A stretch of DNA of 64,000 bases from Escherichia phage A4, in the sequence record ON286972; one strand, written 5' to 3'. The position numbers and the translations under genes were made by a program. The notes below the pieces were generated by a model, which saw nothing but the letters and a program-made list of their open reading frames with translations, was not told the DNA's origin and made no database searches. Positions within the stretch are counted from its first letter, which is position 1. Every line of letters begins with the position of its first letter. Shown piece after piece: positions 1 to 64,000 of this stretch.

Positions 1-74
1 ATGGTATTGAGGTAAAAACTAAGTACACAAGTGACGATTATGATGATGATAATTCTATGGAGATTGAAGATTGA
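1..74 (+). CDS. 3' end of an upstream gene entering the window (partial)
   Basis: Frame open from position 3 to TGA at 72-74; no start inside the window. Confidence 0.3.
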   Translation, partial: GIEVKTKYTSDDYDDDNSMEIED

Positions 75-640
75 AAGCAAAAGACTTAGCAGCACTGTTG
101 ATGCAGAATCCTGAAATGGAAGTGTATCATGAGCACATGCACATTGATGATATGTGTGAGGTTTACTATTCTGCTGAAAATGTCACTGGTATTGAAATTA
201 CTCCAAGTGGTGTATTCATCAGTACTGAACGTGTTGATTTCAATTCCCAGCAAGAAATCAAAACTCCACATAATAAACCTCGCATTGGTGCTATTGACCT
301 AGTATTTCATCAGGACCGTTTGGTAGAATATGATGAAGACGATGGTACTACCAGAACTGATGTTGAGAATGTTGTTTTTCGTTTTTATAATGCATACGAA
401 GACCCAACTACTGGGGAAGACTTCTTCCGTGAGCTATTCGAGGATGGTCAAGTTTATGGTCAGGATGGAACAGTTTTTGTTCTGGACCCTAACTATGAGC
501 CAGATCACAATACATGGCAATTCTATACACCACAAGATGTAATGGAAGTTAAAGTACTGACTTCTGTTGACGATGCGTGGAATCCAGTATATACTTCAAT
601 GACCTTTGAAGAAGCACGTAATTTCTTTGTAAACAAATAA
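71..640 (+). CDS. hypothetical protein
   Basis: 189-aa ORF; TTG start with GGAG 8 nt upstream (alternative ATG at 101); overlaps upstream stop. Confidence 0.5.
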   Translation: MKAKDLAALLMQNPEMEVYHEHMHIDDMCEVYYSAENVTGIEITPSGVFISTERVDFNSQQEIKTPHNKPRIGAIDLVFHQDRLVEYDEDDGTTRTDVENVVFRFYNAYEDPTTGEDFFRELFEDGQVYGQDGTVFVLDPNYEPDHNTWQFYTPQDVMEVKVLTSVDDAWNPVYTSMTFEEARNFFVNK

Positions 641-655
641 TAAGGATTCAAATAT

Positions 656-937
656 ATGAAAATTGTTGGCGTAGCATGGATGTTGATGAATGATGGTACT
701 AAAGGCTTTGAAGAATATGCAATCCTTGAAAATGTAAATGATTTAAAGCATTTCAAGAAAACCACTGACGATGATACATTCGATATCGTCTATACGTACC
801 AGCTTATCCCTAATGACACAGACTACGAAGCATTTGAGTATGATTCTGATTTGTTTAACTCTGTAATTATGGATTCAGCAGAGTCCCTTGATGAAAATGC
901 AGTACTTCTAATGTTGAGTACAGTACCAGCAATGTAG
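656..937 (+). CDS. hypothetical protein
   Basis: 93-aa ORF, ATG preceded by AAGGA. Confidence 0.5.
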   Translation: MKIVGVAWMLMNDGTKGFEEYAILENVNDLKHFKKTTDDDTFDIVYTYQLIPNDTDYEAFEYDSDLFNSVIMDSAESLDENAVLLMLSTVPAM

Positions 938-944
938 AGGTTTT

Positions 945-1442
945 ATGTATACAATTATATTATTGCGTAGTTCATATGGTGAATCTGATGGTGCAACTGA
1001 TGGTATAATGAGTTTTGATTACGCACATAGTACATCAGATGCGATTGATACCATTAAAGAGATTGTACGAACTGAACATTACCGTGTACGTTCTGAACCA
1101 TCGAATGCATTTGCCGATATTGCAATCACTGCATTGTATAATGGTAAAGTTTTTAGTACGTACCCACAATATTCTGAAGATATCTATATAGTTGCTGAAG
1201 CACCAGAATTCAGTACTGAAGAAGAAAAGTACATTTTCAATGTTGGTGATATAATGTTTTCAGAAAGTAAGAAAATCACAAAAAATCATGCTTTCTGTGA
1301 ACGAATTAAAAACGAAGAAAATGCATTAGGTAAAAAGTTAAAACCACTATACGCTAGTATGTTACGTGAAGAACAAGAACGCAAACATCTGGAGGAACTA
1401 ATGAAAAAGTATCCTGATATGGTGAAAAATTATGGCACTTAG
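945..1442 (+). CDS. hypothetical protein
   Basis: 165-aa ORF, ATG preceded by GAGG; contains one copy of the TTCAGTACTGAA palindrome. Confidence 0.55.
   Translation: MYTIILLRSSYGESDGATDGIMSFDYAHSTSDAIDTIKEIVRTEHYRVRSEPSNAFADIAITALYNGKVFSTYPQYSEDIYIVAEAPEFSTEEEKYIFNVGDIMFSESKKITKNHAFCERIKNEENALGKKLKPLYASMLREEQERKHLEELMKKYPDMVKNYGT
1209..1220. repeat. 12-bp palindrome TTCAGTACTGAA
   Basis: Exact copy inside a CDS, in the F-S-T-E frame. Confidence 0.8.
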
Positions 1443-1767
1443 AGGTAGTAAGAAATATAATGCTTTTGAAACATACGTTTCGAAAGATGGAAAACTACAC
1501 CGAGATTTAAAGCCTGAGTGTAAGGTATTACTTGATACAGTGCGTGATGCACCTTATGGTGGTAAACGCCGCAAATTGATTTATGAAATTCTGAAAAGCG
1601 GTGCAGAATTACAGGTTAATGGAAAACATTGTGTCCAAACGAAGAATGATCCTGATATCTTACGTCTTCTTAAAGAAGGTAAGATTGAAATGTTCAATGA
1701 AGGTGTTTCTTATTACGGACAAAGAGTAAAATGTAAACATACTTTTTTGAGAATTAAAAATGGATGA
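1432..1767 (+). CDS. hypothetical protein
   Basis: 111-aa ORF overlapping the previous gene end. Confidence 0.5.
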   Translation: MALRGSKKYNAFETYVSKDGKLHRDLKPECKVLLDTVRDAPYGGKRRKLIYEILKSGAELQVNGKHCVQTKNDPDILRLLKEGKIEMFNEGVSYYGQRVKCKHTFLRIKNG

Positions 1768-1930
1768 AACAGATATAGAATTACTAATTCAAAATAATCT
1801 TAGTGTAGAAATAGAATCAGAAGATGTAGAACTGTGGAATAGTGATGGTAGTACTTCACCACATAAACGCATTACTGTAAAATTACTATACGGAGGTAGT
1901 GTAATTAGTACAACAGAAACAAGTTTATAA
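1760..1930 (+). CDS. small hypothetical protein (56 aa)
   Basis: ATG overlapping the preceding stop (ATGGATGA); fills the gap before tdk; below the ORF-track size cutoff. Confidence 0.3.
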   Translation: MDETDIELLIQNNLSVEIESEDVELWNSDGSTSPHKRITVKLLYGGSVISTTETSL

Positions 1931-1944
1931 ACTAAGGATTGGTT

Positions 1945-2529
1945 ATGGGTAAACTTATTTTCTTTAGTGGGAGTATGTCATCAGGAAAGAGTACACATCT
2001 TTTACAGAACGCATATAACCACAAGAAGAACGGGATGAAAGTCATCTACTTAACGAGTGCATTAGATGATCGTTATGGTACTGGTAAAATAACATCGAGA
2101 ATCGGTATAGAATCTGAAGCTCAAGTTATTCCAAAAGATGACCTAAGCGTTATTCATGACGTAATAAAACTATTACAGGTTGACAATGATTATAATAGTA
2201 TCTACGTTGATGAATGTCAGTTTTTAAATCGAAAACAAATTGATTTATTAGCCGATATTGCTGATGAGCATATGGTTGATGTATATTGTTATGGTATTAA
2301 AACCGATTTTGAATCAAATACATTTGAAGGTTCTCAAAGGTTATTTGAAATAGCAGATGAGATCCATGAATTAAAGAACGTATGTGAAAATCAAAAGTGC
2401 GGAAGAAATGCCATAATGAATGCTCGCATCGTAGATAGTACTGATAAAGTGTTTATTGGTGGTGATGAATCATATAAGAGCCTGTGTAGAAAATGTTATA
2501 AAAACTATATGAGGAATAAAAATGGTTGA
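1945..2529 (+). CDS. tdk: thymidine kinase
   Basis: P-loop FFSGSMSSGKST and overall collinearity with bacterial and T4 Tdk, C-terminal Cys pairs; ATG at 1945 with AAGGA upstream (track ORF starts at TTG 1939). Confidence 0.9.
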   Translation: MGKLIFFSGSMSSGKSTHLLQNAYNHKKNGMKVIYLTSALDDRYGTGKITSRIGIESEAQVIPKDDLSVIHDVIKLLQVDNDYNSIYVDECQFLNRKQIDLLADIADEHMVDVYCYGIKTDFESNTFEGSQRLFEIADEIHELKNVCENQKCGRNAIMNARIVDSTDKVFIGGDESYKSLCRKCYKNYMRNKNG

Positions 2530-2755
2530 TAAACTACTTAAAAATATTGCAGTACGCTTGTTGGATGGTTTTGTTGATACAGTGAAACTACTATTCAGTA
2601 CTGCAATGAGCATTTTAGTAATATTGATGTTCGCATTAGTATTACATTTTGTACCAGTATGGATTGTAATTACTGCAATTGTCGTTCTACTTATCATCAT
2701 CTCGTACTTCACATATCGTGAAGATTTGCAAGAGTTGCTTGATAAAGATGACTAA
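2522..2755 (+). CDS. small membrane protein, holin-like topology
   Basis: 77 aa, two hydrophobic helices and a highly charged C-terminus (REDLQELLDKDD). Confidence 0.4.
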   Translation: MVDKLLKNIAVRLLDGFVDTVKLLFSTAMSILVILMFALVLHFVPVWIVITAIVVLLIIISYFTYREDLQELLDKDD

Positions 2756-2763
2756 AACTTTAT

Positions 2764-2790
2764 ATTCCTCACTATGTGGGGAATATTTTT
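2764..2790 (+). terminator. rho-independent terminator
   Basis: ATTCCTCAC / GTGGGGAAT stem (one G-U), 3-nt loop, ATTTTT tail. Confidence 0.5.
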
Positions 2791-2801
2791 AAGGTAATAT
2801 T

Positions 2802-3263
2802 ATGATTAATCGTGAAATATTGCAATGCTTGTATCGTTTGGTTGATGTTTGTAAAGATACTAATCTATTGAAAATGGATTTTTATGAACACAAAGCTAAT
2901 ATATTAGCTGAAATTCTTGGATATACAAATCCTCAATTCCGATACTATGACGGTGCGATGTTTAGTGCATTTGATGGTAATTATTCAGTCCAATGCGTAG
3001 CACAAGAGTTATTTTATGTGTGGGATGACACAACGAATTGTCAGGTTATGATCGAAGTTAGATATCCAGATGGGAGTAATACACCAATGGGTGAATATAA
3101 TAGATTAGATACATTTTATGCATTACAACCATCCACACCTACACCTGTTCCATATCCTAATATTGAATCTGAAATTATCCATTATGAGATGATTCAGAAA
3201 TGTAAATCACTCTCAACTTATGATGAGATATATTTTCCATTAGTTTTTATAGGATCTAAATGA
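2802..3263 (+). CDS. hypothetical protein
   Basis: 153-aa ORF after a terminator hairpin. Confidence 0.5.
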   Translation: MINREILQCLYRLVDVCKDTNLLKMDFYEHKANILAEILGYTNPQFRYYDGAMFSAFDGNYSVQCVAQELFYVWDDTTNCQVMIEVRYPDGSNTPMGEYNRLDTFYALQPSTPTPVPYPNIESEIIHYEMIQKCKSLSTYDEIYFPLVFIGSK

Positions 3264-3646
3264 TGAGATGGAAAAAGAGACATACTAAACGATTTACTGA
3301 GATCGTCAAAAAGTATTATAATTCTAAAGATAGTTTTGCATCTATGTTGTATGAAAGTATTACACCTAGACGTTATCCACAATGCTATGTTAATGTAAGA
3401 AACAAAAGTAAGAACCGATATACAGTAGAGTTATATGGGGAAGGTACTACATTTCTTGGGACTCGTATTTCAGTACCTTCTTACCTGTACTCACGAGTTA
3501 AACGCAGTCGTGTTCAGGGTGTACTAGTCGGATATCAAATGTTGTCCATTGATGAAGTTAATGATAAGCTCACACGAAACTTTTCTTACACAGATTTCGA
3601 AATTCATGATATAATCTTAGATATCTTATCAGATTTGGGGAATTGA
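3260..3646 (+). CDS. hypothetical protein
   Basis: 128-aa ORF overlapping the previous stop. Confidence 0.5.
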   Translation: MMRWKKRHTKRFTEIVKKYYNSKDSFASMLYESITPRRYPQCYVNVRNKSKNRYTVELYGEGTTFLGTRISVPSYLYSRVKRSRVQGVLVGYQMLSIDEVNDKLTRNFSYTDFEIHDIILDILSDLGN

Positions 3647-3695
3647 CCGTGGTATACGTAGAAGTCTTTATGTTTGATGTTAAAAAAGGAAAAAA

Positions 3696-3830
3696 ATGAT
3701 GAAAGGATTAAAGAAATTTGGATCGGATTTTGTTAAGTGTATTCGCTACACTTATGATGCAAATCCAGAAATGACCGCCATTGTCGGTGTGTTTATTACA
3801 TTAGTTGTGTTAAGCTTTGTAGTGGTGTAA
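3696..3830 (+). CDS. small membrane peptide (44 aa)
   Basis: ATG-initiated ORF with a C-terminal hydrophobic helix, fills an intergenic gap. Confidence 0.3.
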   Translation: MMKGLKKFGSDFVKCIRYTYDANPEMTAIVGVFITLVVLSFVVV

Positions 3831-3833
3831 AAT

Positions 3834-4037
3834 ATGATTGAAATTAATGCTGATATATATTGTAGTGCATCACCCAATTACTTCATTTATGCACTAAGTA
3901 CATTTGGTGAAACTGAAGGTGAAACTTTTGTTTTAGTAGATAATACTACATGGTACAAAACAAGTAATAAAATTCCAAAAGATGTTTTGGAAACATATGT
4001 TCGTATTGAAAATAAAAACATATATGTACATTTATAG
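3834..4037 (+). CDS. hypothetical protein
   Basis: 67-aa ORF. Confidence 0.4.
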   Translation: MIEINADIYCSASPNYFIYALSTFGETEGETFVLVDNTTWYKTSNKIPKDVLETYVRIENKNIYVHL

Positions 4038-4044
4038 GTAAAAT

Positions 4045-4455
4045 ATGATTGAAATGGAAGGAACTCTGGTGTATGATCCAGACCGTGGCACTATGAAAAA
4101 GAAGAAGGACTTCTGGTTAGTACTGCAACTTCCATTACAGTTGGTTAGATACTACCAGTACTTCATCAGAACTGATCTACACATTGATGTTAAAGACCCA
4201 CAATGGGGAGCACACGTCAGTATTGTTCGTGGTGAAGTGCCACCAAATCCAGAGTACTGGAAAAAGTACGATGGTCAAAAAATTAAAATAAAATTCAATC
4301 CTGATATTGTTCAAGTGAAAGATAAAAAGAAACCAGGCTCGTTCTTTATCATAGAGTTCGATGATGAATTCATTGGACACATTCGCAATGAACTAGGATT
4401 ACAATCAAAGTACTTACGTTATCACCTCACAGTAGGGAGAACGTACTACGACTAA
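4045..4455 (+). CDS. hypothetical protein
   Basis: 136-aa ORF, lysine-rich; no confident family assignment. Confidence 0.5.
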   Translation: MIEMEGTLVYDPDRGTMKKKKDFWLVLQLPLQLVRYYQYFIRTDLHIDVKDPQWGAHVSIVRGEVPPNPEYWKKYDGQKIKIKFNPDIVQVKDKKKPGSFFIIEFDDEFIGHIRNELGLQSKYLRYHLTVGRTYYD

Positions 4456-4488
4456 CCTATAGGTTTGTCATACAATTGGCTAAATAAA

Positions 4489-4508
4489 ATGGGTATTAAT
4501 ATACCCAT
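4489..4508 (+). repeat. perfect hairpin ATGGGTAT-TAAT-ATACCCAT
   Basis: 8-bp inverted repeat with 4-nt loop, no T-tail. Confidence 0.5.
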
Positions 4509-4540
4509 AATTATAACCAAAAGAAATATCAAGATTTTAC

Positions 4541-4568
4541 TTGATATGAAATTGAAAGATGCTATACT
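4541..4568 (+). promoter_or_regulatory. sigma70-like promoter upstream of the LysM/lysozyme-like gene
   Basis: TTGATA, 16-bp spacer, extended -10 TGcTATACT. Confidence 0.45.
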
Positions 4569-4597
4569 ACTTACATGTACAGAATGAAAGTTACCTT

Positions 4598-4609
4598 TTC
4601 AGTACTGAA
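4598..4609. repeat. 12-bp palindrome TTCAGTACTGAA (14-bp TTTCAGTACTGAAA)
   Basis: Intergenic copy between the promoter-like site and the lysozyme-like gene. Confidence 0.8.
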
Positions 4610-4702
4610 AGTATTGTAGAAAGTCCGATGAGGCTTTTGCAAATGGCCTCATAAGCCCTCTTTGTAATTGCTCATCATAACACGCAAACAAAGGAGGCGT
4701 TT

Positions 4703-5629
4703 TTGACAATAGCGATACAAACACCTAAAACTAAGACAGCTATAGGCTTATTAGTTTCACTTGTTATCATCGCTGCGTTTGGATTTTATGGTTTTTCTCA
4801 ACATGATCGTGCATCATCATCGGGCGAAAGTCAGGTGCACAATTTAAAACCGCAAGTTACACAAATTCAAAAGCAGGAATTACCTAAAGGGTATACACCT
4901 AAAGTAGTTCCAGGCAGCGAGAAACATTATACTGTTGAATACGGTGATAGTTATCATTCGATAGCTAAGAAGTTTAAACCGCATAATGTGTTGTTTGAAG
5001 ATTACGTTACAGTATTGAAGAATATCAATCTTAATGCTAAACTTCATACATCGCAGGGTATCTTTATCCCAACAAAAGAGGATTTGAAAGACGTACTGTT
5101 ACCTGATGTGGTAGTACTTTTCGATTATAATGATCCTGAAATAGTTGCACACATCAAAGAAGCTGAAGGTTCAATTGAATTTCAGTCCAAGAACAAAAGA
5201 CGTTTACTTGGGGGAAAAGTTGGAGTTCCTTTCTACAATTCAAAATTTCATCCTTATAAGGATATGAAAGGTAATTATACAATAGGTTATGGACATTACT
5301 TAGGTAAGAACGAATCTGATGCAATTAAGTACAGAAACGGTATTACCAAAGCACAAGCACATAAACTATTACTTCAAGATTTGAAAAGGACATATAATGA
5401 CTTTACAACTCTAATGAAGAAAAAAAATGCAGTAAATCTTACAAAAGACCAACAACGTATTCTCTTTGACATGGCTTACACGATGGGTGTTGATAAGTTG
5501 GCCTCATTTAATAAACTATGGAGAAGTGCTGAAGCTGAAAATCATAAGAAGTTTAAAAGAGAAATCAAAAATTCCTTATGGTATAGGCAAGTAACAAACA
5601 GAGCGGATACTTTGTTAAGCTCAATCTAA
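4703..5629 (+). CDS. membrane-anchored LysM domain plus T4-lysozyme-like (GH24-like) protein
   Basis: TTG start with strong SD AAGGAGG; N-terminal TM helix; LysM-like segment YTVEYGDSYHSIAKKF; C-terminal block YKDMKGNYTIGYGH...WYRQVTNRA matching T4 lysozyme YKDTEGYYTIGIGH...WYNQTPNRA. Confidence 0.7.
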   Translation: MTIAIQTPKTKTAIGLLVSLVIIAAFGFYGFSQHDRASSSGESQVHNLKPQVTQIQKQELPKGYTPKVVPGSEKHYTVEYGDSYHSIAKKFKPHNVLFEDYVTVLKNINLNAKLHTSQGIFIPTKEDLKDVLLPDVVVLFDYNDPEIVAHIKEAEGSIEFQSKNKRRLLGGKVGVPFYNSKFHPYKDMKGNYTIGYGHYLGKNESDAIKYRNGITKAQAHKLLLQDLKRTYNDFTTLMKKKNAVNLTKDQQRILFDMAYTMGVDKLASFNKLWRSAEAENHKKFKREIKNSLWYRQVTNRADTLLSSI

Positions 5630-5643
5630 AAGGAAGGTGAAGT

Positions 5644-5976
5644 ATGCTAAATCTAGTTATTCAAGGTAATGTTGATATTACTCCAGCAATCCATGACGCA
5701 ATTCATCAAGAAGCAAACACTCTAAATAAATTTAGTGATTCTTCAGTACTGAATATTGGTGTTCATGTGAAAAAAGAGCATAAGACACAGTACGCAGTAA
5801 CTTTAACATCAGGTGGTAAGTCTGTTACTGCCGATGATGCAGATTTATACAAGGCGATTGTCGATTCATTCGAAAAAATGGAAACTGTATTCAGTAAAGA
5901 CAAAAGCATTAAATTGCACCGCCGAAACCATCCAGACCGTCCAGTTGTAGTTGATGTAACTGACGAAGAAGAGTAA
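5644..5976 (+). CDS. hpf: ribosome hibernation promoting factor (HPF/YfiA family) homolog
   Basis: 110 aa; N-terminus MLNLVIQGNVDITPAIHDAI parallels E. coli HPF MQLNITGNNVEITEALREFV; similar length and overall pattern. Confidence 0.75.
   Translation: MLNLVIQGNVDITPAIHDAIHQEANTLNKFSDSSVLNIGVHVKKEHKTQYAVTLTSGGKSVTADDADLYKAIVDSFEKMETVFSKDKSIKLHRRNHPDRPVVVDVTDEEE
5742..5753. repeat. 12-bp palindrome TTCAGTACTGAA
   Basis: Inside hpf, in the S-S-V-L-N frame. Confidence 0.8.
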
Positions 5977-5983
5977 TATAATA

Positions 5984-6012
5984 AAGGGACAGATTAATTC
6001 TGTCCCTTTTCT
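5984..6012 (+). terminator. rho-independent terminator after hpf
   Basis: AAGGGACAG / CTGTCCCTT stem, 7-nt loop, TTTCTT tail. Confidence 0.6.
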
Positions 6013-6027
6013 TATGGAGTTTTAATT

Positions 6028-6441
6028 ATGAATTATGCTTGGATGGAAATTGTAAAATCTCTCGTATCAACACATGATGTTGATTTACCAGATAGTCTAG
6101 TGTTTAATAGATGGTACTATCCAAATCCAGAGGACTGTAGGGTTGGAATTGGATTTTTTATTAATGATAAATCTAATTTGATTGGATTAATTGAAGATAT
6201 GAAATCCAACGCAGTATCAATCTCTATTGAGTTTAATGAAGACCACATAAAATACTACGACAATAAAATGGCAGAAGATGATGATGTTATAATCCCTGTA
6301 GATATAGACGAAGCTTCATTTTTTCAGTTATCATTGATTTATGATCTATCTAACATTACTTATGATAATGTGAAAGACCTTTTTATATTGTACAATAAAA
6401 TGTATAATTACTTTTTAAGACCTTTTTATATTGTACAATAA
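6028..6441 (+). CDS. hypothetical protein
   Basis: 137-aa ORF; its 3' end runs through the 43-bp tandem duplication. Confidence 0.5.
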   Translation: MNYAWMEIVKSLVSTHDVDLPDSLVFNRWYYPNPEDCRVGIGFFINDKSNLIGLIEDMKSNAVSISIEFNEDHIKYYDNKMAEDDDVIIPVDIDEASFFQLSLIYDLSNITYDNVKDLFILYNKMYNYFLRPFYIVQ

Positions 6442-6460
6442 AATGTATAATTACTTTTTA
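6375..6460 (+). repeat. exact 43-bp tandem duplication (2 copies)
   Basis: AGACCTTTTTATATTGTACAATAAAATGTATAATTACTTTTTA at 6375-6417 and 6418-6460; each copy carries an extended -10-like TGTATAAT. Confidence 0.85.
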
Positions 6461-6476
6461 TAATGGAGGTATTGTA

Positions 6477-6662
6477 ATGGAATATACAATAGGTGCAATA
6501 GTATGTATCGCAGCATTATTAGGTGGCATTGGTGTGATGATTTACTTTGATGCAGAACCCAGTACTGAAATGGGTACAACCCTGGAACTCAAACCTGGCA
6601 TTAAGGTGAACGACTCTTACTGTTACGATCCACATAGTAATAAGTATGTGATTTGTTTATGA
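6477..6662 (+). CDS. small membrane protein
   Basis: 61 aa, N-terminal hydrophobic helix, GGAGG RBS. Confidence 0.4.
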   Translation: MEYTIGAIVCIAALLGGIGVMIYFDAEPSTEMGTTLELKPGIKVNDSYCYDPHSNKYVICL

Positions 6663-7069
6663 AAAAGTTTAATATTAAACCGATATTTGATGCTATCGAA
6701 ATTAAATTGAAAGACCAACGAAAACCCGATGGTACTGGTTTATTCTTTAGTTTAGATAGAACCTACGTTGAAACACATGTATCAAGTTTTGATAGAACTG
6801 GTAATCTTTTCATCCGTTCATATAACATGTTTTATAGTGAAGATGTTTTTATGATAGATATCACTTTAGATGAAAGTATAGGTTTGATGTACATTGAAGA
6901 TGTTCAATCAAACGATCAACGAAACGGCACACTTCCTATTGGTGCTACCGAGGAAGAGTTTATGCAATATCAGTTCATTGATGATACCTTTGGTATTGAC
7001 TTTGTGACATATCAGAGTATAATGCGTGTATACGAACAGTATGAGGATTACGTAATTGGACGTTACTAA
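6659..7069 (+). CDS. hypothetical protein (paralog A of a tandem pair)
   Basis: ATG at 6659 overlapping the preceding stop (track starts at TTG 6653); C-terminus homologous to the next gene (QYQFIDDTFGIDF vs QYMFIDDTFSIDY). Confidence 0.55.
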   Translation: MKKFNIKPIFDAIEIKLKDQRKPDGTGLFFSLDRTYVETHVSSFDRTGNLFIRSYNMFYSEDVFMIDITLDESIGLMYIEDVQSNDQRNGTLPIGATEEEFMQYQFIDDTFGIDFVTYQSIMRVYEQYEDYVIGRY

Positions 7070-7478
7070 AATACCCAAATTCAACGAAACGTTAAAGTAC
7101 TTTTCTGAACAAGAGTTCAGTACTGAAAGACGTGGTTTAGTCACATACAACCAATATCGCGTAATGTATACTAACCAGTTACAAGGAACAGTACGTATTA
7201 AAATCCGTAATGCATATGATGATGGTGATGAATTATTAATTATACTAAGAAAAAGTAAGATAGAACTACAATACCATAGATTTGATACTTCCGATGAGTT
7301 TGCATGGAATGTGTTAGAAAAGAAAGTAGGTTCATTGCCTGTAGTTGATGATGGACCTGAAACACTTGATCAGTACATGTTCATTGATGATACATTTAGT
7401 ATTGACTATTCTTCATTTCAGTATATACTATCTATACATAAACAATATGAATCCCGCTTGCGTGACAGATTAATTTAA
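7056..7478 (+). CDS. hypothetical protein (paralog B of a tandem pair)
   Basis: TTG start with GAGGA upstream; C-terminal similarity to the preceding gene. Confidence 0.5.
   Translation: MDVTKIPKFNETLKYFSEQEFSTERRGLVTYNQYRVMYTNQLQGTVRIKIRNAYDDGDELLIILRKSKIELQYHRFDTSDEFAWNVLEKKVGSLPVVDDGPETLDQYMFIDDTFSIDYSSFQYILSIHKQYESRLRDRLI
7116..7127. repeat. 12-bp palindrome TTCAGTACTGAA
   Basis: Inside a CDS, in the F-S-T-E frame. Confidence 0.8.
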
Positions 7479-7489
7479 TTGGAGGCTTT

Positions 7490-7612
7490 ATGATTGCAAT
7501 GTTAGAAGAAGATTGGGGTGTTTCTGAACAAGGAACCGACGAATATCAAGTTCCAGAATACAAGCCAAAAGGCTTCTGGGAAAGTCTGCGTGATTGGTTG
7601 ATGGGAGAATAA
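7490..7612 (+). CDS. small hypothetical protein (40 aa)
   Basis: ATG with GGAGG RBS; acidic/tryptophan-rich; below the ORF-track cutoff. Confidence 0.25.
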   Translation: MIAMLEEDWGVSEQGTDEYQVPEYKPKGFWESLRDWLMGE

Positions 7613-7621
7613 GATTAGAAA

Positions 7622-8689
7622 ATGTATAAATTTTATTTTAATGAAAATAACGAGAAGGTATATTTCCATGAAGAATTAGGTATGCGTTTCGAATGGATGC
7701 GTCCCGAAGATTTATCACCAAAATTAATTAAAACATCAAAAACACCTAAAGAACATTTTGATGAAATAATAGAAAAAGGATATAATATTTTAGGATTTGC
7801 TATAACATCAAGTGATGAATGGAAATCTAGTTTTACAAGAACTGTTGTTGAAAAAGATGGTATTATATATACAAAAAGAAATATAAATGATATAAAAACG
7901 AAAGGTATGAAATATATCATTGGGAAATATGACAATGAAAATTATAGATATTATCTTTATAAGACTTCAAAAAGTCTAATGACTGGTGAATGTGAATTAC
8001 TTTTAGAACAACCAATAATTAAAGATAAAAGAACCAAATTAACTTATAAATGCTTAAAATGTGGTCACGTTGATGAAATGGAAATTAGTAATATACAAAG
8101 TGGTCAGGGTTGCTCTATTTGTCGATTTGAAAAAACCAGATTAGCACACGCATTCACCACCGCTGAATTTGTTGAACGAGCAAAAGAAATTCATGGTAAT
8201 GTATATAACTATTCAAAAGTCATCTACATTAATAGTAGCACTCATGTTGAAATAATTTGTAAAAAACATAATAATTCTTTTTATATCATTCCAAATTTTC
8301 ATATAGCAAAAAATAAAAATCAAGGTTGCCCAATATGCTCATCTGAACATACTGAATCCAGAGCTAGTAGAGAAATAACACGTTTTTTAATTGAAAATGG
8401 TATAAAATTTAATAAAGAACAAACATTTAGTGACTGTAAAAATAAAATGTTATTAAGATTTGATTTTTATTTGGTTGATTATGATATTTGTATTGAGTAT
8501 GATGGTAAACAACATTTTGAGAAATCACCTCATTGGGGTGGAGAAGATAAATTGAAAAACATCAAGGATAACGATACTATAAAGACACAATATTGTGAAA
8601 AGAATTTTATTAAATTAATACGTGTAACATATTATGAAGACCACTTAACTGTATTAAAAAAACATCTTTCAGAGGAAGGTATATTATGA
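7622..8689 (+). CDS. putative free-standing endonuclease (zinc-ribbon Cys pairs plus C-terminal PD-(D/E)xK Vsr/DUF559-like core)
   Basis: Several CxxC pairs (CLKCGH, GCSICR, GCPICS); C-terminal FDFYLVDYDICIEYDGKQHF...IKLIRV resembles the endonuclease core of Vsr/DUF559-type nucleases. Confidence 0.5.
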   Translation: MYKFYFNENNEKVYFHEELGMRFEWMRPEDLSPKLIKTSKTPKEHFDEIIEKGYNILGFAITSSDEWKSSFTRTVVEKDGIIYTKRNINDIKTKGMKYIIGKYDNENYRYYLYKTSKSLMTGECELLLEQPIIKDKRTKLTYKCLKCGHVDEMEISNIQSGQGCSICRFEKTRLAHAFTTAEFVERAKEIHGNVYNYSKVIYINSSTHVEIICKKHNNSFYIIPNFHIAKNKNQGCPICSSEHTESRASREITRFLIENGIKFNKEQTFSDCKNKMLLRFDFYLVDYDICIEYDGKQHFEKSPHWGGEDKLKNIKDNDTIKTQYCEKNFIKLIRVTYYEDHLTVLKKHLSEEGIL

Positions 8690-9798
8690 AAAAGTATTTG
8701 GTGGGCGGCTATGTGAGGGACCGTTTAATGGGTATTCGTACAAAAGACAAAGATTATGTCATTGTCGGTGCTACCGAATCCGATATTAAGTACTTACAAA
8801 GTATTGGCTATAAGCAAGTAGGTAAGGATTTTCCCGTGTATCTAAGTCCAGAGGGTAATGAGCACGCATTGGCCCGTACCGAACGTAAAACTGGTACTGG
8901 TTACGGTGGCTTCGAAGTGAATACTAAAGGCGTGACACTAGAGCAAGATCTATACAGAAGGGATATTACGGTAAATAGCATAGCGTATGATCCAGTACTG
9001 CAAATTCACATCGACCCATACGGTGGTAAAGCTGATATCAAGAATAAAGTACTACGCCATGTATCCGAGCACTTCAAAGAAGATCCATTACGTGTATTAC
9101 GTCTAGCTCGCTTTGCTACGCGTTATTCTGATTTCTCTATACACGAGACTACTGAAGCACTTGCAATCGATATGGTAGCGTCTGGTGAGCTAAATCACCT
9201 TGTTCCAGACCGTGTTTATGTTGAATTTGAAAAAGCACTGTCAGAAGAAAAGCCAGCTAAGTTCCTTAAAACACTAAGTAAGTTGGGTTACTATGAAAAA
9301 GCATTTAATGCAACATTAACCAAAAAGTCATTGGAACTCATTGATCATATCTCTGATAATTGTACTGAAGCATATAAGCCATATTTCTTATGGTCTGTGC
9401 TTCTTGAGAAAGAAGAAGTTGGTGAGGATTCAGTACTGAATGGTGCTATTAAAATGCCCGTTAAGTACGTTAAATTCAGTAATTACATCAAACGTTTCCG
9501 TGATGATATCAAGGCATTCCGTAAAAAGACCCCAAATGAAATGGGACAATTATTACTGGATATGAATATCAAGAATAACGGCGGTGAAGAATTCCTTTAC
9601 AAAGTACTGGAATATTTTATTCTACGTAAAGAGATTGATTTAGACCTTGAAGATTTAATCATTAAGGTATATGATCGTTACACTGATGTAGTACTTCCAG
9701 ATATTCAACAACTGGTAAAAGACGGTGAGTTAGAAGCATCTGAAATCCGTGATTTTGTTTCAGATTTACGTTGTGAAGCAATTCAACAAATGTTTTAA
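8686..9798 (+). CDS. cca: CCA-adding tRNA nucleotidyltransferase
   Basis: LVGGYVRD motif, DFPVYLSPEGNEHALARTERK matching E. coli Cca, RRDITVNS motif; 370 aa without the C-terminal HD domain. Confidence 0.9.
   Translation: MKKYLVGGYVRDRLMGIRTKDKDYVIVGATESDIKYLQSIGYKQVGKDFPVYLSPEGNEHALARTERKTGTGYGGFEVNTKGVTLEQDLYRRDITVNSIAYDPVLQIHIDPYGGKADIKNKVLRHVSEHFKEDPLRVLRLARFATRYSDFSIHETTEALAIDMVASGELNHLVPDRVYVEFEKALSEEKPAKFLKTLSKLGYYEKAFNATLTKKSLELIDHISDNCTEAYKPYFLWSVLLEKEEVGEDSVLNGAIKMPVKYVKFSNYIKRFRDDIKAFRKKTPNEMGQLLLDMNIKNNGGEEFLYKVLEYFILRKEIDLDLEDLIIKVYDRYTDVVLPDIQQLVKDGELEASEIRDFVSDLRCEAIQQMF
9429..9440. repeat. 12-bp palindrome TTCAGTACTGAA (14-bp ATTCAGTACTGAAT)
   Basis: Inside cca, in the D-S-V-L-N frame. 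Confidence 0.8.
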
Positions 9799-9804
9799 AA
9801 CTCT

Positions 9805-9832
9805 GGGACAAGAGAACGACTTCTGATATAAT
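9805..9832 (+). promoter_or_regulatory. sigma70-like early promoter upstream of the NUDIX gene
   Basis: GGGACA, 16-bp spacer, TGaTATAAT. Confidence 0.5.
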
Positions 9833-9884
9833 AATTGTATCTGGGCATCATTGCTATTAAGAGATAAGATTATGCGTTATAGTT

Positions 9885-10301
9885 GTGGCATTATATTTTA
9901 TCGTGATGGTCAGATACTTGTTGGACACACAACACGGACAGAAGCATTGGGATTTACCAAAAGGTAAAACCGAGGGCAATGAAACATTTGCTGAAGCTGC
10001 TGTTCGTGAGTGCTATGAAGAAACAGGATTTGAGATTGATGAAAAGGATCTTCTCTTATTAGGTGATGTATCATACAGGAAAGGGAAAAGATTAGTTTTA
10101 TTTTTCTATACAGCTAAATACAAACCCGAACCGGATGAACTGAAGTGTAACAGTACTTATACCAATCGATATGGTAAAAGCCATCCAGAATTGGATAAAT
10201 TCATGTACATTGATGTTCAAGATTGTCAAAAGTATTTGACCGAACGAATGTGTAACAGTATAATTAAAGCTGTTAAATTGTTTCAAAAAAATAAAGGATA
10301 G
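9885..10301 (+). CDS. NUDIX hydrolase, apparently frameshifted (N-terminal strand encoded in another frame from ATG 9872)
   Basis: Nudix box GKTEGNETFAEAAVRECYEETGFE; track ORF begins at GTG 9885, while ATG 9872 opens a 31-codon frame (MRYSCGIIFYRDGQILVGHTT...) that looks like the missing N-terminus. Confidence 0.55.
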   Translation: MALYFIVMVRYLLDTQHGQKHWDLPKGKTEGNETFAEAAVRECYEETGFEIDEKDLLLLGDVSYRKGKRLVLFFYTAKYKPEPDELKCNSTYTNRYGKSHPELDKFMYIDVQDCQKYLTERMCNSIIKAVKLFQKNKG

Positions 10302-10305
10302 TTAT

Positions 10306-10554
10306 ATGAAAGTGAAAATTTATGGTCGCACGACTGGTTGTAATTTCTGTGATACAGCAAAAGCAATTTGTGAGAACAATTCATTTGAAATGGATTTTAT
10401 CGATGTGGTTTCTGAAGGTATTGATGGTGCTAAACTATCAGAAATTTGCGGTGAGCCAGTTCGTCAAGTTCCACAAATTTTCGTAAATGATGAGTATGTT
10501 CCTGGTGGATGTACTGGTTTTGTTAACGGGCTAAAAGAAGGTCGCTGGAACTAA
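10306..10554 (+). CDS. nrdC: glutaredoxin/thioredoxin-like protein (T4 NrdC-like)
   Basis: 82 aa, CNFC redox motif near the N-terminus, PQIFVNDEYVPGG resembling the glutaredoxin cis-Pro region. Confidence 0.8.
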   Translation: MKVKIYGRTTGCNFCDTAKAICENNSFEMDFIDVVSEGIDGAKLSEICGEPVRQVPQIFVNDEYVPGGCTGFVNGLKEGRWN

Positions 10555-10793
10555 TGAATATCGATAAGGTATCATCACGAGCACGTGCATTGGCTGACAG
10601 TTTGGGAGTTAAATTTGAAACTCCAGATATCAACCAATCAAAACAAAAAGCTCAAAAGAAAATTCATGAAATGAAAGAATACACATCAAGACGTGAAGAA
10701 TACGATGCTGCTATTTCTCACATTATTGAAGTGTTTAGTAAAGATGATATTTTAGCATTTATTGCTTCACATGAGGTTGTAAAAAACCCCTAA
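10554..10793 (+). CDS. hypothetical protein
   Basis: 79-aa ORF, ATG overlapping the preceding stop. Confidence 0.5.
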   Translation: MNIDKVSSRARALADSLGVKFETPDINQSKQKAQKKIHEMKEYTSRREEYDAAISHIIEVFSKDDILAFIASHEVVKNP

Positions 10794-10843
10794 ATAATAT
10801 TGAAGAACAACAAGTTCTTCTTAACAATTTGGGAGATACTATT

Positions 10844-11086
10844 ATGCTCAGTTTTCGTGAACAATTAGCAAAAGGTCAATTTCAGACTAAAGCTCAAACA
10901 AATATTCCTAAAAAATCTGCATTCTTAGGAACAATTACGGAAGATGGTTATTGTGACTTCAATCCACCAGAAGATAGCTGGTATATTGAAAAAGACACAA
11001 AACGTAGTAATAGACTTCACAAAAGTACAATAGCAAGAAAGCATCGAAAAGAATTGAAGAAAATTCGTTTCGGTGAAGAAGAATAA
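10844..11086 (+). CDS. hypothetical protein
   Basis: ATG at 10844 with GGAG upstream (track starts at TTG 10829); basic C-terminus. Confidence 0.45.
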   Translation: MLSFREQLAKGQFQTKAQTNIPKKSAFLGTITEDGYCDFNPPEDSWYIEKDTKRSNRLHKSTIARKHRKELKKIRFGEEE

Positions 11087-11097
11087 CCTAATAATAT

Positions 11098-11130
11098 AAA
11101 GGACTTGAGATTATCGAGTCCTTTTCTTTT
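11098..11130 (+). terminator. rho-independent terminator
   Basis: GGACTTGA / TCGAGTCC stem (one G-U), 5-nt loop, TTTTCTTTT tail. Confidence 0.55.
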
Positions 11131-11140
11131 CGGAGAACAC

Positions 11141-11617
11141 ATGATACATGAACATCACGGAAATCTGTTTGAATTATTCAGTACTGTAACTGATGATCAT
11201 ACTGCATTACATATTATAGCTCATGGTTGTAATGCTCAAGGTAAAATGGGTTCTGGTTTTGCAAAAGAACTCAGAATGCAGTACCCAAAGGCATATGATG
11301 ATTATAAAGAATATGAAAAGAGAATGGGTTTTCTAAGAACCGGACAAATTGCATATTCAGCAATTAATGATGATTTGATTATCGCAAACTGCATTACTCA
11401 AAAATGGTACGGAACTGATGGTGCAAAATACGTAAGCTATGATGCCATTGATGACGTTTTCATGCATTTGAATTTTTTCTGTAAAATTGAACGAAATGTT
11501 CATGTACACTTTCCGAAAATTGGAGCCGATTTGGGCGGTGGTAACTGGAACGTTATCAAAGAAATCATTGACCACAGGCTGGTTAATGCTGAAAAACATT
11601 TATATATTCTCAAATAA
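11141..11617 (+). CDS. macro domain protein (OARD1/TARG1-like, Macro_2 type)
   Basis: LHIIAHGCNAQGKMGSGFAKEL and HFPKIGADLGGGNW parallel TARG1 LAHCISEDCRMGAGIAVLF and MPRIGCGLDRLQW; ATG 11141 follows a terminator hairpin (track TTG start 11105 lies inside the hairpin). Confidence 0.7.
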   Translation: MIHEHHGNLFELFSTVTDDHTALHIIAHGCNAQGKMGSGFAKELRMQYPKAYDDYKEYEKRMGFLRTGQIAYSAINDDLIIANCITQKWYGTDGAKYVSYDAIDDVFMHLNFFCKIERNVHVHFPKIGADLGGGNWNVIKEIIDHRLVNAEKHLYILK

Positions 11618-11636
11618 ACAAAAGGACTTGACAAAA

Positions 11637-11945
11637 ATGACTATTACCGTTAAACTACTAAACATCAACAACGTTGGCCCAGTACTAGCAGTTCTACAAA
11701 CCGATGCTCCAGAAGCAGTAGTAGTTAACTACCCAGCACAGCTAGGTACTGACGAAAAAGGTGAAATCATTCTACGTGATTATCTAGAATTTATTAGTTC
11801 AGAAAAAGGTGTTATTTTCTTCAAATCTAACATCATCAGTATCAGTGATGCAAACCCTGCACTGGTTGATGCTTATGTTGAAGCAATTAAGACTCTAGAA
11901 GATAAGCCAGCGTTGATTGTCCCTGACAACAAAATCATCCTATAA
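11637..11945 (+). CDS. hypothetical protein
   Basis: ATG at 11637 with AAAGGA upstream; the track ORF start 11487 overlaps the macro gene. Confidence 0.5.
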   Translation: MTITVKLLNINNVGPVLAVLQTDAPEAVVVNYPAQLGTDEKGEIILRDYLEFISSEKGVIFFKSNIISISDANPALVDAYVEAIKTLEDKPALIVPDNKIIL

Positions 11946-11957
11946 TAGAGGTATAAA

Positions 11958-12335
11958 ATGGCTGCTAATGAAGTGAAAGCAAAAACTATTCAAGCTATCG
12001 TAGTACTGAAAGGTAAAACCCCATCACCAAAAGAATTGGTTATGGCTGGCATGACTATGCTACATCAGTACAACCCAGCATCCCCTAACTATGTTCAAGA
12101 ATATGAAGCCAAACAGTTTAAAGCTCATTGGGATTCATGGATTAAAGACAATGAACTGGAACAAGTTGTCTATGAAGCAGATGACATGGATGAAATGATG
12201 CAGATTGAATATCTTGCGAATCAGCAGTCAGTACCACTAAGTATGTTTGGTAATGGGGAAGAGGTTCTAGTACTCGGCCCCTTCACTAAAAAAGATATTG
12301 AACACATTGTCACTAACTGTACAAAGATAAGTTAG
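11958..12335 (+). CDS. hypothetical protein
   Basis: 125-aa ORF with RBS. Confidence 0.5.
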   Translation: MAANEVKAKTIQAIVVLKGKTPSPKELVMAGMTMLHQYNPASPNYVQEYEAKQFKAHWDSWIKDNELEQVVYEADDMDEMMQIEYLANQQSVPLSMFGNGEEVLVLGPFTKKDIEHIVTNCTKIS

Positions 12336-12547
12336 TGAGCGATCATCTTTTAACAGGTGTTTATAATCATAAATTAATAGTCGGGAATACTCATTACTGG
12401 ATTGAGCCAAATCAAGACTATATAATATACTATCATGATGGGAAACATATATATTCAGTTAGTATATTTGGTTTCCTTGATATGATAGATACTGAACACT
12501 TTGTTAACTTAGTTTATTTGCGTTGTTGGTACGATAGACTAAGCTAA
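12335..12547 (+). CDS. hypothetical protein
   Basis: 70-aa ORF with GTG start overlapping the previous stop. Confidence 0.3.
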   Translation: MSDHLLTGVYNHKLIVGNTHYWIEPNQDYIIYYHDGKHIYSVSIFGFLDMIDTEHFVNLVYLRCWYDRLS

Positions 12548-12553
12548 ATCAAT

Positions 12554-12598
12554 AGCACCTCTAAATAATGTATATAAACATTAAAGAGGTGCTTTTTT
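12554..12598 (+). terminator. hairpin with long loop followed by T-run
   Basis: AGCACCTCT / AGAGGTGCT 9-bp stem, 22-nt loop containing TATATAAA, then TTTTTT. Confidence 0.35.
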
Positions 12599-13390
12599 AT
12601 GTCATATGACTATATGGGTGGAAATCCAGATGCCCCAAATTACGATCACCGTGAAAAATTAAAAGATGTGATTACACAAATGTTGGGTGCTGGTGCTGTT
12701 GAAGTTGAAATTACTGATGGACAATTAGAAATCGCAATCGATAATGCGGTATCAAACTACAGAGCATGGAGTTCTGCATCAAAAGAAGAAGCTTTTTTAA
12801 GCATGAAATTCTATGATTCTCAATCAGTTTACATGCTACCAACTGAAGTAGAAATTGTTAAGAAAATTTATCGTTATGGTAATGGTTATTTGAGTTCTGG
12901 TAGTGGTAACTCGGTTGACCCATTTTCAATTGCATTTACAAACACATATCTACTAACGTCTGCTCGCAACGCTGGTGGTTATGATTTAACAACCTATGAC
13001 TTCAGTTTCCAGTTTCAGGAATTAGTAGGTCGTATGTTTGGACGTGAGATTATTTTCCAGTTTAATCCCATGACTAAGAAACTGGTTATTGACCGTGATA
13101 TTCGCGGCACAGAAGAAGTACTGGTTCATGTGTATCATAACATCCCAGAACCACTACTATTCCAACGTCAAATGAGTTATCCGTGGCTTCGTGATTGGGC
13201 TTTATCGGAAGCGATGATTATGTTAGGTCGCAACCGTGCTAAGTTTGCTTCTTTGCCTGGACCACAAGGAACATTTTCAATGGATGGTGATACACTTCGT
13301 AATGAAGGTATGCAACTCCAGGAACAACTTAAAGAACAGTTGAAGAGATACAAAGATGGTGGTGAACCACTTGGTATGATTATTGGTTAA
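12599..13390 (+). CDS. hypothetical protein, possibly virion/tail-associated
   Basis: 263-aa ORF upstream of the dNMP kinase and tail sheath genes; followed by a strong terminator. Confidence 0.5.
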   Translation: MSYDYMGGNPDAPNYDHREKLKDVITQMLGAGAVEVEITDGQLEIAIDNAVSNYRAWSSASKEEAFLSMKFYDSQSVYMLPTEVEIVKKIYRYGNGYLSSGSGNSVDPFSIAFTNTYLLTSARNAGGYDLTTYDFSFQFQELVGRMFGREIIFQFNPMTKKLVIDRDIRGTEEVLVHVYHNIPEPLLFQRQMSYPWLRDWALSEAMIMLGRNRAKFASLPGPQGTFSMDGDTLRNEGMQLQEQLKEQLKRYKDGGEPLGMIIG

Positions 13391-13400
13391 AATAAAAAAA

Positions 13401-13425
13401 AGACTCCATGTTGGGGTCTTTTTTC
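13401..13425 (+). terminator. rho-independent terminator
   Basis: AGACTCCA / TGGGGTCT stem, 3-nt loop, TTTTTT tail. Confidence 0.6.
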
Positions 13426-13440
13426 ATATACGGTGATATA

Positions 13441-13698
13441 ATGACAATTGAATATGCAAAATTCAGATGTGGAAAATTAAGCGACAATTATTTCGAATCA
13501 GAACAGTACTGGCGATTTATCAAAAATGCATTAGTAGATGTATTCACCAGGGATGTAATTAACGCATGGGCAAGTATATGCAGGGATGATAATGGAAAAA
13601 CATTTTATGTTGTATATGTGTCAGTATACAACGGTAATGAAACTATTATTGATATAGTTAGAAGCTTAGTTGGTGATGAATATATGAAGGAAGTGTAA
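13441..13698 (+). CDS. hypothetical protein
   Basis: ATG at 13441 just after the terminator (track start 13408 lies inside the hairpin). Confidence 0.4.
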   Translation: MTIEYAKFRCGKLSDNYFESEQYWRFIKNALVDVFTRDVINAWASICRDDNGKTFYVVYVSVYNGNETIIDIVRSLVGDEYMKEV

Positions 13699-13700
13699 CT

Positions 13701-14327
13701 ATGGAAAGAAAAATCGTAGCCATCAATGGCTCAATAGGAAGTGGTAAAGATACATACGCTAAAACATTCATCGATAATGGATATACCCGTATGTCGTTTG
13801 CAAAGAACCTGAAAGATTCAGTTGCAGCTATTTTTGGCTGGGACAGGGAAATGCTAGAAGGAACTACTAAAGAAGGTCGTGCTATTCGTGAACAACCGGA
13901 TCAGTACTGGTGTAATAAATTAGGACGTGATGATGTTTCACCACGTTGGGTACTGCAAAATTACGGTACTAATGTAGTTCGTCGTTATTTGCATAATGAC
14001 ATTTGGGTATTCAGTTTAGAACGTTCTATGATGGAAATAGAAGGTAACATTATCATTACTGATTGTCGTTTTCCAAATGAATTGAAAATGATTCGTGAAA
14101 ATAACGGTATCATCATTGAAGTTCAACGCAATTTACCATTCTGGTATGGTCTAGCAGCATCATACAATAAAGGTGATATCCAAATGAAACCAGTTGAACT
14201 GGAATCAGTACATGAATCTGAATGGGCATGGATTGGTATTAACAACCCACATTATATTATCAAGAATAATGGAACTATAAAAGACCTAGAAAACAAAGCA
14301 CTGGATATTATTTATACGAAAAACTGA
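13701..14327 (+). CDS. P-loop nucleotide kinase, T4 gp1 dNMP kinase-like
   Basis: N-terminal P-loop AINGSIGSGKDT and size/arrangement similar to phage dNMP kinases. Confidence 0.6.
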   Translation: MERKIVAINGSIGSGKDTYAKTFIDNGYTRMSFAKNLKDSVAAIFGWDREMLEGTTKEGRAIREQPDQYWCNKLGRDDVSPRWVLQNYGTNVVRRYLHNDIWVFSLERSMMEIEGNIIITDCRFPNELKMIRENNGIIIEVQRNLPFWYGLAASYNKGDIQMKPVELESVHESEWAWIGINNPHYIIKNNGTIKDLENKALDIIYTKN

Positions 14328-14363
14328 TAAAAAATCAATTAGCTCAAGTCAATTAAATCCACC

Positions 14364-14371
14364 AATAAATA
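14364..14371 (+). promoter_or_regulatory. T4-late-promoter-like motif upstream of the sheath gene
   Basis: AATAAATA 50 bp before the ATG (T4 late consensus TATAAATA). Confidence 0.35.
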
Positions 14372-14421
14372 AGACTATACGAAATATATTCGAATAACCA
14401 ATTATTTTTGGAGGATTTAAT

Positions 14422-17085
14422 ATGGCAGGAGAACTCCTATCGCCTGGCGTTTCCATTTCAGTTACTGATGAAAGTATGAGCACTGCTTCCGCACCTGGAA
14501 CAGTACCACTATTCATCATTGCTACCGCAGAAGATAAATTAGTACCAGGTAGCAACACAATCGCTGCTGGAACCACAAAAGCAAATGCTGGTAAGTTGCA
14601 ACTTCTAACTTCTCAGAAAAGTTCACTAGACACTTACGGCACACCGATTTTTCAATCAAGTAATGGTTCAGTTGTTCAAGGTGACGAACTAAACGAATAC
14701 GGCCTACATGCTGCTTATTCTTACCTTGGTATTACTAACCGTGCTTATGTTGTACGTGCAGATATCGACTTGGCACAACTATCACCTTCTGCTACTGCTC
14801 CAACTGGTCCAGTACCAAACGGTACATTGTGGCTAGATGTTGCTCAATCACAAGTTGAAGCATATGTTTCTAAAGTGGATTCACCAACCAGTTTCTATGA
14901 CTGGCAACTAAAACCAGTAACTATTGTTAGTGCTGAAGAAGTTAGTGATGTTAGCCTAGTTGGTATCAACGTTGACGATCTAGTACTACGTTATAAGCCA
15001 AGCAATGGTCAAATGCTAATGTACAAACGTGCAGCATCTGGTCTAGTTCAAGTTGAAACTTACCTTTCACCAATCAACAAAGTACCAGTAGGTAATACAG
15101 TTGAGAAAGGTAATATCTGGATTCGTGATGGATACACTCAAAATGGTGCTAATTACTTCGGTACTCGTTTTGTTATTAAACGTTATGCATCCCTAACTCA
15201 AGTTTGGAATCAAGTACAAGCATTCACTGGTAACAGTTTCCAAGAAATTGAATCCAAAAGTGGTGTTCTAAATAACAGCTTCATCGCTACTCGTTTTGAC
15301 TGGGATAGTAAGAGTTTCTCTTTCTATATTCAAAGTGCAAAACTACCAGCACTAAGTGCTCCAGCGATTCCAGTTGGTGAAACTGTAGTTGTTCAAGCAG
15401 ACCAAGATTCTTACTTGACTTTCTCTTATTTGACCAAAACTGTTAAAGTACTAGCAGTTGCACTAGGTGGTGTTATTAACACTCAAACTATTCTTGACAA
15501 TCTAAATGCTTCATCTGAACTAATCAATGATGGCTTTAAATTTAAAAGAGAAAGTAATGGTGGCCTAGTAATTAATAGTTCTAAAGGTTATAGTTTCAAA
15601 ACTGCACAAAGTGGTAGTGTACTATTTGATGAAGATGAATTTGCAAAACTAACTGTTGATAGTAATAACTATGCTTTGATTAACGTTAACAATTTCCGTG
15701 TTGATAGTAACGTTCCACGTAGTATCGCTAAAGAAGGTACTCTATGGTATGATTTCAGTAATTCTGATAATCTAAATGTTACCATGTATCTAGCTGATGT
15801 TGCTAATGACAAATGGGTTGAAGTTGACGAAGCTAACAAATATGTGCAAGTTGACGAACCTGCTGCTGACCGTACAATCTGGGTTTCTCCTAAATCACAA
15901 GGTATTGATGGCTACGATTTCTATCGTAATGTTAATGGTGAGTGGGTTAAACTTGACAGTACTGATCAAAGTACACTAAACGGTATGATCTTCAAGGACT
16001 TTAACTTCCCTGAACAAGTTCCAGCGGCTGCTCTATACCAAAACGGTATGCTCGCAATCGACCTTGGAAATACTGAAGGTGTGGTTAAGAAAATGATCGA
16101 TGGATTTTGGCATGTTGTCAGTGGTGTTGGTCTTGATGGGAATGGCTTGTTTGGTCGTGCTGCTCAACGCCAATTGGTTGTAGAAGCACTAAATGCAGTT
16201 ATCGTTGGAAACGATGATATCCGTTCTGAATTCATTGACTTTAACCTAATTTCTGTTCCTGGTTATGTTGAATGTTTAGATGAGTGTGTGACCCTAAACA
16301 CCGACCGTAAAGAAACTGCTTTCATCGTAACTGATGTTCCAGCACGTTTGAACCCAACTGGTAACGGTAATGCTGTTCAACAATGGGCAACTAACGCAAA
16401 TAACGCACCAAGTAATGGTGATGTTGGTCGTACTACTGCATATGATTATGCTGCTCAATATATGGGCTGGTGCTTAAGTACTAACGTTGATGGTGAAGAA
16501 GTTGCAGTTCCTGGCAGTACTATTGCAATGCGTACCTATGCATACAGCGACAGCGTAAGTTATGTATGGTATCCACCTGCTGGTACTACTCGTGGTGTTG
16601 TAACAAACGCTGCATCTGTAGGCTTCATCAATGATGAAGGTGAATATCAGCCAGTGGTTTATAACCAAGGTCAACGTGATGTAATGTACACCAACAACAT
16701 TAACCCAATTGCAATGCGTCCAAATCGTGGTTTGCTAGTATATGGTGATAAAACACTATCTCCTAACCAAACTTCCGCATTAAGCCGTGTTAACGTTGCA
16801 CGTTTAGTTGTTTATATTCGTCGTCAACTAGAAATTATTTCTGAACCATTCCTATTCCGTTTGAATACTCCAAGTACTCGTCAGGAATTCAGTGGTGTAG
16901 TTAATAGCTTCCTAGCTGAAATCGTTCAACAACAAGGTCTATATAACTTCGCAGTTGTTTGTGATGAAAGTAACAACACCTCCGAGCGAATTGACCGTAA
17001 CGAACTTTGGATGGATATCGCAATCCAACCTACTAAGTCTATCAACTTCATTTACGTACCGATTCGTATTGAAAAGACTCAATAA
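14422..17085 (+). CDS. tail sheath protein (T4 gp18 homolog)
   Basis: N-terminus LLSPG as in gp18; C-terminus FAVVCDESNNTSERIDRNELWMDIAIQPTKSINFIYV matches gp18 RVVCDTTNNTPSVIDRNEFVATFYIQPARSINYITL. Confidence 0.9.
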   Translation: MAGELLSPGVSISVTDESMSTASAPGTVPLFIIATAEDKLVPGSNTIAAGTTKANAGKLQLLTSQKSSLDTYGTPIFQSSNGSVVQGDELNEYGLHAAYSYLGITNRAYVVRADIDLAQLSPSATAPTGPVPNGTLWLDVAQSQVEAYVSKVDSPTSFYDWQLKPVTIVSAEEVSDVSLVGINVDDLVLRYKPSNGQMLMYKRAASGLVQVETYLSPINKVPVGNTVEKGNIWIRDGYTQNGANYFGTRFVIKRYASLTQVWNQVQAFTGNSFQEIESKSGVLNNSFIATRFDWDSKSFSFYIQSAKLPALSAPAIPVGETVVVQADQDSYLTFSYLTKTVKVLAVALGGVINTQTILDNLNASSELINDGFKFKRESNGGLVINSSKGYSFKTAQSGSVLFDEDEFAKLTVDSNNYALINVNNFRVDSNVPRSIAKEGTLWYDFSNSDNLNVTMYLADVANDKWVEVDEANKYVQVDEPAADRTIWVSPKSQGIDGYDFYRNVNGEWVKLDSTDQSTLNGMIFKDFNFPEQVPAAALYQNGMLAIDLGNTEGVVKKMIDGFWHVVSGVGLDGNGLFGRAAQRQLVVEALNAVIVGNDDIRSEFIDFNLISVPGYVECLDECVTLNTDRKETAFIVTDVPARLNPTGNGNAVQQWATNANNAPSNGDVGRTTAYDYAAQYMGWCLSTNVDGEEVAVPGSTIAMRTYAYSDSVSYVWYPPAGTTRGVVTNAASVGFINDEGEYQPVVYNQGQRDVMYTNNINPIAMRPNRGLLVYGDKTLSPNQTSALSRVNVARLVVYIRRQLEIISEPFLFRLNTPSTRQEFSGVVNSFLAEIVQQQGLYNFAVVCDESNNTSERIDRNELWMDIAIQPTKSINFIYVPIRIEKTQ

Positions 17086-17091
17086 CACACT

Positions 17092-17118
17092 AAGGGAACC
17101 ATATGGTTCCCTTTTTTA
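17092..17118 (+). terminator. rho-independent terminator after the sheath gene
   Basis: AAGGGAACC / GGTTCCCTT perfect stem, ATAT loop, TTTTT tail. Confidence 0.7.
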
Positions 17119-17163
17119 TTGTTTAAATTAAATACCATATATTCAGTAAGGTGAGAGGGATAT

Positions 17164-17334
17164 ATGGACGAAATAATTAAAAGTATCCTACAAGAATTGG
17201 CCTTTAATTCAGAATCACAAGAAGAAGCCCAAAATCTTATAGAAGCCTTAATGGAAGTATTAAAAGATGTGGGTATTGTGAGTGATTTTTCTGCTTATAC
17301 AAATGGTAGATGGTCAGTTCGGTGTAAGGTTTAA
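17164..17334 (+). CDS. small hypothetical protein (56 aa)
   Basis: ATG with GAGGGA RBS in the sheath-tube intergenic region. Confidence 0.25.
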   Translation: MDEIIKSILQELAFNSESQEEAQNLIEALMEVLKDVGIVSDFSAYTNGRWSVRCKV

Positions 17335-17435
17335 GCTATATACTGGTGAATTCCAGTACACATATTGTATTAATATGGATTGGTTCCCTATAGATAAAAC
17401 ATATCATTAAGTACTACATAAAGTATGTTAATTTT

Positions 17436-17443
17436 TATAAATA
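17436..17443 (+). promoter_or_regulatory. T4-late-promoter-like motif upstream of the tube gene
   Basis: Exact TATAAATA 38 bp upstream of the ATG. Confidence 0.5.
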
Positions 17444-17480
17444 ATATAAAGATCTCATTTCCTAATAGGAGAATTAATTA

Positions 17481-18164
17481 ATGGCTACTATGCTAGATCG
17501 ATATGGCGTTCCGCTTGCTGGTGGTGGTCGTATTTCAATGAAACAACCAAAAGCAAAATATAAATTCCGTGTAATTTTCTTTGGTTTTGGTGCCAATGAT
17601 GATGGCAACATGATTACACTAGATACAAACACTGTTGGTGCAGTATCTGTATCGCATGAAAACGTAACTGTTCATAGTTATAACAGTTCCGCACACTATA
17701 AAGGCAAATATACTTGGGATGCGATTGAAGTTGCTTTCCGTGATTCAGTTGGTAATGCTTCAGCAAAAGCACTTTACAACCAAATGCGTAAAGAATTCAA
17801 CTACTATAGTCAAGAATCTCGTATGACTGATTCCCAGTTTAAATTTGAAATGTGGATTCAAGAACTAGATGGTTCTAACAGCGAAAATGCAACAAACCTT
17901 TTTGAAGGTACTCTAAGTACTTGGGTTTGTCAGGGTTGCTTTATTGAATCCAGCAACTTTGGTGATTGGGATTACTCTTCAAGCGAAGCACAAGTTATTA
18001 CAATGAGTGTTCAACCAGATGGTTGTGCTAAGTTGGGTCCAAACGGTGAAGCATTCGGTGATGAAGTTACTGGTTTCGGTAACCCAAGTACTGCATCTTC
18101 TATTAGTGGTGCACAAACCAACATTAGTAGTACTACACTACCTGATACAAACTTCTTTGATTAA
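17481..18164 (+). CDS. tail tube protein (gp19-like)
   Basis: Directly downstream of the sheath gene; TATAAATA motif 38 bp upstream; C-terminal DWDYSSSEAQVITMSV resembles the gp19 C-terminus. Confidence 0.6.
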   Translation: MATMLDRYGVPLAGGGRISMKQPKAKYKFRVIFFGFGANDDGNMITLDTNTVGAVSVSHENVTVHSYNSSAHYKGKYTWDAIEVAFRDSVGNASAKALYNQMRKEFNYYSQESRMTDSQFKFEMWIQELDGSNSENATNLFEGTLSTWVCQGCFIESSNFGDWDYSSSEAQVITMSVQPDGCAKLGPNGEAFGDEVTGFGNPSTASSISGAQTNISSTTLPDTNFFD

Positions 18165-18180
18165 TTAAAGATACTTCTAA

Positions 18181-18209
18181 AGCCTCGAAACTATTTCGGG
18201 GCTTTTTTT
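18181..18209 (+). terminator. rho-independent terminator after the first tube gene
   Basis: GCCTCGAA / TTCGGGGC stem, T7 tail. Confidence 0.65.
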
Positions 18210-18251
18210 ATGCTAAATAAAGTATAATACCTTAAATTAAAAGAGGTTGCT

Positions 18252-19028
18252 ATGGCAAAAAACATGATTAGTAAATATGGCGTTCCATTACCATCGGGAA
18301 GAAATAAAACAATGCTACAACCTAAAGCTAAGTATAAATTTAGAGTTATTGTTTATAATTTCGGTACTGATATTGATGAGCGTGATCACATCGCATTAGA
18401 TGTTGATAAAGTTGATAGACCAACAGTAACATTCAGTACTCATAAGTTGAACCATTTTACTACCAATACTACATATATTGGTAATCATAACTGGGAACCC
18501 ATCACACTAACAATTCGTGATTCAATCGGTAATGAAAGTGCTAAAGCATTGTCTAGACAGTTACAAAAACAATTAGATTTTCAAAGACGTATTACCTCCA
18601 GAAGTGAACAAGACTATGGTTCGTATAAATTTGGTATGGTTATTCAAATGCTAAATGGACGTAACACAGATGATAGTATTGAAGATTTGGCAAGAAATAC
18701 GGCTGTTTCTGCTGCAACCGCAGTGACAAATAATGGTGGGTTAGTTAACGCAGTAGATCAATTCATCGGCGGCTCCAACTATAATAGTGCTGGTGTAATG
18801 GAATACTTTGTTCTTACAGGGTGTATCATCACCAATATTAGTTACGATTCATTGGAATATAGCTCCAGTGCACCAGTAACTATGGATATTACAATTAAGC
18901 CTGATAATTGTATTCAATTTGATAATATTGAAGAAATGTATAGTACTCGCATTAATTCATTACTACCAGAAAAAGTTAATCAGGGACTAGATATCATTGA
19001 CCGTGTATTCGGTAATATAGGTTTTTAA
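18252..19028 (+). CDS. tail tube paralog (gp19-family)
   Basis: N-terminus YGVPLPSGRNKTMLQPKAKYKFRVIVYNFG nearly identical in pattern to the preceding gene. Confidence 0.55.
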   Translation: MAKNMISKYGVPLPSGRNKTMLQPKAKYKFRVIVYNFGTDIDERDHIALDVDKVDRPTVTFSTHKLNHFTTNTTYIGNHNWEPITLTIRDSIGNESAKALSRQLQKQLDFQRRITSRSEQDYGSYKFGMVIQMLNGRNTDDSIEDLARNTAVSAATAVTNNGGLVNAVDQFIGGSNYNSAGVMEYFVLTGCIITNISYDSLEYSSSAPVTMDITIKPDNCIQFDNIEEMYSTRINSLLPEKVNQGLDIIDRVFGNIGF

Positions 19029-19038
19029 GGAGAGTACT

Positions 19039-21152
<2,114 letters not shown>

Positions 21153-21180
21153 CTTAAACGACCATTAATGGAGTTATTAA

Positions 21181-21711
21181 ATGAACAAACTACAACAAAT
21201 TCTAACAGAAAATAAACCTGTATATGAATATCGTGTCAAATTTGCATTTGAACCTAGTACTGAACAATTGAGTAAAGTTACCCAACGTCTAGTAGATCGC
21301 TATGATGCTTTCGAAGTTGGTGCTCTGAAGAAAACTATTTTCATGGAAAAACCACTAGACTTTTATGAACTAGATTGTGGTGAAATCTGGATGTTTGATT
21401 TCAAATGCAATCGTGGCGTACAGTCTAATGTACTAATGTATGAAATTGGAAACCTTCTATCTGTTACTGAAGCACTTATTCGTGTTCGCGGTAAAGATGA
21501 ACCACGTCAAATTGAAATGTCCATCAGTGAAGATGACGTTGATTTTGACGAAATTCGTGTTATCGGAAAAGATTTCGGTGATGCAGTAGATAGTACTGGT
21601 ATTTCTGGTCAAGAACGTGCTGATAAAGCAGTTGAAGACGCAAAAGAAGAGATTAAACGTGATAATAAATACTCTCAATATATGAGTGCTGGTTTTGGTA
21701 AAAAGGAATAA
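21181..21711 (+). CDS. hypothetical protein
   Basis: 176-aa ORF. Confidence 0.5.
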   Translation: MNKLQQILTENKPVYEYRVKFAFEPSTEQLSKVTQRLVDRYDAFEVGALKKTIFMEKPLDFYELDCGEIWMFDFKCNRGVQSNVLMYEIGNLLSVTEALIRVRGKDEPRQIEMSISEDDVDFDEIRVIGKDFGDAVDSTGISGQERADKAVEDAKEEIKRDNKYSQYMSAGFGKKE

Positions 21712-21714
21712 ACG

Positions 21715-22266
21715 ATGAGTATACTTAATGAAATGTTTGAGTATGAGGACAATGAACTGAATGAAGCTCGTCCTTATAGTCGTTCTCAAAGTGCTATTGA
21801 TAGTGCTAAAGGGAAAGTAAAAGGTATGTTCGGTAGTGGGCAGATTGAGCAAGGTGCACAGGAAGTTGGTGCAGAAGCTAACCGCCTATGGGCTGAATTT
21901 AAACGATATATTGGTAAAAAATATGGTAAAGCACAAAGCTCTGTTCCATATGCTGATGTTGCACAATTCTTCAAAGGTAATCAATTGGATGTGAAATTCC
22001 TCGGTAATAATCAACGCCGTTCTTTTACACCAAAAGATGTTGGTAACGCTCTATTACAGGCTGCTCGTGAATACATGAACACATATCGTGATCAAGAAGA
22101 GCCAGCACCAGCTAAACCACAAAGTGAACCAGCAGCAGCACCACAAGCTTCAAATGAACCACCACAACCAGCGGCGAATCCATCTACCCAATCACAAGGT
22201 ATTGCTGGTATTCTACAAGGTCTAAGTCCTGCTGAACGTGAGCAACTACTTCGAATGATTTCGTAA
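21715..22266 (+). CDS. hypothetical protein
   Basis: 183 aa; Pro/Gln/Ala-rich C-terminal tail. Confidence 0.5.
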   Translation: MSILNEMFEYEDNELNEARPYSRSQSAIDSAKGKVKGMFGSGQIEQGAQEVGAEANRLWAEFKRYIGKKYGKAQSSVPYADVAQFFKGNQLDVKFLGNNQRRSFTPKDVGNALLQAAREYMNTYRDQEEPAPAKPQSEPAAAPQASNEPPQPAANPSTQSQGIAGILQGLSPAEREQLLRMIS

Positions 22267-22278
22267 GGGGATAATACA

Positions 22279-23751
22279 ATGCTTAAATTATTCAGTACTG
22301 AAAGTACGGTAGTTCCTAATGGGTATATCTATACTTCCCATACTGGAGCAAAATATGTCTTCTTAGAAGGTATGTGGTTCAATGATAGTAATATGATGAT
22401 GGTTGATCCACAAAAATATCCAAATATGTATGCTTGTGCTCGACAACAAATTGTTGAGCACAACAATAAATCAAACACTGCATTTAAAATTGGCGAAAAC
22501 TATCTTCACAATGGAAAAGAGTGTACGTTCATCGGTGAAAGCCGCTTCCATAGTGATGACGGTACTATTCTTTCTGAAAGTGAAGTGATTACAGAACTAA
22601 TGGGTGATGAACAACGTGTATATCAAGTTTCCAAAGAAACTCTACAAAAAGAGTGGAGTACTTTGAAATTTTATATTCTACCCCCACATGCACAAGATAT
22701 TTCTATCCCAGCAGGTATGGTAGTTCAAGGATATAAGTTTATTCCTAACAGTCATCGCTTTGTTGAACTAAAAAGCGGTCGCCCTGTAAGCCCAGAAATG
22801 ACACGTAAACTAAGTGAAGAAGGTCTTCGCATTGCTCGCCAATTATCTACAAACAATAAACTAATCCCATTGAAATCTGTATTGATTCAAGGTAATGTTC
22901 GTTCTGAATGGAACGGTAAAGAATTTTGCGATAATGACGGTAATGTGGTAGTATCTGAACAAGGCTCGAAAGCTATTTTCCAAGCATATTCACAGTTCGT
23001 TAAGGCAAATCCTGAAGATTTTCCTTCTTTAACTGGTGCTAGTACTGGTGAAGAACAACGTTTTGGTTCTGTACCGAAGCCAGAAAAAGTTACCGAAGCT
23101 GAAGATGAACCAGCAGTTGGTGTACCAGATGGATACCGTTTTACTTCTGGTAAAAACAAAACTTATGCTAAACAACGTGGTGCTTGGTTTGATGTTGAAA
23201 CTAAAAAACAACTAAATTCAGGTGCTGCACAAAGTATTGAGCGTGCTGCACAACAAGCTATTCTTAAACATAACGAATCCGGTGCAATGAAAATCGGAAC
23301 AAAAGTTACTTCTAAGAAAGGCAAAGAATATGTATACGTTGGTGGTGATCGATTCATTGGTCCAGATGGTAAAATGATTCCAAAAAGTGCTGCACAAGCT
23401 ATTCTGGATCGTTTTGAATCTTCTAAATCAGAGAATGAACCTAAACCAAATGACGCACCACAAGAAGAACCAAAAGCACAAGAAGAACCTAAACCTGAAG
23501 CACAGGCTGAACCGAAAGAAGAACCAAAGGAAGAGCCTAAACCAGAACCGACCCCTGAACCAGAAGTTGAGCAAGGGAATGGTATGGAAGCACTTGCATC
23601 ACAAATTAAATCTTCTCCTTATGCGAAAAAGATTACAGTACTGCTAACCCGTGGTGATAAGGTTTCTTTACTAGCCGCTGACATTCTATTAGCTGGTAAT
23701 AAAGATGAAGTAGTGCAGATTTTAAAATCATTAAATAATAATGATGAATAA
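22279..23751 (+). CDS. hypothetical repeat-containing protein
   Basis: 490 aa; recurring G-x-Y-x-F-x-G-D-x-F...DG modules and a PEPK-rich low-complexity linker (EPKPEAQAEPKEEPKEEPKPEP). Confidence 0.55.
   Translation: MLKLFSTESTVVPNGYIYTSHTGAKYVFLEGMWFNDSNMMMVDPQKYPNMYACARQQIVEHNNKSNTAFKIGENYLHNGKECTFIGESRFHSDDGTILSESEVITELMGDEQRVYQVSKETLQKEWSTLKFYILPPHAQDISIPAGMVVQGYKFIPNSHRFVELKSGRPVSPEMTRKLSEEGLRIARQLSTNNKLIPLKSVLIQGNVRSEWNGKEFCDNDGNVVVSEQGSKAIFQAYSQFVKANPEDFPSLTGASTGEEQRFGSVPKPEKVTEAEDEPAVGVPDGYRFTSGKNKTYAKQRGAWFDVETKKQLNSGAAQSIERAAQQAILKHNESGAMKIGTKVTSKKGKEYVYVGGDRFIGPDGKMIPKSAAQAILDRFESSKSENEPKPNDAPQEEPKAQEEPKPEAQAEPKEEPKEEPKPEPTPEPEVEQGNGMEALASQIKSSPYAKKITVLLTRGDKVSLLAADILLAGNKDEVVQILKSLNNNDE
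22291..22302. repeat. 12-bp palindrome TTCAGTACTGAA
   Basis: Inside a CDS at codons 5-8, F-S-T-E frame. Confidence 0.8.
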
Positions 23752-23770
23752 CTAAAAGGATTTATTGAAA

Positions 23771-24715
23771 ATGGCAAAAAAAATTAATGAAGCACAGGTT
23801 AAAATTGATATTGCTGGTCTAGAATCTGATGATCTAGAAGCACTATCCCGTATGCTTGCACTAGCTGGTCAAGCTGAAAAGCAATCATCCGTAGCACCTA
23901 CTGTTTCTCCAATCGCTCCACTTGACTTCGGTTCTTTTGGTGGTTCAGCGGAAGAACCAGAAGTTGTTGCTCCAGAAATGGGTGCTGATGTAGCACCTGT
24001 TCCAGAAATTGGTGAAGAAGACCCACTAGCACAAGCTGTTGATGATCTATCTGGTTCAGTAACTGATTTCGGTGCTGATGCAGAAGGTGAAGCTGACATT
24101 CCAGTTATCGATGTTGAAGCTCCTGGTGAAGAAGATGAACTTTCTCTTGACATGAGTGGTCAACCTAAGCTAGAATCTACTCTATCAGATGAAGACGAAG
24201 AAGTTATTGAAGAAGAATTCGATTTCGGTCGTATGATGTCTCTAGCTGGTCTTCCTGTTACTGAAGCAGTAGATGAAGATGAAGAAGAAATTGAAGAAGA
24301 AGTTACTGAATCTCAAATCCTTCCTGACCTAAGTCTAGAAGAAGAGAGTCCAGCACTTGACACAACTGATTTTGGTCCTTTCCGTTCTGAATACGATGCT
24401 GTTCAAGATGGTCAAGCTAAAACCAATGGTGTTGAAGGTGATAACTTCATCGTAGTTCCTAAAGGAAACCAATTCTACTGGAGACGTGTTGTTCAAGAAG
24501 AACTTGACAATGTTCCAAATCCAGAAGAATATGATAATGAAGGCAATGTACATCGTGTACATGAATTCAAGCCAAAAGCACCTGGTACTGCTCTAGGTGA
24601 TAACCCACTTAATGTTTACGAAGCTGAAGAAGAAGAGTCTGAAGAAGACGAATCTGTAGAAGACATTTTTGAAAGTCTCCAAAGTAAGTACAATAAGTTT
24701 CTAGGAGATAAGTAA
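23771..24715 (+). CDS. highly acidic protein (scaffold or internal-protein-like)
   Basis: ATG at 23771 (track TTG 23765); long D/E-rich segments. Confidence 0.5.
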   Translation: MAKKINEAQVKIDIAGLESDDLEALSRMLALAGQAEKQSSVAPTVSPIAPLDFGSFGGSAEEPEVVAPEMGADVAPVPEIGEEDPLAQAVDDLSGSVTDFGADAEGEADIPVIDVEAPGEEDELSLDMSGQPKLESTLSDEDEEVIEEEFDFGRMMSLAGLPVTEAVDEDEEEIEEEVTESQILPDLSLEEESPALDTTDFGPFRSEYDAVQDGQAKTNGVEGDNFIVVPKGNQFYWRRVVQEELDNVPNPEEYDNEGNVHRVHEFKPKAPGTALGDNPLNVYEAEEEESEEDESVEDIFESLQSKYNKFLGDK

Positions 24716-24716
24716 T

Positions 24717-25118
24717 ATGTCATACAGCTATCGTGAACTAGTGGAATCACTAGATGCGATTATGGCAGAAGAAGAAGTTCCTCAAGAAGAAAATGGTATC
24801 GTTGTCCAAGAAGATTCGGACAACGTTATCGTTGATTTACTAAAGGAAATCACTACATCTTTAGTTGCTTTAGTTGATAAAGCAAAAGAAGAAGGTTCTG
24901 ACCATAAAGAAATCGCAGAAAAACTTAAAAAAGCATGTGACATTTTGGCAGATGTGGAATATAATGATGACTTAGAAGCGAAAGACAGTACTAAAGAAAT
25001 TGAAGAAGATTTCGGTACTGAAGATATGGCTCCTAAAGTTGACAGTGAAGGTCATCGTAGCTATAAAGTTAAAGATGCTCCTTCTTATGCTGCCAGACAA
25101 GGTTTTGTGGGGATGTAA
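24717..25118 (+). CDS. acidic hypothetical protein
   Basis: 133-aa ORF, E/D-rich. Confidence 0.5.
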   Translation: MSYSYRELVESLDAIMAEEEVPQEENGIVVQEDSDNVIVDLLKEITTSLVALVDKAKEEGSDHKEIAEKLKKACDILADVEYNDDLEAKDSTKEIEEDFGTEDMAPKVDSEGHRSYKVKDAPSYAARQGFVGM

Positions 25119-25120
25119 TT

Positions 25121-25465
25121 ATGATACCACAACCCACTAACAGCACTGAATTTCAAAATGAAGTACTTATAAAAGTTAAAGAAGTACATGAATCGGACGC
25201 TGAAATCACTGACAGAATGCTTCTGATGTCTATTTTTGAAAACTTCAGAACTGGTGGTGGTTTGAGGCTTAGTAAGTATGGATTTATGATTTGTGAAGAA
25301 AATAATCTTTATGAATTTACAAAAATCCCCTTGCTAAGAGAGTTCAAAAGCTCTATAATATTTACATCGCTTGATAGAATATGTAGAAGTCCTTATTATG
25401 TTGATGGCTACTACATATATCTCTCCGACGCAATGATAGTTACTGAATTAACATTGTGTCGGTGA
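25121..25465 (+). CDS. hypothetical protein
   Basis: 114-aa ORF. Confidence 0.5.
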   Translation: MIPQPTNSTEFQNEVLIKVKEVHESDAEITDRMLLMSIFENFRTGGGLRLSKYGFMICEENNLYEFTKIPLLREFKSSIIFTSLDRICRSPYYVDGYYIYLSDAMIVTELTLCR

Positions 25466-25529
25466 TGATTTCAAGCAGTTATTTTCGATGCATATGTAGA
25501 ACGCTTCGAAAATAAAAATGAAAAAGATG

Positions 25530-25557
25530 TTGACAGTACAGATTAACGTGATATAAT
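25530..25557 (+). promoter_or_regulatory. strong sigma70-type promoter P1 upstream of the MoxR-VWA operon
   Basis: TTGACA, 16-bp spacer, extended -10 TGaTATAAT. Confidence 0.65.
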
Positions 25558-25623
25558 GAACGTCACGAAGCAAGATTTCAAAATCACAAGATGTGAGATT
25601 GAAAAAGAAAGAAAAAAAGTTGT

Positions 25624-25651
25624 TGACAAGCCTGAACGATGTGATATAATG
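25624..25651 (+). promoter_or_regulatory. strong sigma70-type promoter P2 upstream of the MoxR-VWA operon
   Basis: TTGACA, 16-bp spacer, TGaTATAAT; the -10 is flanked by the inverted repeat GATGTG / CACATC. Confidence 0.65.
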
Positions 25652-25712
25652 ACCACATCAAGACGGCAAACAAGATTGACCTTTTTAAACACACGGATGA
25701 TTCACTGAAGAT

Positions 25713-25752
25713 AAGGAACTGATAAGTTAAAATACTTTTAACACAGTTCCTT
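25713..25752 (+). repeat. nested palindrome / hairpin in the leader of the MoxR-VWA operon
   Basis: AAGGAACTG ... CAGTTCCTT outer 9-bp stem enclosing the inner inverted repeat GTTAAAA-TAC-TTTTAAC. Confidence 0.6.
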
Positions 25753-25779
25753 TACTTTTGCCAACGGATTGGTTATAAT
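25751..25779 (+). promoter_or_regulatory. weaker promoter-like site P3 proximal to the MoxR start
   Basis: TTTACT, 17-bp spacer, TATAAT about 38 bp before the ATG. Confidence 0.4.
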
Positions 25780-25817
25780 ATAAACCTAGTTTTTTATCCA
25801 ACAAAAGGAAAATACAC

Positions 25818-27143
25818 ATGAGCGAACAACAAGATATCCTGAACGTAAAACTGACTCCTAAGAAAGCAAAAATGGCTATGGCTCTGGCAGATAAAATTCA
25901 GGATAGTCTGATGATTTGGGGTAGCCCTGGTATCGGTAAGTCTGCGATTGCACGTCAATACGCTGACGAGAACTATCCTCTTCGTAAGGATAACTTGGCT
26001 AAAATCGAGTTCATGAAACAACAAATTGAAGTTGATACTGAAAATGCTGATGCACTTCGCCGCGAACTGGCAGCGTTTGAAGCAAAACTGATTGACCAAG
26101 ACACTAACTTCATCGACTTCCGTCTGTCACAGATTGAACCAAGTGACCTACGTGGTATCCCAGTCCCTGAAAAAGTGTTCCTGGATATGGATGGCAAACA
26201 ACTGATTGAATCTGAACTGGAAACAGCTAAAGATTACATTGCTGAAACAGCAGTTGTATGGGCAGCACCTAAAGTACTGAAACTGTCTCCAGATTGGAAA
26301 GGTGTTATCCTGTTTGACGAAATTAACTCTGCTATGCCGATTGTACAGGCAGCGTCTTATCAGCTAATCCTCGACCGTTGTGTTGGTGAGATGAAGCTAC
26401 CTAAGACTGCACTGATTCTCGCAGCAGGTAACCGTGAAACTGATGGCGGCGTAACGTTCTCTCTGGCAACGCCACTACGTGACCGTATGACCCACATCGA
26501 AATGGTTCCTTACCATCAAGATTGGATTGACGATTACGCGATTGCTAAGCGTTTGAACCCAGGTACTGTTGCGTTCATCAACAACACTGGTGCTAAGTAC
26601 TTCAACACCCTTAGCCCACAAGATCCTTCTCACAGTGGTGGTACTTCTCCACGTTCATGGGAAGCAGTAGCACGCTACGAAGACCTGAAGAAAGGCAACA
26701 ACATTGATAAAGAAGTGTTCCGTGCTCTAATCGCTGGTCGTGTTGGTGAAGGTGTAGCAACTGAATATATCGAATACGTAGAAAACGTATCTAAACTACC
26801 AGATACTATGTCCATCCTACAGGGTGAGATTAAAGAGATTGATGCAACGCTGGATATTTCTGCGAACTACTTCATCTCTCTGAATCTGGTTTATAAAATT
26901 ATCGACCTGTACAATGAGAAGCAAGAACAACGTCTTCCAGTTGAAGAGTGGGGCAAGCTGTGCAACAACTTCATCACCTTCCTGGACCGTAACTTCTCCG
27001 AAACTCAGGCAGAACTGGCAGTACTAGCAATTCGTACCATCACTCAACATAAGGTAGCGATTGCGTACAAAGATGTTCCAGCGTTCAAAGACTTCGTTAT
27101 GAAGTACTCTGACCTAGTACGCAAAGCACGTTCTCTTGGTTAA
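25818..27143 (+). CDS. AAA+ ATPase, MoxR/CbbQ-like
   Basis: Walker A GSPGIGKS, Walker B VILFDEIN, sensor region LAAGNRE; 441 aa. Confidence 0.85.
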   Translation: MSEQQDILNVKLTPKKAKMAMALADKIQDSLMIWGSPGIGKSAIARQYADENYPLRKDNLAKIEFMKQQIEVDTENADALRRELAAFEAKLIDQDTNFIDFRLSQIEPSDLRGIPVPEKVFLDMDGKQLIESELETAKDYIAETAVVWAAPKVLKLSPDWKGVILFDEINSAMPIVQAASYQLILDRCVGEMKLPKTALILAAGNRETDGGVTFSLATPLRDRMTHIEMVPYHQDWIDDYAIAKRLNPGTVAFINNTGAKYFNTLSPQDPSHSGGTSPRSWEAVARYEDLKKGNNIDKEVFRALIAGRVGEGVATEYIEYVENVSKLPDTMSILQGEIKEIDATLDISANYFISLNLVYKIIDLYNEKQEQRLPVEEWGKLCNNFITFLDRNFSETQAELAVLAIRTITQHKVAIAYKDVPAFKDFVMKYSDLVRKARSLG

Positions 27144-27166
27144 TAACTAAAAGAATGTTTGACAAG

Positions 27167-27193
27167 AAGGATGCCACATGGTATCCTTCTTTT
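27167..27193 (+). terminator. hairpin between the MoxR and VWA genes (attenuator-like)
   Basis: AAGGATGCC / GGTATCCTT stem (one G-U), ACAT loop, then CTTTTATCTT. Confidence 0.35.
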
Positions 27194-27217
27194 ATCTTAA
27201 CTAAACGAGGAAATATC

Positions 27218-28621
27218 ATGTCCGATAAGAAATTTAGCGACGTAACACCACAACTCCAGAAAGAATGCCAAGACCGTTTGATTCTTGCTCGTACTTCTCT
27301 GATGTTAACTGCTCCATTCTTTGGTGTACTGGCTTCACGTCTGCGTCCAGTTGCAAACAATACATGGTGTCGTACCTTAGCAGTAGATGGTAAACATTTA
27401 TTCTATAACGTAGAATTTATCATGGGTATTCAAGACCCAAGCAAGAAAGAAGCATACGAAGAAGCAATTCGTGAGAAGCATCCTGAAGTAACTGAAGAAC
27501 AATTGAAAGAAATGACCGAAGGTTTGACTGATGAAAACCTGATTGCAGTTATCTGTCATGAAATTCTTCACTGTGCATACGATCACTTCCTTCGTCGTGG
27601 TATGCGTGACCCACAACGCTACAACCGTGCAGCAGACTACGCAATCAACCAAATTATTGTTCGTGAAAAAATTGGTAAGATTCAAAGTCAATGGTTGTAT
27701 GATAAGAAGTATGATGGTATGACCGCCGAAGAGATTTATATTCTTCTAGAAGAAGAAGATAAACAAGATCAAGATGAAGGTGAAGGACAACCACAATCTG
27801 GTAGTGGTGAAGGTGAAGGTAAATCACGCGGTACTTTTGGTGATATCCAAAATGGTAAAGGCAAAGGCACTACCATTGACCAACACGATGTACCACAAGA
27901 TGGTGAAGGTGGTGCATCTGAAGCACAAAAACGTGAATACATGGACGATTTCAAAACAGCAATGATGAATGCTGCTCGTGCAGGTGGTACTCCTGCTGAA
28001 ATCGCTCGTATGATCAATAACTTTAAAGAACCAAAAATTGACTGGCGTTCTAAACTTCAACGTACTCTTCGTAGCTGGTTGAAGTCCGATGCGACCTATC
28101 AAAGCCCAAGCCGCCGTTCGTGGGGTGCTGGTTTTGGTTCTAACGGTTCATTCTACGGGAATCCAATCTTCCCAGGTATGAAACCAGATGACGATATTGA
28201 TATTGCAATTGCACTCGATGCATCAGGCTCTATCAGTGAAGATATGCTTCGTGATTTCATCAGTGAAGTACTAGGCATCACTAAACAATTCAAGCAGTTT
28301 AAAATTCGTATCATGACATTTGATACTGAAGTTTATACTGTGATGGATTATAAAACTGGTGAAGAACGTAAGATTCTTGAATATCCAGTTAAAGGTGGTG
28401 GCGGTACTGACTTTGAAGCAGTTTGGGTTCACATGAAGCATGACAATTATAAGCCTAAACAGCTTATCATGTTTACCGATGGTGAACCGTGGCAGTCATG
28501 GGGTGATCCTAACTACTGTAAAACACTGTTTGTGATTCACAGTAACCCGAACAAAGTAGCACCATTTGGTGAAACTGTTCACTACGAATATGAAGCGGAC
28601 AAAAAACGCCAACGTTCGTAA
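27218..28621 (+). CDS. VWA domain protein with N-terminal metallopeptidase-like (HExxH) domain, MoxR partner type
   Basis: HEILHCAYDH zincin-like motif; MIDAS-like DASGS followed by a VWA-type segment; ATG 27218 with GAGG RBS (track start 27155 precedes a hairpin). Confidence 0.8.
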   Translation: MSDKKFSDVTPQLQKECQDRLILARTSLMLTAPFFGVLASRLRPVANNTWCRTLAVDGKHLFYNVEFIMGIQDPSKKEAYEEAIREKHPEVTEEQLKEMTEGLTDENLIAVICHEILHCAYDHFLRRGMRDPQRYNRAADYAINQIIVREKIGKIQSQWLYDKKYDGMTAEEIYILLEEEDKQDQDEGEGQPQSGSGEGEGKSRGTFGDIQNGKGKGTTIDQHDVPQDGEGGASEAQKREYMDDFKTAMMNAARAGGTPAEIARMINNFKEPKIDWRSKLQRTLRSWLKSDATYQSPSRRSWGAGFGSNGSFYGNPIFPGMKPDDDIDIAIALDASGSISEDMLRDFISEVLGITKQFKQFKIRIMTFDTEVYTVMDYKTGEERKILEYPVKGGGGTDFEAVWVHMKHDNYKPKQLIMFTDGEPWQSWGDPNYCKTLFVIHSNPNKVAPFGETVHYEYEADKKRQRS

Positions 28622-28631
28622 AAATAAATAT

Positions 28632-28660
28632 AGAGAACGATTCGTCGTTCTCTTTTATTT
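28632..28660 (+). terminator. rho-independent terminator after the VWA gene
   Basis: AGAGAACGA / TCGTTCTCT perfect stem, TTCG loop, TTTTATTTT tail. Confidence 0.7.
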
Positions 28661-28667
28661 TATAATT

Positions 28668-28695
28668 GGGACAACCCAATTAACTATGATATAAT
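28668..28695 (+). promoter_or_regulatory. sigma70-like early promoter
   Basis: GGGACA, 16-bp spacer, TGaTATAAT. Confidence 0.5.
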
Positions 28696-28728
28696 GGAAA
28701 TCGTAATAACATACATGGAGAGTAATAT

Positions 28729-28971
28729 ATGAGTACTGAAAACAATGCACAAGACGAAGTAATCCTAGACCTAGTTGACCTAATCAACGCTGCTCGTATT
28801 ATGGAATCTGCGGTTGCACGTAATGCGTTTCAAGTTGATGAACTAGTGAACGTAGCACCAATTGTTTCCAAGTTCGTTAAATTTGCTGATAAAGCACTTG
28901 CTGATATCAAAGAACGTGAAGAAGCTGCTGCTCAAGCACAAGATACCGCTGGTACAGAAGGGGAAGAATAA
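28729..28971 (+). CDS. hypothetical protein
   Basis: 80-aa ORF after a promoter-like site. Confidence 0.5.
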   Translation: MSTENNAQDEVILDLVDLINAARIMESAVARNAFQVDELVNVAPIVSKFVKFADKALADIKEREEAAAQAQDTAGTEGEE

Positions 28972-29627
28972 TGGCTGCTATTCGTCACACAGGTGTAATT
29001 CGTAATACTGGTTCTCGTGTTTTCGTTGTTTGGCGTTCACTTCCAGATGATCATGATCATTGTCTAGTTGTGTATCGTGACTCACTTCCAGAAGCATATG
29101 TATCTGCTGTAACCGATTTAGTTATGGGTCGTGGACAAGCTTCTGTTGAACTTTGGGAAGTTATGCATCAAGTAGGTTATCTCGATGGTCGTAAAATGCT
29201 AGATGTTCTTCACAATCTACAATATCTACGTAAAGTCCGTACTTGTGATATTGACATGCACACTGGCGGTAACAACAAGATTTCACTTGATGTACTGAAT
29301 GATGCAATCGACGGTAATGAAAGTAAAAAACATGAAGATGGTAAAGTAAAAGATTACAACCCATTCAATCCACAAGTTCAAGATACAAAAGTCGAAGATG
29401 AAACTATTGTTGATGAACTACTAAAAACTGCTGCAAAATATGATCAACTAGCTAAAGAGCATTATGAGCGTGCTTATAACCTAGAACCTTCTCTTCGTCC
29501 CAACGAAACGAATGTGAAAACTGATTCTGATAAGAAAGTTTTTTACATTGAACTTCCAGAAGGTATTTCTCAAACCAAAGCAATTGAGAAACTAAAACTT
29601 GTTTTTGCAGAGCGTAAGAATGGCTAA
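28971..29627 (+). CDS. hypothetical protein
   Basis: 218-aa ORF. Confidence 0.5.
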   Translation: MAAIRHTGVIRNTGSRVFVVWRSLPDDHDHCLVVYRDSLPEAYVSAVTDLVMGRGQASVELWEVMHQVGYLDGRKMLDVLHNLQYLRKVRTCDIDMHTGGNNKISLDVLNDAIDGNESKKHEDGKVKDYNPFNPQVQDTKVEDETIVDELLKTAAKYDQLAKEHYERAYNLEPSLRPNETNVKTDSDKKVFYIELPEGISQTKAIEKLKLVFAERKNG

Positions 29628-29925
29628 AGTTACTAGAGAAGATATCATTCTCAAAATAACTGAAGAAAGACAGAAACAAATAGATAATCCAAATACATTA
29701 TCTGATACACTTAAAACAAAGAATGATTGGGCTTCCTTATGTGCCTATTATCTCTTCGAAGGGGCAACTCGCCCCGATAAGCATGTATCATTCGATGAAT
29801 TTAGAGAGTCCTTAATCAAAGCTGGTGCTGTCATTTTGGCAGCCCTTGAAACCAGTTTCGCATTAGAGGATGAGAAATTACAAGAATTAATGTCTGCTTT
29901 GGAACATAAGAATGACGATAAATGA
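29620..29925 (+). CDS. hypothetical protein
   Basis: ATG at 29620 overlapping the previous stop (ATGGCTAA); track ORF from 29599. Confidence 0.45.
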   Translation: MAKVTREDIILKITEERQKQIDNPNTLSDTLKTKNDWASLCAYYLFEGATRPDKHVSFDEFRESLIKAGAVILAALETSFALEDEKLQELMSALEHKNDDK

Positions 29926-30502
29926 ACTTGATGAAGCAATCAAGGGATTAACTAATACATTTTATAGCGGTGGTGCACAAGGTGCAGACCGCTTTTTCAC
30001 TTTATATGCTATGGAAAATGGTTTTAATGTAATTAACTTTTCATTCAAAAATCATAATCATAGTGTTGATGAAAGTACTATATTAGAAATCCCATCTTAT
30101 ATTTTGAATGATAGTTCTATTCTACATCAACTAAACATGGCATGTTATTCATTACAACGCCGTGTACCTAAACCTGGCTCGTATGTTTATAATCTATTAG
30201 CTCGTAATAGATATCAAATTTTAAACACAGAGAGAGTTTATTGTATGGCTTCACTTGTTTCACCTACTCAAGTTAGTGGTGGTACTGCATGGGCTGTACA
30301 AATGTATATTGACAGTACTGATAATCCTGAAATATACTGCTATGACATTAATGACAGAAAAGTATATTCATATAATCCAGTACTAAAAGAATTCGAAGAA
30401 ACCGCATCAGTACCTAAGCCGCATGGAAATTGGACGGGAATAGGCTCAAGAAATGCACAAGAAAAGCATATGATGCACTTTACAACATTTTTTCAAGGAT
30501 GA
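29912..30502 (+). CDS. hypothetical protein, possible SLOG/DprA-like Rossmann fold
   Basis: N-terminal YSGGAQGADRFF resembles the glycine-rich SLOG motif; weak assignment. Confidence 0.4.
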   Translation: MTINELDEAIKGLTNTFYSGGAQGADRFFTLYAMENGFNVINFSFKNHNHSVDESTILEIPSYILNDSSILHQLNMACYSLQRRVPKPGSYVYNLLARNRYQILNTERVYCMASLVSPTQVSGGTAWAVQMYIDSTDNPEIYCYDINDRKVYSYNPVLKEFEETASVPKPHGNWTGIGSRNAQEKHMMHFTTFFQG

Positions 30503-30505
30503 ACA

Positions 30506-31435
30506 ATGAAACAACTACAAGAACTATATCAAAAAATTCTGGATGAAGGCGTAGAAAGTACTGATCGTACAGGTGTAGGTACTATCAAACTAATCGGTCA
30601 ACAAATGCGTTTTGACCTTCAACAAGGCTTTCCAGCAGTGACAACCAAACGTTTAGCTTGGAAAGCAATGACTTCAGAATTATTATGGTTCATTGAAGGT
30701 TCTCATGATGAGCGTCGCTTGTGTGAAATTCTACACGGCACTCGTGATTGGGAAAAGAAAACAATTTGGACAGACAACTACCTTAATCAAGGTGTAGCTC
30801 TTGGATATTCTAATGGTGAGCTTGGACCAGTTTATGGTAAGCAATGGCGTGAATGGGAAGATTATAAATTCAGTGCCAGTACTGTAGAAATTCAGGAATT
30901 GAAAGATAAAGGTTATAAAGTAATTGATTATACTGGTTCACATGGTGTTGTTATGCGTCGTGTTACTGACCAACTAAAACAAGTCATTGAAGGTATCAAA
31001 GCAGATCCATACGGTCGTCGTCACATTCTAAGTGCCTGGAACGTTGGTGAGCTTGATGATATGACTTTACCACCCTGTCATAGCTTCGTACAGTTTTGTG
31101 TCGTACAGGGTAAGCTAAGCTGTATTCTGCATCAACGTTCAGCAGATCTATTTTTGGGCGTACCATTTAACATTAGTAGCTATTCACTACTAACACATAT
31201 GATTGCTCAAATTACAGGTTTAGATGTTGGTGAGTTTATTTGGAATGGTGGTGATTGTCACATTTACAAAAACCACGTTGAACAAGTAAAAGAACAACTT
31301 CAACGTGAACCACGTGAATTACCAGAACTATGGCTAGATCCTTCAATTACCGATATTGAAGATTTTACAATGGATTCTTTCAAACTTTTGAATTACAATC
31401 CAATGCCAACAATTAAAGCACCAATGGCTGTATAA
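30506..31435 (+). CDS. thyA: thymidylate synthase
   Basis: Active-site region PPCHSFVQF and QRSADLFLGVPFNISSYSLLTHMIAQ, C-terminal CHIYKNH, all hallmark ThyA motifs. Confidence 0.92.
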   Translation: MKQLQELYQKILDEGVESTDRTGVGTIKLIGQQMRFDLQQGFPAVTTKRLAWKAMTSELLWFIEGSHDERRLCEILHGTRDWEKKTIWTDNYLNQGVALGYSNGELGPVYGKQWREWEDYKFSASTVEIQELKDKGYKVIDYTGSHGVVMRRVTDQLKQVIEGIKADPYGRRHILSAWNVGELDDMTLPPCHSFVQFCVVQGKLSCILHQRSADLFLGVPFNISSYSLLTHMIAQITGLDVGEFIWNGGDCHIYKNHVEQVKEQLQREPRELPELWLDPSITDIEDFTMDSFKLLNYNPMPTIKAPMAV

Positions 31436-31440
31436 TAGAA

Positions 31441-31468
31441 AAGGGAGACAAATGTCTCCCTTTTTTTA
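31441..31468. terminator. bidirectional terminator between thyA and the convergent fiber gene
   Basis: AAGGGAGAC / GTCTCCCTT stem flanked by A-run and T-run. Confidence 0.65.
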
Positions 31469-33439
31469 TTTCACGGTTACTAATGTTCTTCCTGCAAAAC
31501 GAACATCAGGAGAAGAAGGAATACTATAAACTACACCAGTTAATGTAAACTTAACACTATCAACATCAACTTTAACAAATTCATCAGTTGTTACTTGTTC
31601 TTGAATTTCAGCATTAACTATATCAGTTTCTGGAACTGTCAGTCTGTAATATGCACCATCAAGTACCCAATTATCAACAGTGAATAATGTAGTTCTTACT
31701 GTACCAGAACCAATCGGAACCCATTTACCATCAACTTTCTGCATTGATGTTCTATTCTGTTCAGAGTACGCAATCATACCATCAACACCTTCACTGTCAT
31801 TAACAGTTGTTAGTACTGGCAATTGGATACCATAACGGTTAATACGTGTACGCAACACATTACTGTCATATACAGATAAATCCGCATAACCACGAACATC
31901 CATACGCAATTCACCGTTTAGTAGTTTCATATTAATATCGTTGGTAACGTGTGCAAATCTAAATGAATTACCACTGGTTAGCAGGATTCCATTAAAATTA
32001 TTATTAGCATTGTTAAAATTAGTTTCTTTATTAAACGTGGACACCGAGTTAACTGTTAATAAATTAGTTGAACTACCAGTTCCTAATATAGTATTACCTT
32101 TAACGTTCAAATTACCATTAGTTGTAACATTTGAAACCGCCGTAACATCACCCGTTAAAGTACTAATACCATCAACTTCTAAGTTTCCATGTAATTTGGT
32201 TACACCATTTTGCATTTCAACTTGTACTTTGTTCATAGAACTAAATGACAAAATATTATTTTCCCCACTAATACCAACATTTGTATTAGAATTATTAGCA
32301 AAACGTAATGTTGGTGCGGTTGCGGGTGCAGTGGTGCTTTGATATAAATTCAAAGAACCGTTTGTTACTCGCACACGTTCAACACCTGCTGTGGTTAAAC
32401 CAATAGCGGCATCTGCTGGGTGGAAAATACCAGTTTTTGTGTCAGTCCATTTACTTGGATCGTTTCCTGGGTTAGTATTTGGGTCATATGGAGCGTTATT
32501 AAAGCCTATAGCTGGCTCTGTAGCACTACCATAAGTTACCCCTAGTCTTCCTTTGCCTATCAGTCCATCATCAACCATAGAGTCACCAGTGCGGCGTAAG
32601 CCCTCTAATACGAGGTTATCTAAGGTAGTTTGAACTGTACCTGCGTTGGTACTGAATTGACGTTGACTACCAACCATGATAGTGTTATCATACAGTACTG
32701 AAGAAGCTGAAATACTAGCTCTTGACTGACGTAGGCGAATGTTTTTAGTTTCAGTGATGATAATCCAGTCACTATCAGCTAATGCAGTTTGGCCTTGTGG
32801 TGTTAAAGATGTATCAAACGGTGTAGTGATCGATTCATCTTGTGCCAAATTCACAAGACCTTCATGACCACTTGCTGGGATTGCAGTTGTTACAATACGA
32901 GCAAATGCATAACTTACCAATTTTTTAGTTGGTTCAATTGGGTTTTGATCTATATAATATAGAATTTCAATCCAATCACCTTGACCAGTTGGGTTCACTG
33001 GTGTGAATTTAACTGGATTTGTTGTAGGGGTATTTTGTGTATAGTGCTCTTGTGCGGCATCCATAATACCACGAACTACATAATAATCACCATTCAAAGA
33101 AACTGATGGTGCAGGTAATGCAGCATAGGATGCGGGTGGGTTTGTATCATCTTCAATAGCATCATATGTACCAAGGAATTGCAATCCACTTGTTACAGAA
33201 TCTGGTAATTGAGATGACAATAGTTTACCATTTGCATCTAGGTTTGCAAAACGTCTATACGCAACTGAACCATCTTCAAATTCGAGAACACCTTCGAATG
33301 CTTTCCATTCAGTGTTGTATCGAATCATACCTGTACGCATTTGGTCTGCTGTTACTATCGTTGGGGCTTTTGGTAGTTCAAGGAAAGCTTTGCTATCTAT
33401 GATAACACCACCATCACCACGAATTCTATTAATTGACAT
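31466..33439 (-). CDS. putative tail fiber / receptor-binding protein
   Basis: 657 aa, Thr/Asn/Gly-rich beta-rich composition, first gene of the minus-strand fiber locus. Confidence 0.5.
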   Translation of the reverse strand: MSINRIRGDGGVIIDSKAFLELPKAPTIVTADQMRTGMIRYNTEWKAFEGVLEFEDGSVAYRRFANLDANGKLLSSQLPDSVTSGLQFLGTYDAIEDDTNPPASYAALPAPSVSLNGDYYVVRGIMDAAQEHYTQNTPTTNPVKFTPVNPTGQGDWIEILYYIDQNPIEPTKKLVSYAFARIVTTAIPASGHEGLVNLAQDESITTPFDTSLTPQGQTALADSDWIIITETKNIRLRQSRASISASSVLYDNTIMVGSQRQFSTNAGTVQTTLDNLVLEGLRRTGDSMVDDGLIGKGRLGVTYGSATEPAIGFNNAPYDPNTNPGNDPSKWTDTKTGIFHPADAAIGLTTAGVERVRVTNGSLNLYQSTTAPATAPTLRFANNSNTNVGISGENNILSFSSMNKVQVEMQNGVTKLHGNLEVDGISTLTGDVTAVSNVTTNGNLNVKGNTILGTGSSTNLLTVNSVSTFNKETNFNNANNNFNGILLTSGNSFRFAHVTNDINMKLLNGELRMDVRGYADLSVYDSNVLRTRINRYGIQLPVLTTVNDSEGVDGMIAYSEQNRTSMQKVDGKWVPIGSGTVRTTLFTVDNWVLDGAYYRLTVPETDIVNAEIQEQVTTDEFVKVDVDSVKFTLTGVVYSIPSSPDVRFAGRTLVTVK

Positions 33440-33458
33440 TATTGACTATCCTCATACA

Positions 33459-33477
33459 ATTATATCAAGTATTTATT
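33459..33477 (-). promoter_or_regulatory. promoter-like region for the 657-aa fiber gene
   Basis: Minus strand AATAAATA followed by extended -10 TGaTATAAT about 20 bp upstream of ATG 33439. Confidence 0.35.
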
Positions 33478-33490
33478 TTAAGAAAAAGAA

Positions 33491-33512
33491 AAGGCCAACC
33501 ATAGTTGACCTT
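33491..33512 (-). terminator. rho-independent terminator (minus strand)
   Basis: Minus-strand AAGGTCAAC / GTTGGCCTT stem (one G-U) followed by a T-rich run. Confidence 0.5.
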
Positions 33513-33520
33513 AGTGTTTA

Positions 33521-34309
33521 TTAATTACGTACTGGGATCTTAGATTGATCTGGATATACAAAAGTTGCTGCTTTTTGTGCATCAAAAATAGTAGTTGCTG
33601 CATCAATTGCAGTTTGTTGTGCAGTTGCTGCATCAAAGTAACCGTCGATTTGTGCCAATAGACCATTGAAAATTTCAACCATCTCATCACCATCAACTGT
33701 TACAATCTCACCACTATCTAGATAGATATTAATAGTTTGGGAACCATTAATCGCTTGTGTATAATAGTTGTTTAACATCTGACGACCATTAACATCACTA
33801 GGGAATGTTACATCAACTGTTCCGTCAGCATTTTTATAATGATAACCACTATTAATTAAATTATCTCGTTCATATGCGGTTCTTTGCTTCAAATCAGCTT
33901 TAACATCAGCCAAATCCATATCAATGTAGGTTTGTGTTTTTACTGCTGTTAATGCTGCATATGGTGCTACTTCGGTTTCGTTAAATGTAACTACTGCATC
34001 ACCTTCAATTTTGCGATATTCAAGGTATTCACCCTTTGAATTTCTATCGCCAACAGATACATATTCTAACCACCAAAATCCTTCTTTCTTGCGAACTTCA
34101 TCAGCATTTTGTGGGATTACTGCATTTGGGGTTATTTTTATTCCATACAATGGTCTAATATCACTATATGTGTAATGATATTTACCATTAGGATCATTGG
34201 GTGGTTGTGGACTAAATGAAAGACCTTTTACATTTTTTGGATTTGAAATAATGCTTCCTAGTTTATAATCTGCTGTTGAACTACCACTTACATATGTAAA
34301 TTGAGCCAT
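33521..34309 (-). CDS. hypothetical virion protein
   Basis: 262-aa ORF between fiber genes, GAGGT RBS. Confidence 0.5.
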   Translation of the reverse strand: MAQFTYVSGSSTADYKLGSIISNPKNVKGLSFSPQPPNDPNGKYHYTYSDIRPLYGIKITPNAVIPQNADEVRKKEGFWWLEYVSVGDRNSKGEYLEYRKIEGDAVVTFNETEVAPYAALTAVKTQTYIDMDLADVKADLKQRTAYERDNLINSGYHYKNADGTVDVTFPSDVNGRQMLNNYYTQAINGSQTINIYLDSGEIVTVDGDEMVEIFNGLLAQIDGYFDAATAQQTAIDAATTIFDAQKAATFVYPDQSKIPVRN

Positions 34310-34346
34310 AATATTACCTCATTAAAAATTAAATTATTTACAAAGA

Positions 34347-34368
34347 GGTACAGGAAAAATCCTGTACC
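34347..34368 (-). terminator. hairpin after the large fiber gene
   Basis: GGTACAGG / CCTGTACC perfect 8-bp stem, 6-nt loop. Confidence 0.45.
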
Positions 34369-34380
34369 AATTATTTTATA

Positions 34381-37300
34381 TTAAGCAGTACGTTGAGCAA
34401 TAAACATATCTACTACTGGACTGTATCCATCATAAATCAACTGAACGATACTCACTCCACCTGGATTTGTGTTAATTTCACCACCAACGTTTGCATAAGT
34501 TCCGTCCCAATCAAAACTATGTCCACCAGTTGTATCTTGTGCGACATAGATATAATAAGAACCAGCTTTACCACTACCAATTAAACCAGTTATTGGTGTC
34601 ATCATTACGTTTTGATCTAGTGTTATATAATACACATTTGATAGACCATCTGGTGTCCAATTACCACCAACAGCAGCAGTACTTGCAGTAACTTTAGGTG
34701 ATGGAGTAACAGCATACTTTTTAGTAGTTACACTTTCAGTTACTAAATCAGCAATATCTGTATGTAGTGTACCTTCAATAGTTACATCTTTAGCAAATGT
34801 TGCATTTTCAGCAAATGAAGATGTACCAGTAACTGTGATTGCATCAGCAGACGCAGAACCTAGTGTTACAGCACCTTTAAGGTTAGTAGCACCAGTAATT
34901 GCTGCACCACCCGCAACTACATTGAAGCCACCCGCAGTGATTTCGATACCACCAGTACTAACAGTTAGTTTCTTACCGATAGTAACAACATCAGATAGTG
35001 TAGTTGCACCAGTAACTGCTAGAGTTGTGTTAATCTTAGCACTTGCCATAGTTGCTAGGCCAGAAGTTGTAATAGTTGCAGTAGTTACTGCACCAGACGC
35101 ACTAACGTTTGCACCAGACACATCACCAGTTGTGGTGATTGCACCATCACCAGCGTTGATAGTAGCACCATTAGTTGCAATACCACCTTTCAAAGTACTC
35201 AAACCTTCAGCAGTGATTGTTGAACCAACTGTTAGGGTTGTACCAGCAGCGATAAAGGTTGTAGAAGTTAGAGATTTAACTTCAACTGCACTTGCAGATT
35301 GGTCCAGTGTACCAATAATCTTACCACTAACAGTAAAGTCGCCAGTAGTTACTGCGTTACCATTAACAGTTAGGCTGTTAGCTGTTGAACCTTGTGCACC
35401 GAATGTTGCAGCACGTGCGTGCATATCTTCATCAGTAGTAATATCCTCAACTGCGTGAATTGTGGTATTAGAAGTTAATGAGTTCAGGGAAATATCCTGA
35501 CCAGCCAAATCTACTGAACCGTTAATATTACCAGCAACAAATAGGTTACTACCAATATAAGTATCACCAACAAATTGGATAGTTTCCGGTCTTGAACTAA
35601 CTTTAGGACCGATGATAATACCTTTCGCAGAAATATCAGCTTTAGGCATAGTCACAGTAGAAGCATCAGAGATGTTCACGGATGCACCATTAACAACCAA
35701 AGCACCACCAACAGTCAAACCAGTAGTTACCGCTGCACTACCAAATGTACCTTTACCAGTTGTGGTAATTGTAGTACCAGTAATGTCACCAGCAGCAGTG
35801 ATTGCGGTATTTGCACTAACAGCCAAACCACCAGTTAGAGTGCTTAGACCAGTAACTTCTAGTGTTTCTCTGGATTTCAAGCTTTTCGCATCAACTGGAG
35901 TAGTAGATAGATCCAATGTTCCAGGGTTTAGTGTTCCATTAATGGTAACATCACCAGAAACTGTTAGTGAACTGAGAGCAGCTTCACCAGCGGTTAGTTT
36001 TCCAGTTAGATTTGTAGTACCAGTAACAGCCAAAGCACCACCAGCACTTAGAGCACCAGTAACTTCCGCACTACTTAATGTAGCTTTACCACTTGTTGAA
36101 AGAGTAGTAGTGTTAGTACCACCATTTAGAGTTGAAACACCAGTAACAGTTAGTGTAGTACCAGCAGTTACAGAACCGAGTGCAGTTAAGTTAGCACTTG
36201 CATCAACACCTTCAACGTTTAGAACAGCAGAACCTAAGTTTAGGCTACCTTCAGGTGTAAATGCACCTTTAACAGTTAGGTCACCAGTAACAACTGCATC
36301 ACCTGAAACATCAACACTTGCTAGTGTTGCTTTACCAGAAGTTTGTAGAGTTGCGGATTGAACTTCACCAGTAGTTTTGATTAATGCAGAACCTGCATCA
36401 ACCCCACCAGATAGAGTACTTAGTCCAGTAACACCTAATGTTTCACCAATTGTCAAATAACCACCAACAGTTGCGTCATTATCAACTGCTACACCAACAC
36501 CAGTAGCACTTACTTGGATTGATTTAGAAGTAATTTTACCACCAACATCAACAGTACCATCAAAAGTTGCAGCACCTACAGTATGTAGGGTTGAACTTAG
36601 TGTAGTTGCACCAGAAATTGTTGGAGCACCAGTAATTGTACCAGTAGTTAGAATTAGGTCAGTACCAACAGTAGTACTTGTAGTACTTGCTAATGAGTTA
36701 GTTTCCAAATCAGCATTTGTGATAGTCAAGTTACCATCGATAGTAACGTCATTATCAACTTGTAGTGATTTAACAGTCAAATCAGTTGTACTAAAATCAA
36801 CGGAAGTTGCAGTGAAAGCACCTTCAACGTGCAAATCACCAGTAACATCTGTTGGTTTAGCTAGTGTTATTTTATCTCCAGCACTTGTGTATGAACCAGC
36901 ACTTACTGAACCATCAACCACTGCCGCAGCAGCAACTTTCAAGTTTCCAGAAGCAACAGTCAAGCCACCTTTAGCAGTAATACCACCGACGTTTACAGTT
37001 ACTGCGTTACCAAATGTTGAAGTACCAGTAACTTCAAGTGCACCAGAAACGGTCGCTTTACCACCGACTGTTGCATCACCAGTAACATTCAATTTACCAG
37101 CGGTTGCTTCAGTACTTGTTAGTTTTGGTAGAATACTTGGTTCAGTATTTTCAGTAACAGTAATAACACCAGAAGAAGTTAGTGATTTAACAGTTAGATC
37201 TGCCGCAGCAGCATTAATTGCACCATCAACAGTTAAGCTTCCACCAATGGTTGCACCTTCAGTTGTTGTTAATGATTTAGAACTGATATCAACTGGGCTT

Positions 37301-39918
37301 AAATCTAATCCACCTTCAGGTGTAAATGTACCTTTAACAGTTAAGTCACCATGTGCAACTGTATCATTTTCTAAATTAATACCATCGGTATTAACAATAG
37401 AAGGAGTAGTTACAGAAACAGCAGAAACAGCAGCCAATGTACTTTCACCAGTAACATTTAATGTAGAAATGTTTGCTGTAGTTACTGTTGCTGTACCAGT
37501 TGTACTGTTAGTTGTAGTAATATCAGTACTTTGTAATTTTGGTAGAATGTTAGTTCCAGTAGCATCATTACTAATCACAGGACCAGCACTAGTTAAAGAT
37601 TTAACACTTACATCTGCTGCACTTAAATCTACAGTACCATCAACAGTTAGGTTTCCACCTATATGTGCACTTTCAGATACATCAAGTGTTTTAACAGTTA
37701 CATCAGCCGCACTTAGGTCAATAACACCAGCCGTTAAAGTTCCAGTAACATTCAAATCACCACCAACTGATGCATTATGATCTACACTTAGACCAGTTCC
37801 GGTTCCGGTAATTTGTGCGGAAGCTGCGGTCACTTTAGTAGTTGCTGTGATATTTGGGGCAGAGATAGTACCGTCAGATTCAATTGAACCAGTTTCTAAT
37901 GCATCAGAACCAACACCAGTAACTTTACCAGTAACTTCAACTTTCAAGCCACTAAAGAGTGCGTTTCCACCAACACTTAGATTAGTTCCCACTGCAACTT
38001 CTTCAGTTGTGGTTACAGAATTAGGTAGAATGTCTAGACCATCAACGTTTGCTTTAATTGCAGCACCAGATAGTGTACCAGTAACGTTCAAATCTTTAAC
38101 AGTGGTTGTTTGACCAACAACTTCAAATAAACCATCAACTACCGTGTTACCAACCAATGTGGTAGTACCGTCAACTGTTAGGTTTCCAGATGCAGTTACG
38201 TCAACACCTTTAACATTACCAGATGCAGTTACATCTTTAGGAGTAATGTCTTGACCAGCTAGTGTAATACCAGTTGTAGTTCCAGTAACAGTCAAATCAG
38301 TTATAGTTGTGCCTTTTAGAACGGAATCCCCATCAACTGTTAGTGTACCAGAAGCATCTAGATTAACACCACTAATATTACCAGAAGCAGTTACATCTTT
38401 AGGTGTAATATCTTGACCAGAAATGTCAGGAACAAAACCAGTAACTGTACCAGTGAAATTAACGTCTTTGAATTGAGCCTTACCATCCACATCTAGAGTT
38501 AATGTATTTGGATCTTGTACCGCATTACCAGTTATTTTCAAATAATCAAATAGGTTCAAACCTTTTGCTGTAATACCGTAGGTAGATGCAGATACATCAC
38601 CAAATGTAGCAGTTTTCAGTACTGTTAGATTTGCTGGGGTCATTAATTCAGACTGTACTTCGTTTTGTAGAATTACAGTTGGGCGTAAACCAGGAGCAGT
38701 ATATGTAAAGTTAACTTTAGCATTCGTGTCTGCTACGTTTCCACCTAAAGTGACAGATTTTAAATTAGCATTCGCAGTTGAACCAACAATATTAGATTCT
38801 AGGTTTAATGCACCTTTTAGTGTAGTTAGTTTTTCAACAACTAAATTATCCGCAGTAATATCACTTAGTACAAAGTTACCTGATAGTGTTCCAGTAATAT
38901 CCAAATCACCAACAGTAGTTTTACCAGTAATATTAGTAGTTCCATCAACTTGTAGGTCAGTTAATTGTGTTTTACCTTTAGTTACACGTAGAATTGGTGT
39001 GGTTGGATCTTGTATTGAGTTACCAGAAAGTGTTAGGTAATCAAATAGGTTCAAACCTTTTGCGGTAATACCATTGGTTGCTGCTGATACATCACCAAAT
39101 GTAGCAGTTTTAAGTACTGTTAGATTTGCTGGAGTCATTAGCTCGGACTGTACTTCGTTTTGTAGAATTACAGTTGGGCGTAATCCTGGAGCAGTGTATG
39201 CAAAGCCTAGGCGTGCAGTCGAGTCCGCTGCATTAGAACCTAAAGATACAGCTTTTATGTTTGCTACAGTATTAGTACCAATGATGTTTGATTCTAGGGT
39301 TACAGCACCTTTTAATGTAGATAGTTTTTCAACAACTAAATTATCGGTATTAACATCCCCTAATGTGAAATCACCATCTAATTTACCAGTTACAGTTAGA
39401 TTCTCAACGGTTGCACCAGTTGCAGTAATATCAGTTGCTGATACAGTTGCAATGGTTGCTTCATTAGCAGTTAATTTATCAAAGCTTGCAGTGGTTGCTG
39501 CCGCAGCAGTGAGGTTACCATTTAATGTTGTTGTACCATTAACTTCTAATGCAGAAGTGGTGGTATCTTGAAAAATTGCTTTTCCTGATGTTTGTGTAAT
39601 ATCTTTGGCAAAAGTAGAAGTGCCATTAAAAGTAGCATTGGAATTAATAGTTGCTGTATCGGAACCAGCAGTAGTATTACCAATAACTGTATTGCCAAGT
39701 ACATCCATTCCACCCTTAAGTGACGCTTTGCCTGTAACATCGAGTGTTGTGTTGATTGTTGCTTGATCTACTGTAATTGCAGTGAAGGTAGCATCAGCGA
39801 AACTAACGGTCCCCTTAATGGTTACGTTTTTATCGAAGACCGCATTACCTTTAACTGATAATTCTTTACCAACATTAGTATTACCAGTTACTGCTAGATC
39901 TGTTTTTATCGAGTACAT
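34381..39918 (-). CDS. large repetitive tail fiber protein
   Basis: 1845 aa, extremely Thr/Gly/Val/Ala/Ser-rich with repeated motifs and an internal 165-aa tandem duplication. Confidence 0.65.
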   Translation of the reverse strand: MYSIKTDLAVTGNTNVGKELSVKGNAVFDKNVTIKGTVSFADATFTAITVDQATINTTLDVTGKASLKGGMDVLGNTVIGNTTAGSDTATINSNATFNGTSTFAKDITQTSGKAIFQDTTTSALEVNGTTTLNGNLTAAAATTASFDKLTANEATIATVSATDITATGATVENLTVTGKLDGDFTLGDVNTDNLVVEKLSTLKGAVTLESNIIGTNTVANIKAVSLGSNAADSTARLGFAYTAPGLRPTVILQNEVQSELMTPANLTVLKTATFGDVSAATNGITAKGLNLFDYLTLSGNSIQDPTTPILRVTKGKTQLTDLQVDGTTNITGKTTVGDLDITGTLSGNFVLSDITADNLVVEKLTTLKGALNLESNIVGSTANANLKSVTLGGNVADTNAKVNFTYTAPGLRPTVILQNEVQSELMTPANLTVLKTATFGDVSASTYGITAKGLNLFDYLKITGNAVQDPNTLTLDVDGKAQFKDVNFTGTVTGFVPDISGQDITPKDVTASGNISGVNLDASGTLTVDGDSVLKGTTITDLTVTGTTTGITLAGQDITPKDVTASGNVKGVDVTASGNLTVDGTTTLVGNTVVDGLFEVVGQTTTVKDLNVTGTLSGAAIKANVDGLDILPNSVTTTEEVAVGTNLSVGGNALFSGLKVEVTGKVTGVGSDALETGSIESDGTISAPNITATTKVTAASAQITGTGTGLSVDHNASVGGDLNVTGTLTAGVIDLSAADVTVKTLDVSESAHIGGNLTVDGTVDLSAADVSVKSLTSAGPVISNDATGTNILPKLQSTDITTTNSTTGTATVTTANISTLNVTGESTLAAVSAVSVTTPSIVNTDGINLENDTVAHGDLTVKGTFTPEGGLDLSPVDISSKSLTTTEGATIGGSLTVDGAINAAAADLTVKSLTSSGVITVTENTEPSILPKLTSTEATAGKLNVTGDATVGGKATVSGALEVTGTSTFGNAVTVNVGGITAKGGLTVASGNLKVAAAAVVDGSVSAGSYTSAGDKITLAKPTDVTGDLHVEGAFTATSVDFSTTDLTVKSLQVDNDVTIDGNLTITNADLETNSLASTTSTTVGTDLILTTGTITGAPTISGATTLSSTLHTVGAATFDGTVDVGGKITSKSIQVSATGVGVAVDNDATVGGYLTIGETLGVTGLSTLSGGVDAGSALIKTTGEVQSATLQTSGKATLASVDVSGDAVVTGDLTVKGAFTPEGSLNLGSAVLNVEGVDASANLTALGSVTAGTTLTVTGVSTLNGGTNTTTLSTSGKATLSSAEVTGALSAGGALAVTGTTNLTGKLTAGEAALSSLTVSGDVTINGTLNPGTLDLSTTPVDAKSLKSRETLEVTGLSTLTGGLAVSANTAITAAGDITGTTITTTGKGTFGSAAVTTGLTVGGALVVNGASVNISDASTVTMPKADISAKGIIIGPKVSSRPETIQFVGDTYIGSNLFVAGNINGSVDLAGQDISLNSLTSNTTIHAVEDITTDEDMHARAATFGAQGSTANSLTVNGNAVTTGDFTVSGKIIGTLDQSASAVEVKSLTSTTFIAAGTTLTVGSTITAEGLSTLKGGIATNGATINAGDGAITTTGDVSGANVSASGAVTTATITTSGLATMASAKINTTLAVTGATTLSDVVTIGKKLTVSTGGIEITAGGFNVVAGGAAITGATNLKGAVTLGSASADAITVTGTSSFAENATFAKDVTIEGTLHTDIADLVTESVTTKKYAVTPSPKVTASTAAVGGNWTPDGLSNVYYITLDQNVMMTPITGLIGSGKAGSYYIYVAQDTTGGHSFDWDGTYANVGGEINTNPGGVSIVQLIYDGYSPVVDMFIAQRTA
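38420..39405 (-). repeat. intragenic tandem duplication of about 495 bp (2 copies, diverged) within the large fiber gene
   Basis: The protein segment APGLRPTVILQNEVQSELMTPANLTVLKTATFGDVSA recurs 165 residues apart; matching DNA stretches seen around 38551 and 39046. Confidence 0.7.
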
Positions 39919-39974
39919 TCATTTCCCTCCATTTGGGTAAAATTAAAATACTTATTAACTGTGTTAATATGTAA

Positions 39975-39982
39975 TTATTTAT
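39975..39982 (-). promoter_or_regulatory. late-promoter-like motif for the large fiber gene
   Basis: ATAAATAA on the minus strand, between an upstream terminator and the GGAGGG RBS. Confidence 0.35.
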
Positions 39983-39992
39983 TTGTATATAT

Positions 39993-40025
39993 GAAAAAGC
40001 CAGGCACTAAGACATCATACCTGGC
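39993..40025 (-). terminator. hairpin terminator after the 300-aa fiber gene
   Basis: GCCAGG / CCTGGC stem with 15-nt loop, followed on the minus strand by TTTTT. Confidence 0.4.
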
Positions 40026-40032
40026 ATAAATC

Positions 40033-40935
40033 TTATTTCCCAGCGATAACAATCTTACCACTGAATTGTTCATCAGATACAAAAGTAACATTACCATCTG
40101 TATCAATTTGTGTATCCACGAATACCAAATCAAACGGTGCAGATGCTGTTGAACCAGGTACATCATTACCATAGATTGCCACGTACAAAGAATCAGGACT
40201 TTGTTTATGTGTATCAGCAGTGACAGTGTAAGTGAATTTATCAGCAGCAGCAATCCAGTCTGCTTTGTTAATCAATTTTCCGTATGGGGTAGTCATAGCG
40301 GTTGCTCCTATAATATTAACTTTAACCTCAGTAATACCATCTGGGAGGCCAAGCATTTTAATTGTAATATCCCCAAATCCAGACACTGTAATTTCGGAAT
40401 TAACCACACTACGAATATTTGGATTACCGTCTGTTGGTGTATCTTCCATTTGAACTAAAATGTCACGACCACGGTCATGTTGTGATTCAGGAATGGTATA
40501 TGTATATTCATCGACTGTTCCAGGAATAAGAACAAATGCTGCAACAGGGACAGAGAATGAAGTTACATAAGGACTATCGGTTACTGGACCACCACCATTA
40601 AATGGTTTCCAAATCCCAAGGTCTTTAATATATATTTGAACGATGTTGGTTGCATCAACCATAAAATAAACATCACCATCAGTTCCTAGTGTATCAGCAG
40701 GAGCGATATCACCACGCAAAATACCACTTGCACCACTACCACCATGAGCATTAAAATATGCTAAGGTTACTAGGTGTGTGTTTGCGGTTGGGTCACCAGC
40801 AGAAACCGGAAGAAGTCTTGTTCCAGAATAATCTTGGATTTGCACAATATCACCATTTGTTGTGAATTGTGCACCATTTTTACCTAGAATAAATTTCTTC
40901 TTCAAAGTTCCTTCTAAATTAGAAAAAACTGCCAT
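40033..40935 (-). CDS. tail fiber/spike protein sharing an N-terminal module with the next gene
   Basis: N-terminus MAVFSNLEGTLKKKFILGKNGA nearly identical to the 40953-43124 protein. Confidence 0.55.
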   Translation of the reverse strand: MAVFSNLEGTLKKKFILGKNGAQFTTNGDIVQIQDYSGTRLLPVSAGDPTANTHLVTLAYFNAHGGSGASGILRGDIAPADTLGTDGDVYFMVDATNIVQIYIKDLGIWKPFNGGGPVTDSPYVTSFSVPVAAFVLIPGTVDEYTYTIPESQHDRGRDILVQMEDTPTDGNPNIRSVVNSEITVSGFGDITIKMLGLPDGITEVKVNIIGATAMTTPYGKLINKADWIAAADKFTYTVTADTHKQSPDSLYVAIYGNDVPGSTASAPFDLVFVDTQIDTDGNVTFVSDEQFSGKIVIAGK

Positions 40936-40952
40936 TTTGAAATATCTCCTTA

Positions 40953-43124
40953 TTATGGAAGTGTAATGTATGTAATTGGGGATTCGGCTAACAATGGAGT
41001 CCCATCAGGGAAAGCAGTTTTTATTTCGTCTGCTATATCAATGCAAAATACCGAGTTGACCACGTATGTAGCTCGTGTTATATGAGTGTGGAGATCAGTC
41101 CCATTTTCACCAGCACCAGGAATTACAATTCTTGTACCTGCTGCTTTAGCATATTGGTTTGTACCCCATGCAGTGTTATGTGTTCGAATAGTTTTAGCAC
41201 CAACTACTGCTGCTTTAAGCTGTTCATATTTTCCTACGAATGCACCAGCTACTGTTACTACATATTTACCCCCAGATTGTTTGTGTAAAATTGTTCCTTT
41301 GGGGAAATATCTACCACCTGGGAATTCATCATAAGGTAGATAATATTGCTCCGTGACTGGTATCAGTACTGGGCCACGGTGACCAGTTCCATCTATTTCA
41401 GTTGTTACCGTGAAGTTATTACCAGATTGATCTATTCTATCAACATACATTCGTGAGAATGAATAATTTGATATATTAGCGTCATCTTGAACTATATTAC
41501 CAATCCAACTGGTATATGTATAATTAGTTCTGGTATAAACGCCACCACCTTCACCATCTTGATATTGACCAATTACATCTAAATTCTTTGTATAAATTTT
41601 ACTGAATTTTGATGATGATGGTAATCCACGCCAATATAATTTTTCACAAGTTATATTGTGCATATCAGTTTCGTTAGTCCATGCGTTTGCACCGGATGTG
41701 TATATTTCTATACTAGATTCAGGAATGAAAACGTTTTGAACTTTAAAATCTTTTGGTGGACCTGCATACCATGCATATTGGTGTGTTGCATCAGCAGGGT
41801 TAACACCCCATGTAAATTTAATCATTCTGTTTGTTGGTGCAGTTGCTGGATCATCCAAATAGCGACCAGTTAATCCGTCAACAACAAAATCTTGACATCC
41901 ATAAGTGATGATACCTGCGGCAGTTAAGCCAGTTCCAGTTGATATTGTGGTTGATGGAAATGTCTCATTATCTATTATATTAAAATTCTTACCGACTTCA
42001 ACGTGTATACATTGACGACAGTTATATACTCTATTTCGAGCAATAGTGAAGTTTTTAACATATTGACTATCTGGAATATCAACTCCATATGGACCTTTAC
42101 CAGCAACACCGATACCGATACCCCAGTTTGATAGTGGGATTGGAGCGTTAGTACCATCAACGTTTTCAATATGGTTTCCTTCAATGATTAGACCATCAGT
42201 GAAGTGTCTTGAAACTACGTTTAATTCAATACCATCACCATAGATATCGTGAATATGGTTATATGCATAGCGAGCATATTTTACTATCTCACCACTACCA
42301 CCTTGCTGTAGAACACCAAAGTTAACATCGTACATTTCATTGAAACAAAAGTCGAGAATACCTTCTGAAGTTAAATCACGCATAAAGAATGCACAGGTGA
42401 ATGTTGTACCATAAAAGCGGTTGAAATAGAACTTACCATTACCACCAGAAAACTGAATATAACTACGAGCAATGTTTGCCCCTTGTATTTTACAGTTGGT
42501 TGCTGATATCATTGTTTTACCAGTGCCAGTTAATGTGCCACCATACCATTCAATATTTTCAAAATATATTGCTTTGGATAAACGATAAACACCTTTACCT
42601 TGTATTTGGATATCATGAGCTTTAGCGTAATCAGCACAAGCTTGAACTGCGTCAGTATCATCAGCAATACCATCACCGATAGCACCAAATTCTTCAGGTG
42701 TTATATAATACAAAGCTTGTTGTAGTGTTCCACCAGAAACCAAACCAATATAATCAGAACCATTAGTACTGGATAATACTTTAGTATTAACATACATTGA
42801 TTTTATCCATGCACCATTCTTCTTAGCGAAAATATCTAGGATACCACCACTTTCTTGGTCTAATTGCAAATAAGTATAATTATTCTTACCAAGACTATTA
42901 TCTGGGATTTCATTCCCAAATAATACGGTTGGGTGGTCAGCGAGATACTTTGCAGTAATCGCTGAATTATCATTAATCGGTTCACCAACTTGTACGGGCA
43001 ATAAGATGCTTCCGAAACTATCTGTAATAGACAGGGAATTGTTAGCATAATTAATTAATGCCCCATTTTTACCAAGTATAAACTTGGTTTTCATTGTCCC
43101 TTCAAAGTTAGAAAAAACTGCCAT
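40953..43124 (-). CDS. tailspike with pectate-lyase-like right-handed beta-helix (putative polysaccharide depolymerase)
   Basis: Shared N-terminal module; EEFGAIGDGIADDTDAVQACADYA is the hallmark start of Pectate_lyase_3-type beta-helix tailspikes. Confidence 0.75.
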   Translation of the reverse strand: MAVFSNFEGTMKTKFILGKNGALINYANNSLSITDSFGSILLPVQVGEPINDNSAITAKYLADHPTVLFGNEIPDNSLGKNNYTYLQLDQESGGILDIFAKKNGAWIKSMYVNTKVLSSTNGSDYIGLVSGGTLQQALYYITPEEFGAIGDGIADDTDAVQACADYAKAHDIQIQGKGVYRLSKAIYFENIEWYGGTLTGTGKTMISATNCKIQGANIARSYIQFSGGNGKFYFNRFYGTTFTCAFFMRDLTSEGILDFCFNEMYDVNFGVLQQGGSGEIVKYARYAYNHIHDIYGDGIELNVVSRHFTDGLIIEGNHIENVDGTNAPIPLSNWGIGIGVAGKGPYGVDIPDSQYVKNFTIARNRVYNCRQCIHVEVGKNFNIIDNETFPSTTISTGTGLTAAGIITYGCQDFVVDGLTGRYLDDPATAPTNRMIKFTWGVNPADATHQYAWYAGPPKDFKVQNVFIPESSIEIYTSGANAWTNETDMHNITCEKLYWRGLPSSSKFSKIYTKNLDVIGQYQDGEGGGVYTRTNYTYTSWIGNIVQDDANISNYSFSRMYVDRIDQSGNNFTVTTEIDGTGHRGPVLIPVTEQYYLPYDEFPGGRYFPKGTILHKQSGGKYVVTVAGAFVGKYEQLKAAVVGAKTIRTHNTAWGTNQYAKAAGTRIVIPGAGENGTDLHTHITRATYVVNSVFCIDIADEIKTAFPDGTPLLAESPITYITLP

Positions 43125-43137
43125 TAATCAATCCCCC

Positions 43138-44265
43138 TTAGATGTTGTTTTCAATTGGTTGGATTGGTGCTTGCCATGCTAGAGTACAAATTACTTTCAT
43201 TTGACCATAATTACTGTTATTAACTGATTCATTAAAAACACAAGCAATGATTTCATCTTCTGCTGACGGTTCATGGTTTGTTTCATTAACGATAAAGCGT
43301 AGTGCACGGTTGATATCAAAATAATCAACTGGTGCAATAATAGTACCACCGATATCTTCTTGTGCTTCCCCACCTACACGAATGTGCATTTCAGTTACAG
43401 GGTCAATATAAGCTTGGGTGATATCAACTTCAATATTAGTTACTACATAACCTGCTGGGCATGTACCGATTACCAATACTGCGTTGGTCCATGAATGATC
43501 AATCGTGTTTACAACGATAATTGAATCTTTACCATTCTGACCCGGATCACCTTGCTTACCTTCTGGACCAGGTTCACCATCTTTACCACGGAACTCAATA
43601 CCTTCACTCCATTCTTTTGTTGGAGGGGTGGTTTGATTATTAATATCTACGTAATATAGTTTTCCATCAGTCGTGTTATAGAAGCAATAATCTTCTGGTA
43701 AGTTATCAATACTTGGGAAAGCAGGACCGTCACTGTCAATATGGAAACGACCACGTGGACCTTGTTCACCACGGAAATCAATACCATTACTCCATGAACC
43801 AGCTTTTTGATTATAAAAATACACTTTACCATCGGAAGTATTATAGAAAGTATATTGGTCAAATAGACCAGTGGTTGGGAAAACAGGACCAGAAGAATCA
43901 ATTTTAAATGATTTACCTGGTGCACCAGTATCACCTTTACCAAATTCTACTGTGTTCCAAGTACTTGGTTCTACACCAGCATCATTTGTTTTAAAATATA
44001 GTTTTGCAGTTCCATTTGCTAGACTTAAATAACACCAACCTTCTGGTTTATCAACTGCAAATGTACCGTCTGGTATTTCCATACCAACATCATCAGGATA
44101 GAAATTTTTACCATTAGTACCGTCATGTCCAACGACTAGACCCAAATCTTGTATTGTATTATCAGCGAATGTTACAATCAAATGTCCAGCAGAGTTAATT
44201 ACTAAACTCTTAATACCAGAATTGTTACATGAACCGCCAGACCCATTGTTGAATGAAATTGTCAT
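43138..44265 (-). CDS. collagen-like repeat tail fiber protein
   Basis: G-x-x triplet runs (GKDGEPGPEGKQGDPGQNGKD, GEQGPRG) and internal repeats around YFYN and YYVD. Confidence 0.6.
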   Translation of the reverse strand: MTISFNNGSGGSCNNSGIKSLVINSAGHLIVTFADNTIQDLGLVVGHDGTNGKNFYPDDVGMEIPDGTFAVDKPEGWCYLSLANGTAKLYFKTNDAGVEPSTWNTVEFGKGDTGAPGKSFKIDSSGPVFPTTGLFDQYTFYNTSDGKVYFYNQKAGSWSNGIDFRGEQGPRGRFHIDSDGPAFPSIDNLPEDYCFYNTTDGKLYYVDINNQTTPPTKEWSEGIEFRGKDGEPGPEGKQGDPGQNGKDSIIVVNTIDHSWTNAVLVIGTCPAGYVVTNIEVDITQAYIDPVTEMHIRVGGEAQEDIGGTIIAPVDYFDINRALRFIVNETNHEPSAEDEIIACVFNESVNNSNYGQMKVICTLAWQAPIQPIENNI

Positions 44266-44300
44266 AATTATTCCCTTTATGAATTGTTATCATATAGGAA

Positions 44301-44307
44301 TATTTAT
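44301..44307 (-). promoter_or_regulatory. late-promoter-like motif for the collagen-like fiber gene
   Basis: ATAAATA on the minus strand about 36 bp upstream of ATG 44265. Confidence 0.35.
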
Positions 44308-44335
44308 CTGTTCAATGCAGCAACGAAGACCAATA

Positions 44336-44343
44336 ATAAATAA
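44336..44343 (+). promoter_or_regulatory. late-promoter-like motif
   Basis: ATAAATAA about 32 bp upstream of ATG 44375. Confidence 0.35.
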
Positions 44344-44374
44344 ATGAAAGTTCACTACACAAAAGGGCTTAACA

Positions 44375-44872
44375 ATGGCTTTAAGATCAAAGAATTTTCT
44401 TTTCAAACGCAAAGGAAAAGATGGAGCTATTCAGGATTTTCCAGATTCTGATAGTTGGTATCCATCAAATGACGATTATCACTGGAACGAAGTGACATTA
44501 CCAATGGCAAGCGGTGGCTACTATGGTAGTACAACTGGTCTACATACAATTTCCTTCACATTACGTGAATTTATTGGAAGAATTTATGTGTTAGCAACAT
44601 TAGCTAGTAACCCAACTGATGATGATTGGTTCCCGATTAAATTTACCGAATCATGTAATTATTATCTGGAATTTACTGATACCAGAATTTACAACCCAAA
44701 TAATGGCGATAGTATGCTTGAGCATGGTACAACTGGCACATTTGCAGAAACACTAACTGGTAATTTTACATATTTGAAAGTTGGTATCGACCGTAATTAC
44801 ATTAGTCAGAATCCAACTGATATTCAAAAGAGTATGGCTGGAAAAATTGAAGAAATTTTAATAAACTTTTAA
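44375..44872 (+). CDS. hypothetical protein
   Basis: 165-aa ORF divergent from the fiber genes; ATAAATAA motif upstream. Confidence 0.5.
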   Translation: MALRSKNFLFKRKGKDGAIQDFPDSDSWYPSNDDYHWNEVTLPMASGGYYGSTTGLHTISFTLREFIGRIYVLATLASNPTDDDWFPIKFTESCNYYLEFTDTRIYNPNNGDSMLEHGTTGTFAETLTGNFTYLKVGIDRNYISQNPTDIQKSMAGKIEEILINF

Positions 44873-44881
44873 GGATTGGAA

Positions 44882-45490
44882 ATGAAATTAGAAACAGAAC
44901 AACCAAAACTGTTCGTTAAGGGTCATGTACTAATTACTGACGTTACTGATCCTGCGAATGAAAAAATTGTACTCGATAAATCGAACGCAATTCACCCAGA
45001 AAACATGAGTACTGCAATCGCTAACGCACTAGCATATAACCAAGATAGTTCTGGTATCCCAGTTGGTTCAATATCAGAAATGCGTTTTGGTAACGGTGGT
45101 ACTGTAGTATTGAGTACTGGGCGTGTAACATACAAAAAACCACGTGTAACTTCATTTGGTGGTCTATATTCACAAACATATTTGAAGAAAATAAACCCAC
45201 GAATCTCAAGTAGTATTGATTCACAATATAATAACATCACAACTGTTCATATTCCAGGTCAAGCATACACCGATATCGTTTGTATTTGTACTTTGGGACT
45301 AGGTGAACCAGTAGACCAGAATACAAGTTCAAGTACTAACATGGACGGTACTTACGTATTTGATGAATTGGGTTTATATACTGATGGTGATAATGGTATG
45401 CCGTTATCTCATATTATTTTCCACCCAGTAGAGAAAAGTGCGAACCGTGTTTTACAAATAAAATATACTGTTCGTGTACAACTACAGTAA
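44882..45490 (+). CDS. hypothetical protein
   Basis: ATG 44882 with AAGGA RBS (track TTG 44876). Confidence 0.5.
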   Translation: MKLETEQPKLFVKGHVLITDVTDPANEKIVLDKSNAIHPENMSTAIANALAYNQDSSGIPVGSISEMRFGNGGTVVLSTGRVTYKKPRVTSFGGLYSQTYLKKINPRISSSIDSQYNNITTVHIPGQAYTDIVCICTLGLGEPVDQNTSSSTNMDGTYVFDELGLYTDGDNGMPLSHIIFHPVEKSANRVLQIKYTVRVQLQ

Positions 45491-45500
45491 GGAGTGGTAA

Positions 45501-46598
45501 ATGAATAATTATACTATATATCGCAGTGATGGAAGCGTTTATGCTTCCATTCCAAACAACGTTATCCTTGGTCCTAACCAACCAGGTACTAACCCAGTTC
45601 CTATTAACTTAGTTGGGCGTAATAAGGTTGGTTATGGTCAAGCATGGAACGAAAACTTTCTACACTTAGTTGAGCATTTTAGTGGTCCATCTGCACCACG
45701 TGGTAGTGTTAAAGGACAAATTTGGTATAAAAACACTGGTAACATTGGTGAACTACTTATTTCTCTAGTAGATAACGCTCGTCAACCAATAGACACTGCT
45801 TCTGAAGCAGATTGGGCATCAATCCCAATGATCACAATTTTCAACACCATCCCAGATGGCGAAAGTAGTGTTATGGGTCGTATGGTTTTGACAAATAACG
45901 GTGATTCACTCCGTGTTTTGATGAAAAACAAAGAATGGCGTGAAATTCAAACATCTCGTCCTGAAAACAAAGAATATTCATCACTATTGGATATAAACTA
46001 TGATTTAGGTAAAAAATATATTGAATTTACCCAAACTGAAAGTACTAAGACACTTGCATATTTCAACTTAGGTGGTGGTTCTAAGGTAGATCCAGACAAC
46101 TGGACATCATTTAGTAATGGTAATGGTGTTTTCCAATTCGGAAGTAACTATTTCTATGATTTGAAGATTATGATTCGTGAAGTACAGGATAGTACTGGTG
46201 AAGTTGTTTCTTTACCATTCAACTCCAAGACATTTATCATTAAAGGTCAATTCTATATTGACAATGAAGGTGCTTTTGTGCCAGGTTCTATACCATGTAG
46301 TGAGATTCCAGACCCACGTCGAATTACAAGTCTGGAAGTTATTAAAGATGTTATTACCAGTTCACAACCAACTTGGGATGTTAATATGGTAGTTAATGGT
46401 GTGGACCCAACAATTCCAAATCCAGGTGGAATGACGAAGACTGATTATGAAGCATGGGTTATCAACTCACTCAATACTAATAAACATTTAGGTTTCCGTG
46501 TTGATGGTTCAATTTCCGGTTTAGGAACTGGTCAAAGTGTTAAGCTTCAGGCTTCAGTACTGCTTAATATAACTGGTATTCCTATTATTGGTGTGTAA
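45501..46598 (+). CDS. hypothetical protein
   Basis: 365-aa ORF with GGAG RBS. Confidence 0.5.
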   Translation: MNNYTIYRSDGSVYASIPNNVILGPNQPGTNPVPINLVGRNKVGYGQAWNENFLHLVEHFSGPSAPRGSVKGQIWYKNTGNIGELLISLVDNARQPIDTASEADWASIPMITIFNTIPDGESSVMGRMVLTNNGDSLRVLMKNKEWREIQTSRPENKEYSSLLDINYDLGKKYIEFTQTESTKTLAYFNLGGGSKVDPDNWTSFSNGNGVFQFGSNYFYDLKIMIREVQDSTGEVVSLPFNSKTFIIKGQFYIDNEGAFVPGSIPCSEIPDPRRITSLEVIKDVITSSQPTWDVNMVVNGVDPTIPNPGGMTKTDYEAWVINSLNTNKHLGFRVDGSISGLGTGQSVKLQASVLLNITGIPIIGV

Positions 46599-46606
46599 TA
46601 CAAAAG

Positions 46607-46632
46607 AAAAGGAGCCATTGGCTCCTTTTTTT
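46607..46632. terminator. bidirectional terminator between convergent genes
   Basis: AAAAGGAGCC-ATT-GGCTCCTTTTTTT. Confidence 0.65.
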
Positions 46633-47095
46633 AATATCTATATGGTAGACTATTGACAAATTGTGTACCAGCGTTTATACTTTCCCATAAAGAATAAAAA
46701 TCTTTCATCAAATTGACATTTAATAATGTATTTTTAGCTCCAGGGTGAAGAGGTTTAGGCCATGAGCCAATTTTAACCCAAGCATATCCAGAGCTTTCCT
46801 TATTGAGAATAGGAACAAACTCATTTTCAACAACAACAACGAAAGAATAATATTTGAACTTACCATTCTTAGTACAAAATACATCAAAGGGTATAATATC
46901 AATTATATCAGGTAACGAATCTCCCAATTCTTCTCGTATTTCACGATGCAAAGCTTGCAAAGGGGATTCGTTGTATTCGAGTTTTCCACCAACAAAAGCC
47001 CAGTTGTTTGAATAGGTACTGCTTTCAGATCTAAGATTGAGCATCATATGACCAGTACTTTTAGATAAAAATATTGCTCCTACTGCCTCATTCAT
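46631..47095 (-). CDS. NUDIX hydrolase
   Basis: Nudix box GGKLEYNESPLQALHREIREELG; strong AAGGAGG RBS. Confidence 0.75.
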   Translation of the reverse strand: MNEAVGAIFLSKSTGHMMLNLRSESSTYSNNWAFVGGKLEYNESPLQALHREIREELGDSLPDIIDIIPFDVFCTKNGKFKYYSFVVVVENEFVPILNKESSGYAWVKIGSWPKPLHPGAKNTLLNVNLMKDFYSLWESINAGTQFVNSLPYRY

Positions 47096-47104
47096 ACATC
47101 CTCC

Positions 47105-48448
47105 TTATTTGTCAGTGAATGATATCTTCCAATATCCCTGACGGTATTGCGACATAATACTCTTATGCCATTTGAATTTTTCATTGTATCTATAATAGTG
47201 ACTGTCTTGACGATTGTAAACATAATTAAGTACTGAAGACGGTTCAATTAGTTCAGCACCTTCATTTGTTATTTTGAACAAATAATTTGGTGGAATAACT
47301 GTGTCTTTGTAAATTAAATCTCTTGCACTATTATTTACATAATATTGTTCAGGTATAGCTGAATACAATTCTGCATCTTTGGATATCAACGCTATGATAG
47401 AGTAATCGACAACATAATTACTACTATCCAATTGAACAACAATCTTGTTTGCCTTATCTTCGTGTCCCATTGATATTATAGTTCCACGCAAAGGATTACT
47501 TTCTTCGATTGCTTGTTGGAATTTAATACCGAGTTTCTTATCTTTGTATTCAGGCTCTAAGTACTGAATATATTTCTCCCAAGAATATATACCACCGTTG
47601 GATGTTCTCTCACTCATACTTTGACTTACCAATGTAAGGACATAAGTATCTGCGTTTTTATCCGATGCTTCTGTTATTTCTTCAACTTTGATGCATAAAT
47701 TTTTAGGAGTGAATACATCAGTAATTATATCCTGATAGTTTCCTATTTCAAAATCCAATTCATCACGACCACTTTCTATATTAGTTGTTATCTGTTGTAT
47801 AAGCTTTGGCTTTTCAACGATAGCAGGTAATGATAACCATATAGTTGTTTCAAATGTAAGAACCATAATATCAAGTTCAGTATCAGTTCCTTGTGGAAAT
47901 CCACGAGTACTGAATTGACAGTCAATTAATTCCACATCACTTTGTGCCGTCCAGTCTAATGGGTTATCAGATAGTTGCAATTGAACACTTGGAGCAAACA
48001 ATGTACTGATTTGCTCATATAATTCCATTTTTGTTTGCAGTTGTGTAACCCATATGTTTAAATCAAATGTAAATGTCCAAGGTACAGGGTTATGTCTTGT
48101 TATTTTATACTGCTTATCCAACTCAGGAGTGAATTCATTTGGTGCAGGGGACTTATTTGTCCCCATAATAATAGTTTCGTTCGCATTTGAACGAATACTT
48201 TTACGATCCAATTTCAATTGATTCACACTAATAGTCATGATCGGTGCAGTAGGCATTACGTTCTCACTGTTACCATTGATAACAGCAGCAGCCAAACGTG
48301 AAATATCTGCATATCTACATGGAACTTGCTTGTATCTTGGTTTACCTTCGTCATCAACTCCATTTTGTACTTGAAACCCACCAAAAATCCTGATAAGATG
48401 TTTCAGTACTCGACGAAATTGACCATCATAGTAGTATTCTACTTTCAT
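47105..48448 (-). CDS. hypothetical protein (possible virion/baseplate component)
   Basis: 447-aa ORF, AAGGGGA RBS; no family recognised. Confidence 0.5.
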   Translation of the reverse strand: MKVEYYYDGQFRRVLKHLIRIFGGFQVQNGVDDEGKPRYKQVPCRYADISRLAAAVINGNSENVMPTAPIMTISVNQLKLDRKSIRSNANETIIMGTNKSPAPNEFTPELDKQYKITRHNPVPWTFTFDLNIWVTQLQTKMELYEQISTLFAPSVQLQLSDNPLDWTAQSDVELIDCQFSTRGFPQGTDTELDIMVLTFETTIWLSLPAIVEKPKLIQQITTNIESGRDELDFEIGNYQDIITDVFTPKNLCIKVEEITEASDKNADTYVLTLVSQSMSERTSNGGIYSWEKYIQYLEPEYKDKKLGIKFQQAIEESNPLRGTIISMGHEDKANKIVVQLDSSNYVVDYSIIALISKDAELYSAIPEQYYVNNSARDLIYKDTVIPPNYLFKITNEGAELIEPSSVLNYVYNRQDSHYYRYNEKFKWHKSIMSQYRQGYWKISFTDK

Positions 48449-49941
48449 TCTTTATCCCCTTTTGCACGGTATAGAGTGTTTGGTTTTGCCGCGTCGTGTA
48501 ATGGGACACGATTAGGACTGTTAACGAACTCGGTTAGGGCTAAATCTGCACCTTCCCACGGTTTACGTCCACCATAATCAAAGATTACCCAAGATTTTTT
48601 AACTTCACTGTATTCCCAAAGAGTTACAGGGTTGTAATCCGTGCGATAGAAGTATTCACCATCAGTAGGATCAGATGGGAACGTGTCCCCTTCTTGCACA
48701 GTGCCGCGAGCAGGTGGAATTTTAGGTCTTGAATCTTGTTGCGAGTCTATGTTACCATACACACTGTTAGAACTGAAAGGTAAGTTAACATGTGTATCTG
48801 GTGGAACTTGCCATGTACCATCTAAGTACTGGTACATTGTTGGTTTTTCATATTGAATGTAAAAATCCTCAGCATTTTTAGGTGGAACGTCACCAGTTGA
48901 GTATTCAACGTCACAATTGAGCCACTTTTTGAGAGATTTGTCATATTGATACAGGGAATATCCAGTAACATCTGAATCATTCTCTTTATAGAAGAAATCA
49001 CCATCAGATGGTTTACGTGGAAACGTTGTTCCATACGGTACTGAAACATTTTCCCATGAATTGTTGACTTTCTCTTTCAGTACTGGTAAAGTTTTCTTCA
49101 AGAAGTACATTTTGTTAGCTGGTTCTTCTGGGAAGTCATATCCATTAAGAACAAACTTTGACAAATCGGTTGTATCTGGTCTATCATCGTATATATGTTC
49201 ATTTGTGAAGTGGATATAAGGGACTTCATCATCAGCTTGCATTATAATACGGTTCATGATATCCATTTCGTTATCATAACTGCTGTTTGGTGAAGAACCA
49301 TTGGAACCACTGTTACCATTACCATTATTTGGGTCATCTGGGTTGTCTGGATAATCATTATTAGTAAGTAAGTCCGCGTACTCAGGTGAATCGGTAATAG
49401 GTTTGACACGAATTTTGTAAATGTGATGTTGCCATGTTGCAGAGTAACCTTCAGATGTTCTAAAGCCGTCCTGAACTACGTAAAAACGGTTTAAACCTGA
49501 ATCTTTACCAACAACATCGAAATCACGAAGGTTTGGAAGTTCAATTACATCACCAGGCATAATTTTTCTTCCCAATCGCTGCATCATTGTGTTATAATGA
49601 ACTGTAATGTCCATTGTGTTGAAGTTAAAGAACAACCCAGGAATTTTTAAATCAGGTGTTGCTTCTTGGACTTGATAAACACAACTAAGTGTGATAGCCT
49701 CTAGATTGTAACTACGATTTGAGGTTTCACCAAAAATTAGGTCACCAATACTTGACGCAGCGGAACCATCAGTGATATAATCACCACCGTAAGAATAGTC
49801 GTTAGGAGTTGTTGATGGTTTAGCACCGACAAAGGCATAAAGCCACATGTCTACGCCACCAATATTGTATTGTTCAGCAATGGCAGAATCTATGAATTTA
49901 TAATCATTGGTTCTACCTTTTTTCCACATTCTGTATGCCAT
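48445..49941 (-). CDS. hypothetical protein (possible virion/baseplate component)
   Basis: ATG at 49941 with GGAG RBS (track TTG 49953); overlaps downstream gene by ATGA. Confidence 0.5.
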   Translation of the reverse strand: MAYRMWKKGRTNDYKFIDSAIAEQYNIGGVDMWLYAFVGAKPSTTPNDYSYGGDYITDGSAASSIGDLIFGETSNRSYNLEAITLSCVYQVQEATPDLKIPGLFFNFNTMDITVHYNTMMQRLGRKIMPGDVIELPNLRDFDVVGKDSGLNRFYVVQDGFRTSEGYSATWQHHIYKIRVKPITDSPEYADLLTNNDYPDNPDDPNNGNGNSGSNGSSPNSSYDNEMDIMNRIIMQADDEVPYIHFTNEHIYDDRPDTTDLSKFVLNGYDFPEEPANKMYFLKKTLPVLKEKVNNSWENVSVPYGTTFPRKPSDGDFFYKENDSDVTGYSLYQYDKSLKKWLNCDVEYSTGDVPPKNAEDFYIQYEKPTMYQYLDGTWQVPPDTHVNLPFSSNSVYGNIDSQQDSRPKIPPARGTVQEGDTFPSDPTDGEYFYRTDYNPVTLWEYSEVKKSWVIFDYGGRKPWEGADLALTEFVNSPNRVPLHDAAKPNTLYRAKGDKE

Positions 49942-49982
49942 TTTGTTCTCCAAAATAAATCGGTATATCTGTATTTACTAGG

Positions 49983-50010
49983 TAGACAAACTGAAAGAAT
50001 GTGATATAAT
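49983..50010 (+). promoter_or_regulatory. sigma70-like promoter of the clpA-like gene
   Basis: TAGACA, 16-bp spacer, TGaTATAAT, 40 bp upstream of the ATG. Confidence 0.55.
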
Positions 50011-50049
50011 GATTTTAATGACAGTGAGAAGAATCACATAGGAGAGAAC

Positions 50050-52335
50050 ATGAATTTAACACAGCTATTCAAAAGCAGCGACGACCTTGCAACCTCTATG
50101 GGTCATACTTTCTTGACAATCGATCACATCAGTGCTACAGTGCTGACAGTGGATAGCATTATTGATGTATTTGGGACAATGAACGTTGACGCAACGAAAG
50201 TGCGTGATCGCTTGATTGAATATCTGAAAAATACCAATGTTCCACACGCACCACGCAGCACTATGGGGGAAGAAGTTAATCGCACTACACTAATCGTCAA
50301 TCGTGTAATGCAAGAACTATCTAAGAAATCTGTCATCGAACAACTCAAACGTGACGATTTCTCAATTGATGCATTCTTTGTACTGTTTGAATGTTTGTCA
50401 TTCCCAAACACTGCATTAGAAGCAGCATTGTTGGAAGAGGGTGTAACTCGTACTGAAGCGGCCCGTACTCTTCAGAAATATGTAGAATCTCTTGATTCTG
50501 AAATTAACCTACAAAGCATCGCTGATGAACCTACTGGGGAGAAAAAGGTGGCTCAACAACAACCTGCATCAAAACAGAAATCAATCGAAGATTACACGAC
50601 CAACCTAACACAGTTGGCTAAAGATGGTAAACTGGACCCAATGATTGGTCGTCAAAAAGAACTGGACGCACTAATTGAAACTCTGGCTCGTAAAACTAAG
50701 AAGAATGCTATTCTGACTGGTGAAGCTGGTGTTGGTAAAACTCAGATTGTTGACGGTCTAGCACAAGCCATTGTTGATGGTAATGTACCAGAACATCTAC
50801 AAAACATTGAGATTTTATCTCTTAACGTTGGTGCACTAACTGCTGGTACTAAGTATCGTGGTGAATTCGAAGAACGTATTGATAATCTTCTCAAAGAACT
50901 GAAGAAACGTGAAAATACAATCGTGTTCATTGACGAAATCCATATCATGGTAGGTGCAGGTTCTGCAAGCAACGGTTCAATGGATATGAGTAACATGTTG
51001 AAACCAGCACTATCTCGTGGTGAGATTCGTGTAATCGGTGCAACTACTTATGATGAATACCGTAAAAACATCGAGAAAGATAGTGCATTGACTCGTCGTT
51101 TCATGAAAATTGACGTAGTTGAGCCAACTATTGAAGAAACTCGTGCGATTGTAAATGGTCTGCAAGGTACATATGAGAAATTCCATAACGTAACTTTCAG
51201 TACTGAAGCAATGGATGCGATTGTGTCTTTGAGTGATAAGTTCCTGAAGAACAAACACTTCCCAGACAAAGCAATCGACCTTATGGATGCAGCAGCAGCT
51301 AAGAAACGTTCACGCGATGAATCTGATAATGTGATTTCACTACGCACAATTCAAGAAGTTGTTGCGGGAATTGCAAACTTGGATATCAACGTAGTAGCTT
51401 GTACTGAAACTGAACGTATGAAGTCACTACCAGCAGCACTTCGTAGCCGTGTATTCGGTCAAGAAGAAGCAGTGGAGAAATTGGTTGATAACGTAATGGT
51501 TGCACGTGCAGGACTTCGTGAGAAAGCAAGTGTTCAGGGTGCATTCATGTTTGTCGGTCCGTCTGGTACTGGTAAAACTGAAATCACTAAAGCACTAGCC
51601 GATGCAATGGGTTCTGAACTGATTCGCTTCGATATGTCTGAATTTTCACAAGAACATACCGTTGCAAAACTAATTGGTTCACCTCCTGGCTATGTTGGTC
51701 ACGATACTGGTAATGGTCTGCTACTCGACAAAATTGAGCAATTCCCGAATGCAGTTCTACTGCTGGACGAAATTGAAAAAGCACACCCTAAAGTACTGCT
51801 AACCTTCCTACAGGTTCTGGATGAAGGTCACCTAACTGGTTCACAGGGTAAAACTGTATACTTTAACAACGTAACAGTTATTATGACAACCAACTTGGGT
51901 GCAGCAGATGCAAATAAACGTAGTCTGGGTTTGAGTGGTGGTGAAACAGCACAGGAGAAGGCAGTGAAAGCTTTCCTACCACCTGAATTCCTAAACCGTA
52001 TCGATAGCATCGTGAAGTTTAATGAGCTATCCAGTGAAGCTATCCAGAGCGTTATTGATAAGTTCATGGCTGGTCTAAATGAGCAAATCAAAGAGCGTGG
52101 CGTGAAAGTAACACTGACTAAAGCGGCACGTGAATGGTTAGAAGCAAATGGTGTTCAGCCTGGAATGGGTGCACGTCCAATGAAACGTACAATCGAGCAG
52201 AACATCCGTGTTCCTCTGGCTAAAGAAATGCTATGCGGTTCACTGGTAAATGGTGGTAACGTAACATTTGATGTGATTAACGGAAAGTTGGGTATCAAAC
52301 CAAAACGTCAAGTTAAAACCCCATCTGTAGTGTAA
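50050..52335 (+). CDS. clpA: ClpA-like AAA+ unfoldase with two ATPase domains
   Basis: Collinear with E. coli ClpA throughout: GEAGVGKTQIVDGLA (D1 Walker A), IVFIDEIH, GPSGTGKTE (D2 Walker A), LLLDEIEKAHP, GARPMKR. Confidence 0.9.
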   Translation: MNLTQLFKSSDDLATSMGHTFLTIDHISATVLTVDSIIDVFGTMNVDATKVRDRLIEYLKNTNVPHAPRSTMGEEVNRTTLIVNRVMQELSKKSVIEQLKRDDFSIDAFFVLFECLSFPNTALEAALLEEGVTRTEAARTLQKYVESLDSEINLQSIADEPTGEKKVAQQQPASKQKSIEDYTTNLTQLAKDGKLDPMIGRQKELDALIETLARKTKKNAILTGEAGVGKTQIVDGLAQAIVDGNVPEHLQNIEILSLNVGALTAGTKYRGEFEERIDNLLKELKKRENTIVFIDEIHIMVGAGSASNGSMDMSNMLKPALSRGEIRVIGATTYDEYRKNIEKDSALTRRFMKIDVVEPTIEETRAIVNGLQGTYEKFHNVTFSTEAMDAIVSLSDKFLKNKHFPDKAIDLMDAAAAKKRSRDESDNVISLRTIQEVVAGIANLDINVVACTETERMKSLPAALRSRVFGQEEAVEKLVDNVMVARAGLREKASVQGAFMFVGPSGTGKTEITKALADAMGSELIRFDMSEFSQEHTVAKLIGSPPGYVGHDTGNGLLLDKIEQFPNAVLLLDEIEKAHPKVLLTFLQVLDEGHLTGSQGKTVYFNNVTVIMTTNLGAADANKRSLGLSGGETAQEKAVKAFLPPEFLNRIDSIVKFNELSSEAIQSVIDKFMAGLNEQIKERGVKVTLTKAAREWLEANGVQPGMGARPMKRTIEQNIRVPLAKEMLCGSLVNGGNVTFDVINGKLGIKPKRQVKTPSVV
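51196..51207. repeat. 12-bp palindrome TTCAGTACTGAA
   Basis: Inside the clpA-like gene, F-S-T-E frame. Confidence 0.8.
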
Positions 52336-52340
52336 AAAGA

Positions 52341-52368
52341 AAAGGAGAGCCATTGGCTCTCCTTTTTT
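52341..52368. terminator. bidirectional terminator between the clpA-like gene and the giant gene
   Basis: AAAGGAGAGCC-ATT-GGCTCTCCTTTTTT, nearly the same hairpin as at 46607. Confidence 0.65.
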
Positions 52369-52369
52369 G

Positions 52370-55300
52370 TTATTGAATATTCAATAGATTTTCTATATCA
52401 GTTCCAGTAATTGACAATCCATTTCTGAATGTATCTAATGGAATTGGTGGATAGAAGTTTTGATATTGAGTAAACTTATCAATGCTCCCCAAGTTCAATC
52501 CATTAAAGCTATAAGACGTTCCTTTAGTAAAATTATGTTCCGCACTATACATGACACCACGTAATAGACGGTCAGTGTTTCTTACCTGAACCTTCTCATA
52601 TCCAACCACAATAATATCATCATTCTGTGCCGCAGCACCTGACAGTACTGAATCAGTAATGATATATGGGCTTATTGAACGAGGTTTAGCAACATAAGTG
52701 ATTGCCTCATCTTCAACGGTTGTAATGTTAATTACACCACATCCTACTTCTTTGATGAACGTGTTATTGACCACAGGTTGTGCATACTGCCACACGCGAT
52801 CATAACTTAGTACTGGTTGAATAACATCAACATCGTATTCAAATACAGTGATTTCAATACCATCAGTCATTTTAGCTCGTACTAGTTCACCCAGGACACC
52901 TTTACCAGAGATTGGCTGATTGTAACCATTATCAATTGTAATACCATCAACTTCAAAAATCTCATTGGAAACTAACCACAAATCAATTTCATCAGGTGTG
53001 ATACCATCATTGAATTTACCACCATATAATGTTTCGTCATAGAATACTTCATAGTTCAATGCATGTATACTGTAATGACGATTATTTTCATATAGTTTAA
53101 GTCCATTGTCATCAAACTCAGGGTCTTGGAAAGTGCGGATTCTAACTAAGTTCATTGATAATGTATAAAAACGCTCATTACTTTCACGCTTAGTTATACT
53201 ATCAAACATTAACACTACACCATTACTATCAACCAACTCTACGTTACCATTACCCAATACACGTACTGTGTATAGTTTTGGTTTTTTAGAGGATTGGATT
53301 TTACTAGCACTTAATATAGTTACCCAGTTACCGTCTTGGAATCGTACATAATCTTCACCATCTGGCGTGAAAATCATAACCTTATCACCATCTTTCAAAC
53401 CTTCATCGTGAACCTTGATTTCAGTAATTGTTTTAATTTCTGAAATTGGGAAGAAGTATTTTTCAGATTCTTTGAACACATCTTTACCCATATTCTCAAT
53501 GACAATATCATATGATGGAATACTTACAACTGCTTCTGACATATTGTAAGGGTTTTGTACGATCATACCCTCAATCTGGAATCTACTTGTGTCTTTTAAT
53601 TGCTCTTGAGCAACTTCATCGAAACCGTAACCATCAACAGTGAAACGTAATTGTGCCATTGTTCTTCCTGATGGGTTTAGTTCAGAAATGTCGATGATAT
53701 AAGGATCAATCTCACTATCTTTAACTTCCCATTTAATGGATTTGGTTTGTGATTCCAATGCCAAGTTATCGAATGCATTCATATCATTGAAATATTTTGC
53801 AGTATTGATACTTTCCAGTACTTCAACATATGCAGAATACATTGGATTATTCTGGTCTTGTGGTAAATCATTTAAATCAATTTCAGCCAATACAACTGAT
53901 TCTCCGGTTGTTATGAATAAGTCTTCCATGAAATCAGATATGCTGTAACTTTCAGGAATCGGTAGATATTCACCTGCCGCATTCACAACATACACATATT
54001 TCCTTGGCATCATAACAAAAGCATACTTATCAACTGCACGATTACTTAAGATTTCTCTAGCAACATAATAATGATCTAGAATATTCTTATTAAATGTTTG
54101 TCGCATTGCAGATAACACATGAACGGTATCAGAATAATAACGGTCATTTAATGTGGTATCATACTTGTAGCAATAAACACCATATTCTATCTCTAGTATA
54201 TTACGAACTTGGTCTTCATTAGTAAACTCAGGGTGATTTTTCTTGATCATATCGACATATTTTTCATATAATTCAATACTAATCTCAAAATAACCATAGT
54301 TGTAATCACTACTTGCACTGAACCCAAAAGGTAGGCGAGTATTAGGATTATCATTATAGTTCGTACCCTTAAATGGACAACCAATCTCATTAGAAACCAT
54401 GTCATCAGATATATTCTTAAACATTTTCACACGAGTTGCTAATGTATTGTATTGAATATATTTCTTAACGTCTTCTAAAATGTTACTGTTGTTTGTATCA
54501 GCAGTTACCTGCTCCAAATCAGCAGTAAATTGGTCAGTCATTGCAATATCAGTTGAATGGGCTTTATACCATGCATCAATTCCTTTAATGACACCATTAC
54601 TAATATCCAAATCTGAATATTTGGTAGTCATTTCAATACCAATCTGTGAAATTAAGGTATTATTATCATATTCAGGGAATGTATAAACATATCTCTGTAA
54701 TTCATAATCATTTCCTATATCCGAAGCATTAGATTGATACTTACTATTGGTTGATTTCAACTCATCAATTGTATAATTACTATCATACGGGTCACATTGA
54801 ATATTATCATAATGCATAATAACGTCGATTTCTTGGAATCGTCTGTTAGGTGTGATAAAGTCACTTGGTAGTGAACCAATCTTTTCCCAACGTTGGGTTA
54901 CGTCATTAAATTGTGCATATTCTAAATCCCAAATGTCTTTTTCAGTCTTAACCCACACACCATCAACTAAAATATAGCCATCTGGGTCAAGGTCATTACT
55001 GATACCATTAATCAAATCATCATCAGAAGTTTTCTGTTCTATTTGAGAACGGATTTTGGTTCTGTATGGTTTAACTTCTTCGAAGTACTCAACAATTTGA
55101 TTAATCAAGTTGTCATTTGAGTAGTTTTGTACGAGAGATTGTTCTAAACCTACAATATAGATATATGAGGTTTTGAATACCCAGTCAACAACACTTTGTT
55201 CAGTGTGTACGTACTTAACCATATCAAAAACAATATTACTTTGATATAAGTTGAATGAATTTTTCAACAACGCTAACGCATTACGAACGTTAACCTCATG

Positions 55301-58300
55301 AGAATTCAAAGAACCATCATCATTGTAAACATTGTACCCAGAATATAACATTGAATTCAATTCAACTGTACTATTCTCACGTCCAATAGCTTTCCAGTAT
55401 ATATTATTACGAGATGCAGTCTTGATGTATAATGTCCAAACACCATCACTATCAGTTACACGGATAATATCACCAATTTGGTAATTTTTAGTGTTTGCGT
55501 CATCTAAACTAACTTCTTGTGTATATTCAGTGTTGCTATCGTATCCAGTATCGTACCAATCAGCCAGATTCCAGTACTGGGTCATATCCAAAGATGTACC
55601 AAGTGATTCTATGAAGTCAGCTTGTTTAATCATCTTGTGTTGACCTTCACCTCTATTTTCTAGAGTGATTGTAACAGTACTACCAACTGCACTTGGACTG
55701 TTCATCAATTGAATGTATCCATTTGGATCAATGTGAACAAAATATACTGAACTAGAAGATAATGGTGCTGGTAGAGTTCCGATGGAACTTACAAATACTG
55801 CATCATTCTCTTTAAAGCGGTTATCTTCTGGTGCAATTACCAATTCATTGTTAAATGATAGAACACGGAATGTAATATCATTTGGGTTCATTTTTAATGT
55901 TTTCACATTAAACACATCATTCATAACAACACTGTTAGTTGTGATGTTCTGTGAACGGTAAAAGTTATTTGCACTCTCAACAAACGCACGACGAGCTTCA
56001 ATGACATTCTGGAACCAAGTTTTATTAGAACCTAAACCAGTTTCAACTTTAGGATAAATTATTTCATTTACAACACCAGTTGAAGTAGTTTCTTGACCAA
56101 TTAGTGAGTTCCATAGTGAATTCCAAATATCTGGGTTAAAGTCATAACTATCACCTTCTTTACAGAGTTGATATTGATCATGCTTCAGTACTTCGATATT
56201 GTCATTTCTATATGAAATTGTCAAAATGCTTGTATCATCATTAACTTCAAATTGCATATTACTTAGAATGAAACTATTTTCATTAATAGGTGCAAACCAA
56301 GGAACATTCAATTGTGTTGGATCTTGAATAATACGTGCAATATCAGTACAAGACTTACTACGAGTAGTCATTGGTGGAACATAAATGGTATTACGAACCC
56401 AGAAATAATAACGAACTACATATGTATCAGTGATTGGATCATATTCCATAGATGAACTGTAGTTCTCATCCATTGCAATCCCACTTGGGAGATACATAGT
56501 ATTGTTTTTATTTTTATTGGCTTGTTCTGCACAATATTTTTCCCAGTTGTATGGTTCTACTGGTGAACTAACCCATTCTAGAACATCAATAACACTGTGT
56601 GGTAATAATTTACCCCAATTATAACGCTTATATTCATTAGTTGCTTTTACATCAACGTTACCATCCTCATCAAAGATTGGACGGGTATAATCCAGATAGA
56701 ATGCAGTGCTAGTGTTCCACCACACTTTACCTACCTTTTCAGCACCCCATGCTTGTAATAGTTCACCGTTACTGCTATACTGTGCTGGGTCCACTGGAGA
56801 GATGAAATCAACATCTTGCATTGCAACCCCAGGAATAACACCGTTAATTGGGTCAAACACATTCAAATACAATGCAGTAATGTTTGTTCTTTCATCATAC
56901 GTAGTAGGACGGTCAAACAAAGTGCTTTCAGGTGCACTGTAACTATATTTTTTAGCAATATATTCATCGCGTTCTTGTTGAGTACTAAATCTACTAACAT
57001 AACGATACAAACGTGGTGCTGATTCTACTGTTGAAAAGTCAATAGTAATGGAAGTGTCAAATGGCACTACCATAACTTTTGGATCTAGTCCAGAAGTGTA
57101 GTATTGGCATTCATCACGTAGGGCATCAGGCATAAAGTTTGTTTCATCAACAAAATAATAATAATCACCATCATTGAGTGGGATATCATCAGACAATAGT
57201 ACTTTACAATATTGCTCAGCATATGGATCTTCACTTTCAATTGGTGTAATAGAAACCATTGTAATACCAGTATCTACTAAATCATACACATTCCATTCGT
57301 TATTGATATCTTGGAACATCCAAACAGATGTTGGGATTTTACCAGAATTATTCATATAACTAATGCGGTCTTGATTTGCAGTTTCGTAATTTAATGTGGT
57401 ATAATCAATTTCATCTAGGGTTACTGGTCCAATATTAGGTAATTGGATATTCTCACTTCTCCCATTACGCATAGGGAATGAGAATTTACCTTTTGGACGA
57501 CTAATCCAGCGTGAATCTTCACCAATTTCACCATAATATACAATTTCATTCTCAGATTCAACCTTATCGGAATAACGGTCAAATGTAATCATTTGTGGTT
57601 GTTGTTTAAACTCATTATTAATTAGTTTAAATTGAAGATTTTTAACACCATCAATGTTACCATAAGAACCAACACGGAATGCCCATTCTTGTAATGCTTT
57701 ATACTCATCAGTATTATATGATTTAGATACACGTAATACTTTTTCTAGTACTTGGTTAGTGCCTTTATCATGAATAAAACCTTTATAGAAATCAATTCGA
57801 CCAGGCTCATTAGTGATCATACGTTGTAAGTAATCACGAGACTGATAGCCAATTAAGTGGTTTGAAAGTTCATTTAATTGAACATCACTAACTGGGGTTT
57901 CATTATCATAATACTGTTGGAAATTAGACACCAAAGTTTCAAATGATGGTAATGTACCAGCTTCTAGGATGATAAATCCAGGAGCTTGTAAACGTCCAGA
58001 CCATGAACCAGTGATATATCCATACAATTTAATCAATTCTTGAACTGCACCATAGGTTGGTTCATAGATATAATCACCGAAAATCGTCTGATCATCAAAA
58101 ATAACAGCATGTTCATAAGAACTGATACTTAAACGAATAAGTGCTATGCGTTTATTTGATTCTTCAGTAGTTCTTACCGTGAATATGTTACCAATACGAG
58201 ATGTTTCAATCTCAAATTGACGTATACCTTGGTTTGAATCATCTAATAATGACCAAACACCACCACTATTTTGTGCAATTGACTGAACTGAACCAAAATC

Positions 58301-61300
58301 TGTACCAAATTTAGCATTAATTGCTGATGGGGTACAAGAAATGAATTCACCAGTACTCAATTGTTGTTGACTCCAGATTAAAAAGTCTTTTGCAATTGTA
58401 TTCCAGTCCTGTTGGATACCAGATTCATCAACTTCTTCAAAAATCCAACCATGTTGCTTTAGATACTCACCATAACCACAAATAAATGTGTAAACTTCCT
58501 GGAAGGTATTCATCAAAGTTCCGTAAGGAATGGATGCATCATTTTTCCACTCATTATAATGAACAACATTACGATTATCAACTTTCAAAGATACTTTATG
58601 ACCGTTTTTAACAGGCAATTTATAATTGAATGTTGCAGAAACTAAATCATAACCATCAATTTGGTAAGCACTACCAGTCCAAGTAATTTTAATTGCACTC
58701 ATTTGCTCATTTCTAATATTATTAGAACGAACTAAACCGATAGATTGGTTTTCTTGTGAAATTAGACCAGTTGCTTCTGATGTAAATGTTAATTGATCAG
58801 CTTTAGTGAATCCACCTAGTTTATGACCCACATTAATATGAGAAGAACGAACAATTTCACCGTACTTAGTTGTAATATTTTTGTTTTGATACATCAAATA
58901 ATCACTAACAATCATTTGATAACCAATAACGCGAGTACTATTCTCACCATGTACGATTGTATCACTATTAAAGTTCAAACGTAAACGAGTATCACCATAT
59001 AAAAACTGTGGTTCATTACCAGATACAGTTTTTAATGTATTATTTCGGGTATCCCAGAAATAGTTTGTGAACTGTGCAGGTTTAGCTTTGAATAACATCA
59101 ATAATTCATCATATGCAAACATTGCTGTGTTCATATAAGTGAATTCCATATCACCCATATCACCATAAGTCCACGGTTCAGCACGATGATTTAGACTACC
59201 ATATACAAGACCTAAAACTTCAGGAGCAATGTACTCAATGACGCAAATATCAACACCAGATGCTGTCTGCTTGCCTGTTTTAGTGATCTTAAAGGGTTGT
59301 GTACCAAAACGTTTGTACTTGTCATATTGACCTTTACGTGCACCAAACAAGATAGTACCCGTTGAGCTATCACCTTTCTCGTTACCAACGTCCCATAACC
59401 CACTAGGAACCATGTTACCTTGTTCGTTGATAACTAATGCCTCATAAACATAAACAACATCACCATCACGTTCGCCAACTTGAACTGCGGTAGGTTCATA
59501 TTCCTGGTTCCACCAAACTGGACGTTGGGAGAAACCAAACATTTCCCACGGATGGGTTGCTGGGCGATATGTACCAAATTGGTCAGTGTAGATTGCTCGC
59601 CATGAACCACGGGCTGCTATTTGTGTTTGTTGACCATTAACCATATAATGTGTTCCAGTATAGTTCCAAGTCATCCAGTTATTTGGATCATAATCATGTG
59701 AACTGTTACTGATACCATTGGTTGCGATGAAGTTAATATAACCACGTAGTAGTAAGTTCTTTTTCTCTTCGTCATTATACTCTGTATCTCTGAAATACGG
59801 AGTCGGGAAAAGATCAGAAGCATCTAGCTTAGGTTGGTAATCTTCATCTTTGAAAATAACATCAATACTATTGAAAATTCTATTTTCTAACTCATATATA
59901 ACGTCATCCATTTTATCAACACCGTTTATTACACGGTATGCTTTAGTGATTGCACCTGTATGACTGATGTTATAACAGCTTTGCTTACTACCAGCATTCA
60001 AAAATGTTGCTTTTTCTGGAACGTGTGCTTTCAAAATACCCAAAAACTGTGGAGTTGGTGGTACAAACGCACGAATGAAGCCAGAAGTACTTGCTACGTT
60101 ATCATAATAGAATGGGAAAGTATTATCATGACCCATATTAATAATTGTTAGAATTTCATCAACAATATTAGAAGCATTATTAGCTAAGAAGTTTGCTGGG
60201 TTCTCATTGTACAAACGGATCATTTGTGTATTGAACTTGTTTACGAAACGGAAATATTCGGATTGCATAAACAATACAGATTCAAATAGGTCAATATCTT
60301 CATTTGCAGAATGTGCCATTAACGGTAGCATTGATGCTTCGTTTTGAATAATCTTAGTACCAACGGAGTTATCCACTAAACCTTTAGACAAACGATCTTC
60401 GTAGTCGTTGAAATCATCAACGGAACCACTGGTGATATTCTTTTGAATGATATCTTTAAAATGTAATGTAAAATTACTTTGGTTGATATAAAGAATATTA
60501 TCGTTGTATGGGTTATTTTGTAAATTGATTGGGATTTCATATGCACCCAACTCTTTATTTGGTACTTCAGTACTGCTGTATGTTCTAATTTGAATCACTG
60601 ATTCATCTTTAAGAGCTACATCTTCACCTAAAGTGATGCTTTGAACCTTGTTATTATATACATGACGTGTATAATCGGTTACATCAACTCCATCAACTTG
60701 AATTTCAATGATTTCGGTACTCTTACCATCAATAATTTTCTGGGCTAATTCAAATGTGCGATTGAAACGTTCACTTTGAATACCTTCACCACTAATTACA
60801 TGCCAATCCATATAGGTTTGACGTTCTTCTTTGTAATATTGATAGGTACGATCCACTTCAGTAACATATGCATACATACCTTCTAATGGATTTTTAAAGT
60901 TTTCCATTTCGAATACAGTATTGAATACACGATACATATCAGTGTGTTCTATTTGTGGCGTTTGTTTAACGAATTGCTTTGAATCTTCCTTAGAACGAAC
61001 CCAATCGGTCTTAAGGTGTAGTTCATTATCTTTACCAACTACATTATAGTAGTACAATCCAGAAATTTCAGTTTCAACACCCAAATGATCATATGTATAA
61101 CGAACACTTTGTAGGAAGTTTTCGTACATATAGTAATTATAATTACCTAGTTCGATATTATAACCATATACTTTATCAGTGCCGTAATTATAGTTGATTT
61201 TAAAACCAAATAGGGATGAACCAACAAAATTACTTGATGGATAAATTGTAGAATCATTTAATTTAAAACCATCACGGTCATATAATTGGAATTGTGGGAA

Positions 61301-62347
61301 TACGTTTACACCAGATTTTGTTTGTGCTCTAATCCAGTTAACACCATTCCAGTACATGGATGTATTTTTATATACATTACCATCACGCACCAAAATAACA
61401 TCACCATTATGTGGCTCACCACTTGGGCGGTCGTCAGTTTCTTCATCTGGGTCCAATGCTAGACCATATGTGCGAGAACCATCTTGCATTTTCTTAATAA
61501 AAACTTTATAAATGCGGTTGTTTTCACCAACGTTACCTATACTAGTGAAAAGAATACGCATACCATCTTGTGGAATAATCCCGTCAATACGAATACCATC
61601 ATTTACGTCTTTTTGGACGATATCTTCTGGTTTAATTGTATCAGAGAAAAGATCCACAACACCACGGAAATGTGTCCCGTAGTTAATTAATTCGATATTT
61701 TTATTGTACTCGATGATTGGTGCTTGTGCACGAATAAAACGAGTATCTTGTGTCATGTCAGCAGTTAGTACTGTTCCATCTTCTAGTGTTTGACCAATAG
61801 TATACCAAAAGTTCTGTAGGGACCATGTGTTTCCGTTATCAGCACCACGTTCCATAACAATAAAGTCAGGAGTTGTGATACCATAACTATTTTTACTATC
61901 CCACAAATAGGAACTATAGTTGGTCATTTTGTTTGGGTTAATTGGCGGTGTCCAAGAATAGAACTTACCAGAAAATAGACGGCTCTCGTTTGAAGTTAAC
62001 GTGCCGTAGTGTTCCATGTAGCCAACCAAATCATCATAAAATTGAAGCGAACGAATGCTTGTGTCATCATTACGAGACACATATGCTGTTGATAATTGAT
62101 ATAGCTGACGTTCAACGGTTGCTTCGTCAAGGAAAATCTTAGCAGATGCAGCAGGAGAACCCATATCACCAATATATCCATCAACGATTTCATTATCCGC
62201 TGGATTGAACCATTGTTGAATTACATCATCACTAACCTTTTGAATGTCTTCTAAGCCTTGCATCCATTCAGGTAATCTTTTAATGAAAAGCTTCTGTTGT
62301 ACTGCTTCTGCCGTTTTAGTTGGTAGAAACTTAAAATTATTAGTCAT
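52370..62347 (-). CDS. giant protein of about 3300 aa (putative virion structural protein)
   Basis: Single uninterrupted ORF; ATG at 62347 has GGAG RBS and lies 36 bp downstream of an ATAAATAA motif (track ATG 62377 has no RBS); no enzymatic motif recognised. Confidence 0.7.
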   Translation of the reverse strand: MTNNFKFLPTKTAEAVQQKLFIKRLPEWMQGLEDIQKVSDDVIQQWFNPADNEIVDGYIGDMGSPAASAKIFLDEATVERQLYQLSTAYVSRNDDTSIRSLQFYDDLVGYMEHYGTLTSNESRLFSGKFYSWTPPINPNKMTNYSSYLWDSKNSYGITTPDFIVMERGADNGNTWSLQNFWYTIGQTLEDGTVLTADMTQDTRFIRAQAPIIEYNKNIELINYGTHFRGVVDLFSDTIKPEDIVQKDVNDGIRIDGIIPQDGMRILFTSIGNVGENNRIYKVFIKKMQDGSRTYGLALDPDEETDDRPSGEPHNGDVILVRDGNVYKNTSMYWNGVNWIRAQTKSGVNVFPQFQLYDRDGFKLNDSTIYPSSNFVGSSLFGFKINYNYGTDKVYGYNIELGNYNYYMYENFLQSVRYTYDHLGVETEISGLYYYNVVGKDNELHLKTDWVRSKEDSKQFVKQTPQIEHTDMYRVFNTVFEMENFKNPLEGMYAYVTEVDRTYQYYKEERQTYMDWHVISGEGIQSERFNRTFELAQKIIDGKSTEIIEIQVDGVDVTDYTRHVYNNKVQSITLGEDVALKDESVIQIRTYSSTEVPNKELGAYEIPINLQNNPYNDNILYINQSNFTLHFKDIIQKNITSGSVDDFNDYEDRLSKGLVDNSVGTKIIQNEASMLPLMAHSANEDIDLFESVLFMQSEYFRFVNKFNTQMIRLYNENPANFLANNASNIVDEILTIINMGHDNTFPFYYDNVASTSGFIRAFVPPTPQFLGILKAHVPEKATFLNAGSKQSCYNISHTGAITKAYRVINGVDKMDDVIYELENRIFNSIDVIFKDEDYQPKLDASDLFPTPYFRDTEYNDEEKKNLLLRGYINFIATNGISNSSHDYDPNNWMTWNYTGTHYMVNGQQTQIAARGSWRAIYTDQFGTYRPATHPWEMFGFSQRPVWWNQEYEPTAVQVGERDGDVVYVYEALVINEQGNMVPSGLWDVGNEKGDSSTGTILFGARKGQYDKYKRFGTQPFKITKTGKQTASGVDICVIEYIAPEVLGLVYGSLNHRAEPWTYGDMGDMEFTYMNTAMFAYDELLMLFKAKPAQFTNYFWDTRNNTLKTVSGNEPQFLYGDTRLRLNFNSDTIVHGENSTRVIGYQMIVSDYLMYQNKNITTKYGEIVRSSHINVGHKLGGFTKADQLTFTSEATGLISQENQSIGLVRSNNIRNEQMSAIKITWTGSAYQIDGYDLVSATFNYKLPVKNGHKVSLKVDNRNVVHYNEWKNDASIPYGTLMNTFQEVYTFICGYGEYLKQHGWIFEEVDESGIQQDWNTIAKDFLIWSQQQLSTGEFISCTPSAINAKFGTDFGSVQSIAQNSGGVWSLLDDSNQGIRQFEIETSRIGNIFTVRTTEESNKRIALIRLSISSYEHAVIFDDQTIFGDYIYEPTYGAVQELIKLYGYITGSWSGRLQAPGFIILEAGTLPSFETLVSNFQQYYDNETPVSDVQLNELSNHLIGYQSRDYLQRMITNEPGRIDFYKGFIHDKGTNQVLEKVLRVSKSYNTDEYKALQEWAFRVGSYGNIDGVKNLQFKLINNEFKQQPQMITFDRYSDKVESENEIVYYGEIGEDSRWISRPKGKFSFPMRNGRSENIQLPNIGPVTLDEIDYTTLNYETANQDRISYMNNSGKIPTSVWMFQDINNEWNVYDLVDTGITMVSITPIESEDPYAEQYCKVLLSDDIPLNDGDYYYFVDETNFMPDALRDECQYYTSGLDPKVMVVPFDTSITIDFSTVESAPRLYRYVSRFSTQQERDEYIAKKYSYSAPESTLFDRPTTYDERTNITALYLNVFDPINGVIPGVAMQDVDFISPVDPAQYSSNGELLQAWGAEKVGKVWWNTSTAFYLDYTRPIFDEDGNVDVKATNEYKRYNWGKLLPHSVIDVLEWVSSPVEPYNWEKYCAEQANKNKNNTMYLPSGIAMDENYSSSMEYDPITDTYVVRYYFWVRNTIYVPPMTTRSKSCTDIARIIQDPTQLNVPWFAPINENSFILSNMQFEVNDDTSILTISYRNDNIEVLKHDQYQLCKEGDSYDFNPDIWNSLWNSLIGQETTSTGVVNEIIYPKVETGLGSNKTWFQNVIEARRAFVESANNFYRSQNITTNSVVMNDVFNVKTLKMNPNDITFRVLSFNNELVIAPEDNRFKENDAVFVSSIGTLPAPLSSSSVYFVHIDPNGYIQLMNSPSAVGSTVTITLENRGEGQHKMIKQADFIESLGTSLDMTQYWNLADWYDTGYDSNTEYTQEVSLDDANTKNYQIGDIIRVTDSDGVWTLYIKTASRNNIYWKAIGRENSTVELNSMLYSGYNVYNDDGSLNSHEVNVRNALALLKNSFNLYQSNIVFDMVKYVHTEQSVVDWVFKTSYIYIVGLEQSLVQNYSNDNLINQIVEYFEEVKPYRTKIRSQIEQKTSDDDLINGISNDLDPDGYILVDGVWVKTEKDIWDLEYAQFNDVTQRWEKIGSLPSDFITPNRRFQEIDVIMHYDNIQCDPYDSNYTIDELKSTNSKYQSNASDIGNDYELQRYVYTFPEYDNNTLISQIGIEMTTKYSDLDISNGVIKGIDAWYKAHSTDIAMTDQFTADLEQVTADTNNSNILEDVKKYIQYNTLATRVKMFKNISDDMVSNEIGCPFKGTNYNDNPNTRLPFGFSASSDYNYGYFEISIELYEKYVDMIKKNHPEFTNEDQVRNILEIEYGVYCYKYDTTLNDRYYSDTVHVLSAMRQTFNKNILDHYYVAREILSNRAVDKYAFVMMPRKYVYVVNAAGEYLPIPESYSISDFMEDLFITTGESVVLAEIDLNDLPQDQNNPMYSAYVEVLESINTAKYFNDMNAFDNLALESQTKSIKWEVKDSEIDPYIIDISELNPSGRTMAQLRFTVDGYGFDEVAQEQLKDTSRFQIEGMIVQNPYNMSEAVVSIPSYDIVIENMGKDVFKESEKYFFPISEIKTITEIKVHDEGLKDGDKVMIFTPDGEDYVRFQDGNWVTILSASKIQSSKKPKLYTVRVLGNGNVELVDSNGVVLMFDSITKRESNERFYTLSMNLVRIRTFQDPEFDDNGLKLYENNRHYSIHALNYEVFYDETLYGGKFNDGITPDEIDLWLVSNEIFEVDGITIDNGYNQPISGKGVLGELVRAKMTDGIEITVFEYDVDVIQPVLSYDRVWQYAQPVVNNTFIKEVGCGVINITTVEDEAITYVAKPRSISPYIITDSVLSGAAAQNDDIIVVGYEKVQVRNTDRLLRGVMYSAEHNFTKGTSYSFNGLNLGSIDKFTQYQNFYPPIPLDTFRNGLSITGTDIENLLNIQ

Positions 62348-62382
62348 GTATAGGACTCCATAAATTCGTTCATTCATTTGAT

Positions 62383-62390
62383 TTATTTAT
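62383..62390 (-). promoter_or_regulatory. late-promoter-like motif for the giant gene
   Basis: ATAAATAA immediately after a terminator, 36 bp upstream of ATG 62347. Confidence 0.35.
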
Positions 62391-62395
62391 GCTAT

Positions 62396-62419
62396 AAAAA
62401 AGGCGACCCGAAGGCCGCC
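62396..62419 (-). terminator. rho-independent terminator with UUCG tetraloop (minus strand)
   Basis: Minus-strand GGCGGCC-UUCG-GGUCGCC followed by TTTTTT. Confidence 0.6.
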
Positions 62420-62428
62420 ACGATTTTA

Positions 62429-64000
62429 TTAAAAACCAATATTAATATTACTTTTAGCTAGAGAGTTAACGATTTGTACGTTATCAACGGTAGCAGTACT
62501 AATGAATATTTGGTCAGGTCTAGAAGGTATCTCAAACAATGAACCAAACTTAGAATTAGGGTTTTGAGCTACAATTACAACAGTACTAATGTGTCTACCA
62601 AGTTGGGTATGAAGGTACGTACACAAATCAGTATAATAGAAACTTTCACCAAAATCCCAGTTCTCAACTGCAAAGTACTGGTTAGTTAATGAAACAATAT
62701 TTTGACGAATTTCATCATCACTCATTGTACTATTAGGTAATTTCACTACTTTGAAATCAGCTTTATAATCCGGTGCTGCACTATTACCAAATAAAGGCAA
62801 ATATTCAGCACTGTGCCATATCAAACTATCACTAATTACAGTTTTCTTCTCAACATCCTTGAAGATATCTTGTAATTCAACCGATGTTGGTGGTTTAGGC
62901 ATATCACCTTTAGCACCATTCTTCAACCAAATATCAACTTCTGTCTTATATGAGTTTGTTAAAACATACATATCAATTAAGTTGGTTCTGCTTGGGTCGA
63001 TTCGATTATCATCTGGTGCATAATGCTTCCAGTGGAAGTTAATAGACGTTCTAGCATTAGTTTTTATAGTAAGTTCAGATGTAATATCCTTATAACCATA
63101 ATAATTAAGCTTTTTATTAGCGTCAACACTTGTACCCATGTTTTTAATACAACGATAGAAAGCAGTTTCTGGAGTAGCCGCACTTGGGTCTGTAACTTCA
63201 GTCATGTTCTGAATTAGAACACCCAAACGGTCATTGTTATTACCAACTGTTTGTTCGATGAAGTAATATTGCCCTTCGTATTGGAATGCAATAATAAAAC
63301 CAGTACCTTTACTATATAGTTCACTTAGTGTAGTTGAGCGAATTTCATTATTACGAATGAATTCTTGTCTCTTGTACGCATTAGTTTCCGCTAATGCCTG
63401 ATCCATTGTGTAATTCCATGTTGAATCCATGATAGTGAATGATGAATTTGGTAATGTCAATGAAGAAATAGTAAAATCTTCATTTTGTTGAAATACCAAT
63501 ATACCACCATATTTTCTAGAATCTTCACCTGTCCAATCAGGAACAATAGATTGGAATTGGTTAGGATTTAATGGAATACCATTACTATCCATACTTTCTG
63601 ATGTAATTACAACTCTTGAACCATCCAAATAACCATTTTCTTGTTTTATTGTATCCAGAATCTGGAAATCAATGTTATTGGTTAGGCCCACGTTACTAGT
63701 ACTGGTAGAGTTTGATGAAAGAATCTCAATTTTATCACTTTGCACTGAACCAGTACTAATATCAGTGATTTTCTTAGAGCTTACAAAGTAAAAACGAACT
63801 TTTTCTCCACCAACAAATACATACTCAACACCATTGGAATCAAATTCCCATGTTTCAGCAGTGTATTGGATGTTAACCATCACCTGTACTAACGAACCAT
63901 TGTATGTTATAGTATCACTAGTGGTTGTCATTTCCAAAGGAACCCATGTAGTGGATACAATATCATAAATTAGAATAAAGTTAGTTTTCTTATCTAACAT
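62429..64000 (-). CDS. hypothetical protein (start coincides with window edge, may be 5'-truncated)
   Basis: 523-aa ORF; minus-strand ATG sits exactly at the window end. Confidence 0.5.
   Translation of the reverse strand: MLDKKTNFILIYDIVSTTWVPLEMTTTSDTITYNGSLVQVMVNIQYTAETWEFDSNGVEYVFVGGEKVRFYFVSSKKITDISTGSVQSDKIEILSSNSTSTSNVGLTNNIDFQILDTIKQENGYLDGSRVVITSESMDSNGIPLNPNQFQSIVPDWTGEDSRKYGGILVFQQNEDFTISSLTLPNSSFTIMDSTWNYTMDQALAETNAYKRQEFIRNNEIRSTTLSELYSKGTGFIIAFQYEGQYYFIEQTVGNNNDRLGVLIQNMTEVTDPSAATPETAFYRCIKNMGTSVDANKKLNYYGYKDITSELTIKTNARTSINFHWKHYAPDDNRIDPSRTNLIDMYVLTNSYKTEVDIWLKNGAKGDMPKPPTSVELQDIFKDVEKKTVISDSLIWHSAEYLPLFGNSAAPDYKADFKVVKLPNSTMSDDEIRQNIVSLTNQYFAVENWDFGESFYYTDLCTYLHTQLGRHISTVVIVAQNPNSKFGSLFEIPSRPDQIFISTATVDNVQIVNSLAKSNINIGF

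Follow-up and report, generated by a model that had tools for sequence, protein, structure and literature searches.

Rak2-like jumbo phages, including RaK2, K64-1, PBECO4, and phAPEC6, are under study for therapy against encapsulated Klebsiella and Escherichia coli, an interest that they owe to their branched, multi-depolymerase fiber systems. In T4, the outer rim of the baseplate is built from several separate proteins (gp7, gp8, gp10, and gp11). In Mu and Pam3, the genes for BW1, BW2, BW3, and the fibers are consecutive, with BW3 canonically placed right after BW2, and BW3 is a peripheral protein that bears fiber-docking sites (PMC11915804, PMC9942802). Among the giant proteins of the Rak2-like phages themselves, CBB_236, whose identity as an orthologous locus we confirmed, yielded 21 peptides in mass spectrometry (MS) of purified virions (PMC5259590), and the 381.9-kDa ortholog gp245 of phAPEC6 yielded 17 unique peptides (PMC7247149).

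The window analyzed here is a 64,000-nucleotide stretch of Escherichia phage A4 (sequence record ON286972), and it encodes a new sequence of this family. The family, PHROG 10938, was already known.

RESULTS

The giant gene is genuine and has late-type expression signals.

The giant protein is encoded on the minus strand at positions 52370..62347 (3325 aa plus the stop codon, ~380 kDa), as established from the ORF list, the translation, and the match to PHROG 10938. An earlier note, made from the sequence alone, had described an uninterrupted 10-kb minus-strand ORF of about 3300 codons lying between a bidirectional and a UUCG-tetraloop terminator, with a late-promoter-like motif and a GGAG ribosome-binding site before ATG 62347, and all of these features are borne out. 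The frame is open throughout 52370..62377, giving 3335 codons from ATG 62377 and 3325 from ATG 62347. The true start is probably ATG 62347, because the GGAG (62356..62359, minus strand, read from the sequence) stands 8 nt before it, because the lengths of homologs (3321 to 3346 aa) are consistent with it, and because the promoter motif lies only 6 nt 5′ of ATG 62377. The in-frame 10-codon upstream extension from the latter (62348..62377, minus strand) is thus probably untranslated.

The ORF is genuine and is no assembly fusion of several genes, a danger that the earlier note had raised and that is now ruled out. The same protein, 100% identical and with the same neighbors, is present on an independent 80-kb contig; among the records of isolate phages, 71 align to 80% or more of its C-terminal third and 72 to its central 1200 aa; and uninterrupted genes of the same architecture occur in hundreds of metagenomic contigs. 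We therefore regard as negligible the chance that the ORF is an artifact, be it several genes fused in assembly or a chance open frame. The gene is split into pieces in a few database records (CMSTMSU, K64-1) and nothing else favors an artifact, whereas full-length orthologs stand in about 70 isolate genomes besides the metagenomic contigs, and peptides of orthologs have been seen by MS (PMC7247149, PMC5259590).

Both flanking terminators pass a consensus scan. An intrinsic terminator with a 7-bp stem, a TTCG loop, and a T-run (62402..62419, minus strand) ends the upstream gp6-like wedge gene, and a bidirectional hairpin with a 12-bp stem and T-runs on both sides (52340..52366) is common to the giant gene and the convergent AAA+ protease gene. 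The late-promoter-like motif, ATAAATA (62384..62390, minus strand), has a positional bias throughout the window: 9 of its 11 occurrences on both strands lie at most 80 nt 5′ of a correctly oriented ORF of at least 100 aa, and it looks like a genuine signal. For the full T4 late promoter octamer, TATAAATA, the window shows no enrichment (2 observed versus 8.3 expected); we dropped it as the late promoter motif, the 7-mer ATAAATA being the real one. A gene for a gp55-like late sigma factor is present in relatives. Together, the ATAAATA motif and the terminator that belongs to the giant gene fit a late structural gene.

The giant protein belongs to a family of virion proteins.

The PHROG 10938 profile (“virion structural protein”) matches the giant essentially end to end (E = 0, 5221 bits, residues 1-3322 against positions 1-3324 of 3324). 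Its members, which include CBB_236, phAPEC6 gp245, RaK2 ORF070w, and the homologs of PBECO4, 121Q, and GAP32, are co-linear with the giant over their whole length at 58 to 73% identity, and their genes are likewise flanked upstream by a gp6-like wedge gene and downstream by a convergent gene for an AAA+ protease. The A4 copy differs from these orthologs in that protein identity does not exceed 73%, nucleotide identity (~77%) extends only over the 5′ 7.6 kb, and the C-terminal 875 aa are just 41 to 58% identical to those of Rak2-like orthologs. The source phage is a Rak2/PBECO4-like jumbo phage. From the position of the gene beside fiber and baseplate-like genes, the earlier note had proposed a structural role for a protein whose function it left as unknown and in which it saw no catalytic motif. 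The MS detection of CBB_236 and phAPEC6 gp245 in virions supports the structural role, the position can now be sharpened to the slot directly after the gp6-like wedge gene, and the remote-homology and structure-prediction check suggested there identified no domain by Pfam, NCBIfam, PDB sequence, or fold, so the other two statements hold as well.

The giant gene is the downstream partner of a gp6-like wedge gene.

The gene upstream of the giant, of which the C-terminal 523 aa fall within the window (62429..64000, minus strand, cut at the window end), belongs to PHROG 10646 (“baseplate wedge subunit”); a complete copy is present at positions 2485-5949 of contig L092. The profile of this wedge family aligns with T4 gp6 at an E value of 3.9e-4 over 310 columns, co-linear from the core-bundle domain. 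Among the 77 independent IMG/VR viral contigs in which the 5′ end of the giant gene is visible, the gp6-like gene lies directly upstream in 75, with stop and start codons that overlap or abut in 63 of those 75, and a gp25-like gene is found upstream in 68 of the 77. Spike genes also lie upstream. Pfam confirms gp53, a gp5-like hub, GPW_gp25, and gp15 in the module of relatives and of A4. The giant gene belongs to an operon of spike, gp25, gp6, giant, small protein, and fiber. Its synteny is shared by JP4, CBB, RaK2, PA5oct (gp128 beside gp129), Xoo-sp13, RAS14, and metagenomic contigs. In nearly all loci, the giant gene sits just downstream of the gp6-like gene, mostly with translational coupling, and occupies the gp7/BW3 slot; the gp6-like wedge protein would be the binding partner of the giant.

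In distant loci, the giant gene is followed by a gene for a PHROG 11259 protein and then by fiber genes (Collar, Gp53-like_C, Peptidase_S74); in 17 of the 19 such loci examined, the PHROG 11259 gene is the very next one. An HMM built from these small downstream ORFs finds a 204-aa counterpart in A4 (44876..45490, plus strand, E = 2e-60). In the Rak2-like clade, this gene is shifted ~7 kb away and placed on the opposite strand. Its CBB ortholog, CBB_230, is a structural protein by MS (PMC5259590). The PHROG 11259 protein is possibly a partner of the giant or, alternatively, a rival candidate for the gp7 role.

A conserved core precedes a lineage-specific C terminus.

The N-terminal region (aa 1-1250; 58598..62347, minus strand) is kept in all 49 distant homologs examined, and aa 1-350 rank among the most conserved windows; the region has no match to any family. 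It is followed by a central signature block (aa 1351-1620; 57488..58297, minus strand) with invariant columns, Y1521, G1523, K1528, and G1529, in the motif FY.GFI..KGT, a candidate attachment site for the gp6-like dimer. In Xoo-sp13 and RAS14, nothing of the protein but this block can still be detected, and a search with it retrieved at least 1231 protein clusters. Residues 1410-1546 have a pLDDT below 50 in the AlphaFold monomer model. The combination of invariance with a predicted lack of fold as a monomer may hint, if only indirectly, at a role in a core bundle with gp6-like chains.

Beyond the block, small beta-barrel and alpha/beta domains form a conserved array (aa 1621-2450; 54998..57487, minus strand), modeled mostly at a pLDDT of 70 to 92, for which a fold search returned nothing beyond generic beta-barrel matches. 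Identity drops stepwise at aa 2450, where a lineage-specific C-terminal region begins (aa 2451-3325; 52373..54997, minus strand), with a helical domain at ~2520-2820 and beta domains at ~2867-3097 and ~3163-3325. The N-terminal ~2450 aa constitute a family-wide conserved core over the at least 1231 clusters of giants, which range from about 2800 to 6300 aa; contigs of this mostly uncultivated clade reach 600 kb. Distant members bear carbohydrate-binding or adhesin-type modules (CBM_5_12, FG-GAP, and TIG), and CBM_5_12 is inserted within the central block itself in 6 of 21 members. Insertions of this carbohydrate-binding kind suggest an exposed position.

Searches for known domains return the family alone.

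Scans of five segments of the giant against Pfam, PHROG, and NCBIfam, at E values up to 10, returned only PHROG 10938, and the PDB, searched by sequence and by profile with the whole protein, the central block, and a whole-family profile, gave no significant match. Family scans, PDB searches, and fold searches revealed neither a catalytic family nor a catalytic fold; the structure models behind all statements on fold lie beyond aa 1250. In particular, there is no recognizable catalytic domain of a virion enzyme (N4-type virion RNA polymerase, lysozyme, peptidase, or depolymerase), and the family scans gave no support to the label “D-alanyl-D-alanine carboxypeptidase” carried by the ortholog in EJP2. 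We infer that the giant has no enzymatic role.

The Pfam models of gp7 (PF21428, helical; PF21427, domain V; and PF21456, domain VI) match neither the five segments of the giant nor 21 central-block members at E values up to 10, and all three match the T4 gp7 control. Comparison by hhalign of a 262-sequence profile of the block with a 121-sequence profile of gp7 gave an E value of 0.65, and that of the whole family with gp7 gave 0.35. An alignment of the central block (NFEK..F..Y ... FY.GFI..KGT) with T4 gp7 residues 663-753 and P2 gpI appeared once in hhalign at an E value of 0.37; we judged it to be chance, since it was gone with deeper profiles. The central block and the N terminus gave only short, non-co-linear matches to P2 gpI (E values of 0.04 to 0.19), and a proposed likeness of the N-terminal “LP....TE” to the gpI N terminus was dropped for want of any signal. 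Searching for homologs with the C-terminal portion of T4 gp7 recovered only four close fragments.

DISCUSSION

With moderate confidence, we favor a reading in which the giant is a late-expressed, low-copy (probably six) peripheral baseplate wedge subunit in the slot of T4 gp7, Mu gp48 (BW3), and P2 gpI; it is the constant place of its gene after the wedge gene that leads us to an outer baseplate subunit. One conserved element would dock on the gp6-like dimer and complete each of six wedges; the invariant central block (aa ~1410-1546) is the likeliest one, with the conserved N terminus as the alternative. The other ~3000 residues, small beta-barrel and alpha/beta domains strung together, would form the outer rim of the baseplate. 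The fast-evolving C-terminal third would face outward and offer each lineage its own surface for docking or contact with the branched tail-fiber system, the host surface, or both. More tentatively, and as something that we consider possible though short of probable, the giant may be a “mega-wedge,” in which a single chain of 300 to 700 kDa replaces the whole T4-type periphery (gp7, gp8, gp10, and gp11), docks on the gp6 dimer via an undescribed FY.GFI..KGT element unrelated to known gp7/BW3 cores, and doubles as a chassis for carbohydrate-binding and adhesin inserts.

A real contender, although we think it unlikely, is that the giant is a baseplate accessory, an outer-rim or fiber-hub scaffold attached outside the finished wedge, and that a different protein, with the ~200-aa PHROG 11259 protein as the most plausible candidate, supplies the third strand of the wedge core bundle. 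The latter is about the size of P2 gpI (176 aa), follows the giant in most distant loci, and is a virion protein in CBB (PMC5259590), while the giant itself is without sequence similarity to gp7 or gpI and has only generic fold matches. The PHROG 11259 protein, however, is likewise without similarity to gpI or gp7, and its gene has been relocated in the Rak2-like clade, whereas the giant gene stays by the gp6-like gene and is usually coupled to it. The canonical order has BW3 directly after BW2 (PMC11915804).

It is improbable that the giant is instead a host-binding appendage (a fiber, a central adhesin, or the “hairy” tail whiskers of CBB and phAPEC6) and no building block of the baseplate. 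The protein has no internal repeats, no coiled coils, no collagen-like or beta-helix segments, and no fiber chaperone domains, and the models (beyond aa 1250) are chains of globular domains. From phages of E. coli to those of Agrobacterium and Xanthomonas, three quarters of the sequence is conserved, which is atypical of receptor-binding proteins, and the family occurs in RaK2 and PA5oct, for which the papers that we consulted mention no tail whiskers. We give still less credence to an internal or ejected protein, whether a tape measure, an internal head protein, or a virion enzyme, for which only virion presence and size speak, N4-type virion RNA polymerase being similarly large. Tape measures follow a rule of about 1.5 Å of tail length per residue, by which 3325 aa would give a tail of ~500 nm, about four times that of the relatives. 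The observed tail of relatives measures ~125 nm (PMC3622015, PMC5259590), and a separate ~750-aa hub-module protein is a better tape-measure candidate. The models (beyond aa 1250) are beta-rich or alpha/beta and globular, without long helices, no polymerase or other enzyme family was detected, and the carbohydrate-binding insertions suggest exposure. On these grounds, we rejected the tape-measure, fiber, enzyme, and artifact readings alike.

If the giant is the fiber-carrying wedge subunit that we favor, host recognition in these phages would be built around it as the structural hub, and it would be a natural target for host-range engineering. The conserved wedge of contractile tails could then be completed by a subunit about 20 times the minimal size, and one of the largest uncharacterized protein families in phage metagenomes would gain a name and a testable role. 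Were a single chain also to replace the entire periphery, this way of building a baseplate would be shared by a very large clade of jumbo phages that is mostly uncultivated (at least 1231 protein clusters).

Among known systems, T4 gp7 (1032 aa) offers a parallel in gene order, as its gene lies directly after gene 6 just as the giant gene follows the gp6-like gene. It is also the largest wedge protein and the product of a late structural gene, to which the giant is comparable at three times the size, and its Pfam domain positions place a conserved helical core mid-chain with peripheral domains before it. T4 additionally has gp8, gp9, gp10, and gp11, whereas no such homolog is annotated beside the giant gene in the tables of relatives that we inspected. 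Mu gp48, P2 gpI, and Pam3 gp23 occupy the same slot as the giant, after the spike, gp25-like, and gp6-like genes and before the fiber genes. In simple myophages and in contractile injection systems, however, the BW3 proteins are much smaller (176 aa in P2 gpI), the giant being about 15 to 20 times larger, and those of simple phages contribute an N-terminal helix to the core bundle, whereas the N terminus of the giant is unlike gpI. According to reports on the jumbo myophages phiKZ and Goslar, large outer baseplate structures in those phages surround a T4-like inner wedge ring (bioRxiv 10.64898/2026.04.21.720040; PMC13250141), which resembles the enlarged outer baseplate proposed here for the A4 system.

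Gene order around the giant protein

Genome context is the decisive evidence on the role of the giant protein. In the relative JP4, the genes run in the order gp53-like, a 749-aa structural protein, a gp5-like hub/lysozyme, a small lysozyme, gp25-like, an HNH insert, a 1153-aa "wedge subunit," the giant, and a convergent AAA+ protease gene; Pfam matches bear out gp53, the gp5 OB domain and lysozyme, GPW_gp25, and gp15 in this module. The same genes flank an identical giant on an independent 80-kb contig (L092). We identified at least 574 loci of the family in IMG/VR, on contigs of up to 600 kb, and counted synteny in the best 80, of which 77 show the giant's 5' end. The immediate upstream same-strand ORF matches the gp6-like HMM in 75 of these 77 loci, and in 68 one of the first four ORFs upstream is gp25-like. 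The stop codon of the gp6-like gene and the start codon of the giant overlap or abut in 63 of the 75 pairs, which indicates that the two genes are translationally coupled.

The upstream partner, a protein of ~1150 aa, is itself gp6-like. Its profile (n = 73) aligns co-linearly with T4 gp6 over 310 columns (E 3.9e-4; aa 29-448 against 22-356), beginning at the core-bundle helical domain of gp6. The gp6-like proteins beside the giants (L092:2485-5949, L009:6837-10001, and L010:6867-10001, the latter two from relatives) bear the precomputed Pfam label PF27647 (DUF8360), and the alignment with T4 gp6 suggests that PF27647 is a divergent gp6/baseplate-J family.

Several neighbors merit separate mention. 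The HNH endonuclease gene of JP4 (L001:23094-23858), between the gp25-like and gp6-like genes, is absent from that position in L092, CBB, and RaK2. Convergent with the giant, within the tail/baseplate module, lies a gene for a 761-aa ClpA/Lon-like double-AAA+ protease or unfoldase (window 50050-52335, plus strand), found at the same position in JP4, CBB (CBB_235), and RaK2 (ORF069); its product may serve the giant as assembly chaperone or as processing factor. A nearby fiber cluster on the minus strand comprises a DUF4376 protein (33521-34309), a 1845-aa tail fiber protein with seven stretches matching PHROG 4549 (34381-39918), and a 723-aa protein (40953-43124) that matches mainly PHROG 6117 ("colanic acid degradation") and, more weakly at its N-terminus, tailspikes and tail fibers. 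A few genes downstream of one distant giant, a 686-aa protein with Hint/homing-endonuclease-intein domains (L010:26547-28607) may represent an intein-containing structural gene.

Expression signals and presence in virions of relatives

The minus-strand ORF noted earlier is indeed uninterrupted at 52370..62377, with 3335 codons counted from ATG 62377. The in-frame ATG 62347 has the GGAG ribosome-binding site proposed for it 8 nt upstream and yields a product of 3325 aa, a length matched by the closer homologues (3321 to 3346 aa). Both hairpins that the earlier note had read as terminators pass a terminator scan: the upstream one (62419..62402), a GC-rich 7-bp stem with a TTCG loop and a T-run, and the downstream one (52366..52340), a 12-bp stem shared by the giant and the convergent gene. 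The suspected late-promoter motif takes the form of ATAAATA at 62390..62384 on the minus strand. Counting both strands of the window, 9 of 11 copies lie at most 80 nt upstream of a correctly oriented ORF, with the consensus aATAAATAa; further examples stand at 17436-17443 (plus strand) and upstream of ORFs starting at 14422, 21181, 21715, 33439(-), 39918(-), 44265(-), and 44375. For the full T4 octamer TATAAATA, the window shows depletion instead of enrichment (2 observed against 8.3 expected). ATAAATA thus looks like a genuine signal, the late-type promoter core of this phage. A T4-style transcription start a few bases past it would roughly coincide with the upstream ATG, so that ATG 62347 is favored as the real start.

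Nucleotide similarity to Asteriusvirus phages (PBECO4, 121Q, phAPEC6, and others) is confined to the 5' 7.6 kb of the gene, at ~77% identity, and the closest protein relatives are 73% identical; on this sequence evidence, the source of the window is a new jumbo myophage of the Rak2/PBECO4-like kind. Over its full length, the protein matches PHROG 10938, "virion structural protein." Virion proteomics, which the earlier note had proposed as a check, is already on record for relatives and bears out the suggested structural role. CBB_236 was detected in CBB virions with 21 peptides at 7.7% coverage (PMC5259590); we inspected its locus, in which this 3340-aa orthologue adjoins the wedge gene CBB_237. 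In phAPEC6 virions, gp245 (381.88 kDa, 17 unique peptides) is listed right after gp244, "baseplate wedge" (PMC7247149). The giant is a new, ~73%-identical member of a family already catalogued and verified by mass spectrometry in virions. The function of the family is nowhere addressed in the literature searched; what this analysis adds is a count of the wedge-operon synteny and coupling, evidence that the partner is gp6-like, a measure of how widespread the family is, and recognition of its invariant central block and its core/tail design.

Architecture and breadth of the family

Scans of five segments of the giant against Pfam, NCBIfam, and further PHROG families were empty even at E = 10, in keeping with the initial impression that it carries no recognizable catalytic motif; no PDB sequence matches the giant or its family profiles, and no internal repeats were found in it. 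Residues 1 to ~2450 can be aligned in all 49 distant homologues, with the best-conserved windows at aa 1-350, 1401-1575, and 2276-2450. Identity falls steeply at ~aa 2450 in every comparison (with the nearest relative, for example, 84% before this point and 57% after it), so that sequence comparison gives a clear two-part design of conserved core and variable tail. AlphaFold predicts aa 1251-2450 (mean pLDDT 75) as a string of small, confidently modeled beta-barrel and alpha/beta domains with one long low-confidence stretch, the partly helical aa 1410-1546 (pLDDT <50), which contains the motif FY.GFI..KGT with Y1521, G1523, K1528, and G1529 invariant in all 49 aligned members. The model of aa 2381-3325 (mean pLDDT 66) has a helical domain at ~2520-2820 and beta-rich regions at ~2867-3097 and 3163-3325.

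Among 1.84 billion representative proteins, a central-block profile (aa 1351-1620) recovered 1231 clusters at E <=1e-3 and 774 at E <=1e-30. Nearly all of the best 150 listed matches are 3000 to 6300 aa long, with the block ~1300 to 1900 residues from the N-terminus. Xoo-sp13 and RAS14, two distant jumbo phages with giants of 3245 and 3138 aa, retain detectable similarity in the central block alone; the giant directly follows an annotated "baseplate wedge" gene in the former and a large unannotated gene of similar size in the latter. Distant giants also carry CBM_5_12 (at residues ~3404-3432 of the distant member P0081, for example), FG-GAP, and TIG modules. CBM_5_12 lies inside the central block in 6 of 21 aligned members, between the beta part and the helical part of an otherwise invariant block. 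This insertion point marks a surface-exposed, insertion-tolerant loop, and a CBM_5_12 module there argues for an exposed, carbohydrate-facing location.

Proposed role and alternatives

We lean, with moderate confidence, toward a mechanism in which the giant is a late peripheral wedge subunit. Transcribed late from its own ATAAATA promoter and present in probably six copies per virion, it would join the gp6-like dimer via a conserved element and so complete each wedge; we favor the central block as the docking element, with the N-terminal 350 aa as the alternative. The ~3000 other residues, a string of small domains, would form the outer rim of the baseplate, which measures ~36 nm in relatives (PMC5259590). 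The lineage-specific C-terminal 875 aa would face outward, co-evolving with the clade-specific root of the branched fiber system, and, to judge from the CBM and adhesin modules found in distant giants, might also contact the host surface.

A rather unlikely arrangement makes the giant an outer accessory and assigns the role of the true BW3, the peripheral wedge subunit of Mu and Pam3, to the PHROG 11259 protein (window 44876-45490, plus strand; 204 aa). In most distant relatives this ~200-aa protein is encoded directly downstream of the giant (L009:20760-21350; L010:22937-23662; L017, L019, L021, and others) and is followed by fiber genes (Collar, Gp53-like_C, or Peptidase_S74), and its orthologue CBB_230 is a virion protein in CBB; it is thus a candidate adaptor or alternative BW3. 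It is, however, equally unrecognizable as gpI or gp7, and in the Rak2-like clade its gene lies ~7 kb off on the opposite strand, away from the wedge genes, as the giant never does. That the giant itself is a fiber or adhesin is improbable, for it has no fibrous features and three quarters of it is conserved across very different hosts. Size, fold, and absence of motifs all make a tape measure, internal protein, or enzyme more improbable still. An artifactual ORF, such as an assembly fusion of several genes, is refuted by the identical giant and neighbors on the independent 80-kb contig and by full-length orthologues in ~70 isolate genomes.

The result is unsurprising in kind, the giant being a large structural protein of a jumbo phage; it nonetheless suggests a concrete, testable role for a phage protein family that ranks among the largest uncharacterized ones.

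Comparison with known wedge proteins

The three Pfam gp7 models match T4 gp7 and neither the giant nor 21 family members, and deep profile-profile comparison of the family with gp7 gave E values of 0.35 to 0.65. A by-eye motif alignment with gp7 was once recovered at E 0.37 and was lost with deeper profiles. The N-terminus of the giant bears no resemblance to P2 gpI, and fold searches with modeled regions were negative, the key region, aa 1410-1546, being modeled only at low confidence. On these comparisons, the giant is not demonstrably a gp7-family member, and we do not file it as a gp7 homologue. Known wedges form their trifurcation unit and core bundle between molecules, and a segment that is invariant yet takes no confident fold in the monomer model would fit such an element.

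Giant loci are ordered spike, gp25-like, gp6-like, X, fiber, as are Mu genes 45-49 and P2 V-W-J-I-H. The X of Mu is gp48 (BW3), the wedge subunit at the periphery, which joins two BW2 chains in a three-helix core bundle and bears the fiber-docking loop (PMC11915804), and the Pam3 wedge is built in the same way (PMC9942802). In T4, gene 7 comes after gene 6, as the giant comes after the gp6-like gene, and the periphery corresponding to the proposed outer rim is divided among gp7, 8, 10, and 11. Our claim is thus functional and positional rather than one of homology: the giant occupies the BW3 slot, where it accompanies the gp6-like protein as an obligate genomic partner.
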